A model generated the notes under the pieces. That model was given only the letters and a program-made list of their open reading frames with translations. It had not been told where the DNA came from and ran no database searches. The position numbers were made by a program, and so were the translations under genes. Source: Candidatus Omnitrophota bacterium (lineage in GTDB: Bacteria; Omnitrophota; Gorgyraeia; Zapsychrales; Zapsychraceae). Taken from it: a stretch of DNA of 64,000 nucleotides. This document shows, piece after piece, positions 1-64,000 of the stretch. Within the stretch, counting starts at the first letter, position 1; each line of letters begins with the position of its first letter. Location: the NCBI GenBank assembly GCA_016212005.1, contig JACRHP010000009.1:6560-70559 (forward strand), written 5' to 3'.

Positions 1-1
1 C

Positions 2-253
2 CCGCAGCTTTCTGAAGAACGCCGCCAGGAACTTAAAAAAGTCGTCAAGGAAATGGCCGAGAAGTCGCGTGTTTCGCTTCGTACGATCCGCCGGGATGCC
101 AACGACCGGATTAAAAAGCTGCAGAATGAAAAAACCGTTCCCGAGGACGAAGCTTTTAAAGCGCAGGATGAGATCCAAAAGTTGACGGATCGTTTCATCA
201 AAGAAATTGACGCGCTTCTGGAAGACAAAAGCAAAGCGCTGGTTGAGTTGTAA
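2..253 (+). CDS. frr: Ribosome recycling factor, C-terminal part (5' end lies outside the window)
   Basis: The translation ending ...RDANDRIKKLQNEKTVPEDEAFKAQDEIQKLTDRFIKEIDALLEDK... is the typical RRF C-terminus. The ORF is open to the window edge. Confidence 0.8.
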   Translation, partial: PQLSEERRQELKKVVKEMAEKSRVSLRTIRRDANDRIKKLQNEKTVPEDEAFKAQDEIQKLTDRFIKEIDALLEDKSKALVEL

Positions 254-278
254 TCTTTTGACCCACTAGCTCATCCGG

Positions 279-349
279 CTCCGACACTCTGCTTTCAGCA
301 GAGGTCGGAGTTCCGACCCCTCGCCTTTGGCGAGGGTGTCGGAATAGAG
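279..349. repeat. REP-like element of two adjacent stem-loops (ctccgac..gtcggag and ttccgac..cctttgg..gtcggaa) ending in tagag
   Basis: Two perfect inverted repeats are seen directly. The same architecture recurs at 39745-39811 with compensatory stem changes. Confidence 0.6.
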
Positions 350-366
350 ATAGAGGATGATGGGGG

Positions 367-624
367 ATGGCATTTGTTTATATTTTAGAAAGCTTAAAAA
401 CGGGACGGTATTATATTGGCAGCACCAACGATGCAAAGAAACGGTTAGAGAGCCATAATGCTGCTCAAGTTCCTGCGACGAGAAATTTTAGACCGTATCG
501 ACAGGTGTTTTTAGCGAGATATGATGATATGAAAACTGCAAGAAGGGTTGAACTACGGTTGAAGGGGTTGAAACGGCGGGACTATATTGCCAAGATTATT
601 GAAAGTGGAAAGATTACATTCTGA
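367..624 (+). CDS. Small GIY-YIG nuclease family protein (YhbQ/UPF0213-like)
   Basis: VYIL...GRYYIGST...RLESHN...E motifs in an 85-aa protein. The stop codon TGA forms the first 3 nt of the 20-bp repeat that abuts tRNA-Lys. Confidence 0.75.
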   Translation: MAFVYILESLKTGRYYIGSTNDAKKRLESHNAAQVPATRNFRPYRQVFLARYDDMKTARRVELRLKGLKRRDYIAKIIESGKITF

Positions 625-695
625 CCCACTAGCTCATCCGGTAGAGCACTGCCCTTTTAAGGCAGGTGTGCCGCGTTCGAGTCGCGGGTGGGTCA
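623..695 (+). tRNA. tRNA-Lys (anticodon UUU)
   Basis: Manual cloverleaf: acceptor GACCCAC/GTGGGTC, anticodon stem CTGCC/GGCAG with loop CTTTTAA, T-loop TTCGAGT, discriminator A. CCA is not encoded. Confidence 0.85.
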
Positions 696-714
696 TTTTA
701 AAGCCCTTTAAGAG

Positions 715-799
715 GGGCGGATGGCGGAATTGGTAGACGCGCATGCCTTAGGAGCATGTGGGGAAACTCATAGAGGTTCAAGTCCTCTTCCGCCCACCA
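715..799 (+). tRNA. tRNA-Leu (anticodon UAG), class II with long variable arm
   Basis: Acceptor GGGCGGA/TCCGCCC, anticodon stem CATGC/GCATG with loop CTTAGGA, T-loop TTCAAGT. CCA is encoded. Confidence 0.85.
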
Positions 800-838
800 G
801 CTCTCTTTCAATATTTTATTTTAGGAAAAAGAGAGCTG
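799..838 (+). other. 10-bp perfect stem (agctctcttt/aaagagagct) enclosing an AT-rich loop of about 19 nt immediately after tRNA-Leu
   Basis: The inverted repeat is seen directly. Function unknown; it could be a processing or termination hairpin. Confidence 0.4.
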
Positions 839-946
839 TTGTCCCGAGCGACCATTGCGTAACGGTCAGTCGCGAGGGCTGAGGCGTGTAAGGTTTACGG
901 TCCCTCGTCACTGCAATTTTGGGCAGAGTGACTCGGGACAACGCAA
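839..946 (+). ncRNA. Unidentified structured RNA candidate with a 4-stem junction closed by an 11-bp helix
   Basis: The closing helix gttgtcccgag ... ctcgggacaac encloses three local stems (gcgacc/ggtc-gtcgc, gaggg/ccctc, ctgc/gcag). There is no ORF, and it sits between two tRNAs. Confidence 0.25.
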
Positions 947-963
947 AATTACTTCGTAATTTT

Positions 964-1037
964 GCGGCGGTAATTCAGTTGGCTAGAATGCCACCTTGCC
1001 AAGGTGGATGTCGTGGGTTCGAACCCCATCCGCCGCT
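964..1037 (+). tRNA. tRNA-Gly (anticodon GCC)
   Basis: Acceptor GCGGCGG/CCGCCGC, D-stem ATTC/GAAT, anticodon stem CCACC/GGTGG with loop TTGCCAA, T-loop TTCGAAC, discriminator U. CCA is not encoded. Confidence 0.85.
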
Positions 1038-1133
1038 TTTGTATTTAGAGTCCCTCATTCCATCGCTAAAAAAATTGCACACGTATAAAAAGGGTTAAGA
1101 TATCTCCGGGTATTTTTAAAAGAGGAGTATTCA

Positions 1134-1610
1134 ATGAAGATCATGGATTTTCTTGTTCCCAAGGCGGTTTCAACAGATCTTGCCAGCTCAAATAAAAAAG
1201 AAGTGATAGAAGAATTACTCGGGTTGTTAATTGATGCCGGTGCCGTTGAAAAAAAACACAAGAACACGGTGCTCGAGGTTCTGTTGGCGCGTGAGGCGTT
1301 GGGATCAACGGCGATTGGGCAAGGGATTGCCATCCCGCATGGAAAATGCGATTGCGTCAAAAAACTGGTCGGTTGTTTAGGTGTCAGCAAATCCGGTATC
1401 GATTTTGATTCTCTTGACGGTGAACCAGCGTATATATTCTTCCTCTTGGTTGCTCCTGCCGATTCCGCCGGCCCGCATCTTAAGGCGTTGGCAAAGATTT
1501 CACGTTTATTAAAAGACAAATATATCCGTGAAAGTTTGAAATCCGTCAGGGACGAGAAGGCCATGTTACAGATCATCCAGCAGGAAGACGGCCGTTTGTC
1601 GAAAATCTAG
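1134..1610 (+). CDS. ptsN: PTS EIIA-Ntr (nitrogen regulatory IIA protein)
   Basis: EIIA fructose/Ntr family with the GIAIPHG active-site histidine motif. An AGAGGAG ribosome-binding site lies upstream. Confidence 0.85.
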   Translation: MKIMDFLVPKAVSTDLASSNKKEVIEELLGLLIDAGAVEKKHKNTVLEVLLAREALGSTAIGQGIAIPHGKCDCVKKLVGCLGVSKSGIDFDSLDGEPAYIFFLLVAPADSAGPHLKALAKISRLLKDKYIRESLKSVRDEKAMLQIIQQEDGRLSKI

Positions 1611-1612
1611 CC

Positions 1613-2854
1613 ATGCCTCAAAATCCGTTTAAGTGGTTATACCCCGGCATGAAAGTAAAACGTTGGCTGTTTGCTTCCTTGCTAGGGGTAGTGATCGTCG
1701 GCGCCGGCGCCGTTTTGGCAGCCGAACCATACCCTTTTGTCAGCGTGATCGGTATCCTTTGGATACTGTGCGGCATGGTTTTCATTGTCATGGGTATGGG
1801 CAAGATGATCGTTTCGCTTTTGACGTTATTTCTTCCTAAAGGCGAACGCGAACTCGTCAATATCCTTTATCAGAAACGTTATCTCGAACGCGGTCCCAAA
1901 ATCGTCGTGGTCGGCGGCGGCCACGGTCTTTCCCATTTGATTTTTGGCCTTAAAGAATATACGGCCAATATTACGGCGATTGTGACGGTTGCCGACAGTG
2001 GAGGCTCTTCCGGACGGTTACGGGAGGAATTCAACATTGTCGCGCCCGGCGATATCCGTAATTGTCTGGTGGCGTTGGCCGACGCGCCGGCGTTGATGGG
2101 AGAACTTTTTCAATTTCGATTTTCCAAAGATTCAGAATTAAAAGGGCACAATTTCGGCAATTTGTTTTTAACGGCGATGGTGCAATTGACCGACGGTGAC
2201 TTTGAACGGGCGGTCAAGGAAACAAGCAAAGTCCTCGCCATCCGCGGCAGCGTTGTCCCTTCAACGGTCAGTAACGTTCATTTGGTTGCCGAGTATGCGG
2301 ACGGGACGCGAACTCAAGGGGAAGCCAGTATCCCGAACCCTAATTCAAGAGTGAAAAGGGTATATCTCACGGATGAAGACGCGTATCCAACGGCCGATGC
2401 CCTGGAGGCGATCGCGCAGGCCGATGTGGTTATACTGGGTCCCGGGAGCCTTTATACAAGCGTTATCCCGAATCTCATAGTCAAGGGCATGAGCGAGGCG
2501 ATCGCCAAATCACAAGCATTCAAGATCTACGTGTGTAATGTCATGACCCAGCATGGGGAGACGGATAATTATTCGGCCAGTGATCATGTGCAGGCAATAG
2601 TTGACCATTCCAATAAGGATGTTCTGGACGCGTGCCTGATTAATAATATAACGGCCCCGATAGAAGCGTTAAAACGGTACCAGGGGGAGGGGTCGTATCC
2701 GGTTGTCCCGGACACCGAGAAGATCCAGGAGATGGGATATAAAGTGGTCGCCACTGATCTTTTGGGCGTGACGGATTATGTCCGTCACGATTCTAAAAAA
2801 TTGAATCAGGCGTTGATTAAGTTGATTGAAACGCATCGGGTGATCCGTCGGTAG
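1613..2854 (+). CDS. YvcK/CofD-like gluconeogenesis-factor family protein with an extra N-terminal transmembrane segment
   Basis: VVVGGGHG...DSGGSSG...GDIRNCL motifs, preceded by about 80 hydrophobic residues. Confidence 0.75.
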   Translation: MPQNPFKWLYPGMKVKRWLFASLLGVVIVGAGAVLAAEPYPFVSVIGILWILCGMVFIVMGMGKMIVSLLTLFLPKGERELVNILYQKRYLERGPKIVVVGGGHGLSHLIFGLKEYTANITAIVTVADSGGSSGRLREEFNIVAPGDIRNCLVALADAPALMGELFQFRFSKDSELKGHNFGNLFLTAMVQLTDGDFERAVKETSKVLAIRGSVVPSTVSNVHLVAEYADGTRTQGEASIPNPNSRVKRVYLTDEDAYPTADALEAIAQADVVILGPGSLYTSVIPNLIVKGMSEAIAKSQAFKIYVCNVMTQHGETDNYSASDHVQAIVDHSNKDVLDACLINNITAPIEALKRYQGEGSYPVVPDTEKIQEMGYKVVATDLLGVTDYVRHDSKKLNQALIKLIETHRVIRR

Positions 2855-2877
2855 CTGATGTCCAGGCGGGTAAGTCT

Positions 2878-3147
2878 ATGGCCAGAATCCAGGCAGACAT
2901 TACAATCAAAAATCCACAAGGGCTTCATGCCCGGCCGGCGGCGATGTTCGTTCAGGCTGCTTCAAAATATAACTCAAATGTTACCATTCAAAAAGGCGAC
3001 GAACGCGTCAACGGCAAATCCATTATGGGGATCTTAACGCTGGGGATTGAGAAAAACAGTAGAATTGTCCTTGAGGCCGATGGGGATGATGCCGACGAAG
3101 TGATGGCTGAATTGACAGCGCTTTTGACGAAAGAGAGCATCGAATGA
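2878..3147 (+). CDS. ptsH: Phosphocarrier protein HPr
   Basis: GLHARPA His15 motif in an 89-aa protein. Confidence 0.9.
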
Positions 3148-4916
3148 GTGAAGTTATTTTAAAAGGTATTGCGGCCGCGCCCGGCATCGTATCCGGTTTC
3201 GCTTTTATCCTGGACAAGCAGGAATTCATCGTCCCCCCCCGGGCCATTATGGAAAAGGAAGTGCCGATTGAAATCGCTCGCTTTGAGGAAGCACTCATCA
3301 AGGCCCGCGAGGAAATTCTCAGCATTCAAAAAAGAATGACGACAGAGTTCCAGGGGCTTCATGCGCAAATCTTTGACGCGCACCTTCTGGTCCTGGAGGA
3401 CCGCACACTGATCGAAGAAGTCATCAAACGCATCAAGGAAGAACGGTTCTCGGCAGAATATGTATTTTTTGAGGTTTTGAGGAAATATATCAAGATATTT
3501 TCTAATATTGAGGACGAATATTTACGCGAAAGGGTCGGGGATATCAATGACGTCGGCCGGCGCATTTTAAAGAACTTAATGGATGAAAGCAAGCTTCATG
3601 AACTTGATCATCTGACTGAAGAGCTGATTATTGTCAGCCACGACCTTTCGCCGTCCGATACCGCCACCATGTATAACAAAAATATCAGGGCTTTTGTAAC
3701 CGATATCGGCGGCCGGACTTCGCATACGGCCATCATGGCAAAATCGCTGGGCGTGCCGGCGGTGGTCGGGTTAAAAGACGCGACCTTGCGTATTAATAAC
3801 CAGGATTACATCATCGTCGATGGCCGCAAAGGGCTTGTCATTCTTAACCCCGGCCCGGAAACAAAAGCTTTGTATAAAGTGGAACAGAACCGTATCGAGG
3901 AATTCCGTGACCGGTATAGCGACCTGCGTGATTTGCCCAGCGAGACGCCGGATGGCAGGAGGATCGTCCTTTTGGCGAATCTGGAACTGCCGGAGGAAAT
4001 CCCGACGGTCAAAAAGCAGGGAGCCGAGGGGATCGGTTTGTACCGCACCGAATATTTTTATATGAACCGCGTCGATTTGCCATCGGAAGAAGAGCAGTAC
4101 AAGGCCTACAAACATGTGGCGGAAACGATGGCGCCTCATCCGGTCACGATACGAACGCTGGATTTGGGGGGCGATAAGTTTATTTCCAGTTTGCAGATCC
4201 CGCGCGAGATGTATCCGTTCCTGGGATGGCGGGCTATCCGTTTCTGCCTGGCGCGGCCGGACATTTTCAAGACCCAGTTGAGCGCCATCTTGCGGGCATC
4301 TGTGCACGGCAACGTCCGGCTTATGTACCCGATGATCACGGGTCCCGGTGAATTCCGCCAGGCTAACGCCATCCTTGAGGAAGTCAAGCGGAACCTTAAA
4401 GAAGAAAATATCCCTTTTAAAACAGACATGGAAGTTGGCGTCATGATCGAAACGCCTTCTGCCGCCATGACCGCGGACCTTTTGGCGAAAGAAGCGAATT
4501 TTTTTAGCATCGGGACCAATGACCTTATCCAGTACACATTGGCGGTCGACAGGGTAAACGAACAAACAGCGCATTTGTATGAGCCCGGACACCCGTCTGT
4601 CTTGCGGCTGATCAAAAATACGATTGAAGCGGCGCATAAAGAAAATATCAAGGTCGGGCTTTGCGGAGAAATGTGCAGTGAACCAATCCTGGCGCTAATC
4701 TTGCTCGGGCTGAACCTGGATGAATTCAGCATGTCTCCGCTGCAGATCCCTCAAATCAAAAAGCTCGTCCGGTCCGTAAAATGGACAGACGCGCAAAAAG
4801 TCGCCGAGGAAGTGTTGAAATTGTCTACAGGTGATGAGGTCGAGGAATTAAGCCATGTACGGCTGCAGGAACTCGCGCCGCATATTATCGGCACCGCACG
4901 GAGCAACGCAAGATGA
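3144..4916 (+). CDS. ptsI: PEP-protein phosphotransferase (Enzyme I)
   Basis: [21 protein letters not shown] phosphohistidine region and a PEP-utilising C-domain. Overlaps the ptsH stop. Confidence 0.9.
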
Positions 4917-5659
4917 AGGCCTTGATCCTTGCCGGAGGATATGGAACGAGGCTGCACGCGCTGGGTAAAGATACTCCCAAAGCGTTGTTAGAGGTCGGGC
5001 CCCAGTGTCTGTTGGAGTATATTATAGAGGAAATTACCCCCCTGGAGAGTTTGAAAGAAATCTTACTGGTTACCAATAACAAATTCTACCAGACCTTCCG
5101 TCGCTGGGCGGATGATTATGGTTATTCAGGGAAGATAAGGATCATCAACGACGGAACAAACAGCCCGGAAGACAGGTTGGGGTCCATCGGAGATATCGAT
5201 TTTGTCATCCGCAGCGAACAAATTAACGATGACTTGCTTGTCATAGGCGGTGACAACCTTTTTGACGGCGATTTGAGGGCATATTCGCAATTTGCGAAGA
5301 CAAAAGCTCCGCTGGTGACTATCGGTCTTTATAATATCGGCAAGCTGGATGACGCGAAGCGTTTCGGCGTTGTCGCTTTGGACAGTCAGCGCAAGATCAT
5401 TTCCTTTGAAGAGAAGCCGGCCAAGCCGCGCTCCACGTTGATTGCCATGTGCCTGTATTATTTCCCTCAAAAATCTCTTGGCCATATTAGCGATTATCTG
5501 CTAGAATCTGGCAAATCGGACACGGCCGGCGATTATATCCGCTGGTTGTCGGAACAGCTCACTGTTTATGGTTTTGAATTTCATGGGAAATGGTATGACA
5601 TTGGCAGTGTTGAGTCGTACCGGGAAGCCCAGAATGATTTTCGCGCGGGCGAAGAATAA
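4913..5659 (+). CDS. Sugar-phosphate nucleotidyltransferase (NTP_transferase family)
   Basis: [12 protein letters not shown] Rossmann motif. Start overlaps the ptsI stop (ATGA). Confidence 0.7.
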
Positions 5660-5699
5660 TTTTTCATAGTGTTACTTATCTAAGAAAGGATGGTCGGCA

Positions 5700-6863
5700 G
5701 TGAAAGGAAAATATTACCTCACATCGGAATCCGTAGGCAATGGTCATCCTGATAAAGTTTGCGATCAAATTTCGGACGCGGTTTTGGACTCGGTTTTACG
5801 CGAGGACCCGATGGGTCGTGTGGCGTGCGAAACGTTCATTACGACCGGATTGGTCATCGTTGGGGGAGAAATTACCACCAAGACCTATATCGATGTGCAA
5901 AAACTTGTCCGCCGCGTTTTGACCGACATTGGATACACAGACCATAAATACGGCTTTAATTCCGTGACCTGCGGAGTTTTAAACGCTATCGTCGGCCAGT
6001 CGCCGGACATCGCTCAAGGTGTCGATGCGGGCGGCGCCGGTGACCAGGGGATCATGATCGGCTATGCCTGCGATGAAACTCCCGAACTCATGCCGTTGCC
6101 GATCGTCCTGGCCCATAAACTTGTTCAGCGGGTCGAAGAGGTCAGAAAGAACGGGACACTAAAATATCTGGGGCCGGATTGCAAGAGCCAGGTCACGGTC
6201 GAATACGAAGATGGAACACCCAAGCGCGTTGATGCCGTTGTTCTGGCCTGCCAGCATACCGAGGAAATTCTGGATAAAACCGGCAAGAAAATTACTGATG
6301 AAGCTCGAAATGAAATTATTAAAACGATTGCCACACCGATCCTTGGCAAATTAACGGACAGCCAGACAAAATATTACGTTAATGAAACAGGTAAGTTCGT
6401 TGTCGGAGGCCCGCAATCGGACACGGGGATGACCGGCCGCAAGATCATCGTGGATACCTATGGCGGCGTTGTTTCGCACGGCGGCGGCGCTTTCTCCGGC
6501 AAGGACCCGACCAAGGTCGACCGTTCCGCGACTTACATGGCCCGCTATGTCGCCAAGAATATCGTGGCGGCCAAACTGGCGCACAAGTGCTGGGTCCAGT
6601 TCAGTTATGTCATCGGCCGCGCCGATCCGGTCAGTGTTATGATCGATACCTTCGGAACCGGCAAGATCTCCGAGCAGGATCTCGTGGATCTGGTCCGTAA
6701 GAATTTTGATCTCACCCCGCAGGGGATCATCCGGGATCTCGATTTGCAAAAACCGATTTACCAGAAAACGGCCGCGTACGGACATTTCGGCCGGGAAGAA
6801 TTTTCATGGGAAAAAACATCCAAAGCCGCCGCGCTGGAAAAGGCGGCAACGGCCTTGCGGTAA
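5700..6863 (+). CDS. metK: S-adenosylmethionine synthetase
   Basis: [16 protein letters not shown] and the GGGAFSGKD loop. Start is GTG. Confidence 0.9.
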
Positions 6864-6907
6864 AAACGCGCAAGCAGAACGTATTGGCTGTACCGAGACA
6901 AAAGATC

Positions 6908-8317
6908 ATGGTTAACGAAGTTAACGACTACAAAGTCAAAGATATGTCCCTGGCCTTGTGGGGCCACAAGGAAATCGAACTGGCGGAGGCAGAAATGCCA
7001 GGGTTAATGGCCTTGCAGGAGCGACATAAAGGTAAAAAGCCGCTGGCGGGTGCGCGGATCACCGGATCCCTGCATATGACCATTCAAACGGCGGTCCTCA
7101 TTAAAACTTTAAAAGCGCTGGGAGCTGACGTGCGTTGGGCCAGTTGTAATATTTTTTCCACCCAGGATCACGCGGCCGCGGCCATCGCCGATCTGGGGAT
7201 CCCGGTGTTTGCCTGGAAAGGTGAAACGCTTGAGGAATATTGGTGGTGCACCGAGCGCGCGCTGGCGTTCCCCGGCGGTAAGGGGCCGAATCTTATTGTC
7301 GATGACGGCGGCGATGCCACCTTGATGGTGCATAAAGGTTGCGAAGCTGAGAAAGATCCGCGCGTGCTGGACAAAAAAGTCGATACGGAGGATGAAACGG
7401 CTTTATATTTGTGTTTGAAGAAACTCTTGACCCAGGATAAAACAAGATGGCAGCGCGTCGCTAAAGAGATCAAGGGCGTTTCGGAGGAAACCACCACCGG
7501 CGTCCACCGGCTTTATCAGATGATGAAGGAAAATAAATTGTTATTTCCGGCCTTTAATGTCAATGACTCGGTCACCAAATCCAAATTCGATAATCTTTAC
7601 GGCTGCCGGGAATCGCTGGCCGACGGGATCAAGCGAGCCACGGATATCATGTTGGCCGGAAAAGTTGTCATTGTCTGCGGCTACGGCGACGTGGGCAAAG
7701 GCTGCGCGCAATCGATGCGCAGCTACGGCGCCCGTGTCCTCATCACCGAGATCGACCCGATCTGCGCCTTGCAGGCGTCCATGGAAGGATATGCCGTGCG
7801 AACGCTGGAAAGCGCATTGTCCGAAGGAAACATCTATGTTACCGCGACGGGAAATTGCGAAGTCATTACCGTGGAACATATGGCGAAAATGAAAGACAAG
7901 GCGATTGTGTGCAACATCGGCCACTTTGATAATGAAATTCAGATCGGCGCTTTAGAACGCGTGCCCGGCATCAAAAAGATCAACGTCAAACCGCAAGTCG
8001 ATGAATATCGCTTCCCGGATGGTCATTCCGTGATCATTCTGGCGGAAGGCCGGTTGGTCAATCTGGGCTGCGCCACAGGACATTCCTCTTTTGTCATGAG
8101 CAACTCATTTACCAACCAGACCTTGGCCCAGATCGAACTCTGGCAGAATACGCACAAGGTCGGCGTTTACCGTCTCCCCCAAACGCTTGATGAGGAAGTC
8201 GCCCGGCTGCATTTGGACCTTCTTGGGGCAAAACTTACCAAGCTCACGCGCAAGCAAGCCGATTACATCGGCGTCCCCGTTGAGGGGCCCTATAAGTCGG
8301 AACACTATCGTTATTAG
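6908..8317 (+). CDS. ahcY: Adenosylhomocysteinase
   Basis: SAHH family with an NAD-binding [10 protein letters not shown] motif. The track ORF starts at 6806, but the ATG at 6908 gives the canonical N-terminus after the metK stop. Confidence 0.88.
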
Positions 8318-8460
8318 TTTTTCGTAGGAATCCAAAGTCCCCCAACAGGTTGCGTAAGATCAAGCAATCAGCATTGCATTTGACGCTAAGGCGCCTGCTG
8401 TGTTAAAATAATCCCCAATTTATTATCTTTATTATTTGAAAACACCAGAAAGGAAAACCG

Positions 8461-9453
8461 ATGGCTAAAATTTATTATGATAAAGATGCCGATTTAAATG
8501 TATATAAAGGCCGGACCATCGCCATTGTGGGCTATGGTATTCAGGGCCGGGGCCAGGCGTTAAGCCTGCGCGATAGCGGCTTGAATGTTTTAGTCGCGCA
8601 AAGGCCGGGCGGCGTCAATTATGACCAGGCCAGGAAGGACGGTTTCGAGCCGGTTGAAGCGGATGTGGCGGCGAAAAAGGCCGATGTCATCATGATCCTG
8701 ACCCAGGACCATGTGCAGGGCGAACTTTATCGCAAGTCCATCAAGCGGTATCTGAAAAAAGGAAAATCTTTGGCCTTTTCCCACGGATTTAATATCCATT
8801 TCGGACAGATCAAGCCGTCGGCGGATGTGGATGTGTGGATGATCGCGCCCAAAGGGCCGGGGGCGCTGGTACGCCGGCAATTCGAAGAAGGCAAAGGTGT
8901 TCCATGCCTGGTCGCGATCTATCAAAACGCGTCGGGGAACGCCTTGAAGGACGCGTTGGCGTATGCCAAGGGCATCGGCGGCGGCCGCGCGGGAATTTTT
9001 GAAACGACTTTTAAGGAAGAAACCGAAACCGATCTTTTTGGTGAGCAGGTTGTTTTGTGCGGTGGAACAAGCGCGTTGATCAAAGCCGGTTACGAGACCC
9101 TCATCGAAGCGGGCTACGCGCCGGAGATGGCATACTTTGAATGTGTGCATGAATTAAAATTGATCGTCGATCTGATCTATGAAGGCGGGATCATCGGCAT
9201 GCGCCAGCGGGTTTCCGACACGGCGGAATATGGAGATTACACGCGTGGACCACGCATCATCACCGAGCGCACCCGCAAGGAAATGAAAAAGATCTTAAAA
9301 GAGATTCAGTCTGGCAAGTTCGCGCGGGAATGGATGCGTGAGAATAAAAAAGGCCGGCCGAATTTCAACAAGTACCGGGAAGATTCCCAAAATCATCCCG
9401 TTGAAAAAGTCGGCAAAGAATTGCGCGCCATGATGTCGTGGATGAAGAAATGA
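8461..9453 (+). CDS. ilvC: Ketol-acid reductoisomerase
   Basis: YYDKDADL...[22 protein letters not shown]-terminus. Confidence 0.9.
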
Positions 9454-10076
9454 AGCTTCACTTAGGCTGCGGCACGAAGAAATTGGAAGGCTGGATCAAT
9501 ATCGATTCGGTGCCGGAATGCCGGCCGGATCTGGTACACGACATCACCAAGCCTTTGCCGTATGCCGATCAGGCGGCCGACGAACTGCTCGCTGAAGACC
9601 TGCTGGAACACTTTGATAAATATATCCGGTATCTGGTTTTTTATGAATGGACGCGGGTATTGAAGGTCGGCGGAAAAATCACACTGCAAGTGCCGGATTT
9701 TAAAACGATCCTTTTGCGGTATTTTAAGTTCGGATACGATAATTTCGTGGATTTTATTTTCGGCGAGAATTTGTGGGAATCCAGGATTTATATCGGACAT
9801 TTCGGTAATCATAAATGGGGATATTCGCAAAAGACGTTAAAAGAGTTCGTCAATATTTTTGGGATTGAAACAACGAATATTCGTAGAATCGGTTTGAATA
9901 TCCGACTCGAAGGCGTTAAAGGCCGGCATGTCACGCTCGATGAACTGGATAATGTCACGATATATTCGCACGCCAATCGATTTGGCAATGGGCAAGAACG
10001 GGTAACGTTAAAATTCGCCCGTGAAGCTATTAAAAAGTTTCAGGAAACGACCGAAAAGTCAGGGGCATTACGATGA
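9450..10076 (+). CDS. Class I SAM-dependent methyltransferase (Methyltransf_11/23-like)
   Basis: [17 protein letters not shown] motif I. ATGA overlaps with both the ilvC stop and the leuA start. A GTG alternative start lies at 9438. Confidence 0.65.
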
Positions 10077-11608
10077 GTCAGGACCAGGACAGGGTTTTTA
10101 TTTTTGATACAACGCTGCGCGACGGCGAGCAGGCGCCCGGTGCGAGCATGAACGAGCGCGAAAAGCTGGAGATCGCCCACGCGCTGGAGCGCTTGGGCGT
10201 TGATATCATCGAGGCCGGATTTCCGGTCATTTCCAAGGGCGACTTTGATTCGGTCAAATCTGTTGCGAAACATATCAAAGGTTCGATCGTCTGCGGCCTG
10301 GCCCGTTCTTTGGAAGCCGATATCGACGCGGCGGCGGATGCGTTAAAGGCCGCGGCCCGCTCGCGCATCCATGTCTTTCTGGCAACGTCCCGGATCCATA
10401 TGCAGCACAAGCTGAAGAAAACCCAGGACGAGATCCTGCAGATGGCCGTTGATGCCGTTAGATATGCCCGCCACAAGACCGCGGATGTGGAATTTTCTCC
10501 CGAAGACGCGTCGCGCTCCGAAAAATTGTTTTTGTATCGCATTCTGGAGGCGGTCATTGATGCCGGGGCCACAACCGTCAATATCCCGGATACGGTCGGC
10601 TACGCGACCCCGGCCGAATATGGACAACTGATCGCGGATATTAAAAATAACGTCCCCAATATCGGCAAGGCGATCATTTCCGTCCATTGTCATGATGATC
10701 TGGGGTTGGCTGTCGCCAACTCCTTGTCGGCGGTGCGTAACGGCGCCCGGCAGGTCGAATGCACCATCAACGGCATCGGCGAGCGGGCGGGCAACGCGTC
10801 CATGGAAGAGATCGTGATGGCTTTAAAGACGCGTTCCGATATCTACGGTTGTGTCACTAATATCAATACACCGGAAATTTGCCGGGTTTCGCGGCTGGTC
10901 AGTAAGTATACCGGGTTTACGGTCCCACCCAACAAGGCGATCGTCGGTAACAACGCTTTTCGCCATGAAGCCGGCATCCATCAGGACGGCATCCTGAAGG
11001 AGCGTTCCACCTATGAGATCATGCGTCCGGAAGACGTCGGATTCGTGGGAACGGGATTGGTCTTGGGTAAACATTCCGGCCGGCACGCCTTTCGCGTGCG
11101 GCTGAAACATCTGGGCATTGATCTGACGGACACGCAGGCAGAGCAGGCGTTCGAGCGCTTCAAACGCGTTGCCGACAAGAAAAAACAGATCTTCGATGAA
11201 GATCTGGTCGCCATCGTTGAGGATGAGATCAAGGCCGTGGAAAAGACCTGGAGCCTGGTCAGCCTGGCCACCAAAAGCGGGACCAACATCAAAACGGAAG
11301 TGACGATCGTCTTGAGATCAAAGACGAAAACGTATAAAAAAAGTTCTTCCGGCGATGGGCCCGTCGATGCCTGTTACAAAGCGATCGATGCCGTCACCAA
11401 GGTCAAGGGGAAGCTGCTGGATTATTCGATCCATTCCGTCACGCAGGGCAAGGACGCTTTGGGTGAAGTAACGATCAAGGTTAAATTCAGGGACAAAAGT
11501 GTCATCGCGCATGGGGCCAGCACCGATATCCTGGAAGCCTCCGCCAAGGCCTATATCAACGCCCTCAATAAAGTCGTCGCGCCAACAGCAAAATCCCCCG
11601 GAAAGTAA
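10073..11608 (+). CDS. leuA: 2-isopropylmalate synthase
   Basis: [29 protein letters not shown], and a LeuA dimerisation C-domain. Confidence 0.9.
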
Positions 11609-11613
11609 TTCGC

Positions 11614-12492
11614 ATGGATGTTCAAAGTGCTGTCTACGGAATCATCGGTTATCCCGTAGCCCACAGTTTGTCGCCCTTGATGCACAATGCCGCCTTCAAA
11701 GAACTGGGCGTTGATGCCGTCTACAAACTTTTCCCGTTGAAAGAAAACGAACTTGATGGATTTTTCGCCCAGTTGCGCGAACCCTCAAGCCCCATCTTCG
11801 GGTTGAACGTTACGGTACCGTACAAGGAACGGGTCATTAAATATCTGGGCAATATCACGCCGTTGGCCCAGAAGATCATGGCGGTCAACACCATCGTTAT
11901 TACTAAGGAGCGCAAATTGATCGGATATAACACGGATGCGCCGGCGTTTCTGTCGCATTTGGTCGAATTGAAATTCAATACCCGGGATAAGAAAATCGCG
12001 ATCCTAGGTTCCGGAGGCGCGGCGCGGGCGATCCTGGCGATCTTGTGCATGATCCCGGAACGGCCGGATTCGATCAAAATATACAACCGTACTCCCGAAC
12101 GACTTGATATTCTGCTGGAAGATCTGCGCACGCGCATCGATATCAGCATTGTCGAACCCGTGAGGAGCATTGACGACCTGGATATTCCTGGTGCCGATCT
12201 TTTGATCAACACGACATCCGTAGGATTAAAACCCGGTGATCCCGGTCTGGTCGATGAAGAGTTGCTTCATCGAAAGTTGTTGGTGTACGATCTTGTTTAC
12301 AATCCGCCCCTGACACCGCTTTTGAAGATGGCCCAAAAGCGTGGGGCGCACGTAGCTAATGGGCTGAGCATGCTGTATTATCAAGGAGTGCTTGCCTTCC
12401 AGCACTGGGCGAACGTCCAGCTCGATGATGACGTCAAGCTCAAAATGCGCCAGGCATTGGAAAAAGGCGCGAGTCAATCCGTGAGGAAATAA
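11614..12492 (+). CDS. aroE: Shikimate dehydrogenase
   Basis: YGIIGYPVAHSLSPLMHNAAF. Confidence 0.88.
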   Translation: MDVQSAVYGIIGYPVAHSLSPLMHNAAFKELGVDAVYKLFPLKENELDGFFAQLREPSSPIFGLNVTVPYKERVIKYLGNITPLAQKIMAVNTIVITKERKLIGYNTDAPAFLSHLVELKFNTRDKKIAILGSGGAARAILAILCMIPERPDSIKIYNRTPERLDILLEDLRTRIDISIVEPVRSIDDLDIPGADLLINTTSVGLKPGDPGLVDEELLHRKLLVYDLVYNPPLTPLLKMAQKRGAHVANGLSMLYYQGVLAFQHWANVQLDDDVKLKMRQALEKGASQSVRK

Positions 12493-12493
12493 T

Positions 12494-13297
12494 ATGAACA
12501 TTTTTATGTTTATTTTGGGCGCGATCGTGGGAAGTTTTTTGAACGTGTGCATCGTGCGCATGCCGCATGAGAAATCCGTCGTCAAGCCGCGGTCGCATTG
12601 CGTCCACTGCAGAAAACAGCTTTTGTGGTATGACAACATTCCGTTTGTCAGTTATATTCTTCTCAAGGGTCGTTGCCGGTTTTGCGGGCAAAAAATTTCC
12701 CCGCGGTATTTTTTGGTCGAACTTATTACGGCGGTCACCTTTGTTGTGTTTTATCAGTATTTCGGTCTGACCGCGCTTTTGCCGGCCTATCTGACCATGG
12801 TCTGCGGGTTCATTGTGGCCACCTTTGTCGATTTTGAACACCGGATCATCCCCGATGAGATCAGTGTGGGAGGGATGGTAGCGGGGATATTATTTAGCGC
12901 GTTCGTCCCCCAATTACATGGAATAGATGCCGGCACCGGTCCCTTGATCTTGGCCCATTTAAAATCTTTAGGCTGGTCATTGGTTGGTGTTTTGGTCGGA
13001 GGTGGAGCCATTTACGCGATGGGACTCTTGGGAGATTTTTTGTTTAAGAAGGAATCGATGGGAGGCGGGGACGTGAAGCTCATGGCGATGGTAGGGGCTT
13101 TCCTGGGATGGAAACTGGCTATTTTGACTTTTTTCCTGGCTCCGTTTTTTGGGGCTGTTTACGGGATCGTGGAAATGCTGCGCACAAAGAAAACGGCCAT
13201 TGCCTATGGGCCGTTTTTGGTGGCCGGCGCCCTGATCAGTCTCTTTAAAGGCGAAGCCTTGATAGAATGGATGATGCATGGATACGGGTTGTATTAA
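12494..13297 (+). CDS. Prepilin peptidase (A24 family, PilD-like with N-terminal zinc-binding cysteines)
   Basis: Two CxxC pairs (CVHCRK, CRFCGQ), multiple transmembrane helices, and an aspartate pair. Confidence 0.8.
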   Translation: MNIFMFILGAIVGSFLNVCIVRMPHEKSVVKPRSHCVHCRKQLLWYDNIPFVSYILLKGRCRFCGQKISPRYFLVELITAVTFVVFYQYFGLTALLPAYLTMVCGFIVATFVDFEHRIIPDEISVGGMVAGILFSAFVPQLHGIDAGTGPLILAHLKSLGWSLVGVLVGGGAIYAMGLLGDFLFKKESMGGGDVKLMAMVGAFLGWKLAILTFFLAPFFGAVYGIVEMLRTKKTAIAYGPFLVAGALISLFKGEALIEWMMHGYGLY

Positions 13298-13309
13298 TTG
13301 ACTCCTAAA

Positions 13310-13338
13310 TTGACAGGGTTGGGGGCGCATGTTACAAT
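13310..13338 (+). promoter_or_regulatory. Candidate sigma70 promoter TTGACA-N17-TACAAT, 7 nt upstream of the aroK ATG (possible leaderless transcript)
   Basis: Hexamers read directly from the sequence. Confidence 0.35.
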
Positions 13339-13344
13339 TCCCCC

Positions 13345-13857
13345 ATGTCCAAAAAGAATATCGCGCTCATTGGGTTCATGGGTTCTGGTAAGTCTGTGGT
13401 ATCCAAGAAGTTAGCTGCTATTTTAAAACGGGAAGCAATTTCAACGGATGACTGGATCGAGCGGCGCGAAGGCCGGTCGATCAACCGGATATTTGAGGAA
13501 TCCGGCGAGCCGTATTTCCGGGAACAGGAAACCCAGGCGGTGCGGGAAGTTGCCGGAAAAGAGCCGGTCGTTATCGACTGCGGCGGCGGTGTTGTCCTGA
13601 ACCCGCAAAATATCAAAGAACTACGAAAAAAAAGCATTATCGTCTTTTTGGCTGCCTCCCCCAAAACCGTTTACCAGCGCATTAAAGACAAAGAGGACAG
13701 ACCGTTATTAAAAACGGCCGATCCGCAAACGAGGATCCGTCAGCTGATGGACCAGCGTCAATCTTTTTACGCGCAAGCCGATTATACAGTCGTGACGGAC
13801 AAAAAAACAGTGCAGCAGGTTTGTGAGGAGATTCTTCATTTACTAGCCCATGAATGA
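13345..13857 (+). CDS. aroK: Shikimate kinase
   Basis: IALIGFMGSGKS Walker A motif. Confidence 0.88.
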   Translation: MSKKNIALIGFMGSGKSVVSKKLAAILKREAISTDDWIERREGRSINRIFEESGEPYFREQETQAVREVAGKEPVVIDCGGGVVLNPQNIKELRKKSIIVFLAASPKTVYQRIKDKEDRPLLKTADPQTRIRQLMDQRQSFYAQADYTVVTDKKTVQQVCEEILHLLAHE

Positions 13858-14956
13858 ACTGGACGCTTTATTAATTCTGAACGCCATCCCCGGGATGGGT
13901 AATGCGACCATCCGCAAGCTCCTGGAATATTACGGCGGCGCTTTAAAAGTTTTGTCGTTGTCTGAAGGACAGCTGACCGCCGACCAGGCCGTATCTCCCG
14001 GGCTTGCCGCGGCGATTGTTCAATTCCCCAAAGATGAGTTTTTGCGCTGCGAAAAGGCGTTTGTTACGCGCCAGGATATCCGCGTCCTGACATTCCAGGA
14101 CAAGGAGTATCCTTCCCGGTTGCGCGATATCGCCGACGCGCCGGTCGTCATCTATGTCCGCGGACAACTGGTCAGCGACAGCTCACCGGCGATTGCCGTT
14201 GTCGGTTCCCGGCGGGCCAGTTTGTACGGGATGGGAGTTGCGGAACAATTTGCCGGACGTCTTGCGGAACTGGGGATTACCGTTGTTTCGGGCATGGCCA
14301 AAGGGATCGACGCGGCCGCCCACCGCGGCGCCTTGCGCGCCGGCGGGGCCACGGTCGCGGTCCTCGGCTGCGGGCTGAACACGATTTATCCGCCGGAAAA
14401 TGAAAAACTTTTCGCGGAAATCACCGCCGGCGGAGCCGTCGTCTCGGAATTTCCCATGACCATGCCGCCCATCGCGCATAATTTCCCCCGGCGCAACCGT
14501 ATTATCAGCGGGCTGTCGCTGGGCGTCATTGTGGTTGAGGCCGCCCAGAAAAGCGGGGCCCTGATCACCGCGGACTTTGCCCTGGAACAAGGGCGGGAGG
14601 TTTACGCGGTGCCGGGAAACGTCAACAGCGCGACCTCCCAGGGAGTCCATAATCTTATCAAGCAAGGGGCGAAACTGGTAACTTCCGTGGAGGATATCCT
14701 GGAAGACCTGAGCCCGCATCTGCGGGGCGCCACGGACGAGACGCGCAAAGATGCGCCTGTAAAAGAAAGCAAAGATCTGACAGCGCTGACGCAGGCGGAA
14801 CGACTGGTTTATGATTCCATCAACGACCGGCCGGTCCATATCGATGATCTGGCCGACCGCTGCGGGACGGACGTCCTGCGCATGACAGTGGCGTTGTCCC
14901 GACTGGAATTAAAACATCTCATTAAACAATTACCAGGCAAATTATTCGTGAGGTAG
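13850..14956 (+). CDS. dprA: DNA processing protein DprA/Smf
   Basis: VVGSRRAS...GMAKGIDAAAHRGAL Rossmann region and a C-terminal wing domain. Confidence 0.88.
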   Translation: MNELDALLILNAIPGMGNATIRKLLEYYGGALKVLSLSEGQLTADQAVSPGLAAAIVQFPKDEFLRCEKAFVTRQDIRVLTFQDKEYPSRLRDIADAPVVIYVRGQLVSDSSPAIAVVGSRRASLYGMGVAEQFAGRLAELGITVVSGMAKGIDAAAHRGALRAGGATVAVLGCGLNTIYPPENEKLFAEITAGGAVVSEFPMTMPPIAHNFPRRNRIISGLSLGVIVVEAAQKSGALITADFALEQGREVYAVPGNVNSATSQGVHNLIKQGAKLVTSVEDILEDLSPHLRGATDETRKDAPVKESKDLTALTQAERLVYDSINDRPVHIDDLADRCGTDVLRMTVALSRLELKHLIKQLPGKLFVR

Positions 14957-14963
14957 GTTGAGC

Positions 14964-16931
14964 ATGGTTAAAGCGATCGTTATCGTCGAATCTCCGGCAA
15001 AGGTCAAGACTATCAACAAATTTTTGGGGGAAAAATTCAAAGTACTTTCCTCCATGGGGCACCTGATCGATTTGCCCAAATCCACGCTTGGCGTCGATAT
15101 CGAGAACAATTTCCAGCCGAAATTCATCGTTTTGCGGGATAAATCCAAACTGTTGACCAAGTTGAAAAAAGAGATCGGCAACGCCAAGGAGATCTATTTC
15201 GCCACCGACCCGGACCGGGAAGGAGAGGCGATCGGCTGGAATCTCATTGAACATATCGGCGATGGCAAAAAAGTTTACCGTGTTACGTTCCAGGAGATCA
15301 CGAAAGAAGCAGTCCTGGAGGCCTTCAAACATCCCCGTGAGTTCGACCGCAAGAAGATCGACGCGCAGGTGGCCCGCCGCATTCTCGATCGCATCGTCGG
15401 CTACAAGATCAGTCCTTTGTTATGGAAAAAAGTGGGATCCCGCATGAGCGCCGGGCGTGTCCAATCGGTGGCGTTGCGGATCATTGTCGAGCGGGAACGC
15501 GAGATCAAAAGTTTTGTTCCCCAGGAATACTGGCAGATCAGTGTTGACCTCCAAAAACAGGGATATACCGATTTGCTGAATGCTTCGCTGGAGAAAATCA
15601 ATGGTGAAAAGGCCGAATTGGCGAATAAGGCGCAGACGGACAAGATATTAGCAGAGATCAAAGACGAAAAATTCGTGATTTCCGCTATTTCAGAACGTGA
15701 AGTCCAGCGCCGGCCTGGCCCGCCGCTGATTACCAGCACGTTGCAACAGGAAGCGTTCAATAAGTTGCGTTTTAACGCCAACCGTACCATGCTCATCGCC
15801 CAGCAATTGTATGAAGGGATCGAGCTGGGAAACGGTGAAGTCCTTGGTCTTATCACCTACATGCGCACCGATTCGGTGAACATTTCCGCGGACGCCATGT
15901 CCAAGTTACGGGATTTTATCAAAACGAGCTATGGCAACAAGTATTTGCCGGATGAACCAAATAAATATAAATCCAAAAAATCCGCCCAGGAAGCGCATGA
16001 AGCGATCCGGCCGACGGATGTTTTGCGCAAGCCTGAAGATATCCAGAAATTCCTCGATCCCCACCAATACAAGCTTTACGAATTGATCTGGCGGCGGTAC
16101 GTCAGCGCGCAGATGACCGCGGCGGTTTACGAGCAAAAACGCGTCGAGGTCCAATCGGGTAAATATCAGTGGAACGCTTCCGGGTCGACGCTTCTTTTTG
16201 ACGGGTTCCTCACCTTGATTCGTGATGAGCAGGAAGAGGAAACAAAGATCGATTTTTCGCATTACGTCCAAGGGGATGTTCTTAAGCTGATCGAAGTGCA
16301 TCCCACCCAGCATTTCACCAAACCACCGCCGCGTTTTTCGGACGCGAGCCTTGTCAAGGCGCTGGAAGAGGACGGCATCGGCCGGCCAAGCACGTATGCT
16401 GCTACCGTCGAAACTCTTGTGTACCGCAATTACGTTACCCGCGAACGCGGTTATTTGACACCGACGGAATTGGGCATATCGATCTGCGACCTCCTCGTGG
16501 GATATTTTTCGAAAATCATGGATGTCGGATTTACCGCGCAGATGGAAGAAAAGCTGGACCTGGTCGAGGAAGGGAATCTTGAGTATCCCAAACTGCTCGC
16601 GGAATTTTATAAACCGTTCCAGGAAGAACTCGTTTTTGCTGAAAGCAACATCGTCAAGCAGCACGAGTTTGTCGACAAATATTGTCCGCAATGCGGTAAG
16701 CAGATGCAGGTCAAATGGGGCCGCCGGGGGAAATTTTTGAGCTGCTCGGGGTTCCCGGAATGCAAATTCGCCCAGCCGTTTTCCACCGGTGTCAAATGTC
16801 CGCTGGAAAATTGCGGCGGGGAGCTCATCAAGCGTCAGTCCAGGCGCGGCGCTTTCTACGGCTGCAGTCATTATCCCAAGTGCACGTATGTGAGCAGAGA
16901 ATTGCCGGGTGAGGGCGACAAGGCGGCGTAA
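14964..16931 (+). CDS. topA: DNA topoisomerase I
   Basis: TOPRIM domain (VESPAKVKTINKFLG), and C-terminal C4 zinc ribbons. Confidence 0.9.
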   Translation: MVKAIVIVESPAKVKTINKFLGEKFKVLSSMGHLIDLPKSTLGVDIENNFQPKFIVLRDKSKLLTKLKKEIGNAKEIYFATDPDREGEAIGWNLIEHIGDGKKVYRVTFQEITKEAVLEAFKHPREFDRKKIDAQVARRILDRIVGYKISPLLWKKVGSRMSAGRVQSVALRIIVEREREIKSFVPQEYWQISVDLQKQGYTDLLNASLEKINGEKAELANKAQTDKILAEIKDEKFVISAISEREVQRRPGPPLITSTLQQEAFNKLRFNANRTMLIAQQLYEGIELGNGEVLGLITYMRTDSVNISADAMSKLRDFIKTSYGNKYLPDEPNKYKSKKSAQEAHEAIRPTDVLRKPEDIQKFLDPHQYKLYELIWRRYVSAQMTAAVYEQKRVEVQSGKYQWNASGSTLLFDGFLTLIRDEQEEETKIDFSHYVQGDVLKLIEVHPTQHFTKPPPRFSDASLVKALEEDGIGRPSTYAATVETLVYRNYVTRERGYLTPTELGISICDLLVGYFSKIMDVGFTAQMEEKLDLVEEGNLEYPKLLAEFYKPFQEELVFAESNIVKQHEFVDKYCPQCGKQMQVKWGRRGKFLSCSGFPECKFAQPFSTGVKCPLENCGGELIKRQSRRGAFYGCSHYPKCTYVSRELPGEGDKAA

Positions 16932-16974
16932 CCGGCCGGCGTTCATGGCAGGGCACATCCAATAACCGGTATAT

Positions 16975-17835
16975 ATGGACCGTTATATCGACAAATTCCT
17001 TACCTACCTCGAAGTTGAAAAAAATTATTCCGGGCATACCATCATCAACTACGGGATTGACCTGCGCGAGTTCGCCCGGTTCGCCGCCTCGACCTCGCTT
17101 GAGAAGATCGATTATTTGTTCCTGCGCCGTTTCCTCGCGCATATCCGTACCAAACAATACCTGCCCAGGACGCTGACCCGCAAACTTTCCGCCCTGCGCA
17201 GTTTTTTCAAATTTCTCCACAGGGAGGGACACATCCGCAGCAACCCGGCGGTCCTTTTGATGTCCCCCAAACGCGAAAAACGTTTGCCAAAATTTTTGAC
17301 GGAAGAAGAAGTGACAAAATTTCTGGAGATCCCCCGGGGCGACAACCTCATGGGCAAACGCGACCGGGCGATCCTGGAAACGCTTTACAGCGCCGGTATC
17401 CGCGTCAGCGAGCTCGTTGGACTTAATGTCGAGCACGTCGATTTGATCGGCAATATCGCCAAGGTGTCCGGCAAAGGGAAAAAAGAGCGGCTTGTCCCCC
17501 TGGGGAGCAAGGCGGTCGAGGCGATCAAAGATTATCTGGATAACCGCAAAAAGGATTCTAACACGCTTTTTCTTAATAAAAACGGCACACGGTTATCCTC
17601 GCGCAGTGTAGGCACGATCGTCCATAAATATATCAAGCTGGTCAGCGCGACACAGGATATCTCCCCGCACGTTTTGCGGCACACTTTTGCCACGCACCTG
17701 TTAAACCGCGGGGCGGACCTGCGTTCAGTCCAGGAGTTGCTCGGCCACGTCAACCTTTCCACCACCCAGATCTACACGCATGTCACGACCGACCGCTTGA
17801 AGAAAGTGTATGACCAGGCCCATCCCAGGGCCTAG
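16975..17835 (+). CDS. xerC: Tyrosine recombinase XerC/XerD family
   Basis: Phage-integrase catalytic R...HxxR...Y (LRHTFATHLL, TQIYTHV). Confidence 0.85.
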   Translation: MDRYIDKFLTYLEVEKNYSGHTIINYGIDLREFARFAASTSLEKIDYLFLRRFLAHIRTKQYLPRTLTRKLSALRSFFKFLHREGHIRSNPAVLLMSPKREKRLPKFLTEEEVTKFLEIPRGDNLMGKRDRAILETLYSAGIRVSELVGLNVEHVDLIGNIAKVSGKGKKERLVPLGSKAVEAIKDYLDNRKKDSNTLFLNKNGTRLSSRSVGTIVHKYIKLVSATQDISPHVLRHTFATHLLNRGADLRSVQELLGHVNLSTTQIYTHVTTDRLKKVYDQAHPRA

Positions 17836-17905
17836 CCCTTCGACAAGCTTGCCGAAGGGCTCAGGGCGGGTGGTGAGCCTGTCGAACCACTAGCAGGAGA
17901 TAGCC

Positions 17906-19165
17906 GTGTTTATCGTTTATGACATCATTTTTAGCGTTCTGGTGTTGCTGTATTTGCCTTATCTTGTCTGCAATGGAAAATGGCATGGCGAGTTCTGGAC
18001 GCGGCTGGGATTGCGGCCGTTGCCCGTTCCCGCGGCCGAAGAGAAAAAAACAATCTGGGTCCACGCGGTCAGCGTCGGCGAAATATTGGCCGTTGTCCCG
18101 CTTGTCCAGGGGTTGCGCGAACGGTTCCCGGGACATGGGCTTGTTGTTTCCACCGTTACCCGGACAGGATACGCTCTGGCCAGGGAGAAATTGCAGATGA
18201 CAGGCACTGTCATTTACGCGCCGGTCGATTTCAGCTGGGCCGTCCGCCGTTATGTCAAGACGCTTAAACCCGTTCTTTATATTTCTGCGGAAACGGAAAT
18301 ATGGCCGAATCTGTACACGTTTTTGCATCGGAGCCGTGTCCTTGTTATCCAGGTCAACGGCCGCATATCGGACCGGGCATTCGCCGGATACAAAAAGGTC
18401 GGTTTTCTGACGCGCCGGGTGCTGGCCTGCGTGTCCGGCTTTTACATGCAAACCGAAGAAGATGCCGGAAGGATTGTCCTGCTGGGGGCGTCCCCGCAAC
18501 GCGTGCGCGTTGTTGGAAATTTGAAATTCGATCAGGCCCAAAGGGAGACATCGTTGAACAAAAAACAACTGGGCTTTGACGACACTGTCCAGTTGCTGGT
18601 TGCCGGGAGCACTTACCCGGGAGAAGAAGAGATCGTCCTTGCGGCATTCCAACAGTTGTCCGGAGAATTCCCGGCGTTGCGCCTGGTTCTCGCTCCGCGC
18701 CACGTGGAAAGGGCCGAAGAAATCGTCCGTCTTGTTCAAAACAAGGGGTTCCAGCCGCGGCGGTTTTCCAGCTTGCCGCAAGACAAGGAGGCCGGCCGCA
18801 CTATTTTGATCGTTGATCGTTTTGGGTACCTGCGCGATATTTACAGTTTGGCCGATTGTGTTTTTATCGGGAAATCTTTGCGCGGCCGCGGCGGGCAGAA
18901 TATGATCGAGCCGTTGTCCTTCGGCAAGCCGACTTTTGTCGGTCCGCATACGGAAAACTTTCGTGATGTTGTGCGGATCTTTGAGAAGACCGGCGCGCTT
19001 ATCCGGGTGGAGGATGGGCCCGGACTGATTGCGCAGGTCCGGCGGGTACTGGCCGATCCGCCGCGATTACCGGTCATTGCTGCCGCCGCTATCGAGGAGA
19101 GCAGGAAACATCAGGGCGCGACGCAAAGGACTTTGGAAATCATTGGAGATATTTTGAAACCATGA
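17906..19165 (+). CDS. waaA: 3-deoxy-D-manno-octulosonic acid (Kdo) transferase
   Basis: IWVHAVSVGE motif; GT30 family. Start is GTG. Confidence 0.85.
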   Translation: MFIVYDIIFSVLVLLYLPYLVCNGKWHGEFWTRLGLRPLPVPAAEEKKTIWVHAVSVGEILAVVPLVQGLRERFPGHGLVVSTVTRTGYALAREKLQMTGTVIYAPVDFSWAVRRYVKTLKPVLYISAETEIWPNLYTFLHRSRVLVIQVNGRISDRAFAGYKKVGFLTRRVLACVSGFYMQTEEDAGRIVLLGASPQRVRVVGNLKFDQAQRETSLNKKQLGFDDTVQLLVAGSTYPGEEEIVLAAFQQLSGEFPALRLVLAPRHVERAEEIVRLVQNKGFQPRRFSSLPQDKEAGRTILIVDRFGYLRDIYSLADCVFIGKSLRGRGGQNMIEPLSFGKPTFVGPHTENFRDVVRIFEKTGALIRVEDGPGLIAQVRRVLADPPRLPVIAAAAIEESRKHQGATQRTLEIIGDILKP

Positions 19166-20241
19166 GGCAGTTTTTTTACAATGTGGTAACGGACCGGGCG
19201 GACAGCATCGGGATAAAAATGCTTCAGGCCATTTTATTGCCGCTGTCGTATGTTTACCGGTCCGGCGTCCAGTTGACGGCCGCCTTGTATCGAAAGGGGA
19301 TCCTAAAACAATCTCATCTGCCCCGGCCGGTCATCAGTGTCGGGAATATTACGGCGGGAGGGACGGGGAAGACCCCTTTGGTCGCCAGGGTCGCCCAAAT
19401 TTGCCAGGGGTTCGGGATGAAGCCGGTCATTTTAACCCGTGGATATATGGGGCGGGGGATAGGAAGTGGCTGTGAGAAAAGCGACGAGGCGGCCATGCTG
19501 GGAAAAATACTGCCGGACGTCCCTGTTTTGCCCGGGGCCGACCGGATCAAAAGTGCCCAGGCATTTCTGGGAGGGGATCAGGCCGATATTTTTATCCTGG
19601 ACGACGGTTTTCAGCAATGGCGCCTGGCCCGGGACATGGACATCGTGGTCATCGACGCCACGGACCCGTGGGGAAACGGCAAAACTCTTCCCCGCGGAAT
19701 TTTGCGGGAACCGCTCGCCGCGCTGCGCAGGGCCGACTGGATCATCCTTACCAAGACAGATTCAAGCCGGGCGAGAACCGCGCACCTCCGCCAGCGTTTC
19801 AAAGAAATTGGATGTACGCAGCCCGTCCTGGAATCTGTCCACCAGCCGGTTTCTGTCGAGGATTTAGATTCGGGAGGAAATTATCCGCCTGAAATATTGG
19901 CCGGCCGCAAAGTTTGCGTTCTATGCGGATTGGGCGCGCCGGAGATCTTTAGTGAGACCTTGACGCGTCTGGGGGCGGAAATTTCCCGCGCATTTAACTT
20001 TACCGATCATCACGTCTATAGTAAAACGGATATTACGTCGATCGCGCAGTATTGCAAAGCGAACCATGTCAGGGCCGTTATTACCACACAAAAAGACGCC
20101 GTTAAACTGACCGGTTGGCGTGAAGAGTTACGCGAAGGCGTGGACGTTCAGCTCTTCGCGCTTAATATCGAACTTGTCCTGGCTAATGGAAAAGAAAAAA
20201 ATGCCTTCGTTCAGCGAATCGCTGATTTTTCACAGCGTTAA
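19162..20241 (+). CDS. lpxK: Tetraacyldisaccharide 4'-kinase
   Basis: VISVGNITAGGTGKTP. Confidence 0.88.
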   Translation: MRQFFYNVVTDRADSIGIKMLQAILLPLSYVYRSGVQLTAALYRKGILKQSHLPRPVISVGNITAGGTGKTPLVARVAQICQGFGMKPVILTRGYMGRGIGSGCEKSDEAAMLGKILPDVPVLPGADRIKSAQAFLGGDQADIFILDDGFQQWRLARDMDIVVIDATDPWGNGKTLPRGILREPLAALRRADWIILTKTDSSRARTAHLRQRFKEIGCTQPVLESVHQPVSVEDLDSGGNYPPEILAGRKVCVLCGLGAPEIFSETLTRLGAEISRAFNFTDHHVYSKTDITSIAQYCKANHVRAVITTQKDAVKLTGWREELREGVDVQLFALNIELVLANGKEKNAFVQRIADFSQR

Positions 20242-22174
20242 CTGGTTGGGTGGTTTTATGCGGTTGCTGCCGCTTCAGGCGGCGCTATGGATCAGCCGTC
20301 TTGTCGGCACGCTGGCCTATTATTTTGATATCCGCCACAAGACAATCGCCTACGCCAATATCAAGGCCGTCTTCGCCGATTCCAGATCTCCCGCTGAAAT
20401 CCGGCGCATGACCAAAGAACTATTTCGGAATTACGCGCAGAATTTTATCGATTTATTCCGCCTGCCGCTGGTAACTCCCCAGAATTTCCAGGACCTGATC
20501 ACCGTTGAAGGTATCGAGAATCTTTCCCTTGGCCTTGGCCAGGGGAAAGGCGCGATCATGCTGGCCATGCACTTCGGCAGCTGGGAACTGGCCAACCTTT
20601 CCTGCGCCATGCTCAAATTGCCTTATAAAGTTATTGTCAAACCGCAGACGCGGTATACCCGTCTGGAAGAGCTTTTAAATTCCTACCGTTCCTGCGGCGG
20701 TTACGTTGTCCTTAACCGGGGGATGGGGACCCGGGACTTCGTGCGGAGCTTGCAGAGCAATGAGGTCATCGGGATGGTGGTCGACCAAGGCGGGCGCGAC
20801 GGGGTCCTCGTACCGTTTTTTGGACGCAACGCTTCTATGTCGGTAGGGGCGATCCGCATGGGGCTTAAATGGGGAGTCCCGATTTGTTTTAGCGTCATCC
20901 ATCGTCAGCCGGGCGGCCGGCACAAAATGATCGTCCATAAACCCCTGGAACTGGTCAACACGGGGCGTACGGAGGAAGACATCGTTGCCAATCTTTCCCA
21001 AATCACGAAGATCATGGAAGATTATATCCGGCGTTATCCCTCGGAGTATATGTGGTTTTATAAAATCTGGAAATATTCCGACCAGACCTCCATCACAATC
21101 TTGAGCGACGAGAAAACAGGACATCTGCGCCAGTCCCAGGCCGTGGCCCGGTTATTGCAAAAAGCCCTGGCCGAACGTGAAATCCGTTCCAGCGTCCAGG
21201 AAGTCCCGGTCCGGTTTAAAGGCGAATTCCACCGGAACCTTTTCGCCGTTTTGAGCCTGTGTTTACCGCCGTTTTTCCATCAAGGGCATCTGGAATATCT
21301 GAAATGGTTTTTAACGGGTGAATCTTACGGCCGGGCAATCCGGGTCAAGTCGGATTTTATTGTCTCCTGCGGTTCATCCGTCGCGGCGGTTAACTATTTT
21401 CTGGCAAAGGACCATGGCGCCAAAAGTGTCGTGGTCCTCAAGCCCGGGATCCTGGGATACAGGAAATTCAACCTGGTGATATTGCCGCGACATGAAATGC
21501 CGCGTCAGGTCCCGGCGGGGCCGCGTTTGGTGGAAACGTTGGGGGCCCCGAACCTGATCACCCCGGAATATCAGCAGGAACAATCGCAGGGACTGCTCAA
21601 GCGATATTCACATTTAAAGAATAACCTGAAGATCAAGATCGGCCTTTTTATCGGCGGCGATTCGAAGGATATCTTTTTAAGCGAACACCTGTTGAAAGTT
21701 TTGGTCCACCAGCTCACCGAGGTGGCGCAGGAGATCAGCGCGGACATCCTGGTGACAACCTCACGGCGTACTCCGGCGGCCGTTGAAGAATTACTGCAAA
21801 AAAGGCTGCGCAAACATCCGCGGTGTCCGCTCCTCGTTATCGCCAATGAAGATGACGTGCCCGAAGCGGCAGGAGGCATGATGGGGTTGTCGGACATCCT
21901 GGTCGTTTCCGGAGACAGCATCTCGATGATCTCGGAAGCGGCCAGTTCCGGGAAGAAGACCATTGTCTTCCTGCCGGAACTGCGCCAGAAAGAGCAGCGG
22001 AAATCGAACAAACATCTGGCATTCATTGAACAGTTAGGGGCGGAAGGTTATCTTTTTGCCAGCAGCATCAAGGACATCGGCCGCGCCGTTTATGATATCG
22101 CCAAGGGCAAGATCCAGACCAAGCCGCTCAACGATAACCTGGTGATACTCGATGCCCTCCGGAAAATTATTTAA
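20201..22174 (+). CDS. Fusion of an LpxL/HtrB-family lipid A acyltransferase (N-terminal) with an ELM1/DUF1022-like domain (C-terminal)
   Basis: N-terminal half shows LpxL-like transmembrane anchor and acyltransferase motifs. The C-terminal roughly 380 aa resemble the Mito_fiss_Elm1 family. The start is uncertain (ATGs at 20186, 20201, 20258) and the first two overlap lpxK. Confidence 0.6.
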   Translation: MPSFSESLIFHSVNWLGGFMRLLPLQAALWISRLVGTLAYYFDIRHKTIAYANIKAVFADSRSPAEIRRMTKELFRNYAQNFIDLFRLPLVTPQNFQDLITVEGIENLSLGLGQGKGAIMLAMHFGSWELANLSCAMLKLPYKVIVKPQTRYTRLEELLNSYRSCGGYVVLNRGMGTRDFVRSLQSNEVIGMVVDQGGRDGVLVPFFGRNASMSVGAIRMGLKWGVPICFSVIHRQPGGRHKMIVHKPLELVNTGRTEEDIVANLSQITKIMEDYIRRYPSEYMWFYKIWKYSDQTSITILSDEKTGHLRQSQAVARLLQKALAEREIRSSVQEVPVRFKGEFHRNLFAVLSLCLPPFFHQGHLEYLKWFLTGESYGRAIRVKSDFIVSCGSSVAAVNYFLAKDHGAKSVVVLKPGILGYRKFNLVILPRHEMPRQVPAGPRLVETLGAPNLITPEYQQEQSQGLLKRYSHLKNNLKIKIGLFIGGDSKDIFLSEHLLKVLVHQLTEVAQEISADILVTTSRRTPAAVEELLQKRLRKHPRCPLLVIANEDDVPEAAGGMMGLSDILVVSGDSISMISEAASSGKKTIVFLPELRQKEQRKSNKHLAFIEQLGAEGYLFASSIKDIGRAVYDIAKGKIQTKPLNDNLVILDALRKII

Positions 22175-22224
22175 AATTTATCGCGTGGAGCCCCACGGGT
22201 TAACACCCGTGGCCCCTCTATTTT
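22162..22224. repeat. 63-bp direct repeat, copy 1, containing a terminator-like hairpin (ccacggg-ttaaca-cccgtgg)
   Basis: Nearly identical to 23469-23531 (2 mismatches). Includes the last codons and stop of the upstream gene. Confidence 0.8.
22193..22224 (+). terminator. Candidate intrinsic terminator (7-bp GC stem followed by ...ctatttt)
   Basis: Hairpin followed by a T-rich tail, seen directly. Confidence 0.4.
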
Positions 22225-22332
22225 CCGGTTCCGCGTTGTTCCGGATGGCTTGAGGGATAGTGATTCGGCGGTGGTTTGTGAGGAACAGATTGTTTGAAAA
22301 ATATATATTTTATGGAGTATAGTTCCTTATAA

Positions 22333-22361
22333 TTGACATATTATATGGAATATGCTAATAT
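22333..22361 (+). promoter_or_regulatory. Near-consensus sigma70 promoter TTGACA-N17-TAATAT placed 7 nt before the ATG at 22368 (leaderless?)
   Basis: Hexamers and spacer length read directly. Confidence 0.5.
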
Positions 22362-22367
22362 TATCCT

Positions 22368-23495
22368 ATGAAAATACCTCGGTTTTATCAGGATTTAACT
22401 CCCTACCTTAAGCCAAACAATGTCCTGGTCATTTATGGGCCGCGGCAGGTCGGCAAGACCACGCTGATTCAGGATTTTCTGGCCACCGTTCCGGGGCGCT
22501 ATAAGCTGGATTCAGGAGATAACATCCGGATACAGACCGTTCTGGGGTCGCAGGATTTTGACGTGATCAAAGAATACGCGCAAGGATATTCTTTGATCGT
22601 TATCGATGAAGCCCAAAGAATTCCCAACGTCGGCCAGGGATTGAAAATTCTGGTGGATCAGCTTCCCGGTATTCAGGTGATCGCGACGGGTTCTTCCTCT
22701 TTTGAACTGGCCGGGCAAGTGGGGGAACCGCTCACCGGGAGAAAAACTACGCTGACATTGTATCCGGTATCGCAGTTGGAATTGCGGGGCCTTTATAACA
22801 CTTATGAATTGAAAAACAACCTGGAGCATTGGCTTGTCTTCGGGGGGTATCCCGAAATCACCGCGGTAGGATCAAAAAGTGAAAAGATCCGCTTGCTGGA
22901 AGAATTAGTGCAATCGTATTTATTCAAGGATATCCTGGAGCTGGAACAGGTCAAGAGTTCCAGGACCCTTATGGACCTGTTACGCCTGTTGGCATTCCAG
23001 GTGGGCAAGGAAGTCTCGTTAAACGAACTGGGACAGCAGGTCGGCGTGGACACCAAGACGGTGGCGCGCTATCTGGACCTCTTTGAAAAGGCGTTTGTCG
23101 TTTACAATCTGCGCGGCTTTAGCCGCAACCTGCGGTCCGAGATCGTGAGGAAAGGCAAGTATTATTTTTATGACAACGGCATCCGCAACGGCGTGATCTC
23201 AAATTTTAACGAGATGGGACTCCGTAACGACGCCGGAGAATTGTGGGAGAATTTCCTGTTTATGGAACGGCTCAAGAAACGGTCTTATCAGAATATATAT
23301 GCCAACAGTTATTTCTGGCGGACGTGGGAACGCCAGGAAATCGATTTGATCGAAGAGCGGGAGGGCAAATTGTTCGCATTTGAATTCAAGTGGGGCAAAG
23401 ACAAAACCAAACTGCCGAAGCAATGGGCCGCGGCCTATCCCGAAGCGTTGTTTGAGGTCATTGACAGAGAAAATTATTTAGAATTTATCGCGTGA
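22368..23495 (+). CDS. AAA+ ATPase with DUF4143 (COG1373-like)
   Basis: Walker A GPRQVGKTT, and Walker B IVIDEAQ. Confidence 0.75.
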   Translation: MKIPRFYQDLTPYLKPNNVLVIYGPRQVGKTTLIQDFLATVPGRYKLDSGDNIRIQTVLGSQDFDVIKEYAQGYSLIVIDEAQRIPNVGQGLKILVDQLPGIQVIATGSSSFELAGQVGEPLTGRKTTLTLYPVSQLELRGLYNTYELKNNLEHWLVFGGYPEITAVGSKSEKIRLLEELVQSYLFKDILELEQVKSSRTLMDLLRLLAFQVGKEVSLNELGQQVGVDTKTVARYLDLFEKAFVVYNLRGFSRNLRSEIVRKGKYYFYDNGIRNGVISNFNEMGLRNDAGELWENFLFMERLKKRSYQNIYANSYFWRTWERQEIDLIEEREGKLFAFEFKWGKDKTKLPKQWAAAYPEALFEVIDRENYLEFIA

Positions 23496-23531
23496 AGCCC
23501 CACGGGTTAACACCCGTGGCCCCTCTATTTT
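23469..23531. repeat. 63-bp direct repeat, copy 2
   Basis: See copy 1. It supplies the last four codons (EFIA*) of the AAA ATPase gene in a different frame. Confidence 0.8.
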
Positions 23532-23644
23532 TAGGACTCCGTCCGTGGGGCGGGATCCTGGCCAGAACGCCTTCATTCACGCCTTTACAGACGTGGCGTT
23601 CTGGCGTCAGGGTAGATTTTTCGGGCCCGGCAAAGATTGCGCGT

Positions 23645-23710
23645 CATTCTTGCCGTCCACGGGACCCACGGCGCCAAGAAAGAGCGGCCGGGTACAACCC
23701 GATCCTGAAT
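23645..23710. repeat. Imperfect direct repeat A (core tgccgtccacgggacccacggcgccaag) upstream of the MNT/HEPN pair
   Basis: About 75-80% identical to 24746-24805. The core is partially palindromic. Confidence 0.55.
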
Positions 23711-23770
23711 TTGACAATCGTGCTGTAATATGTTACAGTAACAACTGTAAATAACGCAGAGCAACAGAAT

Positions 23771-24313
23771 ATGATCAACTTGCGCTCCCAAATCACACAA
23801 AAGGTCCTGGGGTATTTCTACCTCCACGAAGACGCAGAAATGTACATCAATGAAACGGCCCGCCGGCTTGGTCTTGACAGTGGTAATCTCACCAGAAAAT
23901 TCGAGGAGTTGGAAAGCCAGGGGATCCTCAAGAGCCGGTGGAAGGGGGCCCAGCGGTATTATTCGCTTGATAAGGAATTCTCGCTTTATCAGGAATATAA
24001 AAAAATTATCAAAAAAACCGTTGGTTTTGAAGAAATCTTGCGCGCTTCTTTAAAATCACTTGCAGGCATTCAACAAGCTGTTGTCTTCGGCTCTTACGCG
24101 GCTGATAAAATGGATCCCAAAAGCGATATTGATGTATTGGTCATCGGAGATCATGACACGGTGGAACTGCAAAAAGTAATTGCCCGGATCCAGAGATCCG
24201 TTGACCGTGAAATAAATTGTATCACTATGACTGGCAAAGAATACCGGGAAAAACAAAAAAAGGACCCGTTTTTAAGATCCTTAAAAAGTAAACCCCGTCT
24301 TGACCTCTTATGA
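23771..24313 (+). CDS. wHTH-fused minimal nucleotidyltransferase (MNT, Pol-beta superfamily)
   Basis: GSYAADKMDPKSDIDVLVIGD motif with an N-terminal winged-helix region. Confidence 0.8.
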   Translation: MINLRSQITQKVLGYFYLHEDAEMYINETARRLGLDSGNLTRKFEELESQGILKSRWKGAQRYYSLDKEFSLYQEYKKIIKKTVGFEEILRASLKSLAGIQQAVVFGSYAADKMDPKSDIDVLVIGDHDTVELQKVIARIQRSVDREINCITMTGKEYREKQKKDPFLRSLKSKPRLDLL

Positions 24314-24732
24314 CCCGGTTTGAGAAAGAATATTTCCGCCCGTTTTCTTTCAGCGGCAAAGAGATTGACCGTTATTTCCAGAACGCTTTGCGCGATCTTA
24401 AAATTGCCCAGACGGATCCCTACACGGAAGTGCGGTTTACGTATTGTTATCAGGCCTTGATCAAATCCGGCATCGCCTTGATCGCCAAAGTCGGCCAGGT
24501 CAAAGTCAGAAGCGTGGCCGGGCACCATGTCCAGGTATTGACGAAAATGAGCAATTTGTTGAACAACCCGGATATTTTGACCATCGGCAATGCCATGCGC
24601 ATGAAACGTAATCTGGACCTTTACAGCGGCGGCGAATTCATCAGCAAGAAAGAAACCGGCGATTATATCCGTTTTACAAAGCAGGTTATCAATCAAACGG
24701 AGAAAATTATCAAGGCAGGGAAGAAGGAGTAA
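24310..24732 (+). CDS. HEPN domain protein, partner of the upstream MNT
   Basis: ATGA overlap with the MNT gene; 140 aa, helical, with an R..H-type motif. Confidence 0.7.
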   Translation: MTRFEKEYFRPFSFSGKEIDRYFQNALRDLKIAQTDPYTEVRFTYCYQALIKSGIALIAKVGQVKVRSVAGHHVQVLTKMSNLLNNPDILTIGNAMRMKRNLDLYSGGEFISKKETGDYIRFTKQVINQTEKIIKAGKKE

Positions 24733-24745
24733 ACATCGCGCGGTG

Positions 24746-24805
24746 TTTCTGCCATCCACGGGATCCGCAGCGCCAAAAGAGAATGGCTGGATATTATTGC
24801 GGGGG
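24746..24805. repeat. Imperfect direct repeat B (tgccatccacgggatccgcagcgccaaaag)
   Basis: Pairs with 23645-23710. Confidence 0.55.
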
Positions 24806-24914
24806 GAGTAAAGGACGTTGCCGCCGTTAATGAAGGATTGACAGAGGAGAATCATGCCGAGAATATTCGATAACATTGAACAGCCGCTTTTGCCGTCGTT
24901 GAAAGGTTTTTATT

Positions 24915-25133
24915 ATGCCTCCTGAAGCATTCTCCAGAGTTTTGATCGACGAAGCCCTGAAATCCTCCGGCTGGGATCTGGCAAAGAATGCTCATTTCGA
25001 ACTTGCCGGATCGCAAGAGGCTCGATGATATTGTTTTCGACACGATCGGCCTCACCGCCGCCGAACGCAAAGAAGTCTACTGGTCTGTCTGTGAACTCGT
25101 CAAAAACCGCCTCGACCAAGCAGGAAGTGTGTG
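24915..25133 (+). pseudogene. Internally deleted remnant of a restriction enzyme gene (HsdR/Res-like N-terminus joined out of frame to a type IIG-like C-terminal motif)
   Basis: N-terminus reads IDEALKSSGWD. A frameshifted continuation reads LDDIVFDTIGLTAAERKEVYWSV, the typical C-terminal motif of type IIG/MTase enzymes. Confidence 0.4.
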
Positions 25134-25147
25134 AAGCGAGTAATATT

Positions 25148-26083
25148 ATGAAGGAACAGAAACCCAAAAAACGGCACCATTATATACCTGTCTTTTATTT
25201 GAACGGTTTTACGGATAAAAACGGATGTCTATATGTGTACGATAAAGACACTAAGCCGGTGTTTGAATCCTCTCCCGAGGGTATCGCATACGAGAACCAC
25301 TATTTTTCTTTTATGACGCCACATGGCGAAAGGGATTCGGAGACCGTGGAAAATGCTATCATGTTATGGGAGGGAGAATTTGCAAGAATAGTAAAAAAAA
25401 TCCATGATCATGAGGATTTGACGGATGATGATTATATGGTTTTTTCTTTTTTCGTTGCATCTATGATGATAAGAGTTCCCAACATGAGGGATAACATACG
25501 GAAAGCGACCGGCGAGACGATAAAACGTATGAATGTCTTCATGTCGTCCCACAAAGAAAATTTTGGACGAATGATAAAGAAGTATGAAAGCAATACAGGA
25601 AGGCAAATTGGCATGGATGTTGAAGAACTGCGTCAATGGATGAATAATCCGGACAATTATGACATGACCGTTGACAAGGAATATGCTACTGGAATGGCTT
25701 TATGCTTGCTTGAAGATCTTGCGAAGGGGTTTTTAAATATGAAATGGGCTTTTTTAAAGGCAACGGACGACTATAAATATGTGACAGGTGACAATCCGTT
25801 GCGATACATTGACCCGACACATAACCCGCGCTCATTTTACGGAGTAGGGCTCGCCAACGAAAACATAGAAGTTTCCTTGCCCTTATCCAAAGAGATTTGT
25901 GCTTTCGGTTCATGGAAATATAGAGAAGGTCATATACAAGCCAATAGTCAGCATGTAAAACATTTAAATAAAATGACCGTTAGCGCATCGGTAAAGTTTG
26001 TATTCGCCGATACCAAGTCAGAGATTATTGACCAATTTGTAAAAAAGTATAAAGATAGCCATCCTGTAATGGTCGTTGGTTAA
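25148..26083 (+). CDS. DUF4238 family protein
   Basis: HHYIPVFYLNGF N-terminal signature in an AT-rich gene. The track ORF extends upstream, but the ATG at 25148 fits the family N-terminus. Confidence 0.65.
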   Translation: MKEQKPKKRHHYIPVFYLNGFTDKNGCLYVYDKDTKPVFESSPEGIAYENHYFSFMTPHGERDSETVENAIMLWEGEFARIVKKIHDHEDLTDDDYMVFSFFVASMMIRVPNMRDNIRKATGETIKRMNVFMSSHKENFGRMIKKYESNTGRQIGMDVEELRQWMNNPDNYDMTVDKEYATGMALCLLEDLAKGFLNMKWAFLKATDDYKYVTGDNPLRYIDPTHNPRSFYGVGLANENIEVSLPLSKEICAFGSWKYREGHIQANSQHVKHLNKMTVSASVKFVFADTKSEIIDQFVKKYKDSHPVMVVG

Positions 26084-26121
26084 GGTAAAGGCGTAATTCG
26101 GGATACAAATGCAGGATGCAG

Positions 26122-26274
26122 GTGACAGTCACTCCGGCGGGGACAGACATGGCGAGCCTCGTCGCTCGTGTGACCGAAATCCGCGCCATGCAAGCCGACC
26201 AATCCGCCAGCCGCAAGCGTCTGGACGACCTGTTTCAGTCAATGTTACACCGTGCTTTTGAGGGGGAGTTATGA
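26122..26274 (+). pseudogene. hsdS: C-terminal remnant of a type I restriction specificity subunit (HsdS)
   Basis: ...SRKRLDDLFQSMLHRAFEGEL* is the conserved HsdS C-terminal helix, with no upstream target-recognition domain. Confidence 0.55.
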
Positions 26275-26434
26275 CGAAGGAGGAATTAAGGTTGCGTCAC
26301 ACGTCCCCCGACGTGTCCTATAAAAAGGTTATGCAGCGAAAATTTCAAGAGCTTCAGCCGGTGAGTTTAATGGATTTGGGAGTGATTTAGATTGAACCTA
26401 ATGTCTATTTTAAATTAGCCTTGGTGAGGATAAT

Positions 26435-28450
26435 ATGATAAAGGCGTTTGTCGGTCACAGTTTTGACTCGGAAGACGAGTCAATAATTACTGCATTCAAA
26501 AAGATGTTTAATAGCTTAAGAACGAGCATGGCTTTTGAGTGGGAAGATGCTGAAGCTACACAGATTAAACCATTGTCAAAAAAGGTTCCGCAAAAAATGG
26601 CGGATAAGAATTTGTTTATTGGTATTTTTACACGAAAACACATAGAACTTGAACTGAAGCAATTAATTCCGTCCAAGCCTTGGAATAAGAATAAATATGT
26701 TATTAGAAGGGCCGATTGTGCTTATGGAACATCGTACTGGATTACTCAGGAAAGTGGATATGCTATAGCTCAGGGCATGGTAACTCTTTTTTTAATTGAA
26801 AAGGGCGTGAGAGAATTAAAGGGATTGCACGCCGATATGGAACACATCTATTTTGAGCGAGGCAAAGAAAGCGAATGTTTTGTTAAGCTAAACGAAGCTT
26901 TAGGTCAGTTTCTTAGCGAGAGCAAAATCAATAACGGGAAAAAAGGGAGCAATATTCCTCCCAAACAATCAGAAAAAGATATTGCTACGGCGGCGAGCGA
27001 AAATATTGCTGTGCAAGAGGCCACAGAAGCTGATGAAGCGCAAGAAGTAAAAAAGCATAAAGAAAAAAAGGATGATAAGTATTATTTTAGGGAAATGTAT
27101 TTCGCGCTTCTTGAGAAAGAAAATGCAAAATTCGAGCAACTAAAAAATGAGGTTTTTGAGAAATATAAAGCCGACGAAGATGGCACGATAGAGTGGCAAG
27201 CTAAAGTATTATCTCTGGAAAGCCTTTTGACGCAGAAGGATGTTTTAAATGACTTGAAGGAGCTTCAAAAAAAGAAGCCTGAAAATGCATTGATAGCTTA
27301 CTATATTGGCGAAGAATATGAAAAATATAAGAATTATGAACAAGCAATCGACGAATACCTAAAATCTGCAAGACTGGAAAAACAAGTTGGATCTAAATTG
27401 CATAGGGTTAGCCTGGCCGCCCATGCCTATGTAAAAAATGGTCAAAAAAACGAAGCGATAAATATTTTATTAAAAGAATTACACGAGGATTCGCCTGATG
27501 ACGAAAAGCGTTTGATATATGGATATTTAGCTGATATTGCGAAGGCCATGGAGGACAATGAATTATTTACAGTTTTCGCTGAAAAAGCATTGGCGATAAA
27601 TCCGAGTAATAGCTCGTTAAGGTTCAGTCTTGCTTATAAGTATTCCAATATGGACAAAGATGTGTTGGCTTTATATCACTACAATATTTTAGCCGCTAAC
27701 AGCCCAGATTCATCGAATTGTAATAACCTCGGTGTAGCATATGCCAGTTTGGGAATGCCTAGCAAGGCGGTAGAATCATATATCAGGGCAAGTGAACTAG
27801 GCGCGACAATATCAAGAGCTAATCTTGCGCAAAAGCTACTTAACGAAGGATTCATTGATTATGCGAACAATCAGTTAAAAGAGGCTATGAAATCAGAGGA
27901 TTATGAAAAAGATAATGTGGGAAGGGCATTGCTAAGGATAGATTCAATTCGCGAAGAAGAGAACAAAAAAGAAAAAGAGGCATTAGAGGGTATTGCGGGG
28001 GAAAGGCGTTTTAAGCAAGATTATGCAGATGCATATTCAATTGGTTTTATTGTTAGCGAAGCATTAAGCGGTGAATGGAATAGCAAGCATGGCAAAATTG
28101 AAATACATTTAGAATCCGGGAACAATCTATATGGTAAAAAGGAAGAAACGGTCGAGGGAAACAATTTGTATCTGGCTGCGATGTTAGCCGGATCGTCCGT
28201 TGGCACAACACCAGAAAAGCGAATCGTTAAATTTATAAGAACATTCGAAGGCAAAATAATTAAAAACAGGACTTTTGAATATAAACTTAAGATTGAAAGA
28301 CAGCCACCGTATAGCACTCTATTAGCACAGGATCTTACGATAACCGAATTTTCTGGCTACGGGATCATAAGCAAAGAGATGAATTTGATAAAGGTAATGG
28401 AGCTTGACAAGGATAAAAAGCAAACTTTCTTAGAAATGATAAAAACATAA
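26435..28450 (+). CDS. Large TIR-like domain + coiled-coil + TPR-repeat protein (candidate defense effector)
   Basis: N-terminus has FVGHSFDSEDE and SYWITQESGYA motifs (TIR-like S.W...E). The middle has several TPR-like repeats (AYYIGEEYEKYKNYEQAIDEY; LGVAYASLGMPSKAVESY). No Walker A motif is visible. The gene is AT-rich. Confidence 0.55.
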   Translation: MIKAFVGHSFDSEDESIITAFKKMFNSLRTSMAFEWEDAEATQIKPLSKKVPQKMADKNLFIGIFTRKHIELELKQLIPSKPWNKNKYVIRRADCAYGTSYWITQESGYAIAQGMVTLFLIEKGVRELKGLHADMEHIYFERGKESECFVKLNEALGQFLSESKINNGKKGSNIPPKQSEKDIATAASENIAVQEATEADEAQEVKKHKEKKDDKYYFREMYFALLEKENAKFEQLKNEVFEKYKADEDGTIEWQAKVLSLESLLTQKDVLNDLKELQKKKPENALIAYYIGEEYEKYKNYEQAIDEYLKSARLEKQVGSKLHRVSLAAHAYVKNGQKNEAINILLKELHEDSPDDEKRLIYGYLADIAKAMEDNELFTVFAEKALAINPSNSSLRFSLAYKYSNMDKDVLALYHYNILAANSPDSSNCNNLGVAYASLGMPSKAVESYIRASELGATISRANLAQKLLNEGFIDYANNQLKEAMKSEDYEKDNVGRALLRIDSIREEENKKEKEALEGIAGERRFKQDYADAYSIGFIVSEALSGEWNSKHGKIEIHLESGNNLYGKKEETVEGNNLYLAAMLAGSSVGTTPEKRIVKFIRTFEGKIIKNRTFEYKLKIERQPPYSTLLAQDLTITEFSGYGIISKEMNLIKVMELDKDKKQTFLEMIKT

Positions 28451-28574
28451 GCCGGTTCTGATAATAAACGTCAGGTACAAATTTACAAATTTAGGGGACA
28501 GGTAAGGTATGTTGATGGACAAATTCCCAGACACATTCCATGCCGGAAATCAAGGAAATCAACGTGCCAGGCAC

Positions 28575-28650
28575 TTTTGGACACCTGCTTACGAACGTCC
28601 GCGGCGCGGCCGCGATCTTTCTTGACACGCTTTTAGGGGAAGAGCTTGCC
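28575..28650. repeat. 76-bp direct repeat, copy 1, upstream of the first Bro-N gene
   Basis: About 90% identical to 29621-29697. Confidence 0.7.
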
Positions 28651-28651
28651 G

Positions 28652-28720
28652 GGGGGCAGGCCTGCCTGCCCTGTCTGCCCTGACTGCCGTCAGGCAGGCG
28701 ACAGGCAAGCGGCAGGCAGG
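28652..28720. other. Long imperfect GC-rich palindrome (cctgcctgccctgtctgccctgac...gtcaggcagg...caggcagg)
   Basis: Inverted repeat seen directly, immediately upstream of the Bro-N gene. Confidence 0.5.
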
Positions 28721-28771
28721 TTGAAGGCCGCGAAGAGGCCGCAGGGCGAGGGAAAGGAAGAGTTTAGTCTT

Positions 28772-29605
28772 ATGAAACAATCACAATCAATCGCGCTTTT
28801 TCATCAGAACAAGGTCCGCCGCCATTGGGACGAGGGCAGGGAGCTCTGGTATTTTTCGATTGTGGATGTGGTGCAAATATTGACCGGCTCCACGATCCCA
28901 AGACGATATTGGAGCGATCTTAAAACAAAGCTTCAAGCGGAAGGAAGTGAAGTGTACGAGAAAATCGTACAGTTGAAAATGACCGCTCCGGACGGGAAAC
29001 AAAGAGAAACAGACTGTTTATCCACTGAAGATCTGCTCCGCGTCATCCAGTCCATCCCATCCCCCAAAGCCGAGCCTTTTAAGTTGTGGCTGGCGAAAGT
29101 GGGCTATGAGCGCATCGAAGAAACCGAGGACCCGGAGCTCGCGATGGAACGGGCGATGAAAACCTACCTCAAGAAAGGGTATACCAAAGAATGGATCAAC
29201 CAGCGGCTTAAAAGCATTGAAGTGCGCAAGGAATTGACGGATGAGTGGCAGGAACGGGGCATGAAGGAGGGTTTGGAATACGCGATATTGACCGACGAAA
29301 TCACGAAAGCATGGGCTGACAGGAGCGTCAAAGATTATAAGAAGCTCAAAGGCCTGAAGAAGCAAAACCTGCGCGACAATATGACCAACCTTGAGCTGGT
29401 TTTGAATATGCTGGCTGAGGCCTCCACGGCTGAGATTTCCAGGAAGAAACAGCCGAAAGGTTTGCCGGCCAATAAACAGGTTGCGCGTCAGGGCGGCGCG
29501 GCGGCGGGAAAAGCGCGGGCCGAGATCGAAAAACAAACCGGCGAAAGCGTCATCACCGGCGCGCATGCCCGCGCGCTTCCGGTTGAGAAAACAAAGAAAA
29601 ATTAA
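28772..29605 (+). CDS. Bro-N domain protein (phage antirepressor/BRO-like)
   Basis: WYFSIVDVVQIL...LKMTAPDGKQRETDCLSTEDLLRVIQSIPSPKAEPFKLWLAKV matches the Bro-N pattern. The track ORF includes the GC palindrome; the ATG at 28772 is preferred. Confidence 0.7.
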   Translation: MKQSQSIALFHQNKVRRHWDEGRELWYFSIVDVVQILTGSTIPRRYWSDLKTKLQAEGSEVYEKIVQLKMTAPDGKQRETDCLSTEDLLRVIQSIPSPKAEPFKLWLAKVGYERIEETEDPELAMERAMKTYLKKGYTKEWINQRLKSIEVRKELTDEWQERGMKEGLEYAILTDEITKAWADRSVKDYKKLKGLKKQNLRDNMTNLELVLNMLAEASTAEISRKKQPKGLPANKQVARQGGAAAGKARAEIEKQTGESVITGAHARALPVEKTKKN

Positions 29606-29620
29606 CGAAAATTAAAGGCG

Positions 29621-29697
29621 CTTTGGGACACCTGTTCACGAACGTTCGCGGCGCGGCCGCGCTCTTTCCTGACATGCTTTTGGGAGAAGAGCTTGCC
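29621..29697. repeat. 76-bp direct repeat, copy 2
   Basis: See 28575-28650. Confidence 0.7.
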
Positions 29698-29873
29698 AAC
29701 ATGAGAAGAATAGGTCCCCCGGGCGGGGATTGGCAAGCCGCCCTGAAGATCGCCCTATTCCTTCGCGCAAGCGCTGGAAAATTTCTTGACTACCATACAT
29801 ATGTGTTGTACAAAAAATCAATCCCCCAATTCCCCCTTGTTAACCATTTTTAAAAAAGAAAGGGGAAATATCC

Positions 29874-30170
29874 ATGTCCACTGAAACGTACTTAACCAAA
29901 ATTGCAGTTTTCAAAGGAAGAGAGGTCAGGAGGGTTCTTATTGAGGGGAAATGGTGGTTTTCCGTGGTTGATGTTGTTTCCGTATTGACGGACAGTGACA
30001 ATCCGCGCGATTATTGGTACAAGATGAAGATCAGAGAAAAAGACGAGGCGGATGTTCAACTGTCGACAATTTGTCGACAGTTCAAATTGACCGCCCCGGA
30101 TGGCAAGTTGAGAAAGACGAACTGTGCCAACATGAGAAGAATAGGCGCCAGTCACCCGGGCAAGTTTTGA
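29874..30170 (+). CDS. Truncated Bro-N paralog (98 aa)
   Basis: N-terminal two-thirds parallels the upstream Bro-N. Homology ends at a 20-bp repeat (gccaacatgagaagaatagg) that is also present at 29695-29714. Confidence 0.55.
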   Translation: MSTETYLTKIAVFKGREVRRVLIEGKWWFSVVDVVSVLTDSDNPRDYWYKMKIREKDEADVQLSTICRQFKLTAPDGKLRKTNCANMRRIGASHPGKF

Positions 30171-30295
30171 GGCCAAAAGGCGAAAAGAAGGGGCGGCGGT
30201 ATGGGTTTTAAGATATCGGACATTTATTGGACAAATAAATCCGTGACAGGGACTAATTTTTGAAGGCCGCGAAGGCCACATAAGTTTGCAAGCCA

Positions 30296-32398
30296 ATGAA
30301 AATTTTACAAATATTGCCTGAATTAAATGTCGGCGGGGTGGAGACCGGGACGGTCGACCTCGCCGGTTATCTGGCGCGGCAGGGACACCAGTCCATCGTC
30401 GTTTCCAACGGCGGAGAGCTTGTCGCCCGGCTTGAGGCCTCGGGCACGAAGCATTACACGCTGCCGGTGCACAAGAAATCTTTATGGACGATGTTCTGGT
30501 CTATCAAGGCGTTGCACAAGATTATCCTTGAGGAAAACGTCGACGTGGTCCATGCCCGCTCGCGCGTGCCCGCCTGGATCGCGTATTTCGCCTGCCGCAA
30601 GACAAAGGCGGCGCTGGTGACGACCTGCCACGGTTATTACGGCAGCCGGGTCTTCAGCCAGGTCATGGGCTGGCCGAAACTGGTCATCGTCCCCAGTGAA
30701 GTCATCGGCCGCCACATGATCGAGCATTTTCGTGTTTCTCCCAGCGGCATCCGGTATATCCCGCGCAGTGTCGATCTCGAACGATTCCGTGTGCCACGAG
30801 CCGATACGGCAGGCAAGTCCTTTTTTACTGTCGTTATTGTCGGGCGCCTGACGCCGCTCAAAGGGCACACCTTTTTTTTGCGGTCCATGGCGAAGGTCAT
30901 CCGCGCGATGCCCAATATCCGCGTCTGGATTGTCGGCGACGCGCCTGCCGGCAAACAGGCGTATAAAGAAGAGCTGCAGCTCTTGATCAAGAGGCTGGGC
31001 ATCCAGGGGCAAGTCGAGTTCCTGGGCAACCGCCGCGACGTGCCGCAGCTGCTGGCGCAGGCGGACGTGCTTGTCCTTTCAACCATCACCCAGGAGGCTT
31101 TCGGCCGGGTGATCCTCGAGGCCCAGGCCGTGGGCGTGCCGGTCGTGGCGACCAAAGTCGGAGGGGTCGTGGATATTATTGAGGACGGCCGCACCGGCCT
31201 CTTGGTCCCGGCGAAAGATATCGACGCCATGGCCAAGGCTGTGACGCGTGTTCTGAACGATAAAAAAACCGCCGCGCAAATGGCTGTGGCTGCGCGGGAA
31301 AAACTCGAGAGAGAATTCACGCTGGAACAGATGGTGTCCCGGACGATCCGGGTCTACGAGGAACTGATGCAGTCCATCAATATCCTGGTCATCAAGATCA
31401 GTTCGATGGGGGACGTGGTCCTCGTCACGGCGGCGTTAAAAGCGCTGCGCGCCCAATATCCTCACGCGAAAATCTATTGTCTGGTGGGCAAAGATTCCAG
31501 AAAAGTCTTGCAAAACTGCCCCCATCTCGACGGCATCATTGTGGATGACCCCAAGAATAAATATAAAGGGTGGTGGCGGACGTTTCTTCTTTCGCATAAG
31601 CTGCGTAAATACCGTTTTGATAAAATCGTGGATTTTCAGAACAACCGCCGCAGCCATCTTTTGGCCTTTTTGAGTTTCTCCAGGGAAAGTTACGGTTACG
31701 ATAACGGGAAATGGGGTAATCTGCTGACGCATCCTTTGAAAATATACCGCAATGATATCCCCGCCGTTGAACATCAATTTCAGCTGTTGAAGGAAATGGG
31801 CATCGCCATGCCGCCGGACGCCGCCCTGGAGCTGTGGCCGTCGGCCAAAGACCGGCAGTATATCCAGGAGTTGCTGGAATCCGAATGGCTGGGCAACATC
31901 CCGCGCATGGTCGGGATCAACATCGCCGCGTCGGAAAAATGGCAGACGAAAAACTGGCCGGTGGAACATATCGCGCGTTTATGCGATCTGCTGGCGGCCA
32001 GGAACATCCGCGTCCTTGTTACCGGCATGGAAAAGGACAGGCCTGTTGTCCAGCGGCTTATGGAAAACACAAGATCCAAACCGGCTGTTTTTGTCGGGCG
32101 CACGGACATCCTGCAACTGGCCGCCCTGATTGGACGCTGCAGCGTCTATATCACGCCGGATTCGGCGCCGCTTCACGTGGCGGCCGCCATGAAAACACCG
32201 CTAGTCGCCTTCTTCGGCCCGACGGATTCGCGCAGACACCGGCCGCCGGCGCGGCATATGGTTGTCCTCGAAAAGAAACTTGCCTGCGCGCCCTGTTACA
32301 GCCCGCGGTGTCTTGTCATGACTCACGCCTGTATGCGTGAGATAACTCCCGATGAAGTCCTCCAGAAGGTTGAAGAACTGATGGGCGCAAAAGTATGA
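30296..32398 (+). CDS. Bifunctional glycosyltransferase: GT4 domain (N-terminal) fused to a GT9 heptosyltransferase-like domain (C-terminal)
   Basis: N-terminal MKILQILPELNVGGVETGTVDLA...EAFGRVILEAQAVGVPVVAT (GT4). C-terminal INILVIKISSMGDVVLVTAALKAL...APLHVAAAMKTPLVAFFGPTD (GT9). Confidence 0.75.
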   Translation: MKILQILPELNVGGVETGTVDLAGYLARQGHQSIVVSNGGELVARLEASGTKHYTLPVHKKSLWTMFWSIKALHKIILEENVDVVHARSRVPAWIAYFACRKTKAALVTTCHGYYGSRVFSQVMGWPKLVIVPSEVIGRHMIEHFRVSPSGIRYIPRSVDLERFRVPRADTAGKSFFTVVIVGRLTPLKGHTFFLRSMAKVIRAMPNIRVWIVGDAPAGKQAYKEELQLLIKRLGIQGQVEFLGNRRDVPQLLAQADVLVLSTITQEAFGRVILEAQAVGVPVVATKVGGVVDIIEDGRTGLLVPAKDIDAMAKAVTRVLNDKKTAAQMAVAAREKLEREFTLEQMVSRTIRVYEELMQSINILVIKISSMGDVVLVTAALKALRAQYPHAKIYCLVGKDSRKVLQNCPHLDGIIVDDPKNKYKGWWRTFLLSHKLRKYRFDKIVDFQNNRRSHLLAFLSFSRESYGYDNGKWGNLLTHPLKIYRNDIPAVEHQFQLLKEMGIAMPPDAALELWPSAKDRQYIQELLESEWLGNIPRMVGINIAASEKWQTKNWPVEHIARLCDLLAARNIRVLVTGMEKDRPVVQRLMENTRSKPAVFVGRTDILQLAALIGRCSVYITPDSAPLHVAAAMKTPLVAFFGPTDSRRHRPPARHMVVLEKKLACAPCYSPRCLVMTHACMREITPDEVLQKVEELMGAKV

Positions 32399-33486
32399 AT
32401 GTTCTTTTTTTGACAACGCATCTTAACACCGGCGGCATTACCAGTTATCTTTTGACCCTGGCGCGGGGGATGCGCCGCCGGGGCGTTGGCGTCTCTATCG
32501 GCTCAAGCGGCGGTAATATGGAAAATGAATTCCGTTCGGCAGGCGCGACGGTCGTCCCGCTCGCCATCCGCACAAAATCCGAGCTGGACATCCGGATTTA
32601 CGCGTGCCTGCCCCGTTTGAAACGGCTGGTCAGCGACTATAAAATAGATATTATTCACTCTCATACCCGGATCACCCAAGTCATGGGGACATGGCTGTCG
32701 CGCGTGACCGGCGTGCCGTATGTATCCACCTGTCACGGTTTTTTCAAACCACGTCTTGCGCGGCGGCTGTTTCCTTGCTGGGGGGAAGCGGTCATTGCCA
32801 TCAGCGGCCCGGTACGGGACCACCTGCGCGCGGACTTTGGGATCCCGGACGAGAAAATCAGCATAGTCCACAGCGGCGTTGACGTGGAGTTGTATTCTCC
32901 GGTCGATACTCAAGCCGGAATAAAATGGCGGAATAAATATAACCTCGGCGAAGGTCCGGCCCTGGGAATGATCGCCCGTTTCTCGGATGTCAAAGGCCAG
33001 GATATCGCCATCGAGGCGATGCGGACGGTCGTCCAAAGAGTTCCCGGCGCCAAACTCCTTCTGGCCGGAGAAGGAAAAATGGAACAAAAACTTCGCGAAA
33101 TGGTAAAATCGTTCCAACTGGAAAGCCGCGTTATTTTTTGTCCTATTGTAAACCAGACCGCCGGGCTTTTATCGGCGCTGGATATTTTTCTTGTGCCCTC
33201 GCGCCAGGAAGGTCTGGGGCTTTCGATCATGGAAGCGCAGGCGGCCGGGTTGCCGGTGGTGGCTTCCCGGGTGGGAGGGATCCCGGGATTGATCGAACAT
33301 GGCCGTACCGGTATCCTGGTGGAACCGGAAAACCCCGCGGCCCTGGCCGAGGCGGTCATCGTCTTGTGCCGGGACGAACGTCGTCGGGCCGAATTAGGCA
33401 AGGCGGCCAGAGAGTTTGTCCGTAAGAATTATTCCGCTGATGCCATGGTCGCGGCGACGTTGGACTTCTACAAATCGGCAATTTGA
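32395..33486 (+). CDS. GT4 glycosyltransferase
   Basis: GLGLSIMEAQAAGLPVVASRVGGIPGLI motif. ATGA overlap with the previous gene. Confidence 0.8.
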   Translation: MNVLFLTTHLNTGGITSYLLTLARGMRRRGVGVSIGSSGGNMENEFRSAGATVVPLAIRTKSELDIRIYACLPRLKRLVSDYKIDIIHSHTRITQVMGTWLSRVTGVPYVSTCHGFFKPRLARRLFPCWGEAVIAISGPVRDHLRADFGIPDEKISIVHSGVDVELYSPVDTQAGIKWRNKYNLGEGPALGMIARFSDVKGQDIAIEAMRTVVQRVPGAKLLLAGEGKMEQKLREMVKSFQLESRVIFCPIVNQTAGLLSALDIFLVPSRQEGLGLSIMEAQAAGLPVVASRVGGIPGLIEHGRTGILVEPENPAALAEAVIVLCRDERRRAELGKAAREFVRKNYSADAMVAATLDFYKSAI

Positions 33487-33587
33487 AATGTCCTGTCATT
33501 GTCAATGAAGTAAAAAGGAATTCTTTTTTGGCGTTCCGGCCTGGGTAAAATTTCATGTTGTTAAATTTCATTGACTTATCCCCGCTT

Positions 33588-33629
33588 CTGTTCTATTTTA
33601 TCGAACAGTTGTATTATCCAATAGAACAG
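33588..33629. promoter_or_regulatory. Operator-like inverted repeat (ctgttctatt...aatagaacag, plus an internal gaacag) upstream of the second MNT gene
   Basis: 10-bp perfect inverted repeat seen directly, 12 nt before the start codon of an HTH-containing protein. Confidence 0.4.
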
Positions 33630-33640
33630 GAGATGATCCT

Positions 33641-34267
33641 ATGTTAATCCCGGCCGGAAGGAAAAAAATACTCGAAGTATTCTTAAAAGACCCTTTTAAA
33701 GAGATCCATTTACGGGAACTCTCCCGCCTGTCAAAATCCTCATTGGCTAATGTGGACAACTCAATGCGCTTATTTGTAAAAAACGACATGTTTAAGCGTA
33801 ATGAGATGTCGCATTCCACCTTCTTTAAGCCCAATCTTGAAAATGATGACACCATAAAAATATTCGAACTTTTGGAACTTGAGCGGCGCAAGACATTTTA
33901 CGCGAAGAATAAGAATATCGCCCGCCTGATTAAAAAATACACCGATTCAATTATTGAACTATCCAATAAGCGCATCCAGCTTGTTGTGCTTTTTGGCTCT
34001 GTAGCAAGGGGCGAATGGACAAAGGGAAGCGATATTGACATATTGGCAGTCGTTCCGGACAAGGAAAACGATATCATTGATATATTGAACAAGGCCAAGA
34101 CGGATGTCAGCCCGCTTTTAGAAATAAGGCCGATAAGCACCACAACGAAGAAATTCATTGATGGCTATAAGGCCAAGACTGAGTTTTACGATAATCTCTG
34201 GAAGGATCGCATTGTTTTGTATAACGAATTTCTATTCTGGCAACTTATAAGAGAGGGGGGCAAATAA
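33641..34267 (+). CDS. wHTH-fused minimal nucleotidyltransferase (second MNT)
   Basis: GSVARGEWTKGSDIDILAV motif; AT-rich. Confidence 0.75.
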   Translation: MLIPAGRKKILEVFLKDPFKEIHLRELSRLSKSSLANVDNSMRLFVKNDMFKRNEMSHSTFFKPNLENDDTIKIFELLELERRKTFYAKNKNIARLIKKYTDSIIELSNKRIQLVVLFGSVARGEWTKGSDIDILAVVPDKENDIIDILNKAKTDVSPLLEIRPISTTTKKFIDGYKAKTEFYDNLWKDRIVLYNEFLFWQLIREGGK

Positions 34268-34268
34268 T

Positions 34269-34766
34269 ATGCCCGAAAATTTGGAGAGGATTTTGCTGGG
34301 GTGTTTTCATCCAAAAGAAGGGAGGCCGAATTTACAGAAGGTGCCGGTCAGCACCGAGCGCGCGCAACTGCACATCGACAAGGCGCATAACAACCTGCGC
34401 GCAATGAAGCTGATGTTCGACAATGACCTCCTTGATTGGACGATCATCTGCGGTTATTACGCGATGTATCACGCGGTTTTAGCTTCTTTGTATAAAATAG
34501 GCGTTCGCGCCACAGCGCACTACTGCGCGCTTGCGGCGTTCAAGGAATTCTATGTCAAACGCGGTAAAGTCAAACCGGAGTTTCTTGCCTACATCAAACG
34601 CGCCAAACAGCTTGAGCAGAAATATTCCGAGTCATTGGACAAGGCTCAAGAGAACAGAGTGGTTGAACAATACGGCGTTGAGATTATCACCAGCGATGAC
34701 GCCGAATGGATTATCGAAGATGCAAAAGACTTTGTGCTGAAGATAGAGGAGATTTTAGCGGAGTAG
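34269..34766 (+). CDS. HEPN domain protein (second pair)
   Basis: 1-nt gap after the MNT gene; helical, with a YYAMYHA...RATAH region. Confidence 0.65.
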   Translation: MPENLERILLGCFHPKEGRPNLQKVPVSTERAQLHIDKAHNNLRAMKLMFDNDLLDWTIICGYYAMYHAVLASLYKIGVRATAHYCALAAFKEFYVKRGKVKPEFLAYIKRAKQLEQKYSESLDKAQENRVVEQYGVEIITSDDAEWIIEDAKDFVLKIEEILAE

Positions 34767-34856
34767 ACGCGGATATCGTCGTTAATAAATCTGACGCGCA
34801 ACAGGCGTCTTGTCTTAAGACAGTCTGGATATTCATGTTTGGTTAAAGAATAGACA

Positions 34857-35876
34857 ATGAACCGGATCCTTGTCGTTAATGTCAACTGGCTGGGGGATGT
34901 GATCTTTTCATCACCCGTCTTCAAGGCGCTCAAAGACCATTATCCCCAGGCGAAGATCAGCTGTCTGGCCGCGCCGCGCGTCCGGGAGGTCCTGGAATCT
35001 ATCCCGGCGGTCGATGAGATCATCATTTATGACGAGGAAGGCGAGCATAAGAATTTTTGGGGCAAGTTAAAGCTGATAGGCGTGTTATCTAAGAAACATT
35101 TTGACGCGGCGTTTCTGTTACACCGTTCGTTGACGCGCGCGTTGCTTGTATTTTTGGCCGGAATCCCGCGGCGTATCGGATATGACACCAAAAACCGGAG
35201 CATTTTTTTAACCCGCCGGATTAAAGCCCCAAGCGTCGACAGTCTCCACCGCGTGGATTATTATTTAAATGTGCTGGAGTCCTTCGGGATTCCTGTACGT
35301 GACCGAGTCACTTCTCTGGCCGTCTCCCCAACGGCGGAATCGGAAATTCATAGTATTTTAAAGTCACTGGGGGTTGATGAAAAAGACTACGTGGTCGTTA
35401 TTCACCCCGGAGGAAATTGGAATTTGAAGCGCTGGCCGCCAGCCAATTTTAACCTTTTGATCAGCCAATTGACGCGGGATCCCCGGGTTAAAGTGATCAT
35501 CACCGGGGCTGAATCGGACAAGGGCCTGGCGGATGAAATCACCGCGTCGTTAGCGCGTAAACCGGTCAACCTTGCCGGGAACATCAGCCTCCGGCAACTG
35601 ATCGCGCTCGCCCAACGCGCGGATTGTATGGTTTCCGCGGATTCCGGACCGCTGCACATCGCCAGCAGTGTCGGCACCCCGGTCGTTGGAATTTTCGGCC
35701 CGACCGACCCCGGGATCACGGGTCCGCGCGGCAGCGGGCGGTCCGTCATCTTGCGTTATGATGTCGGTTGCAACCGCAAACCCTGTTATTATTCGCAATG
35801 CCCGGACAACATTTGCATGCAGGCCGTAAGCGTCCAGAAGGTGCTCGATGCTGTCGAACAAATCAAAAATTCGTAA
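34857..35876 (+). CDS. GT9 heptosyltransferase (WaaC/WaaF/WaaQ family)
   Basis: ILVVNVNWLGDVIFSSPVFKALK...GPLHIASSVGTPVVGIFGPTD. Confidence 0.8.
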   Translation: MNRILVVNVNWLGDVIFSSPVFKALKDHYPQAKISCLAAPRVREVLESIPAVDEIIIYDEEGEHKNFWGKLKLIGVLSKKHFDAAFLLHRSLTRALLVFLAGIPRRIGYDTKNRSIFLTRRIKAPSVDSLHRVDYYLNVLESFGIPVRDRVTSLAVSPTAESEIHSILKSLGVDEKDYVVVIHPGGNWNLKRWPPANFNLLISQLTRDPRVKVIITGAESDKGLADEITASLARKPVNLAGNISLRQLIALAQRADCMVSADSGPLHIASSVGTPVVGIFGPTDPGITGPRGSGRSVILRYDVGCNRKPCYYSQCPDNICMQAVSVQKVLDAVEQIKNS

Positions 35877-36843
35877 GATACTGGTCGTTTCCCTGACGAA
35901 CATCGGCGACGTTATTTTGACCCTGCCGGTCATCGATATCCTTTTAAGGGACTTCCCGGAAGCGAAGCTTTCCGTTGTCGTCAGCCCCAAGGCACAAGCG
36001 CTCCTCAAAGGCAACCACTATTTTCACCGCGTGTACGTTTTTGACAAGCGCCAGCCCTGGTGGAAGACGGTCCCCTGGGTGGTCCATCTTTTGCAAAAAC
36101 GGTTTGACCTGGTCGTGGATTTGCGCAATACGGCCATCCCGTTTTTGATCGCCCCGCGTTACCGCACGCCCGCCGCGCTTGAACAAAAAAACGATGTGCA
36201 CATGAAGCAGAAACATCTCCAGCGTCTTTTGACCGTTTATCATTATGCCGCGGAGTCGGAGGGAAAACAGGCTGTCGTCGTTTCTCCTCAAGACACGGAA
36301 CTCATACATCAGATCATTGAAAATGCGTTTGGAAAAAATCCGTCTTATATCGTTGTGGCTCCAGGCGCCGCTGACCAGACCAAACAATGGCCGGTCCAGG
36401 GGTTCGTTGAAGTTTGTTATCAACTGATGAAGCGTTATAATATCCATTTGGTTTTGGTCGGCGATGAAAATGACCGTGTGGCAGTGAACCGGATCGCGGA
36501 AACGATTGGCCCGGGGGCCCTCAATTTGTGCGGACGCACGACACTCCCGCAGCTGGCCGCGGTCATCCAGCGCGCGCAGCTTGTCCTGGCCAACGACAGC
36601 GCGCCGATGCATTTGGCGAGCTACCTGGATGTCCCCGTGCTGGCGCTCTTTGGCCCGACGGACGCGCGTAAATACGGGCCGTGGGGGGCGAAGGGGCGGT
36701 TTATCCAGCGCAACCAGTTCTGTCCCGCCTGCCAGAACCCCAAAGACGCGCCCCGGCATACGTGCATGGGAACAATAATCACCCAGGATGTCCTGAACGC
36801 GTTTCAATGGGTGCAGGGAAAAGTGGTGTTCAGCCGGGCATGA
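35848..36843 (+). CDS. GT9 heptosyltransferase
   Basis: ILVVSLTNIGDVILTLPVIDIL...APMHLASYLDVPVLALFGPTD. Confidence 0.8.
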   Translation: MLSNKSKIRKILVVSLTNIGDVILTLPVIDILLRDFPEAKLSVVVSPKAQALLKGNHYFHRVYVFDKRQPWWKTVPWVVHLLQKRFDLVVDLRNTAIPFLIAPRYRTPAALEQKNDVHMKQKHLQRLLTVYHYAAESEGKQAVVVSPQDTELIHQIIENAFGKNPSYIVVAPGAADQTKQWPVQGFVEVCYQLMKRYNIHLVLVGDENDRVAVNRIAETIGPGALNLCGRTTLPQLAAVIQRAQLVLANDSAPMHLASYLDVPVLALFGPTDARKYGPWGAKGRFIQRNQFCPACQNPKDAPRHTCMGTIITQDVLNAFQWVQGKVVFSRA

Positions 36844-37889
36844 GCAACTACCGCAATATTCTGATCGTACGCACCGACCGTGTGGGCGATGTTGTCCTGA
36901 CCACCCCCGCCATCAAAGCCTTGAAACTGGGCTGGCCTGAAGCGAAAATTTCTATCCTGCTGGCCCCCGCTACCCGGGATTTAGTGGTTGGCAACCCTTA
37001 TCTGGATGAAATCCTGGTGGATGACCGTCAGGGGATCCATCGCGGGCCGTTTGGCTTTTTAAAACTTGTGACATCTTTGCGGCGGCAAAAGTTTGACCTG
37101 GCGGTCATTTACCACACCAAAAAGAGGACCAACCTCGCGTGTTTTTTAGCCGGCATCCCGCGCCGTACCGGTTACCGGAATAACAAGTTCGGTTTTTTGC
37201 TGACCGACCCGATCCCTGATGAACGTCCCCGGGGCCGCAAACATGAAGCTCAATATTGCCTGGACGTCTTGCGTCATCTGGGGGTCCCGGCTGAAGAAAT
37301 TTGTAATAGATCGCCCGAGACTTTAATTGAGGATGTGTATGTCGCCGTCACGCCGCAGGCGAGGGATTGGGCGCAGCGGTTTTGCCGCAATAACGGAATC
37401 CGGGATGACGAACGATTGATCGCCATCCATCCCGGGGCGAGCGACCCGGCCAAGCAATGGCCGCCGGCACAATTCGCGGAATTGATCGACCAGCTTTCCA
37501 GCAGACACTCAACTCCGGTGATGATGATCGGCACCGGTCATGCCGCTGAAGCCGTGCGGCAGATCCTTCCCCGCGTCCGCGCGCCCGTTATCAATTTGAC
37601 CAATAAAACAACGGTTGGACAGATGGCGGCGTTGTTGCAGCGCTGCCGGGTCCTGGTCTCCAATGACTCCGGCCCCGTCCATGTGGCTGCGGGAGTCGGG
37701 GTCCCCGTGGTTTCCATTTTTACCCGTGACCAACCCGGGATCAACCCGGAACGCTGGCAGCCGTTGGGGAAGATCTCCAGAGTCGTTCGCGCCTTACCTT
37801 CATCCGCAACGGCTGGAGCCAAATCAACGGAAGCCATTCCCACACAGGCGGTTTTGGAAGCTGTTGACGCCATATTTAAACTGTGTTAA
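36840..37889 (+). CDS. GT9 heptosyltransferase
   Basis: ILIVRTDRVGDVVLTTPAIKALK...GPVHVAAGVGVPVVSIF. The ATG at 36840 overlaps the previous stop; the track ORF starts 159 nt earlier inside the preceding gene. Confidence 0.8.
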   Translation: MSNYRNILIVRTDRVGDVVLTTPAIKALKLGWPEAKISILLAPATRDLVVGNPYLDEILVDDRQGIHRGPFGFLKLVTSLRRQKFDLAVIYHTKKRTNLACFLAGIPRRTGYRNNKFGFLLTDPIPDERPRGRKHEAQYCLDVLRHLGVPAEEICNRSPETLIEDVYVAVTPQARDWAQRFCRNNGIRDDERLIAIHPGASDPAKQWPPAQFAELIDQLSSRHSTPVMMIGTGHAAEAVRQILPRVRAPVINLTNKTTVGQMAALLQRCRVLVSNDSGPVHVAAGVGVPVVSIFTRDQPGINPERWQPLGKISRVVRALPSSATAGAKSTEAIPTQAVLEAVDAIFKLC

Positions 37890-37956
37890 AATCAACCTTC
37901 CAATTTTAGGATTTTATAGTTTAATTAATAAACTTATTAAAAAATAAGGTGTCTTT

Positions 37957-39000
37957 GTGGCCGGTGATATGACACGGTTGACCCAGCTTATCTCCAGATT
38001 CCATCAGAAAAGAGTGATGGTCATCGGGGATATCATCCTCGATCAATATATTTTGGGAAGCGCCTCCAGGCTTTCCCCGGAAGCCCCGGTGCCGGTCGTG
38101 GTCCAGGAAAAAACCTTCTATACGCCCGGGGGAGCCGCTAATGTCGCCCAAAATTTATGGGGTCTGAACGCTCAAACCGTCCTGGTCGGGCGTATCGGAG
38201 ATGACCAGGAAGGCCACATCCTGCGCCGTGAGCTCCACGAAAAAGGGATCGATACCAAAGGGATTTTCGTGGGCCGCGGCCTGCCGACAATTTGTAAAAC
38301 AAGAATTATCGCCCATCACCAGCAAGTGGTGCGTATCGACCGGGAGAAGGTCAATGGAGATGAGAACCGGGACCTTTTGGAAAAAATGAAAAATTTTATC
38401 CGCCGCGCGATGGATGACTGCGATGGGGTCATTATCTCGGATTACGGGAAAGGGCTGATCACCCCGTTTATGGTTAACTTTGTGCGTGACCTGGCGCTGG
38501 ATAAAAAGAAGGTCATTACCGTCGACCCCAAGGTCGAGCATTTCAGCTATTACCGCGACGTGACCGCGATCACCCCGAACTTAAAAGAGACTGAAAACGC
38601 CATCCATAATATTAAAATCACCGCAGAGCTGCCGGAACAGCTGGGGATCCGCATCGGGCATTTACGTACCAGCGAGGACATCGATTTGGCCGGCAAGGAG
38701 CTGGTGAGGTATCTGGGGCTGGAATCTCTTTTGATTACCCTCGGGGAGCATGGCATGCGGCTCTTTGAGAAGAACAAGAATCCCGTAAGCATTAAAACAG
38801 AGGCCAGGGAAGTTTTTGATGTTTCCGGCGCCGGCGATACGGTCATCGCCACATTCACGCTAAGTTTAACGGCAAAAGCGAGCAAGAAAGAAGCCGCTGA
38901 TCTGGCGAACCTGGCCGCCGGCATTGTCATCGCCAAGCTTGGTGCCGTGGCCGTGACCAAACAGGAACTCCTGGAAGCCGTGCGGAGCGGGAGCCATTGA
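37957..39000 (+). CDS. hldE: D-glycero-beta-D-manno-heptose-7-phosphate kinase (HldE/RfaE domain I only, pfkB family)
   Basis: VIGDIILDQY..SRLSPEAPVPVV...PGGAANVA matches RfaE domain I. There is no fused adenylyltransferase domain. Confidence 0.8.
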   Translation: MAGDMTRLTQLISRFHQKRVMVIGDIILDQYILGSASRLSPEAPVPVVVQEKTFYTPGGAANVAQNLWGLNAQTVLVGRIGDDQEGHILRRELHEKGIDTKGIFVGRGLPTICKTRIIAHHQQVVRIDREKVNGDENRDLLEKMKNFIRRAMDDCDGVIISDYGKGLITPFMVNFVRDLALDKKKVITVDPKVEHFSYYRDVTAITPNLKETENAIHNIKITAELPEQLGIRIGHLRTSEDIDLAGKELVRYLGLESLLITLGEHGMRLFEKNKNPVSIKTEAREVFDVSGAGDTVIATFTLSLTAKASKKEAADLANLAAGIVIAKLGAVAVTKQELLEAVRSGSH

Positions 39001-39731
39001 CCATGCGGGTGATCGGGATTATTCCGGCGCGGTGGGCTTCAACAAGGTTTCCGGGCAAGGTGCTGGCGAAGATCAAAGGCAAGCCGATGATCGAGCACGT
39101 CTGGACCCGCTGCCGCTTGAGCCGTCGTTTGAATGAGGTATTGATCGCCTGCGATGACCGGCGGATTTTGCAGGCGGCCGAAGCGTTCGGCGCTCAAGCC
39201 GTCATGACCGATACCGGCCACAATTCCGGGACCGACCGCATCGCCGAGGCCGCGGCCAAGCTGAAGGCCGATATTATTATTAACATCCAGGGGGATGAGC
39301 CCTTGGTACACCCCGGCACGATCGATGACCTGGCCGCGGCATTGATCAACGATCCTTCTGTTGTGATGGCAACGGTCATCAAGGCAATCACGTTACCGGA
39401 GGAATTGGTCAACCCCAACGTCGTCAAGGTGGTCGTCGATCAGCAACAAAACGCCTTGTATTTTTCACGTTCGGTTATTCCCTTCGACCGCGATCAAAAA
39501 GGTTTTAGAAATGTCCCGTATTTTAAACATTTGGGGATTTACGGTTACCGCAAGGATTTTTTGACGCGTTTTAGCCGGATGCCCAAATCACGGCTCGAAG
39601 AGGCCGAGCGGCTGGAACAACTGCGGGCCCTGGAGGCCGGCGTCAAGATCAGGACGGTTTTAACGGACGTGGAAACGGCCGGTGTGGACACGCCGGAAGA
39701 TTTGGCTCGCGTGGAAAAACTTTTACGGTAA
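38997..39731 (+). CDS. kdsB: 3-deoxy-manno-octulosonate cytidylyltransferase
   Basis: IIPARWASTRFPGKVLAKIKGKPMIEHVW. Confidence 0.88.
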   Translation: MTMRVIGIIPARWASTRFPGKVLAKIKGKPMIEHVWTRCRLSRRLNEVLIACDDRRILQAAEAFGAQAVMTDTGHNSGTDRIAEAAAKLKADIIINIQGDEPLVHPGTIDDLAAALINDPSVVMATVIKAITLPEELVNPNVVKVVVDQQQNALYFSRSVIPFDRDQKGFRNVPYFKHLGIYGYRKDFLTRFSRMPKSRLEEAERLEQLRALEAGVKIRTVLTDVETAGVDTPEDLARVEKLLR

Positions 39732-39744
39732 CTGAATAAGTTGG

Positions 39745-39811
39745 TTCCGACGTTTTGCCTTTGGCAAAAGTCGGAATCCCGACCTCTGCGCAGCAGAGCG
39801 TCGGGATAGAG
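39745..39811. repeat. REP-like two-hairpin element (second copy, with hairpin order swapped relative to 279-349)
   Basis: ttccgacgttttgcctttggcaaaagtcggaa followed by cccgacctctgcgcagcagagcgtcggg then atagag. Compensatory stem changes versus the first copy. Confidence 0.6.
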
Positions 39812-39813
39812 CC

Positions 39814-39873
39814 CGCCTCGTCAAAATCGCAGATTTTGACGAGGCGAGGTCTCGCACCGCGTAAGGCGGTGCG
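39814..39873. other. Two further perfect hairpins (cgcctcgtcaaaat/attttgacgaggcg; cgcaccgc-gtaa-gcggtgcg) between kdsB and kdsA
   Basis: Seen directly. Possible terminators or a structured intergenic RNA. Confidence 0.4.
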
Positions 39874-39889
39874 GACAGCGCATTCGTAA

Positions 39890-40720
39890 ATGAAAAACAA
39901 AATAGTCCAGATTGGTCCGGTAACGGTCGGGGGAGGCAGGCCTTTTGTCCTCATTGCCGGGCCTTGCGTCATTGAAAGCAAGGCCTTGTCCTTGAGCGTT
40001 GCCAGGGCGCTGCGCAAGATCACCGGCGAGCTTAAAATACCGTTCATTTTCAAGGCCAGTTACGACAAGGCCAACCGGACGTCCGTTCAGTCATTCCGCG
40101 GGCTAGGTTGTTCAGCCGGGTTGAGTATCTTGGCGGAGATCAAAGCGCAACTAGGCGTCCCTGTCCTAAGCGACGTCCACAGCGTGGAAGAAATTGAAGA
40201 GGCCGCGCAAGTCCTGGACGTGATCCAGGTCCCGGCGTTCCTCTGCCGGCAGACGGATCTTCTTCTGAAAGCGGGCAAAACAGGCAAAGCGGTCAACGTC
40301 AAGAAGGGACAGTTCCTGGCCCCGTGGGACATGCGCCAGGTCGTCAAAAAAATTGAAAGCACCGGCAACCGGCGGATTTTGTTAACGGAACGCGGGACCA
40401 GCTTTGGGTACAACACCCTGGTCAGTGATTTTCGCTCGCTTAGCATCATGCGTGAAACCGGTTATCCCGTCGTATTTGATGCCACGCACAGCGTGCAACA
40501 ACCCGGAGGATTGGCGACCGCGTCGGGCGGTCAAAGTGAATACATCCCGCTTTTATCCCGCGCCGCCGTGGCTGCCGGCTGCGACGCCATTTTCCTGGAA
40601 GTCCACCCGGATCCCGTCAAGGCACTTTCCGACGGGCCGAACATGCTGGCGTTAAGCAGAGTCAAGGCTTTATTACAAGACCTGCAGGCCATTGACCGGA
40701 TCATCAAACGCAAGAGATAA
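39890..40720 (+). CDS. kdsA: 2-dehydro-3-deoxyphosphooctonate aldolase
   Basis: [13 protein letters not shown]...[12 protein letters not shown]. Confidence 0.9.
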
Positions 40721-40726
40721 ACGACG

Positions 40727-41686
40727 ATGTCGATCCAAAAGGCAAAAGAAGTCATTGAGACAGAGGCCAGGGCCGTCCGGAACCTTTCCGGCCGGATCAA
40801 CCGTGATTTTTTAAAGGCCGTTGACCTGATCGCCAAATGCAAGGGCCGTGTGATCGTCGCCGGCATGGGGAAAACGGGAATCATCGGCCGCAAGATCGCC
40901 GCGACACTTTCCTCGACGGGGACACCGAGTTTGTGGATGCACAGCGCTGAAGCGATCCACGGCGACCTGGGGCAGGTCACCCGCCAGGACGTGGTCATCA
41001 TCATCTCCAATAGCGGTGAGACAGAAGAAACCAAGGGACTTTTGCCGCTTGTCAAAAAAATCGGTTCAAAGACGATCGCCATGACGGGTAATCTGCATTC
41101 CACGCTGGCCAAACACGCGGACGTCGTCCTCGATGTCTCCGTGGAAAAAGAAGGCTGTCCGCTGGGACTCGCCCCGATGGCGTCCACAACGGCGACGCTG
41201 GTCATGGGGGATGCCCTGGCCGCGTGTCTTATCGTCCGCAAAGAATTTAAAAAAGAGGATTTCGCCTTTTATCATCCTGGCGGGGCGCTCGGGCGGCGGC
41301 TTCTATTAAAAGTGGAGGATATCATGCGCAAAGGCGTGCATCTTCCCAAAGTCCAGGAACGGATGAAGGTCAAGGACGTGCTCCTGGCTATCACTCATGC
41401 CCGGTGCGGTTCCGCCTGCGTTGTGAACAAACACGGGAAATTCGTCGGCATATTTACCGACGGTGATCTGCGCCGCCAGATCGAACTCCACAGCGATGTC
41501 CTTGAGCGGCGCGTTTCTGAAGTCATGACGCGTAAACCGATCACAATTTTGAAAGACAAGCTGGCCGCGGAAGCATTCAATATCCTCAAGGAACGGAAAA
41601 TCGACGAATTGCCCGTTCTGGACGGCCGGCGCCGGCTCGTCGGGCTTCTGGATGTGCAGGATCTATTGAAAGCCGGGTTACTATGA
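40727..41686 (+). CDS. kdsD: Arabinose-5-phosphate isomerase (SIS + tandem CBS)
   Basis: SIS domain GRVIVAGMGKTG followed by CBS pairs. Confidence 0.88.
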   Translation: MSIQKAKEVIETEARAVRNLSGRINRDFLKAVDLIAKCKGRVIVAGMGKTGIIGRKIAATLSSTGTPSLWMHSAEAIHGDLGQVTRQDVVIIISNSGETEETKGLLPLVKKIGSKTIAMTGNLHSTLAKHADVVLDVSVEKEGCPLGLAPMASTTATLVMGDALAACLIVRKEFKKEDFAFYHPGGALGRRLLLKVEDIMRKGVHLPKVQERMKVKDVLLAITHARCGSACVVNKHGKFVGIFTDGDLRRQIELHSDVLERRVSEVMTRKPITILKDKLAAEAFNILKERKIDELPVLDGRRRLVGLLDVQDLLKAGLL

Positions 41687-42219
41687 AAAGCTCTCTGCGC
41701 GGTAAAATCAAAAAGATCAAACTGCTGGTCATGGACGTCGACGGCGTCCTGACGGACGGCAGGATCGTGATTGACGCCGAAGGAAAAGAACTGAAATTTT
41801 TCGACGTGCAGGACGGCTTCGGACTTGTGCTTTTGCGCCAGGCCGGGATCAGGACCGCGGTCCTGTCGGCCCGCTCCGCTCCGGCGGTCATGGCGCGCGT
41901 GACGGATCTGAAGATCGACAAAATTTGCCAGGACGCGTATCCTAAATCAAGCGCTTATGAAGGGTTGCTCAACGAATGGGGGCTTAAAGACGAAGAGGTT
42001 TGTTTTATGGGTGACGACCTGCCGGACCTGCCCGTTTTAAACGAAGTGGGTCTTGCCGTTGCTGTTTCCAACGCTGTCGCAGAGGTCAAGAAAACGGCGG
42101 ATTACGTCACTGAAAAACGCGGCGGTCATGGGGCGGTACGCGAAGTCGTTGAAATGATCTTGAAGGTCCAGGGAAAATGGCCTCAAATCGTCGCCGACAT
42201 GGCGGATTCAAAGGTATGA
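41683..42219 (+). CDS. kdsC: Kdo-8-phosphate phosphatase (HAD family)
   Basis: LLVMDVDGVLTDG HAD motif I. Confidence 0.85.
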   Translation: MKSSLRGKIKKIKLLVMDVDGVLTDGRIVIDAEGKELKFFDVQDGFGLVLLRQAGIRTAVLSARSAPAVMARVTDLKIDKICQDAYPKSSAYEGLLNEWGLKDEEVCFMGDDLPDLPVLNEVGLAVAVSNAVAEVKKTADYVTEKRGGHGAVREVVEMILKVQGKWPQIVADMADSKV

Positions 42220-43043
42220 AAAAAATACTGGTTTTTTTAATCGGGTTGGGACCCTGGATATCCGCGGGGCCTGTTCTGGCGCAGGACGCCGCCGGCCAGC
42301 AGTTCCAGGGGTTTAATCTCCAGGGGTATTCGGAAAGCGGAGAAAAGGCCTGGGCCGTCAACGGCAGCAAGGCGGATATCCTGGGCGACAAGATCAAGAT
42401 CTCCGACGTCGCCGCTGAATCCTACGGGGAGGAAAAAATGAATTTGACGGCCGAGAGCGGGACGATCAACCAGGCGGACGGGAACATCCATCTTGAAAAA
42501 GATGTCATTATAACCAGCCAGCGCGGCACGCAGATGACAACGGATTCCCTGGACTGGAACCGTACCGCGGACCTGGTCAAAACGAAAGACCCCGTTGTCA
42601 TCACCGACAAGGATATGACGCTCACCGGCAAAGGCATGGAGGCAAAGCCGGGTTTGAAAACAGCGCAGATCGAGAAAAACGTGACCGCGACCATGGACAC
42701 AGACCCGGAGCCGGAAGTAAAAAAGACAATCACGATCACCTCCGACGGGCCGATGACGATGGATCAAAGCAAGTCTTACGCCGTTTTTGAGGATAATGTC
42801 GTGGCGGTCCAGGAGGACCAGACACTCAAGGCCGACCGGATGGAAATTTATTTTAACCAAGAACAAAAACAGATCAAGGAACTGGTCTGCAGCGGCCACG
42901 TCGTGATCATCCGGGGGGCCAACCAGTCGTTCGCCGACAAGGCGGTTTACACCGGCGCTGACCAAAAACTCACGCTTTCCGGCCGGCCGAAACTGATCCT
43001 GGTCACCGAGGGGAACAATGCCTTTACATCTATTGGAAACTAA
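42216..43043 (+). CDS. lptA: LptA/LptC (OstA-like) periplasmic LPS transport protein
   Basis: Signal peptide followed by an OstA-like beta-jellyroll. ATG at 42216 overlaps the kdsC stop. Located upstream of lptB. Confidence 0.7.
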   Translation: MKKILVFLIGLGPWISAGPVLAQDAAGQQFQGFNLQGYSESGEKAWAVNGSKADILGDKIKISDVAAESYGEEKMNLTAESGTINQADGNIHLEKDVIITSQRGTQMTTDSLDWNRTADLVKTKDPVVITDKDMTLTGKGMEAKPGLKTAQIEKNVTATMDTDPEPEVKKTITITSDGPMTMDQSKSYAVFEDNVVAVQEDQTLKADRMEIYFNQEQKQIKELVCSGHVVIIRGANQSFADKAVYTGADQKLTLSGRPKLILVTEGNNAFTSIGN

Positions 43044-43746
43044 AAACCTGGTCAAAAAATACGGCCAGCGGCGGGTCGTCGATGGGCTTAGTATTTCCGT
43101 GGGGCGCTCCGAGATCGTCGGGCTCCTGGGGCCCAACGGCGCGGGCAAAACAACGACGTTCTATATGGCCGTCGGGATCGTTAAACCCAATGAAGGCGAG
43201 ATTTATTTTGACAATGACAATATTACCAATAAACCCATCCATGAACGTTGCCGGCTGGGGATGGGTTATCTCGCCCAGGAGGCGTCGGTCTTCCGCAAAT
43301 TGAGCGTTGAGCAGAATATCATGGCCATCCTGGAAACGTTGCCGATCAGTCCACGGGAGCGCAAAAAGCGATTGGAGTCGCTGCTGGAAGAATTGAATAT
43401 ATCCCATCTGGCCAGGAACAAGGCGTACACGCTCTCCGGCGGGGAACGCCGCCGGCTGGAGATCACCCGTGCCCTGGTGACCAACCCGTCATTCCTTCTG
43501 CTGGATGAGCCGTTTTCCGGCATCGACCCGATCGTCGTAGCCGAAGCGCAGGAGATCATCAAGGACCTCAAAGGGCGGGGGTTGGGGATCCTTTTGACCG
43601 ACCATAACGTCCGCGAAACCCTGGCGATCACCGACAGGGCGTATTTAATTGCCGACGGAAAAATTTTGATTTCCGGCACGGCCCAGGATCTGATCAACGA
43701 CCCTGAAGCCAAGAAAATTTACCTTGGCGAGAAGTTCAGGATGTAA
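43018..43746 (+). CDS. lptB: LPS export ABC transporter ATPase
   Basis: GPNGAGKTT Walker A, LSGGERRRLEI signature, and LLLDEPF Walker B. Confidence 0.88.
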   Translation: MPLHLLETKNLVKKYGQRRVVDGLSISVGRSEIVGLLGPNGAGKTTTFYMAVGIVKPNEGEIYFDNDNITNKPIHERCRLGMGYLAQEASVFRKLSVEQNIMAILETLPISPRERKKRLESLLEELNISHLARNKAYTLSGGERRRLEITRALVTNPSFLLLDEPFSGIDPIVVAEAQEIIKDLKGRGLGILLTDHNVRETLAITDRAYLIADGKILISGTAQDLINDPEAKKIYLGEKFRM

Positions 43747-43789
43747 AAAACAAGCAGGCTGAAAATATAACAAGGAGGTTTGTGATTTT

Positions 43790-44683
43790 ATGAAAATTGC
43801 CGTTAAAAAACTCGACGCCATCCGGAGGGAATTAAAGTTTGAAGTCCCGCGGGACCGCGTCTTGAGAAAATTCGACAAGGTTTATGACGAGCTCGGGAAA
43901 GTGGCCAAGGTTAAAGGGTTCCGCCAGGGGAAAGTGCCCCGCCACATCCTGGAGTCCCAGCACGCGAGGCTGGCGCAGGAAGAGGTGTTAAAAGAATTGA
44001 TTCCGGAGGTCTACGACGAAGGGATCCAGAAGGAGAACATCCAGCCGGCCGATCTGCCGGAAATCCTCGACGTCAACTTTAAAGAAGGTGTCGTCACTTT
44101 TACCGCCAAGCTGGATATCAAGCCCGAGGTGAAGGTCAGCGAATACAAAAAGATCAAGATCGCGCGCAAAAGCTCCGCCGTGACCGAAGAGGAAATTAAT
44201 AAAACCCTTGAAGTTTTCAAAAAAAACCAGCCCGAGGGCAAAGAGATTACCATCGACGACGCCTTCGCCCACGGGTTAGGGTTCCCCAGCCTGGAGGAGT
44301 TCAGGAAAACGCTGGTCCGTCAGATGGAGCTGGACAAAGACCGCCATAACCGCATCGACATCGAAAACCAGGTGGTGGAACATTTGCTGAAAAAAGCGAA
44401 GCTGGCGACGCCGCCATCTTTGGTCAAGCGGCAGTTTGAGCGCCGGCTGGAGGAGATCCGGCGCCGGCTGGCCGCGCAGAAATTTCCTGCCGCGGATATC
44501 CAGAAAAAGGAAGAAGAGATCCGCAAGGAGTTGGAGGAGGCGGTGGAGCGGGACGTCAGGATTTATCTGGTCCTGGAAAAAATCGCCGAATTGGAAAATA
44601 TTTCCGTTGATAAAAATGATAACCTGGCGGCAAAAGTCATGGAATTTTTGCTTAAGGAAGCCGAATGGTCAAATGAAGCCTAG
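43790..44683 (+). CDS. tig: Trigger factor lacking the PPIase domain (N-terminal ribosome-binding domain + C-terminal domain only)
   Basis: GFRQGKVP signature. Only 297 aa, with no FKBP-like segment. Located upstream of clpP. Confidence 0.75.
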
Positions 44684-44720
44684 ACTTATGGAACGAAGTG
44701 AACAAAGGAGGCCAAATAAT

Positions 44721-45335
44721 ATGGACGCAAAATCACAAGTGCTGGTGCCAATCGTCGTGGAAAAAAGTTCAAACGGGGAACGCGCCTATGACATCTATTC
44801 GCGGCTGCTCAAGGACCGCATTATTTTCATCGGCACGGCCATCGATGACACGGTGGCCAACCTGATCATCGCCCAGCTGCTTTTTCTGCAAAGCGAAGAC
44901 GCCACCAAGGATATCAACATCTATATTAATTCCCCGGGTGGATCGGTCACCGCGGGGCTGGCCATTTACGACACCATGCAATTCGTCAAGCCCGACGTGT
45001 GCACTTACTGTATAGGACAAGCGGCGAGCATGGGATCGCTTCTTTTGACCGCCGGCACCAAAGGCAAACGTTTCGCCCTGCCCTATTCACGCATCATGAT
45101 CCACCAGCCGTGGGGCGGCACTCAAGGGACAGCCAGCGACATTTCGATCCAGGCTAAGGAAATCCTGCGGATGAAAGAGGAACTGAACAAATTGCTCGCG
45201 CACCACAGCGGCCAGCCCATCGACCGGATCCTGAAAGATTCCGACCGTGATTATTATATGAGTGCCGAAGAGGCCAAGGATTACGGTTTGGTCGACGAAG
45301 TCATTGTCAGCGCCAAAAAACACAAAAAGAATTAA
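44721..45335 (+). CDS. clpP: ATP-dependent Clp protease proteolytic subunit
   Basis: [21 protein letters not shown]...AASMGS. An AAGGAGG ribosome-binding site precedes the ATG at 44721; the track ORF is N-extended into tig. Confidence 0.88.
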
Positions 45336-45367
45336 TCCCGAACGAATACGACAGAAAGGTTATTGCC

Positions 45368-46507
45368 ATGAAACGGAATCTGCTTCTTACCCCCGGGCCT
45401 ACCCAGATCCCGCCGGAGATCTGCGCCGCGCTGGGGAAACCGATCATCCACCACCGCACGCCGCAGTTCCAGGAAAATCTGAAAGAAGCCATCGAAGGCC
45501 TGAAATATGTTTTCCAGACAAAAAATGACATTTATATCCTGACCTCATCAGGCACCGGCGGGATGGAAGCCGCGGTCAGCAACCTCCTTTCGCCGGGCGA
45601 TAAGGCCATTACGGTCGAAGGCGGCAAGTTCGGCGAACGCTGGACGGAAATTTGCCAGAGCTACGGCGTTGTGACCAAAGTCATCCAGGTCCCCTGGGGC
45701 AAGGCCGTGCAGGCTTCAGAGATCAAAAAAACCTTGGACGCGGATAAAAATATCAAAGCCGTTTTTATCACGCTGGCGGAAACCTCCACCGGGATCACGA
45801 CGGATGTGGAGGCTGTTGCCAAAGTGGTCAACCATACCGGCGCTGTTCTGGTGGTGGACGCGGTCAGCGGCCTGGGCGTGGTCGATCTTAAAACCGACGC
45901 GTGGGGAGTGGACGTTGTCGTATCCGCTTCTCACAAGGGGTTGATGCTCCCGCCGGGACTGGCGTTTGTCTCCGCCAGTGAAAAAGCGTTAAAGCTCATT
46001 GAAACGTCAAAGAGCCCGCGGTACTATTTCGATCTGCGCAAGTCCCGGGAAGCGCTCGCCGACGTCGATACGCCGTTTACGCCGGCGATAGGGATCGTCA
46101 TCGCGCTCAATGAAAGCCTGCGGCGCGTCAAACAGGAAGGTCTGGAAAATTTGTTCGCGTATTACGCCAAACTGGCCCAAGGGACCCGCGAGGCGGCCAA
46201 GGCGTTGGGGTTGTCGCTTTTCCCCGATGAATCGTGCATTTCCAATGTCCTGACGGCGATCAGCCTTCCGGCGGCGATCGATGGAGGAAAAGTTATGAAA
46301 ATTATGCGCGATACGCACGGGATCTCCGTCGCCGGCGGTCAGGATACCTTGAAAGGAAAGATCATCCGCATCGCGCACATGGGATGCGTGGATGAATATG
46401 ACATCCTGACGGGCATTTCCTGTCTGGAAAAAGTCCTCCTGAAACTCGGGCACAAGTTTACCCTCGGCGCGGGGGTGGCCGCGGCGCAAAAAGTTTTCAA
46501 CTCATAA
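45368..46507 (+). CDS. Class V aminotransferase (phosphoserine / serine-pyruvate aminotransferase type)
   Basis: LLTPGPT... and SASHKGLMLPPGLAF (PLP lysine). Adjacent to serA. Confidence 0.7.
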   Translation: MKRNLLLTPGPTQIPPEICAALGKPIIHHRTPQFQENLKEAIEGLKYVFQTKNDIYILTSSGTGGMEAAVSNLLSPGDKAITVEGGKFGERWTEICQSYGVVTKVIQVPWGKAVQASEIKKTLDADKNIKAVFITLAETSTGITTDVEAVAKVVNHTGAVLVVDAVSGLGVVDLKTDAWGVDVVVSASHKGLMLPPGLAFVSASEKALKLIETSKSPRYYFDLRKSREALADVDTPFTPAIGIVIALNESLRRVKQEGLENLFAYYAKLAQGTREAAKALGLSLFPDESCISNVLTAISLPAAIDGGKVMKIMRDTHGISVAGGQDTLKGKIIRIAHMGCVDEYDILTGISCLEKVLLKLGHKFTLGAGVAAAQKVFNS

Positions 46508-46534
46508 GAGGATCAACATAGAGGAGTGGTAGTC

Positions 46535-48118
46535 ATGAAGATATTGATCAGCGATCAACTGGCCGACGAGGGATTGGCCATCTTAAAGGCCGTTAAGGAA
46601 TTCACGGTCGACTACAAATACGATTTGACGCCGGAACAGCTCAAGGCGATCATCAAGGACTACGACGCTTTGATCGTGCGCAGCAGCACCAAAGTGACGG
46701 CTGACATCATCGCGGCCGCCAACCGGCTGAAATTTATCGGGCGCGCCGGCGTGGGGCTCGATAACGTGGACCTCAAAGCGGCCACCCAGAAGGGCATTGT
46801 GGCCATGAACACCCCGGCGGGCAACACGACGTCCACCGCCGAACACACGATGAGCATGATCCTCGCCCTTTCGCGGAATATCCCGCAGGCCTGCGCTTCC
46901 GTTAAAGCCGGGAAATGGGAGCGTTCCAAGTTCGGCGGCGTTGAATTGCACGGCAAGACCCTCGGTGTCGTCGGGTTCGGCCGCATCGGCTCGACCGTTT
47001 CCAGATACGCCAAGGCCTTCGGTATGTCGGTCATCGTTTTTGACCCCTATATTTCCCTGGAAGTCGCCGCGAACCTGGGAGTAAAAATGGTCGATTTAAA
47101 AACGCTTTTAAAGGACGCCGATTATATTACCGTCCATATCCCCAAAAGCGCCGAGACAAAAAATCTTATCGGGGAAAATGAGTTTAAGCTGATGAAAAAG
47201 ACGGTCCGTCTCATTAATTGCGCCCGCGGCGGGATCGTCGATGAAGCGGCGCTCGCCAAAGCGCTGCAGGAAAAACGGATCGCCGGTTGCGCCCTGGACG
47301 TCTTTGACCAGGAACCGCTCCAGGCGGATTCGCCGCTTTTGAAACTCGACAACTGCATTATGACGCCGCATCTGGGGGCTTCCACGTCGGAGGCCCAGAT
47401 CAACGTGGCCATTGAGATCGCCGAGAGCATCCGCAACGCCCTTTTAGGCAAAGGCATTATCAACGCGGCCAATTTCCCGACAGTGGACGCGGAAGCCTAC
47501 AAAAGTCTGGAGCCGTACATCAACCTCGGCTACCGGATGGGCAAATTTGCCGGACAGCTTATTAACGGGCGCATCAGCGCCGTCAAGATCACTTACGGCG
47601 GCGTTATCGGCAAATATAAGGTGGCCCCGGTCACGTTATCGCTGGTGAACGGTTTACTGACGCCGATCCTGGGTGAGACGGTCAACTTTATCAACGCCCT
47701 GGATGTTGCCAAAGAGCGGGCCATCGATGTCCAGGAAGTCATCTCGAGCAAGGAAGAAGAGTTTGTCAACGCCATCCGTGTTGAGGCCAAGACCGATAAG
47801 GACCCGTTTGTTATCCTGGGGACGCTTTCAGCCAACCAGCAGCCCCGGATCGTCAAGATCAATAACGTTTATATGGAGGCTATCCCGGACGGATATATCC
47901 TGTTTATCCAGAACAACGATAAACCCGGACTGGTCGGGGCGATCGGGACACTTTTGGCGGAAGCCAAAATCAATATCGCCGGCATTACCCTGGGACGGGA
48001 GGCGCCGGGAGGGTTGGCCATCAGCGCCGTCAACGTCGATAGCGATGTCCCCGAGAAAACGATCGAACGTTTGCGCGGTACCAAGGACGTCCTGTACGTA
48101 AAATTGCTCAAGGTGTAG
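46535..48118 (+). CDS. serA: D-3-phosphoglycerate dehydrogenase with C-terminal ACT domain
   Basis: GVVGFGRIGSTV NAD-binding motif; ACT domain at the C-terminus. Confidence 0.88.
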   Translation: MKILISDQLADEGLAILKAVKEFTVDYKYDLTPEQLKAIIKDYDALIVRSSTKVTADIIAAANRLKFIGRAGVGLDNVDLKAATQKGIVAMNTPAGNTTSTAEHTMSMILALSRNIPQACASVKAGKWERSKFGGVELHGKTLGVVGFGRIGSTVSRYAKAFGMSVIVFDPYISLEVAANLGVKMVDLKTLLKDADYITVHIPKSAETKNLIGENEFKLMKKTVRLINCARGGIVDEAALAKALQEKRIAGCALDVFDQEPLQADSPLLKLDNCIMTPHLGASTSEAQINVAIEIAESIRNALLGKGIINAANFPTVDAEAYKSLEPYINLGYRMGKFAGQLINGRISAVKITYGGVIGKYKVAPVTLSLVNGLLTPILGETVNFINALDVAKERAIDVQEVISSKEEEFVNAIRVEAKTDKDPFVILGTLSANQQPRIVKINNVYMEAIPDGYILFIQNNDKPGLVGAIGTLLAEAKINIAGITLGREAPGGLAISAVNVDSDVPEKTIERLRGTKDVLYVKLLKV

Positions 48119-48125
48119 AAGCCGC

Positions 48126-48821
48126 ATGACACCGCCCGAATACATCGCCGCCGCTATTTTGTCCGGGTTTAAAGACAGCTTGAACCCTTACATGTTTTCG
48201 GGCATAATGTGCTGCATGTTGTTTTTGGTATCGATTCCCGGGGGAAAACGCCAGCTCATTCTTGCGGGACGTTGCGTAAGCGCCGCGGTGTTTTTAACAA
48301 CTTTTATGCTGGCGCAGGGTACCAATCTTTTATTGCTGGTTCCCCCGGTAGTTGTTGCCGTTATCAGGTTGATTTCGCTGGCGTTCGCCGTGGTGTTGAT
48401 TGTTACGGGTTATATCTTTCTGCGCCAATGGTGGGTGGCCAAAAAAGGCAGGCAAGAACAGGGGGTTCTTAAATTTCACCAGTTGAATTCCTCTTTCAAG
48501 ATTATTTGTTCTTCGGCCATCCTTGGTGTACTTGTCGCCGTTATTAACATGCTTTGGCCCAAGAATACTGACTTTTATTTGGCTTATTTTATTTTGTTAA
48601 CAAGCGGTGATTTTTTTCGGATCGCGTTATATTTGTTTTCTTACAGCGCAGCATTTATTGGTTATCTGGCTTTGGGATGCTGGTTGACGGTAACGGCTGT
48701 AAATTCGACAAAATTTCAAAAGATATTGGCGAATGCCCTGTCCATGGCCAGGATAACATGTTCCGCCGTGTGCATGGCGCTGGGGATGGGGTTAATCTTT
48801 CTGTATAATACCGCAATATAA
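48126..48821 (+). CDS. Hypothetical polytopic membrane protein
   Basis: Six or more hydrophobic helices; no motif I can place. Confidence 0.4.
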   Translation: MTPPEYIAAAILSGFKDSLNPYMFSGIMCCMLFLVSIPGGKRQLILAGRCVSAAVFLTTFMLAQGTNLLLLVPPVVVAVIRLISLAFAVVLIVTGYIFLRQWWVAKKGRQEQGVLKFHQLNSSFKIICSSAILGVLVAVINMLWPKNTDFYLAYFILLTSGDFFRIALYLFSYSAAFIGYLALGCWLTVTAVNSTKFQKILANALSMARITCSAVCMALGMGLIFLYNTAI

Positions 48822-48860
48822 AACGCAACAACGCGCCCGGAAAGGGGCGTCATTAAAGTT

Positions 48861-50132
48861 ATGAACATCGCTGTCGTCGGGTCACAATGGGGAGATGAAG
48901 GGAAGGGGAAGCTGATCGACATCCTCTCCGCGGACACGGATATCACCGCCCGTTATCAAGGGGGGAACAACGCCGGGCATACCGTTGTCGTTGGAGACGA
49001 AGAATATGTCTTCCATCTTCTTCCTTCCGCCATCCTGCATAAAGGCAAGGTTTGCGTGATAGGAAATGGAGTTGTTGTTGACCCCAAAGAGCTTATCAAA
49101 GAAATTGATAATCTGGCTTCGCGCGGGATCAAGGTCAATGCCGCACGGCTGAAAATTTCCGGCCATGCCCATGTGGTGATGCCGTATCACCGTATCCTCG
49201 ATGGGCTGCGGGAATCCAAGCGCAAGAATAAAATAGGAACGACGGGCCGCGGCATCGGCCCCTGTTACGCCGACAAGGTGAGCCGTTGCGGCATCCGGAT
49301 GATCGATCTGGTCAATCCGCGTATCCTTCGTTCCAAGCTTGAGGATAACCTGCGCGAAAAAAATGAAATTTTTAAAGAAGTATTTAAGAACCCGGGGTTC
49401 TCATTGGAGAATATTTACAAGGAATATTTCTCTTACGGCCGAAAATTGGCGCCGTATATCTGTGATACGGCATTGTATCTTAACCGGATGATGGACCGAA
49501 GTAAATCGGTCTTGTTTGAAGGGGCCCAGGGGACATTTCTGGATATTGATTTCGGGACCTATCCGTTTGTCACGTCCTCCAATTCCATCGTTGGCGGGCT
49601 TTGCACGGGAAGCGGGGTGGGGCCGACCCGGATCGACCGGGTCATCGCCTGCGTCAAGGCCTATACCACCCGGGTCGGGGAAGGACCTTTCCCGACAGAA
49701 TTTTCTTCAAATTTGAAAGATGAGATCCGCGCGAAGGGCAACGAATTCGGATCGACCACAGGCCGTCCGAGACGGTGCGGCTGGTTTGACAGTGTCCTGG
49801 TGCGCTACTCCATCATTATTAATAATGTCCATGAATTGGCCATCATGAAGCTGGATGTGCTTGGGGACCTGGAAAAGATCAAAATATGCGTCGGTTACCG
49901 GCACAAGGGGAAGGTGTATAAGGATTTCCCGATGGATTTTGACGTTCTGGACAAAGCGCAGCCGATCTATGAAGAAATGGACGGTTGGAAAAAGGATATC
50001 AGCGGGGTCCGCAGCTATTCTAAATTGCCCGTTAATGCCCGCCGCTACATTGAGCGTCTAGAAAGCCTTTTAAAAGTCGGGGTTAAGTACATTTCCATAG
50101 GGACCAAACGGGCGGAAATTATTATACGCTGA
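48861..50132 (+). CDS. purA: Adenylosuccinate synthetase
   Basis: VVGSQWGDEGKGK P-loop. Confidence 0.9.
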   Translation: MNIAVVGSQWGDEGKGKLIDILSADTDITARYQGGNNAGHTVVVGDEEYVFHLLPSAILHKGKVCVIGNGVVVDPKELIKEIDNLASRGIKVNAARLKISGHAHVVMPYHRILDGLRESKRKNKIGTTGRGIGPCYADKVSRCGIRMIDLVNPRILRSKLEDNLREKNEIFKEVFKNPGFSLENIYKEYFSYGRKLAPYICDTALYLNRMMDRSKSVLFEGAQGTFLDIDFGTYPFVTSSNSIVGGLCTGSGVGPTRIDRVIACVKAYTTRVGEGPFPTEFSSNLKDEIRAKGNEFGSTTGRPRRCGWFDSVLVRYSIIINNVHELAIMKLDVLGDLEKIKICVGYRHKGKVYKDFPMDFDVLDKAQPIYEEMDGWKKDISGVRSYSKLPVNARRYIERLESLLKVGVKYISIGTKRAEIIIR

Positions 50133-50169
50133 TTGTATCTTGTTGCGGGCGTTAAAGTTGTCAAATTAC

Positions 50170-50198
50170 TTGACTTTAAATTTTGCCTATGATAATGT
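50170..50198 (+). promoter_or_regulatory. Candidate promoter TTGACT-N17-TAATGT upstream of the OmpA-like gene
   Basis: Hexamers read directly; overlaps an imperfect inverted repeat. Confidence 0.3.
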
Positions 50199-50240
50199 GG
50201 AACAAGAAAATAGCAGGAAGAAAAGTTACGGGAGGATGCG

Positions 50241-50852
50241 ATGTGTAAATTTTTAAAGAATTTATCCACCATAGGGGTGGTTTTTATTTTGGCCGTAAGC
50301 TTGGGCGGATGCACGATCATTTTCCAAAAAGGCAGACGCTCCGACATCGAAGAAATAGCACGCTTAAAGGGACGGTTGAACCGCCTGGAACAGGCGAAAG
50401 CCGAGCTGGAATCACGCCTTAAGAAAGAAATTGATTCCCAGGAGGTCAGCGTGTTGATGAAGGACCGGGGGCTGGTCATAACCTTTGTGGCGGAAGTCCT
50501 TTTTGATTCGGGAAAAGCGGAACTGAAACCGTCTTCTTTGGAAAAACTGGACAAAATTGCCGGTGTCCTGAATACGACCGTCAAGGATCTGTCCGTCGGG
50601 ATAGAAGGGCACACCGATGATATCCCCATTAAATATTCCGGGTGGAAATCCAACTGGGAATTGTCCGCTACCCGGGCGTTAAGTGTCGTGCATTATTTTA
50701 CCGGGACCAGTGGTGTCGATCCAAACCGTTTGTCCGCGACCGGTTATGGGGAATACCGGCCTGTGGCCGAGAATACGACGGCCGAGGGAAGGCAAAAAAA
50801 CCGGCGGGTCGAAATCGTGATCCTGCCCAGTAGAACGACGGAAGGCCGATAA
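50241..50852 (+). CDS. OmpA/MotB-domain lipoprotein
   Basis: Lipobox LAVSLGGC; OmpA-like C-domain (GHTDDIP...NWELSATRA...NRRVEIVIL). Confidence 0.75.
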   Translation: MCKFLKNLSTIGVVFILAVSLGGCTIIFQKGRRSDIEEIARLKGRLNRLEQAKAELESRLKKEIDSQEVSVLMKDRGLVITFVAEVLFDSGKAELKPSSLEKLDKIAGVLNTTVKDLSVGIEGHTDDIPIKYSGWKSNWELSATRALSVVHYFTGTSGVDPNRLSATGYGEYRPVAENTTAEGRQKNRRVEIVILPSRTTEGR

Positions 50853-50862
50853 GGCGTCAAAC

Positions 50863-51249
50863 ATGAAAAAAACCGCTGTTATTCTAGCCTGCATTTTAAT
50901 CCTTATCAGCTTTGCTTTGGCAATTCATTTCAATCAGGGGACAATAGAAACTAAACGGAAACTGGACAGTGAACGTTATGTACGGTTGACGGCGGAAGAA
51001 AATTTTGAAAAGGCCACCGCGCAGATCCATCGTTTGGAAAATGATCTGATCCGGCTTACTTCTAAAATAAACAGTACGGAAAAAATACTGGAACAAACAA
51101 AAGACATCAACGCTCAATTGCAAGAACAAATAGACAGGGCAACGGCCGCGCAAGAATCCATGCAACAAAAGATACAAGGTTTGGAAGAATCCTCGCCAAA
51201 TCAAAGCAATTCCAAGGGCGGCCCCGCATCAGATGCTGGCTCAACATAG
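50863..51249 (+). CDS. Hypothetical secreted coiled-coil protein
   Basis: Signal-peptide-like N-terminus followed by a heptad-rich sequence. Confidence 0.4.
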   Translation: MKKTAVILACILILISFALAIHFNQGTIETKRKLDSERYVRLTAEENFEKATAQIHRLENDLIRLTSKINSTEKILEQTKDINAQLQEQIDRATAAQESMQQKIQGLEESSPNQSNSKGGPASDAGST

Positions 51250-51351
51250 GTTAAAATCATGATTTAGCTGGGATCGAAGGCTGAATTCAAGAGGGCGCTT
51301 TGATGGGGGATGCAGAATCCCCCCATTTTTTTAGTTTTAAAAATTACAGTG

Positions 51352-52077
51352 ATGGCAGGCAAGTTTACGCATAATATTCCACGTCATGTTGCCATTATCA
51401 TGGACGGGAATGGCCGCTGGGCCAAACACCGGCATCTGACCCGGACGCAGGGACATGCCGAAGGGATCAAACGCGTTGAAGAGATCGTGGCGGCTGCGCA
51501 GAAAATGGGCGTTCACGTGTTGACCTTGTTCACGTTCTCAACGGAAAATTGGCAACGGCCAAAGTCCGAGGTTTCGGTCCTGATGAACATGCTGAGTAAA
51601 GTCTTGCGGGAAAAGGCCAAAACGTTAAAAAAAAATAACGTGCGTTTCCGGATGATCGGCAGGGAAGATACCGTGCCGCCGGCAGTTTTGGCAACATTAA
51701 AAATGGCTGTTGAGGAAACCAGGGCGAATACGGGCATGATCGTGAACCTGGCGTTTAATTACGGCGGGCGCCAGGAGATCATGGACGCCGTCCAGGCGAT
51801 CGTGTCCGCCGTTGGAACCGGGGCGTTGCGCAAGGAAGATATCAATGAGGCGACGTTCAGCCGTTTTCTTTACACCAAAGATCTCCCGGACCCGGACCTT
51901 TTGATCCGCACGTCCGGCGAAAAACGGATCAGCAACTTTTTGCTTTGGCAATTATCGTACGCGGAATTGTATTTTACGGATAAATTCTGGCCGGATTTTA
52001 CAGTTGGGGAATTCGAATCTGCCGTCATGGATTATCAAAAACGGGAACGCCGTTACGGGGACCTCGGGGATGAGTAA
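51352..52077 (+). CDS. uppS: Undecaprenyl pyrophosphate synthase
   Basis: PRHVAIIMDGNGRWA. Confidence 0.88.
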   Translation: MAGKFTHNIPRHVAIIMDGNGRWAKHRHLTRTQGHAEGIKRVEEIVAAAQKMGVHVLTLFTFSTENWQRPKSEVSVLMNMLSKVLREKAKTLKKNNVRFRMIGREDTVPPAVLATLKMAVEETRANTGMIVNLAFNYGGRQEIMDAVQAIVSAVGTGALRKEDINEATFSRFLYTKDLPDPDLLIRTSGEKRISNFLLWQLSYAELYFTDKFWPDFTVGEFESAVMDYQKRERRYGDLGDE

Positions 52078-52894
52078 AGAGCGCATCGTCAGTGCGGGCA
52101 TTATGACCCTTGTCGCCATTGGGGCCGTGTTGAACCAGTGGGTTTTTATCATCGTTTTGCTTGCTTTAACGATAGGCGGATTATACGAGTTCTTTTATCT
52201 GATCAATAAAAAGGGGATCCCGATCTACAGTTATACCGGGATCGCCATCGGCGTCATGATCCCGCTTTCGATTTTTACGCGTTTTGAGCTGACGGGGAAT
52301 TGGGAGTTGCTTTTTATCGTCGTTCTTTTATTGATGATCTTTCTCATGCAATTTATCCGCAAGGAAAACAACAACGCTATCGTAGGAGTTTCCACGACGT
52401 TGTTCGGGATCCTGTACGTTTCCTGGTTGTTTAGTTTTTTGATCAAAATCCGGTTTTTCCTGCCCGGAGCGGATGGGATGAAATTGTTGGGATTTGTTTT
52501 GCTCGTGACCAAAATGGGGGATATCGGCGCATTATTGGTCGGCAGCCGTTTCGGGAAGCATCTTTTACTGCCGCGCATCAGCCCCAATAAAACGGTAGAA
52601 GGGTGTCTGGGAAGTTTTTTCTTTAGCGCCCTGGCCGCGGTTCTGGGCAGCGCGCTTATCCCCGACCGATTTGGATTTTCCACAGGGCATATCGCTCTTA
52701 TGGGAATTTTCTTCGCCGGCATGGGCCAGCTGGGCGATATGTCAGAATCGCTCATCAAACGGGATTGCAACGTCAAGGATTCCGGGAAATTTATGCCGGA
52801 ACTGGGCGGGGTGCTGGATATGATCGACAGTATCCTTTTCTCGGCACCGGTTTTTTATTTTTATATCAGTTCAGTACCGCTAGGCCGACCGTAA
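52070..52894 (+). CDS. cdsA: Phosphatidate cytidylyltransferase
   Basis: Multi-transmembrane protein with a C-terminal CTP_transf_1 motif (KRDCNVKDSGKFMPELGGVLD). ATG at 52070 overlaps the uppS stop. Confidence 0.8.
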   Translation: MSKERIVSAGIMTLVAIGAVLNQWVFIIVLLALTIGGLYEFFYLINKKGIPIYSYTGIAIGVMIPLSIFTRFELTGNWELLFIVVLLLMIFLMQFIRKENNNAIVGVSTTLFGILYVSWLFSFLIKIRFFLPGADGMKLLGFVLLVTKMGDIGALLVGSRFGKHLLLPRISPNKTVEGCLGSFFFSALAAVLGSALIPDRFGFSTGHIALMGIFFAGMGQLGDMSESLIKRDCNVKDSGKFMPELGGVLDMIDSILFSAPVFYFYISSVPLGRP

Positions 52895-52896
52895 GC

Positions 52897-54066
52897 ATGA
52901 AGCGCAAAAATGTCGTTATCCTGGGTTCAACGGGATCCATCGGGGTCAATGCCTTAAAGATCATTGAGCGTTTCCCCCACAAGTTCAGGATTGTCGGTCT
53001 GACGGCGTATAATAATTACCGGCTGCTTGAAGAACAGTCACGCCGGTTCAAGCCGTTTCATGTAGCGGCAAGCCAGGAAGGCGTCCGGTATCTGCGCAGG
53101 AATATCGGGGGACGCCATATAAAAATTGGGGATGTGGCAACCGGCGCCGAAGAGATTGCGCAGTTGAAGTCAGCGGATATCGTCGTGGTTGCGATGCAGG
53201 GAAGCGCGGCCTTGAAGCCTTTTCTGGCCGCGGTGCGAAGCGGTAAAACGGTTGCTCCGGCGAATAAAGAGGCGCTGGTCATCGCGGGGGATTTGCTGAT
53301 GCGTGAAGCGGCCAGGCATAAAGCCAGCATCGTCCCCATCGACAGCGAGCAGAGCGCGATTTTTCAGTGTCTGGAAGGCCGTGAGCGGGCTGATGTGCGC
53401 AAGATTTATTTGACCGCCTCCGGTGGGCCGCTGTTGCGCGTGCCGAAAATACGTTTTGACCGGTTATCCGTCCGGGATATCCTCCGGCATCCGCGCTGGA
53501 AAATGGGAAAACGCATTACGGTTGATTCGGCAACGCTTATCAATAAAGGCTTTGAAGTCATTGAAGCGAAGCATTTGTTCGGACTGGATGTAAAAGATAT
53601 CGAGGTGCTGGTCCATCCGGAGGCGATCATTCACTCGATGGTCGAATTGCGGGACGGCTCGGTTTTGGCCCAGCTCGGTGTCACGGATATGAGGATTCCC
53701 ATTCAGTATGCGTTGACCTATCCGCAGCGGTGGGACACAGGGCTGCGTCCCGTCAACTTTGCCCGGTTAAGGCAGTTGACATTTGAAAAACCGGATTTCC
53801 GTAAATTCCCGTCGCTCGCTCTGGCGATCGAAATTGCGGAGGAAGGCGGAACGCTTCCCGGCGTCCTGAATGCGGCCGATGAGGTCGCCGTAGAAGCATA
53901 TTTAGACAATCGTTTAAGGTTTACAGCAATCTATGATGTCGTTGAAAAAGTCGTACGCCGTCATCGCCTCACGCATGATCCTTCGCTGGACGCGATTCTC
54001 GCGGCGGACCAATGGGCCAGGGGAGAGGCCGCAGCCTTAATTAAAAAAATATGGAAACGATCTTAA
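52897..54066 (+). CDS. dxr: 1-deoxy-D-xylulose 5-phosphate reductoisomerase
   Basis: VVILGSTGSIGVNAL N-terminus. Confidence 0.88.
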   Translation: MKRKNVVILGSTGSIGVNALKIIERFPHKFRIVGLTAYNNYRLLEEQSRRFKPFHVAASQEGVRYLRRNIGGRHIKIGDVATGAEEIAQLKSADIVVVAMQGSAALKPFLAAVRSGKTVAPANKEALVIAGDLLMREAARHKASIVPIDSEQSAIFQCLEGRERADVRKIYLTASGGPLLRVPKIRFDRLSVRDILRHPRWKMGKRITVDSATLINKGFEVIEAKHLFGLDVKDIEVLVHPEAIIHSMVELRDGSVLAQLGVTDMRIPIQYALTYPQRWDTGLRPVNFARLRQLTFEKPDFRKFPSLALAIEIAEEGGTLPGVLNAADEVAVEAYLDNRLRFTAIYDVVEKVVRRHRLTHDPSLDAILAADQWARGEAAALIKKIWKRS

Positions 54067-55151
54067 CCAATTTAAACAGCATCATTCTTTTTGTCGCGAC
54101 GTTAAGCATCCTGATCGTGGTACATGAATGGGGGCACTTTATCACGGCGAAACGGCTCGGGATTAAAGTGGAACGCTTCGCGTTGGGCTTCGGGCCGACG
54201 ATTTATTCAAAAGTGTATCATGACACACAATACATGGTCAATATCATCCCGTTGGGAGGATATGTCAAGCTCGCCGGTGATGAACGCACGGAATGCCGGG
54301 GACAGACCTATGAATTTTACGCCAGGCCGATCGGACATCGCGCGCTGGTCGTCTTCAACGGGCCGCTGGTCAATTTTGTCTTCGCGTACCTTTGCCTTTT
54401 TATCGTCTTTATGGTCGGGTATCCCGACTTGAGCACCAAAATCGGTACCCTCCTGGAAGGATATCCCGCCCAGCAGGCGGGGCTTCAGGCCGGCGACCGG
54501 ATCACCAGGATCAACGGTCAACCCGTTGAAAGCTGGAGCGTCCTTCAAGAGGCTATCAGCACATCCACGGGCGATGAAATCCAGCTTCAAATACAACGTA
54601 ACGGCCGAGAGATCTCTCAAGTCATCCATCCGCGGACAGAAACGGCGCAGACGATTTTCGGAAAACACAAAAAGATGCGTCTCGTCGGTATTCGTTCCTC
54701 GGAGGAAATTATTTCCCTGCGTTACGGCCCTCTCACGGCGCTCGGGAAAGCCGGCCGGGAACTGATGAAGATCACGACGATGACCTACAAGGCCATTTTC
54801 TCCATGCTGACCGGCTCCATGTCGGTTAAAGAGAATGTTACGGGCCCTATCGGGATATTCTATATTCTCCAGAAAGCCGCCGAGATGGGGATGACGCATG
54901 TTGTGTTTATCCTCGGGGTCATCAGCGCCAGCCTGGCGATCTTTAATTTGCTGCCGGTTATACCGCTCGACGGCGGCCATTTGTTTTTGTTCGCCGTTGA
55001 AAAATTCCGCGGGCGGGCGCTTCCCCGCAAGGTCGATGAGTACGTCACTAAATTAGGGTTTAGCCTGATCATATGCCTGGCGCTGTTCGTGCTTTACAGC
55101 GATTTCTCCCGGTTCGGGTGGCTGGATAAAATCAAACACTTGCTTCCATAA
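54051..55151 (+). CDS. rseP: Site-2 protease RseP (zinc metalloprotease with PDZ domain)
   Basis: HEWGHF zinc motif, a PDZ region, and a C-terminal LDGG. Confidence 0.85.
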   Translation: METILTNLNSIILFVATLSILIVVHEWGHFITAKRLGIKVERFALGFGPTIYSKVYHDTQYMVNIIPLGGYVKLAGDERTECRGQTYEFYARPIGHRALVVFNGPLVNFVFAYLCLFIVFMVGYPDLSTKIGTLLEGYPAQQAGLQAGDRITRINGQPVESWSVLQEAISTSTGDEIQLQIQRNGREISQVIHPRTETAQTIFGKHKKMRLVGIRSSEEIISLRYGPLTALGKAGRELMKITTMTYKAIFSMLTGSMSVKENVTGPIGIFYILQKAAEMGMTHVVFILGVISASLAIFNLLPVIPLDGGHLFLFAVEKFRGRALPRKVDEYVTKLGFSLIICLALFVLYSDFSRFGWLDKIKHLLP

Positions 55152-55168
55152 AAAAGGGGACGATTGCC

Positions 55169-56461
55169 ATGCTCAATAACGAAATACGCGATATGGTCAA
55201 CCATTACCTGATCAAGGAAACGGATTTCCTGAAGGTCAAGGACGCGATGAACGAGGACCAGCTGCGTAAATTCGTTGACGATGCGATCGTGCGGATGTGT
55301 AACGACCGGAACCTTGCGCTTGAGAAAGACCAGCGGGCCGCCGTCATCCGCGACATGGTCAGCGCGGTCATGAGCATGGGGCCGCTTCGTCCGGTCATGG
55401 AAGACAAGACGATCTCGGAAATCATGATCAACGGCCCGCACCAGATCTATATCCAGCGCAACGGCCACATCAGCCGCGCGGACATCAAATTCGAGAACGC
55501 CGCGCAGCTTCAGCATACGATCCAGAAGATCCTCGCGGCTTCAGGTTCCAACAAGCGGGTCGACGAATCCTTGCCGTATGTCGATTTTATGCTCAAGGAC
55601 GGGTCCCGGGTCAACGTGATCTTGCCGCCGTGCTCGCTCGTTGGTCCGGTCATGACGGTGCGCAAGTTCAATGACGCCATCGGTACGGTGGACGACCTTT
55701 TAAACCGTAAAATGCTGGATAAACAGATCGCCACGCTCCTTATCGCGGCCATGAAGGCCAAATTCAATATTGTTTTCTGCGGGTCGACGGGATCGGGTAA
55801 AACGACAATGTTGAACGTTTTTTCGCGGCATATCCCGGCAGAGGAACGCATCGTCACCATCGAAGACACCCCGGAGTTAAGGCTCCTGCAGGAACATGTG
55901 GTTCCGCTGATCTCCAAGCCGGCCAACATCGAAGGCCGGGGAGAGATCACCATGCAGGAGTTGTTCATCAATTCCCTGCGCATGCGCCCCGACCGGATCA
56001 TCATCGGGGAGGTGCGCGGCCCGGAAATGCTGGATTTGATCCAGTCGATCAGCAGCGGCCATAGCGGCTCGCTGGCCATCGTCCACGCGGAGACGCCGGA
56101 AGACTGTTTCAACCGCATGGTTTTGATGATGATGATGGCCGGTATCCAGTTGAGCACCGAGGAAATCCGCAAGCAGGTCGCCCGGGCGATCGACATTGTC
56201 GTGCATGTTGAGCTTTTTTTTGACGGTTACAGACGCGTCACCGCCATAACCGACCTGACATATGACGAGGAGAAACAAAAGGTCATGCTGCATGATGTGT
56301 TCCGTTTTGAGCAAAAAGGCGTCAAAGAAAACGGCGAAATTATCGGCGAATGGGTGATGGATCGGCGCCGGCCGTCGTTTTACAACAAATTCAAGAAGAG
56401 AATGGTGACTTTACCGCAGGGATTCTTTGATGAATCTCTGCCGCCGTTGAAGGGCTCCTGA
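55169..56461 (+). CDS. cpaF: CpaF/TadA-family secretion ATPase (type II/IV secretion NTPase)
   Basis: CGSTGSGKTT Walker A, TIEDTPEL, and RPDRIIIGEVRG. Confidence 0.8.
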   Translation: MLNNEIRDMVNHYLIKETDFLKVKDAMNEDQLRKFVDDAIVRMCNDRNLALEKDQRAAVIRDMVSAVMSMGPLRPVMEDKTISEIMINGPHQIYIQRNGHISRADIKFENAAQLQHTIQKILAASGSNKRVDESLPYVDFMLKDGSRVNVILPPCSLVGPVMTVRKFNDAIGTVDDLLNRKMLDKQIATLLIAAMKAKFNIVFCGSTGSGKTTMLNVFSRHIPAEERIVTIEDTPELRLLQEHVVPLISKPANIEGRGEITMQELFINSLRMRPDRIIIGEVRGPEMLDLIQSISSGHSGSLAIVHAETPEDCFNRMVLMMMMAGIQLSTEEIRKQVARAIDIVVHVELFFDGYRRVTAITDLTYDEEKQKVMLHDVFRFEQKGVKENGEIIGEWVMDRRRPSFYNKFKKRMVTLPQGFFDESLPPLKGS

Positions 56462-56463
56462 TC

Positions 56464-57741
56464 ATGTTCTGGTCAAAATATTTTATTCCGACCTTAAAAG
56501 AAACTCCCGCAGGGACGGAGGCCATAAGCCATCAATTGCTCCTGCGTTCCGGCCTCGTCCACATGCTGACTTCCGGTGTCTACTCCTATTTACCGCTGGG
56601 GCTTAAAATCCTGCGCAATATCGAGGGGATTATCCGTGAGGAAATGAACGCCGCCGGAGCCAGGGAGTTGTTTTTACCGTGCCTGCAGCCGATTGAATTG
56701 TGGAAACAAACCGGCCGGGACCAGACCTTGGCGGAAGTAATGATCCGCTTTAAAGACAAGCGCGGGCGGGAAATGTGTCTGGGCCCCACCCATGAGGAGG
56801 TCATCACGGATCTGGTCAAGAATTTCGTGCAGTCCTACCGCCAACTGCCGGTTGTGCTCTATCAGATCCAGACCAAATTCCGCGATGAAACGCGTACCCG
56901 TTTTGGCATCGTCCGTGCCTGCGAGTTTATCATGAAAGACGCGTACAGTTTTGACCGGGATGCCACTGGTTTGAAAAAAAATTACGACCTGATGTATGAC
57001 GCTTATCAGAAAATTTTCAAACGCTGCGGTTTGGAAACCGTCATTATCGAAGCGGATTCCGGCGCCATGGGCGGGGATTTATCCCATGAATTTCTTGTCC
57101 CGGCGGCCATCGGCGAAGACACGATCCTGCATTGCCCGTCCTGTAACGCGTACAGCGCCGTTGCCGCCGAACGGTCTGAAGGGAAGAGTTGTCCCCAATG
57201 CCGTCATGGTATTTTAAAGGGACAAATCGCCATCGAGTTGGGGCATATTTTCCAGTTGGGGACCAAATACAGTCAGGCGCAGCAGGCGGTGTTCCTGGAT
57301 GAGGACGGCAAGCAAAAGCCGATGATCATGGGTTGTTACGGCATCGGTGTCAGCCGGGTCATCGCCGCGATCATCGAAAAAAATCATGATGAAAAGGGGA
57401 TCCGCTGGCCACGGGAAGTTGCCCCCTTTGACGTTGAGATCCTGCCCATTGCCGGCAACGATTCGGCAGAGATCATGGAACTGGCGCATAAATATTACGC
57501 GGATTTGACGACGACTGGTTATGAAGTCCTCCTGGATGACCGTCCGGAGAGCGCGGGCGTCAAGTTCAATGACGCGGACCTGATCGGCATTCCGCTGCGC
57601 ATTACCATCGGCAAACGCAATCTTGTGGAAGGTAAAGTGGAGATCAAAAATCGTTTGACCAATGAAGTCACCCTGGTCAGCAAGAATGACGTCTCGGCAA
57701 AATTGTCCGAGATATCCAAAGGGTTATGTCTGAAGAATTGA
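56464..57741 (+). CDS. proS: Prolyl-tRNA synthetase (short form without the INS editing domain)
   Basis: Class II aaRS motifs; 425 aa. Confidence 0.85.
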   Translation: MFWSKYFIPTLKETPAGTEAISHQLLLRSGLVHMLTSGVYSYLPLGLKILRNIEGIIREEMNAAGARELFLPCLQPIELWKQTGRDQTLAEVMIRFKDKRGREMCLGPTHEEVITDLVKNFVQSYRQLPVVLYQIQTKFRDETRTRFGIVRACEFIMKDAYSFDRDATGLKKNYDLMYDAYQKIFKRCGLETVIIEADSGAMGGDLSHEFLVPAAIGEDTILHCPSCNAYSAVAAERSEGKSCPQCRHGILKGQIAIELGHIFQLGTKYSQAQQAVFLDEDGKQKPMIMGCYGIGVSRVIAAIIEKNHDEKGIRWPREVAPFDVEILPIAGNDSAEIMELAHKYYADLTTTGYEVLLDDRPESAGVKFNDADLIGIPLRITIGKRNLVEGKVEIKNRLTNEVTLVSKNDVSAKLSEISKGLCLKN

Positions 57742-58253
57742 TACTTCGACATAACAACCCTGAGCAAGCTCCCGGTTTCAGCCGGGAGCGCGTCGATGGG
57801 TTGACACAACAACTCGAGGGGCTTATAATGCCCTGCATTCTCAAGGCCGGCGCGGAGCTCATTGAGTTTAACCTCAAGCGCCGCGGCAGGACTTATATCG
57901 TGGAGGTTCTGGCCGATAAGGAAAACGGCGGAATTACTATCAGTGAATGTTCGGCCATTAACAAGGGAATTTTTTATGCATGCGAGCAGTCTGGCGTCAT
58001 GGGAGAAGATTTCGAGGTTGATGTCTCCTCTCCGGGGCTGGACCGGCCGCTGAAAACCCCTAAAGATTTTAAACGGGTCATCGGACGTAACATCCGTTTT
58101 CATCTGGGCGTGCCGGTCAACGGACGCCAGGAATACTCCGGGACGCTGCGGGATGTCCGGGAGGACCAAGTCATCGCCGACACTGCGCAGGGCCTAATGG
58201 AATTACCCATTAGCCAGATTCAAAAAGCAGTCCAAATTATTGAAATCGAATAA
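57726..58253 (+). CDS. rimP: Ribosome maturation factor RimP
   Basis: Position upstream of nusA and family similarity. Confidence 0.75.
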   Translation: MSEELILRHNNPEQAPGFSRERVDGLTQQLEGLIMPCILKAGAELIEFNLKRRGRTYIVEVLADKENGGITISECSAINKGIFYACEQSGVMGEDFEVDVSSPGLDRPLKTPKDFKRVIGRNIRFHLGVPVNGRQEYSGTLRDVREDQVIADTAQGLMELPISQIQKAVQIIEIE

Positions 58254-58280
58254 ATTGCAAGTTTTCAGGAAGGATGAACA

Positions 58281-59510
58281 ATGGAAAGCAACGAATTATT
58301 GACTATACTGGAACAGTTAGAGCGCGATAAAGGCATTGAGAAAAAAGTGCTCATTGAGGCGGTGGAGTCCGCCGTGGCCTCGGCCGCCAAAAAATTATGG
58401 ACGGTCGACAAAAATGAGGAAGTGCGCGCGGTCCTGGACATCAAGACCGGCCGCATCACCGCCTACGCCGGCAACCAGGAGATCCGCTCCGGCGAATTCG
58501 GCCGCATTGCCGCCCAGACCGCCAAACAGGTCGTGATCCAGAAAATCCGCGAAGCGGAAAAAAATGTTGTCTTTAACGAATACCAGGTCCGCATCGGAGA
58601 GATCATCTCCGGCGGGATTTACCGTTTCGAACGGGGAAATATCATCGTCGATCTAGGCAAGGCTGAAGCTTATGTCCCGAAAAAAGAACAATCGCCCAAG
58701 GAGGAATTCCGCCAGGGAGACCGTATCCGGGCCTATGTCCTGGACGTCAAACGCGACACCAAGGGTCCGCAAATTATCCTGTCGCGCGCCAACCCAAGTT
58801 TTGTCAAAAAACTGTTTCAACTGGAGGTGCCGGAGATCTATGAGGGGATCGTCGAGATCAAGGCCATCGCGCGTGACGTGGGCGAACGCACCAAGATCGC
58901 CGTATATTCCAAGGACGAAAAAGTGGATTGTGTGGGCGCCTGTGTCGGCATGCGTGGGTCCCGTGTCAAGAATATCGTCTCCGAATTGCAGGGTGAGAAG
59001 ATCGATATCGTCCGATATTCCTCGGATATCAAGGAATACATCCAGGCCGCGCTCTCCCCGGCGGAGATTTCGCAGATCCAGCTGAATTATGACGGGAAAA
59101 AGGCCAACATCATCGTCGCGGACGACCAGTTGTCGCTCGCCATCGGCAAACACGGGCAAAACGTCCGGCTGGCCAGCCAGCTGGTGGGATGGGAACTGGA
59201 TCTGTTTTCTTCCGACCAATGGAAGCAGTTGCAAGAACAGCAGACCCAACCCCAGCAAGAAACACCCGCCCCGGCGCCGGAAGAAGGACAACCGGCGGAA
59301 TCGGCCGGAGATATGGGATCGCTTTCGGGCATCGGCGAAAAATTAACGGCCCAACTCAAGCAGGGGGGGTTTGACACGCTTGAAAAAATTGCCAATGCCG
59401 ACGTGGAATCGCTGGTACAAATCAAGGGGCTGGGGGAAGTGAAAGCAAAAAAAATTATTAAAGAGGCCAAGGGCCTGATCAAATCAGGTGATCCTAAAAA
59501 TAAGGAATAA
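58281..59510 (+). CDS. nusA: Transcription termination/antitermination factor NusA
   Basis: N-terminal domain, S1 domain, and KH domains. Confidence 0.9.
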   Translation: MESNELLTILEQLERDKGIEKKVLIEAVESAVASAAKKLWTVDKNEEVRAVLDIKTGRITAYAGNQEIRSGEFGRIAAQTAKQVVIQKIREAEKNVVFNEYQVRIGEIISGGIYRFERGNIIVDLGKAEAYVPKKEQSPKEEFRQGDRIRAYVLDVKRDTKGPQIILSRANPSFVKKLFQLEVPEIYEGIVEIKAIARDVGERTKIAVYSKDEKVDCVGACVGMRGSRVKNIVSELQGEKIDIVRYSSDIKEYIQAALSPAEISQIQLNYDGKKANIIVADDQLSLAIGKHGQNVRLASQLVGWELDLFSSDQWKQLQEQQTQPQQETPAPAPEEGQPAESAGDMGSLSGIGEKLTAQLKQGGFDTLEKIANADVESLVQIKGLGEVKAKKIIKEAKGLIKSGDPKNKE

Positions 59511-59516
59511 CGTTTC

Positions 59517-61820
59517 ATGAAAGTTTCCGATTTAGCCAAAGATATCAATACAAGTGTTGATACGATCCTTCAAACGCTTAAATCCTTTAAACTGAAAGCC
59601 AAAGACGGCGACCAGGATTTGAGCGCCGCGGTTGTATCGGTGGTACGCAGCGAGTTGGTAAAAGCTAAAAAGACCACAAGTAAGGCTCCGGCAGCCAAAG
59701 CAGTTGAGAAGACACAAGAGGCCAAACCAAAAGTCAGGAAACAACCAACTGCTGTCAAAACAACGAAGAAAGCCGTTAAAAAAGCGGAACCGCCGGTAAA
59801 ACCTGCACTTGCACCTGCGCCGGCACCGGTACCACCACCTCCTAAACCAGCGGTAAAACCAAAGATGACCATCAGTAATGAGCCGATGATCACTTTGAAA
59901 CCTCTGGCCAGAAAAAAACGCAGGGTCATGGGAGGGCCATCGACCCCTGAAATGTCCGCGCATCCCGCCACAGCCGAACAGACAGCCGTTGGATCAGCCC
60001 GTTTAACCACCACTACATCGGCGGCCACGCCCGTGATGGAACAAATGGCGTCTGTAAGCCAACTGGTCGATCTGGAAGTCCAGCTTCCTGTCACCGTCAA
60101 GGATTTCAGCACGAAAATTCAACAAAAGCCCAGCATTGTCCTTAAATCGCTCATGAAAATGGGGATTTTGGCGCATATCAATCAAAGCCTGGATGGGGAG
60201 ATCGTCAACAGGCTTGCCAAAGAGTTCGGGTACAACATCATCAAAATTAAAACCCAGGAAGAACAACTCGTTGAGACGCACCGCAAGGCGGACGATGACC
60301 CAAAACTCCTTAAACCGCGCGCTCCCGTGATCACCTTTATGGGGCATGTCGACCATGGGAAAACATCCTTACTGGATTGCGTGCGAAAAAGCAAGGTCAC
60401 CGACACCGAGCATGGGGGGATCACCCAGCATATCGGGGCGTATTCCGTCGAACTTCCCAAAGGCCGGATCACATTCCTGGATACTCCGGGGCATGAAGCT
60501 TTTACGGCCATGCGCGCCCGCGGGGCGCATATTACGGATATTGTCGTCCTGGTCGTGGCCGCGGATGAAGGGGTCATGCCTCAAACGGACGAAGCCATCG
60601 ACCACGCCCGCGCCGCGAACGTCCCGATCGTGGTTGCCTTAAATAAAATTGACCGTAAAAACGCCGACCCGGACCGCGTCAAGAAACAACTGGCCGAGCG
60701 GGGGTTAAACCCGGAAGACTGGGGCGGCAAGACGATCGTCGTGGGGGTTTCCGCGCTCACCGGGCAGGGCGTCGATCAGTTGCTGGAATTGATTCTTCTG
60801 GAGGCGGAACTTCTGGAATTAAAAGCCAACCCGGACAAAAAAGCTTCCGGTATCGTCGTGGACGCCCATCTTAGCCCCGGCAAAGGGGCCGTCACCACGC
60901 TGATCGTTCAGGGGGGGACGCTGCGCGACGCGGATACCGTCGTTGTCGGCTCTTATTACGGCCGCGTGCGCGCGATGATCGACGACCGCGGACGCACGAT
61001 CAAGGAGGCCGGGCCGTCCATGCCCATTGAGATCCTGGGGCTTTCTGACGTCCCGGAAGCCGGCGAGCTGTTTTACGCGGTGGAGGATGAACGCCAGGCC
61101 AGGGAAATCACCCTCAAGCGCCAGGAAGAACGCAAAAACCAGCGGTTGCAAATGTCCTCCCGCATTACCCTTGAAGGCCTTTACGCCCAGATCCAGGATG
61201 GACAGATCAAGGAACTTAACGTTATCATCAAGGCCGACGTCCAGGGTTCGCTGGAAGCGTTAAAAGATTCCCTGGGCAAGATCCCCAGTGATAAAGTCAA
61301 AATCAGATTCATCCACTTAGGGGTAGGTGAAGTGAACGCCTCTGACGTCATCCTGGCCGTCGCCTCCAAGGCCATCATTATCGCGTTTCACGTCGGTATC
61401 GACCAGCGCGCCAAGGAAGAACTGGAGAAACAACCCGTGGACGTGCGCAAGTACCGGATCATCTATGACGCCGTTAACGATATCCGTAACGCCCTCGAAG
61501 GGATGCTGGAAGCCAAGACCCGCAAAAAATTCCTGGGCCGCGTGGAGATCCGTGAAGTCTTCAAACTTTCCAAACACGGGATCGTGGCCGGCTGTTACGT
61601 GACCAAAGGGAGGATCACCCGCAAGGATCACGTCGACATTATCCGTAACGACGCCCCCATATATTCGGGTACGGTTTCCAGTTTGAAACGCTTCAAGGAC
61701 GACGTGCGTGAGGTCACCGAAGGGATGGAGTGCGGCATCAGTTTCAGCGGGTTCGATCAGTTCCTCTCCGGAGACATGGTCGAAGCCTACGAACTCGAAA
61801 AGATCACGCAGAAATTATGA
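59517..61820 (+). CDS. infB: Translation initiation factor IF-2
   Basis: G-domain [12 protein letters not shown] and DTPGHEAF. Confidence 0.92.
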
Positions 61821-62803
61821 AAAAAACCGTTTTTAGCGCGATGCGCCCTACGGGCAAATTACACCTCGGACATCTGGTCGGGGCGCTTCGGAACTGGCTG
61901 GAACTTCAGGAAAAATATCCGTGTATCTTTGCCATTGTGGACTGGCACGCGCTGATGGGGGAATACGAGCAGAGCCAGGAAATCAGCGAAAACGTCCTGG
62001 ACATGGCCATCGACTGGATCGCCTGCGGCATCGACCCGAACAAAACGGTCCTTTTTGTGCAGTCCCACGTCCCGGAGCACCTCGAACTGCACATGATCCT
62101 CGCCTGTCTGACCCCGCTGGGATGGCTGGAGCGCAATCCGACCTATAAAGAACAGTTACGCGAGATTACGACGCGGGATCTGCAAACATACGGCTTCCTG
62201 GGTTATCCGGTTTTGCAGGCAGCAGACATCCTCCTGTACAAAGCGAACACGGTCCCTATCGGAGAAGACCAGTTGCCGCACATCGAATTGACCCGCGAGA
62301 TCGCGCGGCGGTTCAATCATGTTTACAAGACCGATTTTTTCCCGGACTGCGAGGCGCTGTTGACACAAACGCCGCGGCTTTTGGGTGTCGACGGACGGAA
62401 AATGAGCAAAAGCTATCAAAACGCCATCAATCTGGCGGCTTCGGCGGAGGAGATCAAAAAAAAAACCGGCGGGATGTTCACGGACCCCAAACGGATCAAA
62501 CTGTCCGATCCCGGACATCCTCAAGAATGCAACGTTTACAGTTATTACAATGTCTTTGCGGCATCGAAAGCCAGGGACGTTTACGAATGGTGCACGAAAG
62601 CGCAGAAGGGTTGCACTGAGTGCAAGGCGATCCTCTCCAATACCCTTGTTGATCAACTGGCTGGGATTCGGGAGAAGCGCGCGATCCTGGCCCAGAACAA
62701 GGCGCGCGTGAAAGAAATCCTGGACGCCGGACGCAAGCGCGCCCAAAAGATCGCGCAGGAAACCATGAGAGAAGTGCGGGAGATTGTCTTCGGTAAAGGT
62801 TAA
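61817..62803 (+). CDS. trpS: Tryptophanyl-tRNA synthetase
   Basis: HLGH (TGKLHLGHLVGAL) and KMSKS. ATGA overlap with infB. Confidence 0.88.
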   Translation: MKKTVFSAMRPTGKLHLGHLVGALRNWLELQEKYPCIFAIVDWHALMGEYEQSQEISENVLDMAIDWIACGIDPNKTVLFVQSHVPEHLELHMILACLTPLGWLERNPTYKEQLREITTRDLQTYGFLGYPVLQAADILLYKANTVPIGEDQLPHIELTREIARRFNHVYKTDFFPDCEALLTQTPRLLGVDGRKMSKSYQNAINLAASAEEIKKKTGGMFTDPKRIKLSDPGHPQECNVYSYYNVFAASKARDVYEWCTKAQKGCTECKAILSNTLVDQLAGIREKRAILAQNKARVKEILDAGRKRAQKIAQETMREVREIVFGKG

Positions 62804-62824
62804 CCGCAATCAGGGAAAACAGGC

Positions 62825-63619
62825 ATGAGCTACAAACTGAAACTGGATATTTTCGAAGGGCCGCTGGACCTGTTGTTGTATCTTATCAAGAAAGACGACA
62901 TCGACATCCACGATATCCCCATCAGCCAGGTCACGGAACAGTACATGCAGTACATCGACATGATGAAGATGCTGGACCTGGATGTCGTTGGTGATTTCCT
63001 GGTCATGGCGGCGACCCTGATGCAGATCAAGTCCCGGATGCTCCTGCCGCCGGACCCCAACGAACAGCCCGAAGAGGAACTTGACCCGCGCGACGAGCTG
63101 GCCCGCCGTCTTCTCGAATACAAAAAATTCAAGGAAATTGCCGAAGCGCTCAAAGAAAAAGAGCTGCTCCGTCAGGACTTGTTCGGCCGCGCCTTCGACC
63201 AGGAAGAGATCAAACAATTTAAAGCCGACGCCAAAGAGATCTATTACGAAGCGAGCCTTTTTGACCTGATCAACGCGTTTTCAGAGGCCTTAAAGCGCGC
63301 CCCGGAAGAAGTCATCCACGAAATTATCACGGAGGAATTTACCGTCGAACAGAAACTCCACGATGTTTTGCACTATTTGCTCGAACATTCGCCGATCAGG
63401 CTCCAGGACCTTTTCACCCGTTGCCGCCACAAGATCGAGATCATCGTGACGTTCCTGGCGGTCCTGGAATTGATCCGGTTAAAGGAACTGGTTGCCGTGC
63501 AGAAAGGGGTCTTCGGAGAAATCGAGATCATGCGCAACCAGCAGAATATCGTCCCGATAGGGGAGAACGAAACGGATGATGGAAGAACGCAAACAGATCC
63601 TGTTCAACCAGGAAACTGA
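62825..63619 (+). CDS. scpA: Segregation and condensation protein A
   Basis: [23 protein letters not shown]-terminus. Confidence 0.85.
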
Positions 63620-64000
63620 AGAAGACCGGGTCTACAGCCTATCGCTTCGGCCCGCGCAGCTCATTGAGTTTATCGGGCAGAAAGAGCTCATTGAGAACCT
63701 TAAGGTGTCTCTTCAGGCGGCCAGACAGCGCGGGGAATGCCTCGAACACATGCTCCTTTCCGGTCCGCCGGGACTGGGCAAGACCTCGCTGGCCAATATC
63801 GTCGCCCACGAAATGAACGCGCGGATCACGGTCACCTCCGGCCCTGCCATCGAGCGCGCCGGAGACCTCATCGGGATCCTGACCAACCTGGGACAGGGCG
63901 ATATCCTTTTTATCGATGAGATCCACCGCCTTTCCAAAGTGGTCGAAGAGTTTTTATACCCGGCCATGGAAGGTTTCAAGATCGATTTCGTGGTGGACAA
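63576..64000 (+). CDS. ruvB: Holliday junction helicase RuvB (N-terminal part; continues beyond the window)
   Basis: [12 protein letters not shown]...[14 protein letters not shown]. Confidence 0.85.

Follow-up and report, generated by a model that had tools for sequence, protein, structure and literature searches.

How did a single ATPase gene come to lie between two near-perfect direct repeats, each of which runs over the stop codon of a different gene? The question is raised by a locus of an uncultivated Omnitrophota bacterium, in which a 63-bp sequence occurs at the end of lpxL-ELM1 and again, at a spacing of 1307 nt, at the end of the ATPase gene (Table 1). The window, meaning the whole stretch of DNA analyzed, is 64,000 nt long. 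The initial annotation saw in this arrangement a site-specific insertion into a gene 3' end with duplication of the attachment site, or else a cassette-type integration. From the sequence comparisons described here, the post-lpxL junction is best read as a recombination scar at a variable defense-gene hotspot, not as an integrase attachment site. Specifically, the repeat is probably the ATPase gene's own 3' tail, present twice: first as a remnant joined to the lpxL stop and again at the end of the unbroken gene. A near-perfect direct repeat over two stop codons looks att-like, and correcting that tempting misreading to a gene stump is part of the interest of the locus. No new kind of mobile element is revealed; the event is of an ordinary kind.

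Table 1. Features of the locus, in window positions
Feature	Position	Strand	Basis or remark
lpxL-ELM1 fusion (lipid A acyltransferase + ELM1/GtrOC1 domain)	20186-22174	+	Pfam PF03279 + PF06258
Repeat copy 1	22162-22224	+	Overlaps lpxL-ELM1 stop
Probable ATPase 3'-end vestige, 74 nt	22162-22235	+	Comparison with ATPase ends/tails of L115, L195, L197, L199; conserved C-terminus
Vestige: 12-nt microhomology GAAAATTATTTA	22162-22173
Vestige: former coding AAATTTATCGCGTGG	22174-22188		E to K; stop TGA to TGG
31-nt hairpin AGCCCCACGGGTTAACACCCGTGGCCCCTCT, insert in vestige; second copy	22189-22219; 23496-23526	+	Indel relative to L115, L195-L199
Vestige: native ATPase 3' flank ATTTTCCGGTTCCGCG	22220-22235
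51-nt spacer, vestige to cassette	22236-22286	+	Matches no fetched locus except L001 (same DNA)
AGATTGTTTGA, probable 11-nt lpxL-ELM1 stop-region vestige, brought with cassette	22287-22297	+
Cassette promoter region	22298-22367	+	Block kept upstream of all close cassette relatives
AAA_14 + DUF4143 ATPase, 375 aa, PADLOC phage-defense candidate PDC-S01	22368-23495	+	Pfam + PADLOC
Repeat copy 2	23469-23531	+	Intact ATPase end (ENYLEFIA, stop), hairpin, then ATTTT; native flank broken off here
Inserted block	23532-24819	+	Pfam, PADLOC; parts ATPase copy 2 from rest of ancestral downstream flank
HTH-nucleotidyltransferase gene; HEPN-like partner	23771-24313; 24310-24732		PADLOC PDC-M05A/B
Scars of ancestral layout	24820-25134	+
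5' relic of MPRIFDNI... gene	24820-24897		88% to L195
5' relic of MPPEAFSRVLIDEAL... gene	24916-25017		96% to L115; joined to short C-terminal stump
Whole accessory island, 8,121 nt, GC 0.45	22175-30295	+	Empty sites in L002, L202/L203; GC; PADLOC
Glycosyltransferase gene bounding island	30296-32398

Two native gene ends in one repeat

The two copies agree at 61 of 63 positions, as first described, and differ at position 13 (A at 22174, G at 23481) and position 27 (G at 22188, A at 23495). The 37-nt and 20-nt cores of the repeat occur at only these two sites in the 64 kb, where shuffled sequence gives an expectation of 0. The lpxL-ELM1 and ATPase genes use the repeat in different frames. Copy 2 opens with 27 nt, GAA AAT TAT TTA GAA TTT ATC GCG TGA, which encode eight ATPase codons and the stop (ENYLEFIA), not the four codons (EFIA) originally counted. 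The next 31 nt are a hairpin, and with the last 5 nt, ATTTT, the 3' flank native to the ATPase sets in. That flank resumes only after copy 1, as CCGGTTCCGCG, and not after copy 2, downstream of which the window reads TAGGACTCC. Copy 1 begins with the G of a CGG codon and continues AAA ATT ATT TAA, giving lpxL-ELM1 its end, RKII, and its stop (22172-22174); the earlier statement that the repeat closes the two genes in two frames is correct.

Both ends are native. The ATPase terminates in ENYLEFI(A/T), or a close variant, in 120 of the 120 best homologues, down to 66% identity. Homologues lying away from any 63-mer were also tested, and none lose the ENYLEFIA end. LpxL-ELM1, whose start codon we placed as in P0001/P0241, ends natively in LDALRKII, and RK(I/V)I is kept at the terminus in nearly all of 60 homologues inspected. 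Because each C-terminus is conserved in homologues, both frames of the repeat are native, and only the 12-mer GAAAATTATTTA is common to them, one frame apart (cGG AAA ATT ATT TAa versus GAA AAT TAT TTA). The proposal that an attachment site supplies the stop codons fails on this point, the left 27 nt being the conserved ATPase end.

A defense candidate with its own promoter

The ATPase, identical to NCBI protein MBI5149259.1, is assigned by sequence profile as defense candidate PDC-S01. Specifically, it matches PADLOC profile PDLC04789 with an E value of 1.8e-146, residues 6-374 covering profile positions 6-373 of 375 (full length). Pfam PF13173 and PF13635 both score over their cut-offs, and profile and architecture are those of PDC-S01. 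DUF4143 is listed among the PD-(D/E)XK families (PMC3424549), and most PDCs still await validation (PMC12988326). Searches for solved structures related by sequence, and for relatives in viral contigs, found none.

Upstream of the gene, a -35 element TTGACA (22333-22338) and a -10 element TAATAT (22356-22361) are separated by 17 nt, confirming the promoter reported earlier. An inverted repeat, TTCCTTATAAT (22323-22333) and ATTATATGGAA (22340-22350), brackets the -35. The ATG at 22368 comes just 6 nt after the -10, so that a leaderless mRNA is probable, and the ATPase may be expressed from its own leaderless promoter. The DNA between the repeats is AT-richer, as had been noted, with a GC content of 0.48 versus 0.53 in lpxL and 0.57 in the downstream glycosyltransferase gene.

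The same cassette in other places

At least five further genomic contexts hold the ATPase at 89-95% protein identity (loci are given by number). In nucleotides, the gene is 93.8% identical to that of L115, whereas the lpxL next to it there reaches only 77% identity. At L115, L200, and L201, the cassette lies directly 3' of another lineage's lpxL, with no repeat, copy 1, or hairpin. At L195 and L196, it follows a MoxR-type gene, and an lpxL 3' fragment of about 90 nt (ending DIAKGKIQTRPLDDNPAILDALRKII, stop) is joined to its promoter. Across eight contexts, the similarity among cassettes declines little by little beyond about -75 on the upstream side and ends 9-18 nt past the stop codon; sharp ends, terminal inverted repeats, target-site duplications, and other transposon-like ends were found in none of the eight. 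These comparisons support the view that the ATPase gene, together with its own promoter, is a cassette exchanged horizontally. To that extent, the suggestion of a cassette-type integration stands, but not in the integron sense, as neither attC nor IntI was found. PDC-S01 appears to move as a promoter-plus-gene unit that drags along pieces of former neighbors, and the locus offers a base-by-base record of this very common candidate moving between uncultivated Omnitrophota lineages.

These contexts also bear on the possibility of a site-specific insertion of the cassette into the lpxL-ELM1 3' end by a recombinase acting in trans, which would have left the repeats as attL and attR. The single-gene unit with near-perfect direct repeats at a gene 3' end, the shared orientation of the island genes, the position of the cassette after lpxL in two lineages, and a tyrosine recombinase gene 4.3 kb upstream (16975-17835) would all suit such an insertion. 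We nonetheless judge it very unlikely. The left 27 nt of the presumed site are the cassette's coding end in every context, including repeat-free ones, and L115, L200, and L201 carry the cassette at lpxL without duplication or hairpin. The upstream recombinase gene is a syntenic core gene, present beside empty sites too. Pfam and PADLOC searches of the main + strand ORFs and the three longest - strand ORFs found no integrase or recombinase in the island; a tRNA scan found no tRNA, Rfam returned nothing relevant at E values up to 1, and no attC-like site was seen. The repeat is without R''/R' integron core sites and is unrelated in sequence to the other island repeats.

A hairpin inside the repeat

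At L115, L195, L196, L197, L199, and L200, the ATPase stop leads directly into the flank, GCGTAG and then ATTT(T/C)CCGG(GTTCGGCGC), whereas the window has 31 extra nt after the stop before ATTTT. This indel was placed by eye, MAFFT having misplaced it. None of the other ATPase cassettes fetched carries the 31-nt hairpin. Its stem is 8 bp, CCACGGGU pairing with ACCCGUGG around a UAAC loop, and a U-run begins 9 nt beyond the stem. With its flanks, the element folds at about -19 kcal/mol (z -4.1), the best stem still being only 8 bp, and a terminator pattern scan accepts it only via an alternative 6-pair stem. The hairpin described initially is therefore present, but its predicted action is weak, terminator-like at best; lpxL transcription may be weakly terminated by it.

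Another possibility is that the 63-mer is mobile, as a miniature terminator or a REP-like element would be, and reached each of the two gene ends by a separate insertion. Exact matches to the 20-nt core of the hairpin number 122, in 112 stretches of species-representative genomes from many phyla (the window's own genome is not among them), against about 1 expected by chance, and the core occurs many times per genome in several rumen Thermoguttaceae. At L089, the same hairpin stands immediately 3' of a stop codon (TGA, then AGCA), and at the Omnitrophota locus L008 it has copy 1's GGAGCC left flank. Like REP and BIME palindromes, then, the insert is a short GC-rich hairpin just after a stop whose core recurs in many genomes. 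However, only the 20-31-nt hairpin behaves in this way. In the species representatives, the flanks of the core differ by lineage and are unrelated to those of the 63-mer, whose remaining 32 nt come from the coding sequence and flank of the ATPase. Probing JGI metagenome contigs with 25 nt (hairpin plus its own flanks) gave 0 matches, as did probing viral contigs with the 20-nt core. In a subset of genomes the core is followed by CTAC (GTAG on the other strand), whereas no GTAG adjoins the window copies, which number two in 64 kb and would both derive from one duplication. Within the 64 kb, the 63-mer does not recur next to unrelated genes, and we find independent insertion scarcely credible.

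An island between two LPS genes

At L002 (LpxL-ELM1 92% identical) and L202/L203 (74%), the lpxL stop is followed, after 11-12 nt, by the glycosyltransferase gene, whose counterpart in the window begins at 30296; these sites contain none of the window's 50 nt past the lpxL stop. Because lpxL stands directly before the glycosyltransferase gene there, the intervening DNA of the window is an 8.1-kb island that splits the LPS operon, and the repeat does mark its left edge, as had been proposed. The island genes are all on the + strand and are all PADLOC defense candidates or relics, comprising PDC-S01, PDC-M05, DUF4238, and PDC-S13 candidates along with relics of R-M-like genes. The post-lpxL-ELM1 junction thus appears to be a polymorphic landing place for defense candidates within an LPS operon. 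An empty site lacking just the 1.3-kb cassette, with a single copy of the repeat, was also sought. Exact-protein look-ups of LpxL-ELM1 (with two start codons) and of the nucleotidyltransferase returned no match, so no such sister-strain site was found.

The rest of the island has the same style of history as the repeat, with duplicated, truncated, and internally deleted genes. Window positions 24820-24897 match L195 8641-8718, which in L195 directly follow the ATPase tail. PDC-S13 is present as one full and one truncated gene, whose upstream regions are homologous over 82 nt. There are also relics of internally deleted genes, and the NTase-HEPN pair lies between the copies of a 63-nt repeat that are 73% identical.

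How the stump may have arisen

The ENYLEFIA coding sequence, the hairpin, and the flank that continues after copy 1 together identify copy 1 as part of a 74-nt vestige of an ATPase 3' end. Compared with L198 and copy 2, copy 1 carries two derived changes, both in former coding sequence (Table 1). Past the spacer, AGATTGTTTGA is probably left over from the stop region of an lpxL-ELM1 gene: 10 of its 11 nt agree with AGATTATTTGA, and it lies beside the promoter block at the site of the real lpxL end in L115/L200 and of the dragged lpxL fragment in L195/L196. Because the 11-mer is short and unconstrained local alignment of the spacer to four lpxL ends gives p = 0.05-0.2 (2000 shuffles), its weight rests on this exact position. 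Reading all of 22225-22297 as a decayed lpxL 3' end was rejected; only the last 11 nt align, and these were kept.

We infer the order of events and the recombination mechanism from these scars. Our favored account, which we think probable, is that copy 1 is the vestige of another or earlier cassette copy, welded to lpxL by a microhomology-mediated illegitimate junction. First, a cassette would have sat directly 3' of lpxL, as in L115. Second, another cassette would have arrived with the last nucleotides of an lpxL gene at its left, as in L195. Third, the body of the first cassette would have been deleted between the two 12-mers, removing everything upstream of GAAAATTATTTA in that copy; lpxL would thereby retain a stop codon (TAA here, TAG with the copy 2 variant). 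Equivalently, the deletion could have preceded the arrival of a 1307-bp circle, which would have re-entered by homologous recombination in the tail. Since both copies carry the same hairpin, the tails would stem from one recent source, and a circle or tandem fits as well as two successive arrivals does. The intermediate in this scheme is hypothetical, since two intact cassettes in tandem behind lpxL were found in no genome. Tandem duplication in situ was rejected: against tails that are 97% identical, the lpxL-like vestige has diverged far too much from the true lpxL end.

Close to this account is a Campbell-type integration, in which the 1307-bp circle (tail, spacer, promoter, ATPase) crossed with an ATPase-tail vestige after lpxL. 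The repeats would be products of one crossover, and the cassette could exit likewise. The vestige core is common to both explanations; only the order of events differs. Where copy 1 passes into the spacer, the tail runs on into CCGGTTCCGCG as native ATPase flank does, which is what the closed junction of a circular molecule would show. An independent Logan contig, L001 (SRR12113407), has a length of exactly 1337 nt (1307 + 30) and identical 30-nt ends, the form of a circle in a k=31 assembly. Moreover, at L195 an 89-nt, 98%-identical ATPase-end repeat flanks a different single gene (Schlafen/AlbA_2-type). However, the copies have 36 identical nt in common, more than k-1, so a linear locus would be just as likely to yield the ends of L001. 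Short contigs of the close relatives L199 and L201 are without terminal overlap, and an earlier microhomology deletion would still be needed to make the target vestige. We regard this integration as unlikely.

The L001 contig bears, too, on whether the repeat is an assembly artifact, with strain variants or a collapsed repeat threaded in series by a metagenome assembler. The window is from a metagenome-assembled genome, the region is strain-variable, and the repeat is precisely where the k=31 Logan assembly breaks. Yet the copies differ at two positions, each tied to its own left flank, and the hairpin-to-spacer junction recurs in L001, an independent assembly. Contigs of the same project are named k141; because 141 exceeds the 63-nt repeat length, each junction should be read-supported. 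An artifact is accordingly most improbable.

In the favored history, the repeat would also allow RecA-type deletion to remove the cassette while leaving lpxL intact. We speculate, with considerable doubt, that these groundwater bacteria might exchange single defense genes without a dedicated recombinase, using conserved gene tails as portable landing pads. The notion is that a cassette would excise as a small circle via a duplicated gene end and re-enter, by short-homology recombination, genomes with the same gene end, such as the common PDC-S01 ATPase tail. If so, the 63-bp repeat of the window, the 89-bp repeat of L195, and the 174-bp repeats around an ATPase and a PIN gene at L180 would be products of this cycle.

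Relation to known systems

Similar to defense islands at hotspots, the window presents an 8.1-kb, low-GC block of candidates between two conserved LPS genes, at a site with no insert in close relatives and with other contents in another lineage. It differs in lying inside an LPS core-biosynthesis operon of an uncultivated Omnitrophota bacterium, in having no visible integrase or mobile-element backbone, and in that its systems are all predicted candidates. Islands at gene 3' ends and integron cassettes offer a further likeness: direct repeats bound a single-gene unit, one repeat overlaps the upstream stop, and the genes are co-oriented. In 3'-end att islands, however, the repeat is a shared core, whereas here it is cassette coding sequence, with no integrase and with the same cassette at the same site without repeats in L115. 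Integron cassettes are usually promoterless, unlike this one with its consensus promoter, and the 63-mer, inspected by eye, has no attC core sites (R''/L''-L'/R', GTTRRRY) and only the 8-bp hairpin.

Microhomology-mediated and homology-facilitated illegitimate recombination have been described for naturally transformable bacteria. The locus resembles such events: the junction falls exactly at a 12-nt identity of two unrelated genes, gene stumps are left behind, and segments carry pieces of former neighbors (the lpxL fragment in L195, the probable 11-nt vestige in the window). The difference is that the mechanism in the window is read from scars only. Gene stumps of this kind could be useful to annotation pipelines as markers of past gene content.

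The repeat is the end of the ATPase gene

Two copies of a 63-nt direct repeat lie 1307 nt apart, copy 1 at the end of the lpxL-ELM1 fusion gene (lipid A acyltransferase plus ELM1; Pfam PF03279 + PF06258) and copy 2 at the end of the ATPase gene (Pfam AAA_14 + DUF4143). As initially annotated, they differ at two positions, namely repeat positions 13 and 27. The 37-nt and 20-nt cores of the repeat have no third site in the 64-kb window with up to three mismatches tolerated (shuffles, 0). The lpxL gene reads into the repeat as G AAA ATT ATT TAA (..KII*). The ATPase gene uses a different frame, GAA AAT TAT TTA GAA TTT ATC GCG TGA (ENYLEFIA*), and takes from the repeat eight codons, not the four first counted. 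The resulting junctions are lpxL-copy 1-CCGGTTCC and ATPase-copy 2-TAGGACTCC. The DNA between the copies is AT-richer than its surroundings, as previously remarked, with a GC content of 0.48 versus 0.53 for lpxL and 0.57 for the gene beyond the island.

Features of the island and its surroundings, in window coordinates
Feature	Position	Assignment or remark	Source
63-nt repeat, copy 1	22162-22224	overlaps end of lpxL-ELM1 fusion gene	
63-nt repeat, copy 2	23469-23531	overlaps end of AAA_14 + DUF4143 ATPase gene	
20-nt hairpin core CCACGGGTTAACACCCGTGG	22193-22212 and 23500-23519		
Cassette promoter	22323-22367		
ATPase gene	22368-23495 (+)	PDC-S01	PADLOC
Nucleotidyltransferase/HEPN-like pair		PDC-M05A/B	PADLOC
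Next gene after the pair		DUF4238 candidate	PADLOC
PDC-S13	28646-29605		PADLOC
Truncated second PDC-S13	29874-30170		PADLOC
Direct repeat, 63 nt, 73% identical	23632-23694 / 24731-24793	around nucleotidyltransferase/HEPN-like pair	
Direct repeat, 82 nt, 88%	28569-28650 / 29616-29697		
Direct repeat, 31 nt, 90%	29685-29714 / 30115-30145	near PDC-S13 pair	
Gene relics	24820-25134 and 26116-26274		
Island	22175-30295	GC 0.45	
GT4/GT9 glycosyltransferase gene	30296	first gene beyond island	
waaA-lpxK-lpxL/ELM1-glycosyltransferase operon	17906-33486	split by island	
Tyrosine recombinase	16975-17835		

The initial annotation held that the repeat supplies stop codons to two genes. Each gene end, however, is conserved in its own homologues. 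A search with LpxL-ELM1 returned Omnitrophota proteins, and nearly all of the 60 inspected have the C-terminus ...RK(I/V)I; therefore, the first 13 nt of the repeat, as read in lpxL, are native. The ATPase has thousands of relatives. In all of the best 120, with identities as low as 66%, the C-terminus is ...(R/Q)ENYL(E/D)F(I/V)x or a close variant; therefore, the first 27 nt, as read in the ATPase, are native too. The two ends share only 12 nt, GAAAATTATTTA, a natural lpxL ending being CGGAAAAT(C/T)ATTTAA, as shown by two loci that lack the island (L202 and L203). Because both ends are native and just 12 nt are common to them, the repeat is not a neutral site lending stop codons. It is ATPase sequence, and copy 1 is ATPase sequence set after lpxL at a 12-nt microhomology.

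The 3' flanks tell the two copies apart. We fetched cassettes, that is, promoter plus ATPase gene, with 89-95% protein identity (L115, L116, and L195-L201). Immediately 3' of the ATPase stop, five of them (L115, L195, L196, L197, and L200) carry ATTTTCCGG(GTTCGGCGC) and L199 carries the near variant ATTTCCCGGGCCCGGCG; none of these six has a hairpin there. In the window, the 31-nt hairpin AGCCCCACGGGTTAACACCCGTGGCCCCTCT stands between the stop and ATTTT, and is thus an insertion specific to this lineage. Past copy 1, the native ATPase flank runs on as ATTTTCCGGTTCCGCG, to 22235. Past copy 2 it is broken, ATTTT being followed directly by TAGGACTCC. Therefore, copy 1 plus 11 nt constitute a 74-nt ATPase 3' stump, the formerly coding part of which has two derived changes, GAA to AAA and TGA to TGG. 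Copy 2 is the intact gene end, its flank severed by a later insertion.

The cassette travels with pieces of former neighbors

The cassette had been proposed to be mobile, and its distribution bears this out. In three contigs from Hainich groundwater (L115, L200, and L201), it abuts the lpxL-ELM1 stop of a different lineage, ...AAGATTATTTGA running straight into AGAAAATATATATTTCATGG; compared with the window, the lpxL parts are 77% identical and the cassette 93.8%. No flanking repeat is present at these three lpxL-cassette sites. A MoxR-type gene precedes the cassette in L195 and L196, and yet the promoter block of the cassette still bears an approximately 90-nt lpxL-ELM1 3' fragment, DIAKGKIQTRPLDDNPAILDALRKII*. 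Five further loci (L116, L117, L197, L198, and L199) provide yet other upstream contexts. As these arrangements show, the cassette is mobile and carries along pieces of its former neighbors.

One of these contigs, L200 (ERZ1292646, 1523 nt; protein P0123), encodes an ATPase labelled "Patescibacteria group bacterium" at NCBI, and it also holds an lpxL-ELM1 3' end in the layout of L115. Lipid A synthesis is not expected in Patescibacteria, so the contig is probably mis-binned.

The window probably contains such a vestige as well. Specifically, the 11 nt immediately upstream of the promoter block, AGATTGTTTGA, occupy the same place as the lpxL end of L195/L196 and agree with it at 10 of 11 positions; the remainder of the 73-nt spacer has no significant likeness to lpxL or to any other fetched sequence. 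Read from left to right, the window thus has the real lpxL end, a stump of the ATPase end, a vestige of an lpxL end, and the real ATPase. Two lpxL end-ATPase modules in a row would look like this once the first has lost its body.

Origin of the repeat

The best supported mechanism, and in our judgment the probable one, takes copy 1 to be what remains of a cassette copy that lost its body by deletion. The deletion would have joined the 12-mer that closes lpxL to the identical 12-mer in the ATPase end, and an intact cassette would have arrived bringing a few nucleotides from the end of a foreign lpxL. We infer this order of events. With the order reversed, deletion comes first, and a 1307-bp circle then re-enters via the tail by homologous recombination. 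A Logan contig of the same DNA from an independent assembly (L001, SRR12113407, window 22195-23531) fits such a circle, as it measures 1337 nt (1307 + 30) and has identical 30-nt (k-1) ends; those ends are equally expected from the 36 nt common to both copies in a k=31 assembly, and we consider this reversed order unlikely.

The initial annotation took the repeat for a duplicated attachment site or the product of a cassette-type integration. This reading does not stand, given that the repeat is the ATPase end. No integrase, tRNA, or Rfam family was found in the island, and the tyrosine recombinase in the window is a syntenic core gene that also sits beside sites without the island. The locus fails when tested as an integrase-borne island or as an integron cassette, and the integrase/att reading is highly improbable. 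An assembly artefact is more improbable still, and a mobile 63-mer inserted independently at each site is scarcely credible; specific results contradict each of these three. The junctions look like those of microhomology-mediated illegitimate recombination. The repeat might still mediate loss of the cassette.

The hairpin

The terminator hairpin of the initial annotation is present and terminator-like, but it is not canonical: the stem is 8 bp, and the U-run begins 9 nt downstream. It may terminate lpxL transcription. The 31-nt hairpin resembles REP-type palindromes, and its 20-nt core recurs across many phyla. In the window, however, the hairpin is confined to two copies, both explained by the duplication.

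Among GTDB representative genomes, the core occurs as 122 exact copies in 112 stretches (L003-L114), where chance alone would give approximately 1. Several rumen Thermoguttaceae have many copies per genome, and the core is also found in, among others, Anaerohalosphaeraceae, Pirellulales, Kerfeldbacteria, Nitrospiraceae, Acidobacteriota, Chlamydiia, Victivallaceae, and Ignavibacteriaceae. Its flanks differ by lineage. In a subset of copies, CTAC (GTAG on the other strand) comes next, and these alternate with a second hairpin.

The ATPase and its promoter

The ATPase is clearly a PDC-S01 member and hence a defence candidate. PDC-S01 ranks fourth in frequency among prokaryotic defence candidates, joins an ATPase to a PD-(D/E)XK domain, and has yet to be validated (PMC12988326); PD-(D/E)XK families include DUF4143 (PMC3424549). 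The consensus promoter noted earlier, TTGACA-N17-TAATAT, was found to end 6 nt upstream of the ATG, so the ATPase mRNA is probably leaderless. No Shine-Dalgarno sequence is present. This promoter is kept across contexts in L115 and L195-L201, and its -35 hexamer falls within a near-perfect inverted repeat, TTCCTTATAAT ... ATTATATGGAA. The conserved layout suggests a leaderless, operator-controlled gene.

The island and the operon it splits

The repeat had been proposed to mark the left edge of an accessory island, and sites without the island agree. In L002 (LpxL-ELM1 92% identical) and L202/L203 (74%), the lpxL stop is followed after 11-12 nt by a 700-aa GT4/GT9 glycosyltransferase gene, so the intervening DNA in the window is an 8.1-kb insertion. 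By this comparison, the island sits inside the waaA-lpxK-lpxL-glycosyltransferase operon, which is contiguous in L002 and L202. The downstream glycosyltransferase genes must now be transcribed through or from within the island. In its behavior, the locus resembles the variable defence hotspots that other bacteria have between core genes.

The island has itself been remodeled. Window 24820-24897 matches the DNA 3' of the ATPase tail in L195 (88%), and 24916-25017 matches the start of the post-cassette gene in L115 and L200 (95-96%). Because ancestral downstream DNA resumes at 24820, the nucleotidyltransferase block at 23532-24819 is a later insertion directly after copy 2. The HTH-nucleotidyltransferase/HEPN-like pair has its own direct repeat, the second copy of which begins at the stop codon of the second gene, a "tail before and after" layout like that of the ATPase but older.

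Several genes within the island are internally deleted. Of the relics, an MPRIFDNI... gene (as in L195) is reduced to its first 17 codons. A MPPEAFSRVLIDEALKSSGWDL... gene (as in L115/L200) keeps approximately 34 codons of its start and runs into a short C-terminal stump. The third relic is a small ORF with the ending ...LFQSMLHRAFEGEL, which may resemble that of type I specificity subunits. The full and cut-down PDC-S13 (Bro-N) genes are tandem paralogues, and the 82-nt repeat represents their homologous upstream regions.

Comparable repeats

The locus offers a well-resolved view of a process that is ordinary, in an organism that is not. Recombinase-free cassette exchange via duplicated gene tails, hinted at by L195 and L180, is a wider reading that we regard as doubtful. 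L195 has an 89-nt direct repeat (7060-7148 / 8553-8641; 98% identical) formed by the final 69 nt of the ATPase gene and its 20-nt tail. It encloses a single Schlafen/AlbA_2 + HATPase_c_4 + HTH gene (7172-8551), and the second copy is a gene stump; the structure is as in the window and the cargo is different. L180 has three copies (3708-3881, 5148-5321, and 5973-6033) of a repeat that reaches 174 nt (89% identical) and holds the 5' end of an SNF2-helicase gene (MKQLALDGGPET...). Between the copies lie first a DUF4143 ATPase gene and then a PIN-domain gene, which looks like successive single-gene insertions with the junction duplicated each time.

Follow-up and report, generated by a model that had tools for sequence, protein, structure and literature searches.

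In the described defence islands (PADLOC PDC; Payne et al., bioRxiv 10.1101/2024.01.29.577857), unrelated defence and toxin-antitoxin modules are clustered, their composition is foreign and their content varies among relatives. The island presented here is an ordinary one of this kind, except that it lies inside a conserved LPS-core operon and not beside a tRNA gene or in a hotspot of mobile elements. The PDC approach concerns genes embedded in restriction-modification (R-M), BREX or DISARM systems, and the island holds three of the families that it defined, PDC-S01 (described as a nuclease fusion), PDC-M05 and PDC-S13, all of them candidate defence families whose validation is pending (PMC12988326). 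Homologues of its Bro-N and TIR-like-TPR genes are likewise embedded in type I R-M operons, whereas here the host R-M operon is reduced to fragments. PrrC and RloC occupy the same position, as internal or terminal genes of type I R-M operons, and the literature gives PrrC as embedded almost exclusively in R-M systems.

In a Candidatus Omnitrophota bacterium, the locus is part of a conserved operon (topA-xerC-waaA-lpxK-lpxL-GT) and lies within a stretch of 64 kb that was analysed as a whole and is called the window (Table 1; comparison loci carry L numbers). The organism is an uncultured one from groundwater, and its sequence stems from a metagenome-assembled genome (MAG). Positions 22175-30295 are an insertion between lpxL-ELM1 and GT4-GT9: the gap between these genes measures 0-150 bp in 67 of 68 related Omnitrophota loci, and in the closest relative, L001, which shares 91% amino acid identity over residues 1-684 of lpxL-ELM1, GT4-GT9 begins 11 bp past that gene, a spacer that would here have been swapped for the 8.1-kb island. 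The limits given are those of the comparison with this relative, and the first repeat begins with 13 nt that are lpxL-ELM1's own. The cargo is foreign, with a GC content of 0.450 against 0.527 for the remaining window and with proteins that are encoded in none of the 77 related Omnitrophota loci. The preliminary description had proposed a variable, horizontally acquired defence/toxin-antitoxin island, and had named conservation of the gene set at this locus across distant relatives, with uniform GC, as what would speak for ancestral content; the comparison upholds the proposal, and what was found is contiguous flanks, absent island genes and a lower GC. It was also right that no integrase lies within the island, and the upstream xerC is a housekeeping gene, because it neighbours waaA in 56 of 60 relatives.

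The reading that we favour, at a probability of about 0.6, is that 22175-30295 is a horizontally acquired mosaic defence/toxin-antitoxin island of autonomous, co-oriented units with scar-type repeats. In order, the units would be a PDC-S01 ATPase-nuclease, a wHTH-MNT/HEPN pair, what is left of type I and type III-like R-M operons, with DUF4238 among it, a TIR-like-TPR gene, and Bro-N with a truncated paralogue. Each is expected to function independently, and promoter-like sites precede three of them (at the DUF4143 gene, the MNT gene and the first pseudogene fragment). With no dedicated integrase, the pieces may have been acquired through recombination, homologous or homology-facilitated, between incoming DNA and resident modules resembling it ("like next to like"), and microhomology joins may also have contributed; later deletions would have trimmed the older module copies, whose 3' gene ends, terminators and flanks could now stand as diverged direct repeats on either side of the newer cassette. 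Against this model stand the repeats D1 and D3a, for which no particular lost gene was identified as the source, and the repeat identities of 73-97%, which are compatible with donor and recipient alleles or with age. Every island gene call is supported by Pfam or PADLOC, and the defence or mobile flavour earlier ascribed to the cargo is borne out by PADLOC candidate families, which match four of the five modules and make their defence role a candidate one.

Table 1. Features of the island and its flanks (window positions).
Feature	Position	Strand	Description
lpxL-ELM1 fusion gene, left core flank	20120..22174	+	Pfam Lip_A_acyltrans and Mito_fiss_Elm1; complete through stop codon
Repeat D2a	22162..22224	+	last 13 nt of lpxL-ELM1, last 14 nt of lost DUF4143 gene, terminator-like hairpin
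DUF4143 cassette, conserved upstream region	22287..22367	+	promoter-like TTGACA-17-TAATAT at 22333-22361 (promoter scan)
AAA_14/DUF4143 ATPase, PDC-S01	22368..23495	+	PD-(D/E)xK-type C-terminus; Pfam 5e-39, 1.6e-25
Repeat D2b	23469..23531	+	native DUF4143 3' end and terminator-like hairpin
Repeat D3a	23632..23694	+	diverged copy of MNT-HEPN 3' flank, upstream of MNT; 73% identity
wHTH-nucleotidyltransferase MNT, PDC-M05A	23771..24313	+	Pfam NTP_transf_2 1.4e-10, HTH_20; PADLOC 3.7e-42
HEPN-type partner, PDC-M05B	24310..24732	+	PADLOC 1.7e-11; Rx4H motif (RSVAGH)
Repeat D3b	24731..24793	+	native 3' flank of MNT-HEPN module; 86% identical to L080 661-714
Three pseudogene fragments	24854..25134	+	24854-24925, N-terminus; 24915-25028, HsdR N-terminus; 25015-25134, third fragment
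DUF4238 protein	25148..26083	+	Pfam DUF4238 2.3e-41; PADLOC DUF4238-Pers 4.9e-17; GC 0.394
HsdS C-terminal fragment, 41 codons	26149..26274	+	aligns with HsdS ends in L081, L082, L111, L122, L158 and others
Last 23 codons of type III-like Res gene	26319..26390	+	87% amino acid identity to L080 Res residues 832-854
TIR-like-TPR protein, 671 aa	26435..28450	+	GC 0.374
Bro-N block, insertion	28451..30239	+	begins immediately past TIR-like-TPR stop codon
Repeat D1a	28569..28650	+	GC hairpin, T-rich tail, TTGACA hexamer
Bro-N/DinD-like protein, PDC-S13	28772..29605	+	Pfam Bro-N 4.9e-10; PADLOC 3.6e-130; PHROG 15286 2.4e-113
Repeat D1b	29616..29697	+	overlaps first 21-mer copy (29694-29714)
Truncated Bro-N paralogue	29874..30170	+	PADLOC PDC-S13 5e-29 over residues 8-89
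Island right end, native TIR-like-TPR 3' flank	30240..30295	+	96% identity to L080 8015-8042
GT4-GT9 fusion glycosyltransferase, right core flank	30296..32398	+	Pfam; 92% amino acid identity to L001
Second, separate 1.37-kb insertion, same operon	33487..34856	+	MNT/HEPN pair 33641-34267 and 34269-34766

The DUF4143 ATPase (PADLOC PDLC04789, 1.8e-146) has about 8,000 homologues at E<1e-50 among the matches listed and shares 95% amino acid identity with a protein in a Patescibacteria MAG; its conserved upstream region is 77-87% identical at the nucleotide level to L165, L166 and L167, all in unrelated contexts. The MNT, with its GS-x10-DxD motif and a promoter-like site at 23711, is followed by a HEPN-type gene that overlaps it by 4 nt and carries the Rx4H motif, an arrangement also found in MntA-HepT (type VII), but the island MNT differs by an N-terminal wHTH and by a score of 32 bits against NCBIfam MntA, under the cutoff of 60, and its partner has no Pfam HEPN match. 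The pair would represent a nucleotidyltransferase-neutralised RNase.

The third and fourth modules had been described as separate cassettes and form instead a single decayed R-M-linked unit, with the DUF4238 gene nested among the R-M remnants. The first pseudogene fragment begins MPRIFDNIEQ, has a promoter-like site at 24838 and matches L165 6675, the second matches the HsdR starts of L158 and L111 by position, and the third is, by our reading, a probable methylase-like C-terminus. At the nucleotide level, 24820-24897 matches L165 6641-6718, 25015-25063 matches L072 18586-18634, and 26319-26434, where the Res remnant directly precedes the TIR-like-TPR gene, is 86% identical to L080 5885-6000. 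The turnover of older systems that had been read from these fragments is real, with the HsdR N-terminus, the HsdS C-terminus and the Res C-terminus all matched positionally. DUF4238, which had been put forward as an uncharacterised antiphage candidate, is not uncharacterised as a defence gene, because a DUF4238 protein is by experiment a single-gene anti-T7 system (PMC9122126).

The most interesting part of the island is the TIR/deoxyribosyltransferase-like-TPR family, which is widespread (about 1,600 clusters), unstudied and, for the protein of the window, without a match to any PADLOC v2.0.0 model; the plasmid and phage collections searched contained no homologues. The protein is composed of a TIR/nucleoside-deoxyribosyltransferase-like domain (residues 1-165) with an invariant S-x-W-x3-E, a disordered K/E linker, TPRs (214-535), and a beta-rich C-terminal domain (546-670). 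Its first domain matches no Pfam TIR model at E<=0.1, and the substrate is uncertain because its structure is best matched by deoxyribosyltransferases and not by TIRs; most likely, it would cut the N-glycosidic bond of NAD+ or of a nucleotide.

The TIR-like-TPR gene shows linkage to R-M: in L080, L081 and L082 it lies 24-44 nt downstream of hsdR or res, R-M remnants stand upstream of it in L085, L086 and the window, and in many loci it is 9-107 nt from hsdS, hsdR or hsdM. R-M families lead the neighbour census of the family, with R-M genes at most 3 kb away in 17 of 61 loci, but the other 44 have none nearby. The gene may have come in as the last gene of an R-M operon. Engagement of a TPR and beta-domain sensor could trigger TIR-like cleavage and abortive infection, backing up restriction. 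Compared with PrrC and RloC, whose effector is an ABC-ATPase anticodon nuclease, the TIR/NDT-like protein is unrelated, and most members of its family (the 44 loci above) lack their R-M neighbourhood. With E. coli TIR-II, a single-protein TIR + TPR anti-phage system (PMC11350192), it shares, by description, a single gene and an N-terminal TIR-superfamily domain fused to TPRs, and the superfamily domain with its conserved glutamate is common also to ThsB, TIR-STING/CAP12 and the Pycsar TIR. Sensing followed by abortive infection would be the expected logic in these effectors and in the island protein, which differs from them by its conserved beta-rich C-terminal domain and its recurrent R-M linkage.

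In L080, sequence matching window 30240-30265 directly follows the TIR-like-TPR stop codon, which shows the Bro-N block to be nested, evidently inserted later after that codon. Bro-N has at least 8,000 homologues, all at E<1e-40, with amino acid identities of up to 97%. The homology of its truncated paralogue stops at 30124, and the second copy of the 21-mer (30125-30145) starts there. The 14-mer said to be shared upstream of Bro-N and of the GT gene is real, as the 15-mer TTGAAGGCCGCGAAG, found only at 28721 and 30260 within the 64-kb window (0 expected, 100 shuffles); its second copy (30260-30274) lies inside the native TIR-like-TPR 3' flank.

All four direct-repeat pairs of the preliminary description were recovered, namely D2 (63 nt, 97% identical, BLAST E=7e-24), D3 (63 nt, 73%, E=0.003), D1 (82 nt, 88%, E=2.5e-23) and a 21-nt exact repeat at 29694 and 30125 (31 nt at 90%, E=9e-4), and their cores have no further copies within the window. 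That every module is bracketed by repeats holds for the first, second and fifth and for the truncated Bro-N piece, and fails for the third and fourth, which have none. The repeats look like leftover gene ends and flanks, that is, recombination scars rather than integron-type sites. In D2a the DUF4143 3' end and lpxL meet at 13 identical nt, D2a and D2b differ in reading frame, and we read D2a as the probable scar of a microhomology-mediated deletion. In L165 the lpxL 3' end directly adjoins the DUF4143 cassette without a D2a-type piece, and the 73 nt of lpxL-ELM1 3' end beside that cassette show that transfer occurs with host flank attached. D3a, in which no coding signature was detected, aligns with L080, and the L080 counterpart of D3b comes after what remains of a HEPN 3' end of the window type. 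Terminator-like hairpins are present in D2 and D1, and the 21-nt repeat delimits the truncated gene fragment. Similar cassette-flanking repeats occur in three other genomes: in L165 an 89-nt repeat made of the DUF4143 3' end brackets the next gene, in L177 the hsdM 3' end is duplicated, at 77% identity, past an embedded Bro-N, and L173 has a 48-nt pair.

An integron-like or other site-specific array, in which the repeats are recombination sites, the recombinase is encoded elsewhere and the units can be excised as circles, is an unlikely explanation of the same features. Integron arrays and CALINs also consist of short, co-oriented single-gene units with repeats between them; here the repeat-bounded units measure 1.05-1.3 kb, repeat-flanked single genes recur in L165, L173 and L177, DUF4143 and Bro-N genes are frequently on 1.2-1.5 kb contigs, and short iterated motifs lie close to the Bro-N junctions in L173. 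However, short contigs are expected where assembly breaks at repeats, the four pairs are mutually unrelated gene remnants, repeat length ranges over 21-89 nt, and attC-like imperfect palindromes are missing from the island, with no significant hairpin in D3 and D1 (z +0.7 to -1.7) and an 8-bp terminator-like stem in D2. The island has no IntI, xerC is a conserved housekeeping gene, three cassettes carry their own promoter-like sites, one repeat pair delimits an incomplete gene, and D2a consists of a gene remnant whose frame is not that of D2b.

It is quite improbable that a single larger mobile element, be it a prophage, an integrative element or a transposon, integrated once and decayed into the island after losing its mobility genes, even though Bro-N is common in prophages (PHROG matches, antirepressor names), decay is visible in the pseudogene fragments and every gene is on one strand: the island retains no trace of phage structural or replication genes, of an integrase or of a transposase, module GC spans 0.37 to 0.51, individual modules are found separately in different contexts at 82-95% nucleotide identity, and the nested Bro-N block implies several events. 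Least credible by far is a misjoining of foreign repeat-bounded fragments into an Omnitrophota contig during assembly or binning, for although the sequence stems from a MAG, assemblers are prone to be misled by direct repeats like these (63-82 nt) and the Logan assembly of its run (SRR12113407) is broken at the repeats, the two junctions coincide precisely with gene boundaries, with intact flanking genes, an independent 88,305 bp NCBI contig carries the island proteins, L080 independently has the order D3-like flank, R-M, TIR-like-TPR and the same 3' flank, and L165 independently joins the lpxL 3' end to the DUF4143 cassette.

The second insertion in the operon carries an MNT/HEPN pair that is found in none of about 50 relatives, where GT4 adjoins GT9; its GC content is 0.428, and it has Pfam NTP_transf_2 and HEPN matches.

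The Pfam order of the operon is topA, xerC, waaA, lpxK, lpxL-ELM1, island, GT4-GT9, GT4, a second small insertion, GT9 and GT9, and the inserted DNA of the island leaves both of its flanking genes complete (coordinates are collected in the table). Proteins encoded on an 88,305-bp NCBI MAG contig match those of the island exactly. For comparison, 77 loci were retrieved with the lpxL-ELM1 protein, nearly all of them from Omnitrophota MAGs, the closest (L001) being 91% identical. GT4-GT9 starts 0-150 bp past lpxL-ELM1 in 67 of the 68 loci having both genes, and the L001 spacer has 11 bases (ggccctggctt). Because the island proteins have no tblastn match across all 77 loci, the preliminary reading of a variable island, rather than of ancestral content, stands. 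The sole exception among the 68 loci, L004, carries at this junction a 578-aa membrane glycosyltransferase-like TPR protein, which we read as ArnT/PMT-like and one relative of which has C-terminal TPRs, and no defence genes; the junction is therefore able to take non-defence cargo.

The GC content is 0.450 in the island versus 0.527 in the remaining window, and nowhere in the 64 kb is it lower than in the TIR-like-TPR gene (0.374) and DUF4238 (0.394), in line with the AT-richness attributed earlier to several modules. All island genes lie on the + strand. The region shows presence or absence at a fixed locus and a cluster of several unrelated defence-associated genes, as defence islands do, and an island of defence flavour is supported, wedged in the otherwise rigid lipid A/LPS-core operon of an uncultured phylum. 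This kind of island is already known; the parts worth following are the TIR-like-TPR family and the traceable scars of assembly.

Features of the island, of its operon and of comparison loci. Coordinates refer to the window unless another locus is named; percentages after repeats are identities between the two copies.
Feature	Coordinates	Pfam match or description	PADLOC match
tRNA genes	622-1037	Lys-ttt, Leu-tag, Gly-gcc	
lpxL-ELM1	20120-22174	left core flank	
Inserted DNA	22175-30295		
D2 repeat pair	22162 / 23469	63 nt, 97%	
DUF4143 ATPase	22368-23495	AAA_14 + DUF4143	PDC-S01, 1.8e-146
D3 repeat pair	23632 / 24731	63 nt, 73%	
MNT/HEPN pair	23771-24732		
MNT		wHTH + NTP_transf_2	PDC-M05A, 3.7e-42
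HEPN partner		Rx4H motif from translation	PDC-M05B, 1.7e-11
DUF4238		DUF4238, 2.3e-41	DUF4238-Pers, 4.9e-17
Res remnant	26319-26387	3'-terminal 23 codons of a Res gene like that of L080, 87% aa identity	
TIR-like-TPR gene	26435-28450	671 aa	none (v2.0.0)
Bro-N block	28451-30239		
D1 repeat pair	28569 / 29616	82 nt, 88%	
GC-rich imperfect palindrome	28651-28714	GGCAGGC / CCTGCC units between the first D1 copy and the 15-mer, upstream of Bro-N	
Bro-N		Bro-N	PDC-S13, 3.6e-130
Truncated Bro-N		none	PDC-S13, 5e-29
21-mer pair	29694 / 30125	21 nt, exact	
Near-perfect 31-nt palindrome	30055-30085	TTCAACTGTCGACAA T TTGTCGACAGTTCAA, within truncated Bro-N coding sequence	
Counterpart of L080 3' flank	30240-30265	96% identical to TAAATCCGTGACAGGGAtTAATTTTT	
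GT4-GT9	30296-32398	right core flank	
Second insertion	33487-34856	MNT/HEPN pair (33641-34267, 34269-34766)	
Membrane protein, L004	6427-8163	578 aa	
Insert, L072	16343-19039	2.7 kb, junction GT9a/GT9b	
lpxL-ELM1 3'-end remnant, L165	3858-3929	beside a MoxR-type gene, directly upstream of the DUF4143 cassette	
89-nt direct repeat, L165	5060-5148 / 6553-6641	98%; brackets the gene after DUF4143	
Tandem iterations, L173	2090-2235 and 3265-3300	gtaatgcggga x4, cgaacgtttaa x3, aaatcaacg x3	
TIR-like-TPR homologue, L080		89% identity; upstream type III-like methylase + Res	
TIR-like-TPR homologue, L081		79% identity; upstream hsdM, hsdS, fic, hsdR	
TIR-like-TPR homologue, L082 (Ca. Omnitrophus magneticus)		74% identity; upstream hsdM, hsdS, hsdR	

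Regarding the cargo, its supposed defence character is supported by the PADLOC families in the table, together with restriction-modification (R-M) remnants. The MNT and HEPN genes overlap by 4 nt and encode, as read in translation, an NTase motif of the GSx9-13DxD type (GSYAADKMDPKSDID) and an Rx4-6H-type motif (RSVAGH). They share this arrangement of adjacent NTase and HEPN genes with the MntA-HepT type VII TA system (PDC-M05), in which the toxin RNase is neutralised by AMPylation, and by analogy the pair most likely works in the MntA-HepT manner. The DUF4143 ATPase matches the PDC-S01 model (PDLC04789) over residues 6-374, i.e., at full length, and is most likely the predicted ATP-driven nuclease. 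PDC families come from a 'guilt-by-embedding' analysis of R-M, BREX, and DISARM systems, and the majority are still to be validated; PDC-S01 is described as an ATPase fused to a PD-(D/E)xK nuclease that ranks fourth in abundance among prokaryotic defence candidates (PMC12988326). In addition, a DUF4238 protein protects E. coli from T7 (PMC9122126).

The TIR-like-TPR protein belongs to a large family, with 173 homologues found by word search (among the matches listed, most are near full length), and 1,584 proteins at E<=1e-30 in a profile search of 1.84 billion representatives, where near-full-length proteins make up the greater part of the best 150; its size is about 1,600 clusters at 50% identity. 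The AlphaFold model (pLDDT 80.8 for the whole protein, 89.6 for the N-domain alone) consists of an alpha/beta N-domain with a predicted TIR/flavodoxin-like fold, followed by a disordered linker, a TPR region at 214-535, and, at the C-terminus, a beta-rich domain. The alignment has F5, H8, S9, F10, D14, S100, W102, Q105, E106, and G108 invariant, and E106, which lies within S100-x-W102-x2-Q105-E106 in 31 sequences, is the putative counterpart of the TIR catalytic Glu. Pfam TIR families match 12 of 23 family N-domains (PF10137 in nine, best 5.7e-7; TIR_2 in three, 6.9e-8), and the N-domain of the window protein itself has no Pfam TIR match at E<=0.1. A profile of the N-domain found nothing among PDB sequences, generic TPR matches dominated the whole-protein fold and sequence searches of the PDB and BFVD, and tblastn with the protein returned no homologue from plasmid and phage collections.

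Members of this family are repeatedly found next to restriction genes. Close homologues, in L080, L081, and L082, start 24-44 nt past a restriction subunit, and all five closest homologues are placed inside an R-M operon or as its last gene; the window keeps R-M remnants only. R-M genes are present within 3 kb, mostly abutting, in 17 of the 61 family loci with at least 1 kb of flank; the order hsdS, TIR-like-TPR gene, hsdM recurs in eight loci (L111, L112, L118, L122, L137, L139, L156, L157), and in 35 loci where the two nearest ORFs per side were assigned to Pfam families, R-M families rank first. We take the protein as a candidate abortive-infection effector, in which the TPR and beta domains would sense infection and the N-domain would then hydrolyse NAD+ or a nucleotide; coupling to the neighbouring restriction enzyme is possible. 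By architecture it is likened to TIR-II, a single TIR+TPR protein that is experimentally active and widespread in E. coli (PMC11350192).

In a more novel reading, these TIR/deoxyribosyltransferase-like-TPR-beta-domain proteins, encoded by the last or an internal gene of type I and type III R-M operons, would form a new widespread family that backs up restriction by guarding it. The TPR and beta domains would sense that the restriction complex is lost or inhibited, or would recognise an anti-restriction protein of a phage, and NAD+ or nucleotides would then be destroyed. This logic is that of PrrC, an abortive infection system also embedded in R-M, but the effector is different. We give this reading roughly one chance in four; the large, conserved family, repeatedly tied to R-M operons, offers a clonable candidate for a restriction-linked abortive-infection system.

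The preliminary description had treated the R-M fragments with DUF4238, and the TIR-like-TPR gene, as separate cassettes; instead, they make up one decayed R-M unit with Res, HsdS, and HsdR remnants. The fragments were rightly recognized as pseudogenes. The Res remnant and the spacer to the TIR-like-TPR start codon have 86% nt identity to L080 over 116 nt, and upstream of it lies a 41-codon HsdS C-terminus that aligns with the ends of many HsdS genes. Before DUF4238 there are an HsdR N-terminus, an N-terminus (MPRIFDNIEQ...) common to L165, and a methylase-like C-terminus common to L072. The remnants derive from at least two R-M systems. Since they lie on both sides of DUF4238, this gene is nested among them, with a GC of 0.39 versus about 0.50 for the remnants. 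A TIR system with a DUF4238 domain exists in E. coli (PMC11350192); a two-gene system of DUF4238 and the TIR-like-TPR gene was nonetheless rejected, because L080-L164 have no DUF4238 beside the latter, and the adjacency in the window looks incidental.

A nested insertion is also seen at the 3' side of the TIR-like-TPR gene. In L080, the sequence TAAATCCGTGACAGGGAtTAATTTTT directly follows the stop codon, and its window counterpart lies beyond Bro-N and its truncated paralogue, so the block with these two genes was inserted exactly past the stop. The final 56 bases of the island are the native 3' flank of the TIR-like-TPR gene, which explains why the short repeat noticed earlier upstream of both Bro-N and the GT gene, in fact a 15-mer, has a second copy; it occurs twice in the window, with zero occurrences expected by chance. 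Two palindromes, one upstream of Bro-N and one within its truncated paralogue, were also observed in this block.

Gapped self-comparison returned four repeat pairs only, besides the palindrome in the truncated Bro-N gene, and they are located where the chain of cassettes had been proposed. The pairs are thus real, and the chain holds in part, given the single R-M unit and the 21-mer pair, which brackets a fragment and not a functional cassette because the enclosed 431-bp piece covers no more of a Bro-N gene than its first 84 codons. The D2 copy at 23469 comprises the last 27 nt of the DUF4143 gene, an 8-bp hairpin, and a T-rich tail; the copy at 22162 opens with the last 13 nt of lpxL-ELM1, 12 of 13 being identical to the DUF4143 end in a different frame, and L001 has the same lpxL codons with synonymous differences. 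In the simplest reading, the DUF4143 cassette would once have stood directly after lpxL with a second copy downstream, and the first would have been lost by deletion between the two 13-nt identities. On a contig of another MAG (L165, GCA_964365515.1), a 73-nt lpxL-ELM1 3'-end remnant adjoins a DUF4143 cassette of 91% identity, and the two are not separated by a D2 copy; the remnant shows that host flank was carried along in transfer.

The D3 copy after HEPN is 86% identical in L080, where it follows the terminal bases of a window-type HEPN gene and sits downstream of a different MNT-HEPN pair. It is the native flank of such modules, and the copy upstream of MNT would then be the flank of an older, lost module. 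D1, with a GC hairpin, a T-rich tail, and a TTGACA hexamer, precedes both Bro-N paralogues. Simple tandem duplication was rejected for D1, as its copies are 88% identical, yet the Bro-N coding regions are not alignable by blastn. Neither D3 nor D1 has an excess of synonymous changes in any of the six frames, and the D2, I1, and D3 cores have no match in viral contigs.

The same repeat pattern is found in other genomes. In L165, the 89-nt repeat combines the final 69 nt of DUF4143 with a further 20 nt and flanks a gene for a SLFN_AlbA_2/HATPase_c_4 protein. In L177, Bro-N lies between hsdM and hsdS, its start overlapping the hsdM stop, and is followed by a second, 77% identical hsdM 3' end that runs into hsdS. 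In L173, a 48-nt pair surrounds a 95%-identical Bro-N, on both sides of which there are tandem iterations that resemble protein-binding iterons. Moreover, linker pieces are common to islands of different genomes. Because of this recurrent pattern and the shared linkers, we infer homology-facilitated insertion, in which new DNA would enter next to similar resident sequence and be trimmed later, the diverged repeats corresponding to donor and recipient alleles. Homologous recombination on one side, with illegitimate joining on the other, is an established process in natural transformation. Assembly of the island was most likely recombinational rather than site-specific, and the scars would trace how an island grows without an integrase, new cassettes settling beside like ones and older copies being trimmed to repeats.

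An integron-like array would also give a chain of cassettes, and several findings speak against it. No IntI is present, and the only tyrosine recombinase nearby, xerC, adjoins waaA in 56 of 60 relatives without the island; this rejects xerC as the island integrase and agrees with the earlier view that the island has none. The repeats are direct, 21-89 nt long, and mutually unlike (cf. the 28-bp XerC/XerD sites of dif/pdif modules); the pairs share no sequence and are mostly unstructured, without attC-like palindromes, as judged by folding against shuffles. Single-strand folds of D1 and D3 are no better than shuffles, the 8-bp terminator-like stem of D2 being the sole notable one, and an Rfam E-value scan of 21500-35200 gave two sub-threshold chance matches and no structured RNA at the repeats. 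Finally, three cassettes have their own promoter-like sites: TTGACA-17/18-TAnnnT, as consensus matches only, precedes the DUF4143 gene, the MNT gene, and the first fragment.

Some cassettes recur well outside this operon. The DUF4143 unit (about 80 nt upstream plus the ORF) has 82-91% nt identity in three unrelated contexts; its protein is 95% identical in a Patescibacteria-assigned MAG, and relatives in Nitrospirota- and Elusimicrobiota-assigned MAGs share about 70% identity with it. For Bro-N, relatives have up to 97% aa identity (source unassigned), and those in Planctomycetota- and Patescibacteria-assigned MAGs have 78-83%. This near-identity indicates either recent gene flow across phyla or mis-binning of short repeat-bounded contigs, and the similarity of PDC-S01 and Bro-N (95-97% aa) between Omnitrophota and MAGs assigned to Patescibacteria and other phyla bears on gene flow in groundwater. 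Many of these relatives lie on 1.2-1.5 kb contigs, as strain variation or assemblies breaking at repeats would bring about. A weaker possibility is that the promoter-plus-ORF units of about 1.2 kb encoding the PDC-S01 ATPase-nuclease, and similar PDC-S13 (Bro-N) units, are self-spreading elements. Among viral contigs, the DUF4143 protein has no match and Bro-N has relatives at 51-65% only.

The operon carries insertions at other junctions too. A second, independent TA insertion, 3 kb downstream of the island and with a GC of 0.43, sits exactly between GT4 and the first GT9, two genes that are contiguous in about 50 relatives, and no repeat was detected at its flanks. At a third junction, in another genome (L072, DOGZ01000023, Omnitrophota UBA10174), there is an insert whose ORFs we read as holding an AbiEi/AbiEii-like pair, along with a truncated AlbA_2-like start and a small wHTH ORF; a methylase-fragment remnant and a 24-nt linker motif are common to this insert and the window island. 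The three tRNA genes near the start of the window are unrelated to the island.

What the first reader, a model, noticed from the sequence alone, without database searches (positions are those of the whole stretch)
24915..26274. DUF4238 gene embedded between fragments of decayed restriction-modification genes
Upstream is a roughly 70-aa ORF with an HsdR/Res-like N-terminus (IDEALKSSGWD). It continues out of frame into the type IIG-like C-terminal motif (DIVFDTIGLTAAERKEVYW). This implies deletion of nearly the whole enzyme. Downstream is only the C-terminal helix of HsdS (LFQSMLHRAFEGEL*). DUF4238 (HHYIPVFYLNGF start) therefore occupies what was a restriction-modification locus. DUF4238 is an uncharacterised family, and its placement in a defense context is informative.
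Basis: partly seen in the sequence, partly recalled or inferred. Interest (0 to 1): 0.55.

Follow-up and report, generated by a model that had tools for sequence, protein, structure and literature searches.

The report
DUF4238 defence gene inserted into restriction-system scar
An intact copy of a known single-gene anti-phage gene (DUF4238) sits in a small defence island of a Candidatus Omnitrophica genome, where it arrived as a 1.1-kb insertion into the leftover stub of an already collapsed type I restriction system; this is ordinary defence-island turnover.

Summary
The history it inferred is wrong in one key point, and the "uncharacterised" premise is out of date.

- **The gene.** 25148-26083 (+) is a full-length DUF4238 gene under strong purifying selection. 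It matches the PADLOC model DUF4238-Pers. DUF4238 is a single-gene anti-T7 system described by Rousset et al. 2022; its mechanism is unknown.
- **The two outer fragments.** The HsdR-like start (24915-25013) and the HsdS C-terminus (26146-26274) are two halves of one 80-aa fusion ORF. That ORF is uninterrupted in a syntenic metagenome contig (L102). It is the scar of a collapsed type I operon.
- **The insertion.** Window 25014-26145 (1,132 bp) is inserted into that scar. It carries the last 43 codons of a type IIG-like methyltransferase, then DUF4238, then 62 nt of unknown origin. The left junction has a 12-nt microhomology.
- **The methyltransferase tail.** It is a hitch-hiker, not the other end of the HsdR-like fragment. 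Its parent gene pairs with an HKD-SNF2 helicase, occurs in more than 200 species, and is usually followed by variable defence genes.
A probable helicase N-terminal remnant lies at 24855-24905.

Verdict: a new member of a known kind, of modest interest.

The parts
24838..24867 (+). Promoter-like site, TTGACA-18 nt-AATATT (10 of 12 matches). It lies upstream of the remnants and of DUF4238.
   Evidence: This is a consensus match only; function is inferred.
24855..24905 (+). Probable remnant of the first 17 codons of an HKD(PLD)-SNF2 'helicase-related protein': MPRIFDNIEQPLLPSLK.
   Evidence: It is 76% identical to residues 1-17 of Anabaena WP_015338145, which sits next to a DNA methyltransferase. 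All four plasmid hits are helicase-related or PLD proteins; a match starting at residue 1 was verified only for the Anabaena hit. E-values are only 0.6-2, so this part is probable, not proven.
24915..25013 (+). HsdR N-terminal remnant. It is the left half of the 80-aa HsdR-N::HsdS-C fusion ORF (the type I operon scar).
   Evidence: 95.6% nucleotide identity to L102 206-318. P0099 is 88% identical over residues 1-34. Longer relatives hit Pfam HSDR_N.
25002..25013 (.). Left junction microhomology CTTGCCGGATCG. It is shared by the scar (L102 has CTTACCGGATCG) and by the methyltransferase codons L-P-D-R.
   Evidence: Alignments to full-length methyltransferase genes begin at 25002/25003, and the L102 alignment ends at 25013.
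25014..26145 (.). The 1,132-bp segment that is absent from the empty-site contig L102 (the insertion).
   Evidence: In L102...CCGGATCG|GACATG... is contiguous. In the window these two strings end at 25013 and begin at 26146.
25003..25134 (+). Last 43 codons plus the stop codon of a type IIG-like DNA methyltransferase (the 'tail'). It is not attached to any methyltransferase body here.
   Evidence: Parent genes score as PADLOC REase_MTase_IIG.
25148..26083 (+). Intact DUF4238 gene, 311 aa, GC 0.39.
   Evidence: Pfam E 2.3e-41. PADLOC DUF4238-Pers E 4.9e-17. It is 100% identical to an NCBI Omnitrophica protein. dN/dS is 0.07-0.09 against orthologues. All family-invariant residues are present.
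26084..26145 (.). 62 nt of unknown origin at the right end of the insertion, GC 0.55.
   Evidence: No match in any fetched locus. It is not a decayed second tail copy.
26146..26274 (+). HsdS C-terminal remnant, the right half of the fusion ORF.
   Evidence: PADLOC Specificity_I E 6.9e-6. 90.7% nucleotide identity to L102 347-486. Relatives carry the HsdS motif PPLPLQKEFAARVTEIRAMQ....
26271..26298 (+). First codons (MTKEELRLR) of a gene that overlapped the hsdS stop codon (ATGA). They are conserved with L102, and homology ends at 26298.

Best explanation
**What it is (shown).**
- 25148-26083 is an intact, selected member of the DUF4238 family.
- It has no conserved partner gene.
- It sits in an 8-kb defence island between a lipid A acyltransferase-ELM1 gene and glycosyltransferase genes of a Candidatus Omnitrophica genome.

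**How it got there (shown by comparison with an empty site).**
1. A type I operon, probably in the order hsdR...hsdS, had already collapsed to an 80-aa in-frame HsdR-N::HsdS-C mini-ORF.
2. A 1,132-bp piece then inserted into that mini-ORF. The piece is the last 43 codons of a type IIG-like methyltransferase, a 13-nt spacer, the DUF4238 ORF and 62 nt of unknown origin.
3. The left junction lies in a 12-nt microhomology.

**Inferred.**
- In the donor genome, DUF4238 sat directly after the methyltransferase stop codon. In relatives that position holds variable defence genes.
- The piece was copied out with the gene's 3' end and joined by illegitimate, microhomology-mediated recombination.
- It is now probably transcribed from the promoter-like site at 24838-24867.

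**How DUF4238 works (my best guess, probability about 0.25-0.3).**
- It is a self-contained sensor-effector enzyme that acts without partners.
- The family-wide invariant polar residues are H10, H11, E68, E75, R109 and D215 (motifs K-x-x-HHY(I/V)P and G-D-N-P). They suggest a metal-dependent hydrolase site.
- I propose it attacks nucleic acid or a nucleotide during infection, in the manner of abortive infection.
- No fold or sequence relative of known function supports this.

The flanking remnants have no role in its action.
For: **Identity of the gene**
- Pfam PF14022 matches over its full length.
- PADLOC DUF4238-Pers matches at E 4.9e-17 over residues 8-291.
- A PHROG family also matches.
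- The only fold match is an uncharacterised protein of the P2-like phage Smp131.
- A single DUF4238 protein protects against T7 (PMC9122126).

**Selection and independence**
- dN/dS is 0.07-0.09.
- There is no conserved neighbour in 5 annotated contexts or among 75 flanking genes of 55 loci.

**Insertion**
- L102 matches window 22010-22189, 24901-25013 and 26159-26298, and lacks 25014-26145.
- The window and P0099 share the non-native junction 'G(S/T)DM'. The scar therefore predates the insertion.
- GC is 0.39 for the ORF and 0.52-0.58 for the tail, the 62 nt and both remnants.

**Tail and its parent gene**
- The tail occurs in 212 species genomes at 81-100% amino-acid identity.
- About half of the 80 kept loci have full-length genes of 1,150-1,290 aa, often preceded by a 1,040-1,140-aa helicase gene.
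- The parent scores as REase_MTase_IIG and its partner as HKD+Snf2/DrmD-like.
- Genes straight after the tail are SIR2_2, AAA_15/21, OLD, Schlafen/AlbA_2, DUF3800, Mrr_N, HigB, Y1 transposases and others.
- A tail remnant 91.9% identical in nucleotides sits next to different cargo in L183.

**Invariant residues**
Against: - No other sampled locus shows the proposed donor arrangement 'methyltransferase tail then DUF4238'. It is absent from 80 tail loci and 80 DUF4238 loci.
- The right junction is unresolved. There is no clear target duplication, and the 62-nt end has no match.
- The empty site is a single 1.8-kb metagenome contig.
- Nothing supports a specific biochemical activity. Foldseek against PDB found no match with E below 0.5. 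A profile search of PDB sequences gave only noise.
- Activity against phage has been shown only for a distant E. coli relative.
Confidence: 0.72

Rival explanations
1. A single type IIG-like enzyme decayed in place, leaving its N-terminus (24915...) and C-terminus (...25134). An HsdS gene decayed downstream, and DUF4238 took the place of these genes.
For: The two fragments are adjacent and overlap out of frame. Both belong to restriction-type proteins.
Against: - The N-terminal fragment is contiguous with the HsdS end in L102/P0099 and P0107.
- None of the roughly 40 full-length parents of the tail starts with the HsdR-like motif.
- A search with the two fragments joined found no protein carrying both.
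Confidence: 0.04
2. The window shows the older state. L102 lost the 1,132-bp segment by precise excision, so tail plus DUF4238 is an excisable cassette.
For: - L102 equals the window minus exactly 25014-26145.
- Tail copies flank cargo in L065 and L067 at about 93% nucleotide identity, which would allow looping out.
Against: - There is no second tail copy or repeat at the right end of the window's segment.
- There is no recombinase in the segment.
- The in-frame scar P0107 has another junction and no insert, so scars exist independently.
Confidence: 0.1
3. The short remnant ORFs are kept because they are useful. They could supply expression signals for the cargo gene, or serve as homology arms that let neighbouring genomes swap cargo.
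For: - The remnant segments are more conserved between the window and L102 (95.6% and 90.7%) than the adjacent housekeeping gene end (82.8%). Fisher p = 0.0009 and 0.049.
- There are two independent in-frame scars, both 80 aa long.
- Isolated tail remnants occur on many long contigs.
- The DUF4238 start codon lies 13 nt after the tail stop codon.
Against: - Tail conservation is at the protein level (55% of third codon positions differ). That fits inheritance from functional parents rather than a DNA site.
- The search index seems to favour short proteins, which inflates the count of remnants.
- No test of expression was possible.
Confidence: 0.12
4. DUF4238 here is not an anti-phage gene. It would be a passenger with some other role.
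For: - Some relatives lie beside housekeeping genes such as hisB or glutamine amidotransferases.
- Identity to the tested E. coli type is low. The only link is the HMM match at E 4.9e-17.
Against: - The close relatives whose surroundings were annotated sit beside type III or helicase-methyltransferase systems, orphan methyltransferases, serine recombinases, Fic, Schlafen-type genes and toxin-antitoxin genes.
- The window neighbours all match PADLOC candidate defence families: PDC-S01, PDC-M05A/B and PDC-S13.
Confidence: 0.08

Closest known systems
DUF4238 single-gene anti-phage system (PADLOC model 'DUF4238-Pers'; Rousset et al. 2022, PMC9122126; listed from my memory as Rst_DUF4238 in DefenseFinder)
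   Same: It has the same Pfam family over its full length and matches the PADLOC model over residues 8-291. It has the same stand-alone architecture and size (about 300 aa). The only fold relative is in a P2-like phage, which is the element type where the system was first found.
   Different: The host is a Candidatus Omnitrophica chromosome, not an E. coli P2 prophage hotspot. Sequence similarity to the E. coli type is remote. Activity is untested. Here the gene carries a stretch of a methyltransferase gene on its 5' side.
Defence genes embedded in multi-gene systems such as Hma, type I restriction-modification, BREX and DISARM (Payne et al. 2024, bioRxiv 10.1101/2024.01.29.577857); TgvAB inside the V. 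cholerae type I operon (PMC11411939); PrrC in EcoprrI (from my own knowledge)
   Same: In relatives, the slot directly after the type IIG-like methyltransferase of a helicase-methyltransferase pair holds varied defence genes. This resembles Hma, where 62.7% of systems contain embedded genes.
   Different: In the window the host system is gone. Only its last 43 codons travelled with the cargo, and the cargo now lies in the scar of a different (type I) system. Whether the parent pair is Hma proper was not settled. The helicases hit HmaA at E 3e-24 and 4e-22, while the best-scoring models were DrmD and HKD+Snf2 for L087 (E 4e-33 and 2e-31) and HKD+Snf2 then DrmD for L025 (E 9e-54 and 4e-39).
Decayed restriction-modification loci and defence-island turnover in general
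   Same: Gene-end remnants of HsdR, HsdS, a methyltransferase and probably a helicase lie among intact defence-type genes.
   Different: An empty-site relative allows the order of events and the junction to be read to the nucleotide. That is uncommon for uncultured lineages.

Membership tests
DUF4238 (PF14022) / DUF4238 single-gene defence system | Full-length match to the Pfam model above its gathering score | tested here: met
   142.5 bits against a cut-off of 27; residues 9-291 cover profile positions 1-281 of 281.
DUF4238 (PF14022) / DUF4238 single-gene defence system | Match to the defence-system HMM (PADLOC DUF4238-Pers) | tested here: met
   E 4.9e-17; residues 8-291 cover profile positions 5-292 of 309.
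DUF4238 (PF14022) / DUF4238 single-gene defence system | Family-invariant residues present (HHY(I/V)P, E68, E75, R109, GDNP) | tested here: met
   Invariant in 46 close relatives and in 40 diverse relatives down to about 21% identity.
DUF4238 (PF14022) / DUF4238 single-gene defence system | Acts alone, with no conserved partner gene | tested here: met
   Neighbours differ in every context examined. No family recurs beyond closely related contigs. Independence of action itself is inferred.
DUF4238 (PF14022) / DUF4238 single-gene defence system | Protects cells against phage | not testable with these tools
   Shown only for an E. coli homologue against T7 (PMC9122126).
Type I restriction-modification system | HsdR with an N-terminal PD-(D/E)xK nuclease domain | tested here: inconclusive
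   The window keeps only about 33 residues, which end before the catalytic motif. On its own this stretch has no Pfam hit. Longer relatives with the same start carry GRADYVL...VLEAK and hit HSDR_N at E 1.7e-8.
Type I restriction-modification system | HsdS C-terminal conserved helix | tested here: met
   Specificity_I E 6.9e-6 at the end of the profile. Relatives are named S subunit.
Type I restriction-modification system | Complete hsdR, hsdM and hsdS genes | tested here: not met
   There is no HsdM and no full-length subunit in 22000-30300. The locus is a scar, not a system.
Type IIG-like methyltransferase with HKD-SNF2 helicase partner (Hma-like or DISARM class 1-like pair) | C-terminal tail homologous to the family | tested here: met
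   Parents score as REase_MTase_IIG at E 1e-105 and 1e-44.
Type IIG-like methyltransferase with HKD-SNF2 helicase partner (Hma-like or DISARM class 1-like pair) | Methyltransferase catalytic body and helicase present in the window | tested here: not met
   Only 43 codons of the methyltransferase remain, plus perhaps 17 codons of a helicase.
Integron-type cassette array | attC sites between cassettes and an integron integrase | not testable with these tools
   All island genes are co-oriented, and repeats of 63 and 82 nt bracket two of them. No attC model was available. Rfam found nothing. No integrase was seen in the island.

The most novel reading that the evidence does not exclude
The 43-aa tail of this methyltransferase family is extremely conserved and spans many bacterial and archaeal phyla. 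Other gene-end scars, such as the 80-aa HsdR::HsdS mini-ORF, are also conserved. Both could serve as portable junction modules. Cargo defence genes would then be copied out together with the 3' end of the host gene and re-inserted by short homology. Under this reading, scars and tails form a shared scaffold on which single-gene defences such as DUF4238 move between distant genomes without a dedicated recombinase.
Probability: 0.12. Interest if true: 0.6.

Novelty: new member of a known kind. Interest (0 to 1): 0.3.

Why it matters
- **Reach of the family.** It extends a validated but mechanistically unknown single-gene defence family to the uncultured phylum Omnitrophota.
- **Testable residues.** It gives a clean list of family-invariant residues for mutagenesis: H10, H11, E68, E75, R109 and D215.
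- **A worked example of turnover.** An empty-site relative shows a type I operon collapsing to an 80-aa scar. A cargo gene then arrives with a piece of its former host gene, joined at a 12-nt microhomology.
- **A caution for annotators.** Adjacent gene fragments need not come from one gene.
- **Limits.** None of this changes what is known about how restriction systems or DUF4238 work.

Tried and rejected
1. **One enzyme with both ends.** I joined the HsdR-like start and the tail into one query. No protein carried both.
2. **Decayed second tail copy at 26084-26145** (the circle-integration model). The best local alignment score was 17, against 18.9 +/- 2.1 for shuffles, so I rejected it.
3. **A DNA-level recombination site in the tail.** I rejected this because conservation is at the protein level: 72% nucleotide against 82% amino-acid identity, with 55% of third codon positions differing.
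4. **A donor locus with tail followed by DUF4238.** None was found among 80 tail loci and 80 DUF4238 loci.
5. **Fold clues for DUF4238.**
   - The AlphaFold2 model is good (pLDDT 87).
   - Foldseek against PDB gave nothing with E below 0.5.
   - BFVD gave only one uncharacterised phage protein.
   - A PDB sequence profile search gave noise.
6. **Exact-sequence look-ups of the window's DUF4238 protein** found no contig.
7. **tRNA genes or Rfam families marking an integration site.** None were found.
8. **ORF-only mobility of DUF4238.** Nucleotide homology to relatives stops at the ORF ends. With dS of 0.6-1.3, neutral flanks would be unalignable anyway. So only 'different contexts' can be claimed.
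9. **The apparent excess of short tail ORFs in the protein database.** This is partly an artefact. In genomes, many 'short' ORFs are split or frameshifted full-length genes.
Full report
**1. What is in the sequence**

The quoted strings are all present.
- ORF 24915-25028 (+) reads MPPEAFSRVLIDEALKSSGWDLAKNAHFELAGSQEAR.
- ORF 24988-25134 (+), in a different frame, reads MLISNLPDRKRLDDIVFDTIGLTAAERKEVYWSVCELVKNRLDQAGSV.
- The DUF4238 gene runs 25148-26083 (+), 311 aa. This is the start used by NCBI for a 100% identical protein of a 'Candidatus Omnitrophica bacterium' MAG.
- ORF 26116-26274 (+) ends RKRLDDLFQSMLHRAFEGEL.

GC content is 0.39 for the DUF4238 ORF. It is 0.52-0.58 for the short fragments around it and 0.52 for the window as a whole.

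**2. Identity of each piece**

*DUF4238 gene*
- Pfam PF14022 matches at E 2.3e-41 over the full model.
- PADLOC 'DUF4238-Pers' matches at E 4.9e-17.
- PHROG 29785 also matches.

*Methyltransferase tail*
- tblastn hits the extreme C-termini of large DNA methyltransferases in Thermus oshimai and Thermococcus profundus plasmids (E 1e-7 and 6e-6). In both plasmids a helicase-related gene lies nearby; in Thermus oshimai it directly follows the methyltransferase.
- A scan of one genome per species found 212 loci encoding the same 43-48 residues. The best 80 are 81-100% identical and span many bacterial and archaeal phyla.
- About half of the 80 kept loci are full-length genes of 1,150-1,290 aa, often preceded by a 1,040-1,140-aa helicase gene.
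- PADLOC scores two such pairs as REase_MTase_IIG (E 1e-105 and 1e-44) and HKD+Snf2/DrmD-like.
- Conservation is at the protein level: 82% amino-acid against 72% nucleotide identity, with 55% of third codon positions differing.

*HsdS end*
- PADLOC Specificity_I matches at E 6.9e-6, at the very end of the profiles.
- Relatives at 73-88% identity carry the HsdS motif PPLPLQKEFAARVTEIRAMQ. Three of them are named S subunit by JGI.

*HsdR-like start*
- On its own it has no family hit and only weak plasmid hits.
- A full phmmer scan of 1.84 billion proteins found ten hits. Eight are short proteins that match at or near their N-terminal start.
- The longer of these continue with GRADYVL...VLEAK, the PD-(D/E)xK motif. 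They hit Pfam HSDR_N at E 1.7e-8.

*Helicase start (24855-24905)*
- It is 76% identical to residues 1-17 of an Anabaena HKD-helicase encoded next to a methyltransferase.
- All four hits are proteins of this kind.
- E-values are only 0.6-2, so I rate this fragment probable.

**3. The key result: an empty site**

Two of the phmmer hits are 80-aa proteins that begin with the HsdR-like start and end with the HsdS end:
- P0099: MPPEAFSRVLIDEALKSSGWDMAKNVHFELTGSDMKVLLQEEFAARVGEIRVMQADQSASRKRLDDLFQSMLHRAFEEEL.
- P0107: the same ends, but a different junction.

The contig encoding P0099 (L102, 1,782 bp, Hainich groundwater) is syntenic with the window.

| L102 | Window | Identity | Content |
|---|---|---|---|
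| 1-180 | 22010-22189 | 82.8% | 3' end of the lipid A acyltransferase-ELM1 gene |
| 206-318 | 24901-25013 | 95.6% | HsdR-like start |
| 347-486 | 26159-26298 | 90.7% | HsdS end and 24 nt beyond |

In L102 the sequence ...CCGGATCG|GACATG... is continuous. In the window these two strings end at 25013 and begin at 26146. So 25014-26145 (1,132 bp) is extra in the window. It holds the tail, a 13-nt spacer, DUF4238 and 62 nt of unknown origin.

Both sequences share the non-native junction G(S/T)DM between the HsdR and HsdS parts. The operon collapse therefore came first and the insertion later.

Alignments to full-length methyltransferase genes start at 25002/25003, and the L102 alignment ends at 25013. 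The left junction therefore lies in a 12-nt microhomology: CTTGCCGGATCG in the window and CTTACCGGATCG in L102. The right junction shows no convincing duplication.

**4.

- The HsdR-like start and the type IIG-like tail do not belong to one enzyme. The start belongs with the HsdS end, and the tail came in with DUF4238.
- A search with the two pieces joined found no protein carrying both.
- None of the full-length parents of the tail begins with the HsdR-like motif.

**5. Where the tail came from**

- In 66 relatives, the gene that starts close to the tail's stop codon is highly variable and rich in defence types. Examples are SIR2_2, AAA_15/AAA_21, OLD-TOPRIM, Schlafen/AlbA_2, DUF3800, Mrr_N, HigB, Fic and nSTAND3, plus Y1 transposases.
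- This is the 'embedding' already described for Hma, type I, BREX and DISARM loci.
- In the window the DUF4238 start codon lies 13 nt after the tail's stop codon. The simplest reading is that DUF4238 occupied this slot in a donor genome and was copied out with the last 43 codons of the methyltransferase.
- Isolated tail remnants next to other cargo are common:
  - SIR2_2 and DUF3800 in L018.
  - DUF3800 in L016.
  - An AlbA_2 gene and a DUF1016 gene in L183, whose tail is 91.9% identical in nucleotides to the window's.
- Four loci have a second, partial tail copy downstream of the cargo. L065 and L067 are about 93% identical to the first copy; L028 and L084 are 82% and 77%.
- The exact donor arrangement (tail followed by DUF4238) was not found elsewhere.

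**6. DUF4238 itself**

- Relatives of 41-90% identity occur in Omnitrophota, Nitrospirota, Chlamydiae and Woesearchaeota.
- Their neighbours include:
  - a serine recombinase with an HKD-helicase/methyltransferase pair;
  - RadC with orphan methyltransferases;
  - a type III system;
  - a large DEAD helicase;
  - Schlafen and Fic genes.
- No partner gene is conserved.
- dN/dS against three orthologues is 0.07-0.09.
- Nucleotide homology to relatives stops at the ORF ends. With dS of 0.6-1.3 this shows only that the contexts differ.
- The AlphaFold2 model is confident (pLDDT 87, pTM 0.83), yet it has no PDB match. Its only viral match is an uncharacterised protein of the P2-like phage Smp131.
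- Residues invariant across 40 diverse members are H10, H11, Y12, P14, F21, E68, E75, R109, D215, P217 and P245.
- The literature reports only that a single DUF4238 protein gives strong resistance to T7, with molecular function unknown (PMC9122126).
- My mechanistic proposal is a partner-independent, metal-dependent hydrolase acting as sensor and effector. It rests on the pattern of invariant polar residues alone, and I give it about 0.25-0.3.

**7. Setting**

The island spans about 22175-30295 and holds, all on the + strand:
- an AAA_14/DUF4143 ATPase (PADLOC PDC-S01);
- a nucleotidyltransferase/HEPN-like pair (PDC-M05A/B);
- the remnants and DUF4238;
- a low-GC 671-aa TPR protein;
- one complete and one truncated Bro-N/DinD-like gene (PDC-S13).

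Relative to L102, 22190-24900 is also extra. A promoter-like site at 24838-24867 could drive transcription through the remnants into DUF4238; this is an inference. No tRNA gene or Rfam family is present.

**8. Verdict**

- The gene is a new member of a known defence family, and embedding of defence genes in restriction-type loci is an established pattern.
- The empty-site reconstruction and the hitch-hiking tail are useful details but not surprising to a specialist.

Noticed in passing
window 22162-22224 and 23469-23531: A 63-nt direct repeat (97% identical) brackets the AAA_14/DUF4143 ATPase gene (22368-23495). It consists of the last 13 nt of the lipid A acyltransferase-ELM1 gene plus the palindrome CCACGGGTTAACACCCGTGG. 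This looks like a cassette inserted with duplication of its target. The whole 22190-24900 stretch is absent from L102.
   Followed up: partly
window 28569-28650 and 29616-29697; L183 2473-2541: An 82-nt repeat (88% identical) brackets the Bro-N/DinD-like gene. It recurs at 85-88% identity after a DUF1016 gene in another contig. In the + frame it reads GTFGHLLTNVRGAAA.F.D.LLGEE, with synonymous differences between copies. It may be a coding remnant or a small gene.
   Followed up: partly
window 30236-30266; L183 1385-1415: A 31-nt element (93.5% identical) is shared between the window and L183. In the window it lies just upstream of the glycosyltransferase gene. In L183 it lies between the truncated methyltransferase tail and the DUF1016 start codon.
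   Followed up: no
loci L022-L101 (genome scan); window 25003-25134: The last 43 residues of one type IIG-like methyltransferase family are 81-100% identical in more than 200 species of bacteria and archaea, although third codon positions differ freely. Remnants often begin just upstream of 'DRK'. Why this peptide is so constrained is unexplained.
   Followed up: partly
L065 10816-10983; L067 12398-12499; L084 10831-10911; L028 3243-3419: A second, partial copy of the methyltransferase tail lies 0.7-2.2 kb downstream of the first. A Y1 transposase (L065) or a 743-aa AAA ATPase (L067) sits between the copies. Copy identity is 93%, 93%, 77% and 82%.
   Followed up: partly
window 24901-25013 and 26159-26298 compared with 22010-22189: Between the window and L102, the restriction-system scar is more conserved (95.6% and 90.7%) than the adjacent housekeeping gene end (82.8%). 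Fisher p = 0.0009 and 0.049. This could reflect recent exchange of island DNA or constraint on the scar.
   Followed up: partly
proteins P0099 and P0107: These are two HsdR-N::HsdS-C fusion ORFs with different junctions. Both are in frame and both are exactly 80 aa long.
   Followed up: no
window 26435-28450: A low-GC (0.37) 671-aa protein has TPR repeats in its second half. Its N-terminal region of about 230 aa matches no Pfam, NCBIfam or PADLOC family. It matches PHROG 31809 at E 2.5e-14. It sits in the slot after the scar, where L102 carries a 249-aa protein and a DUF5677 protein instead.
   Followed up: partly
window 23771-24732: An HTH-nucleotidyltransferase gene (23771-24313) overlaps a 140-aa gene (24310-24732) by 4 nt. 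They match the PADLOC candidate pair PDC-M05A/B, a MNT/HEPN-like toxin-antitoxin arrangement.
   Followed up: no
window 28646-29605 and 29874-30170: There is one complete and one truncated Bro-N/DinD-like gene (PADLOC PDC-S13, E 6e-130 and 5e-29). This appears to be a tandem duplication with decay of the second copy.
   Followed up: no
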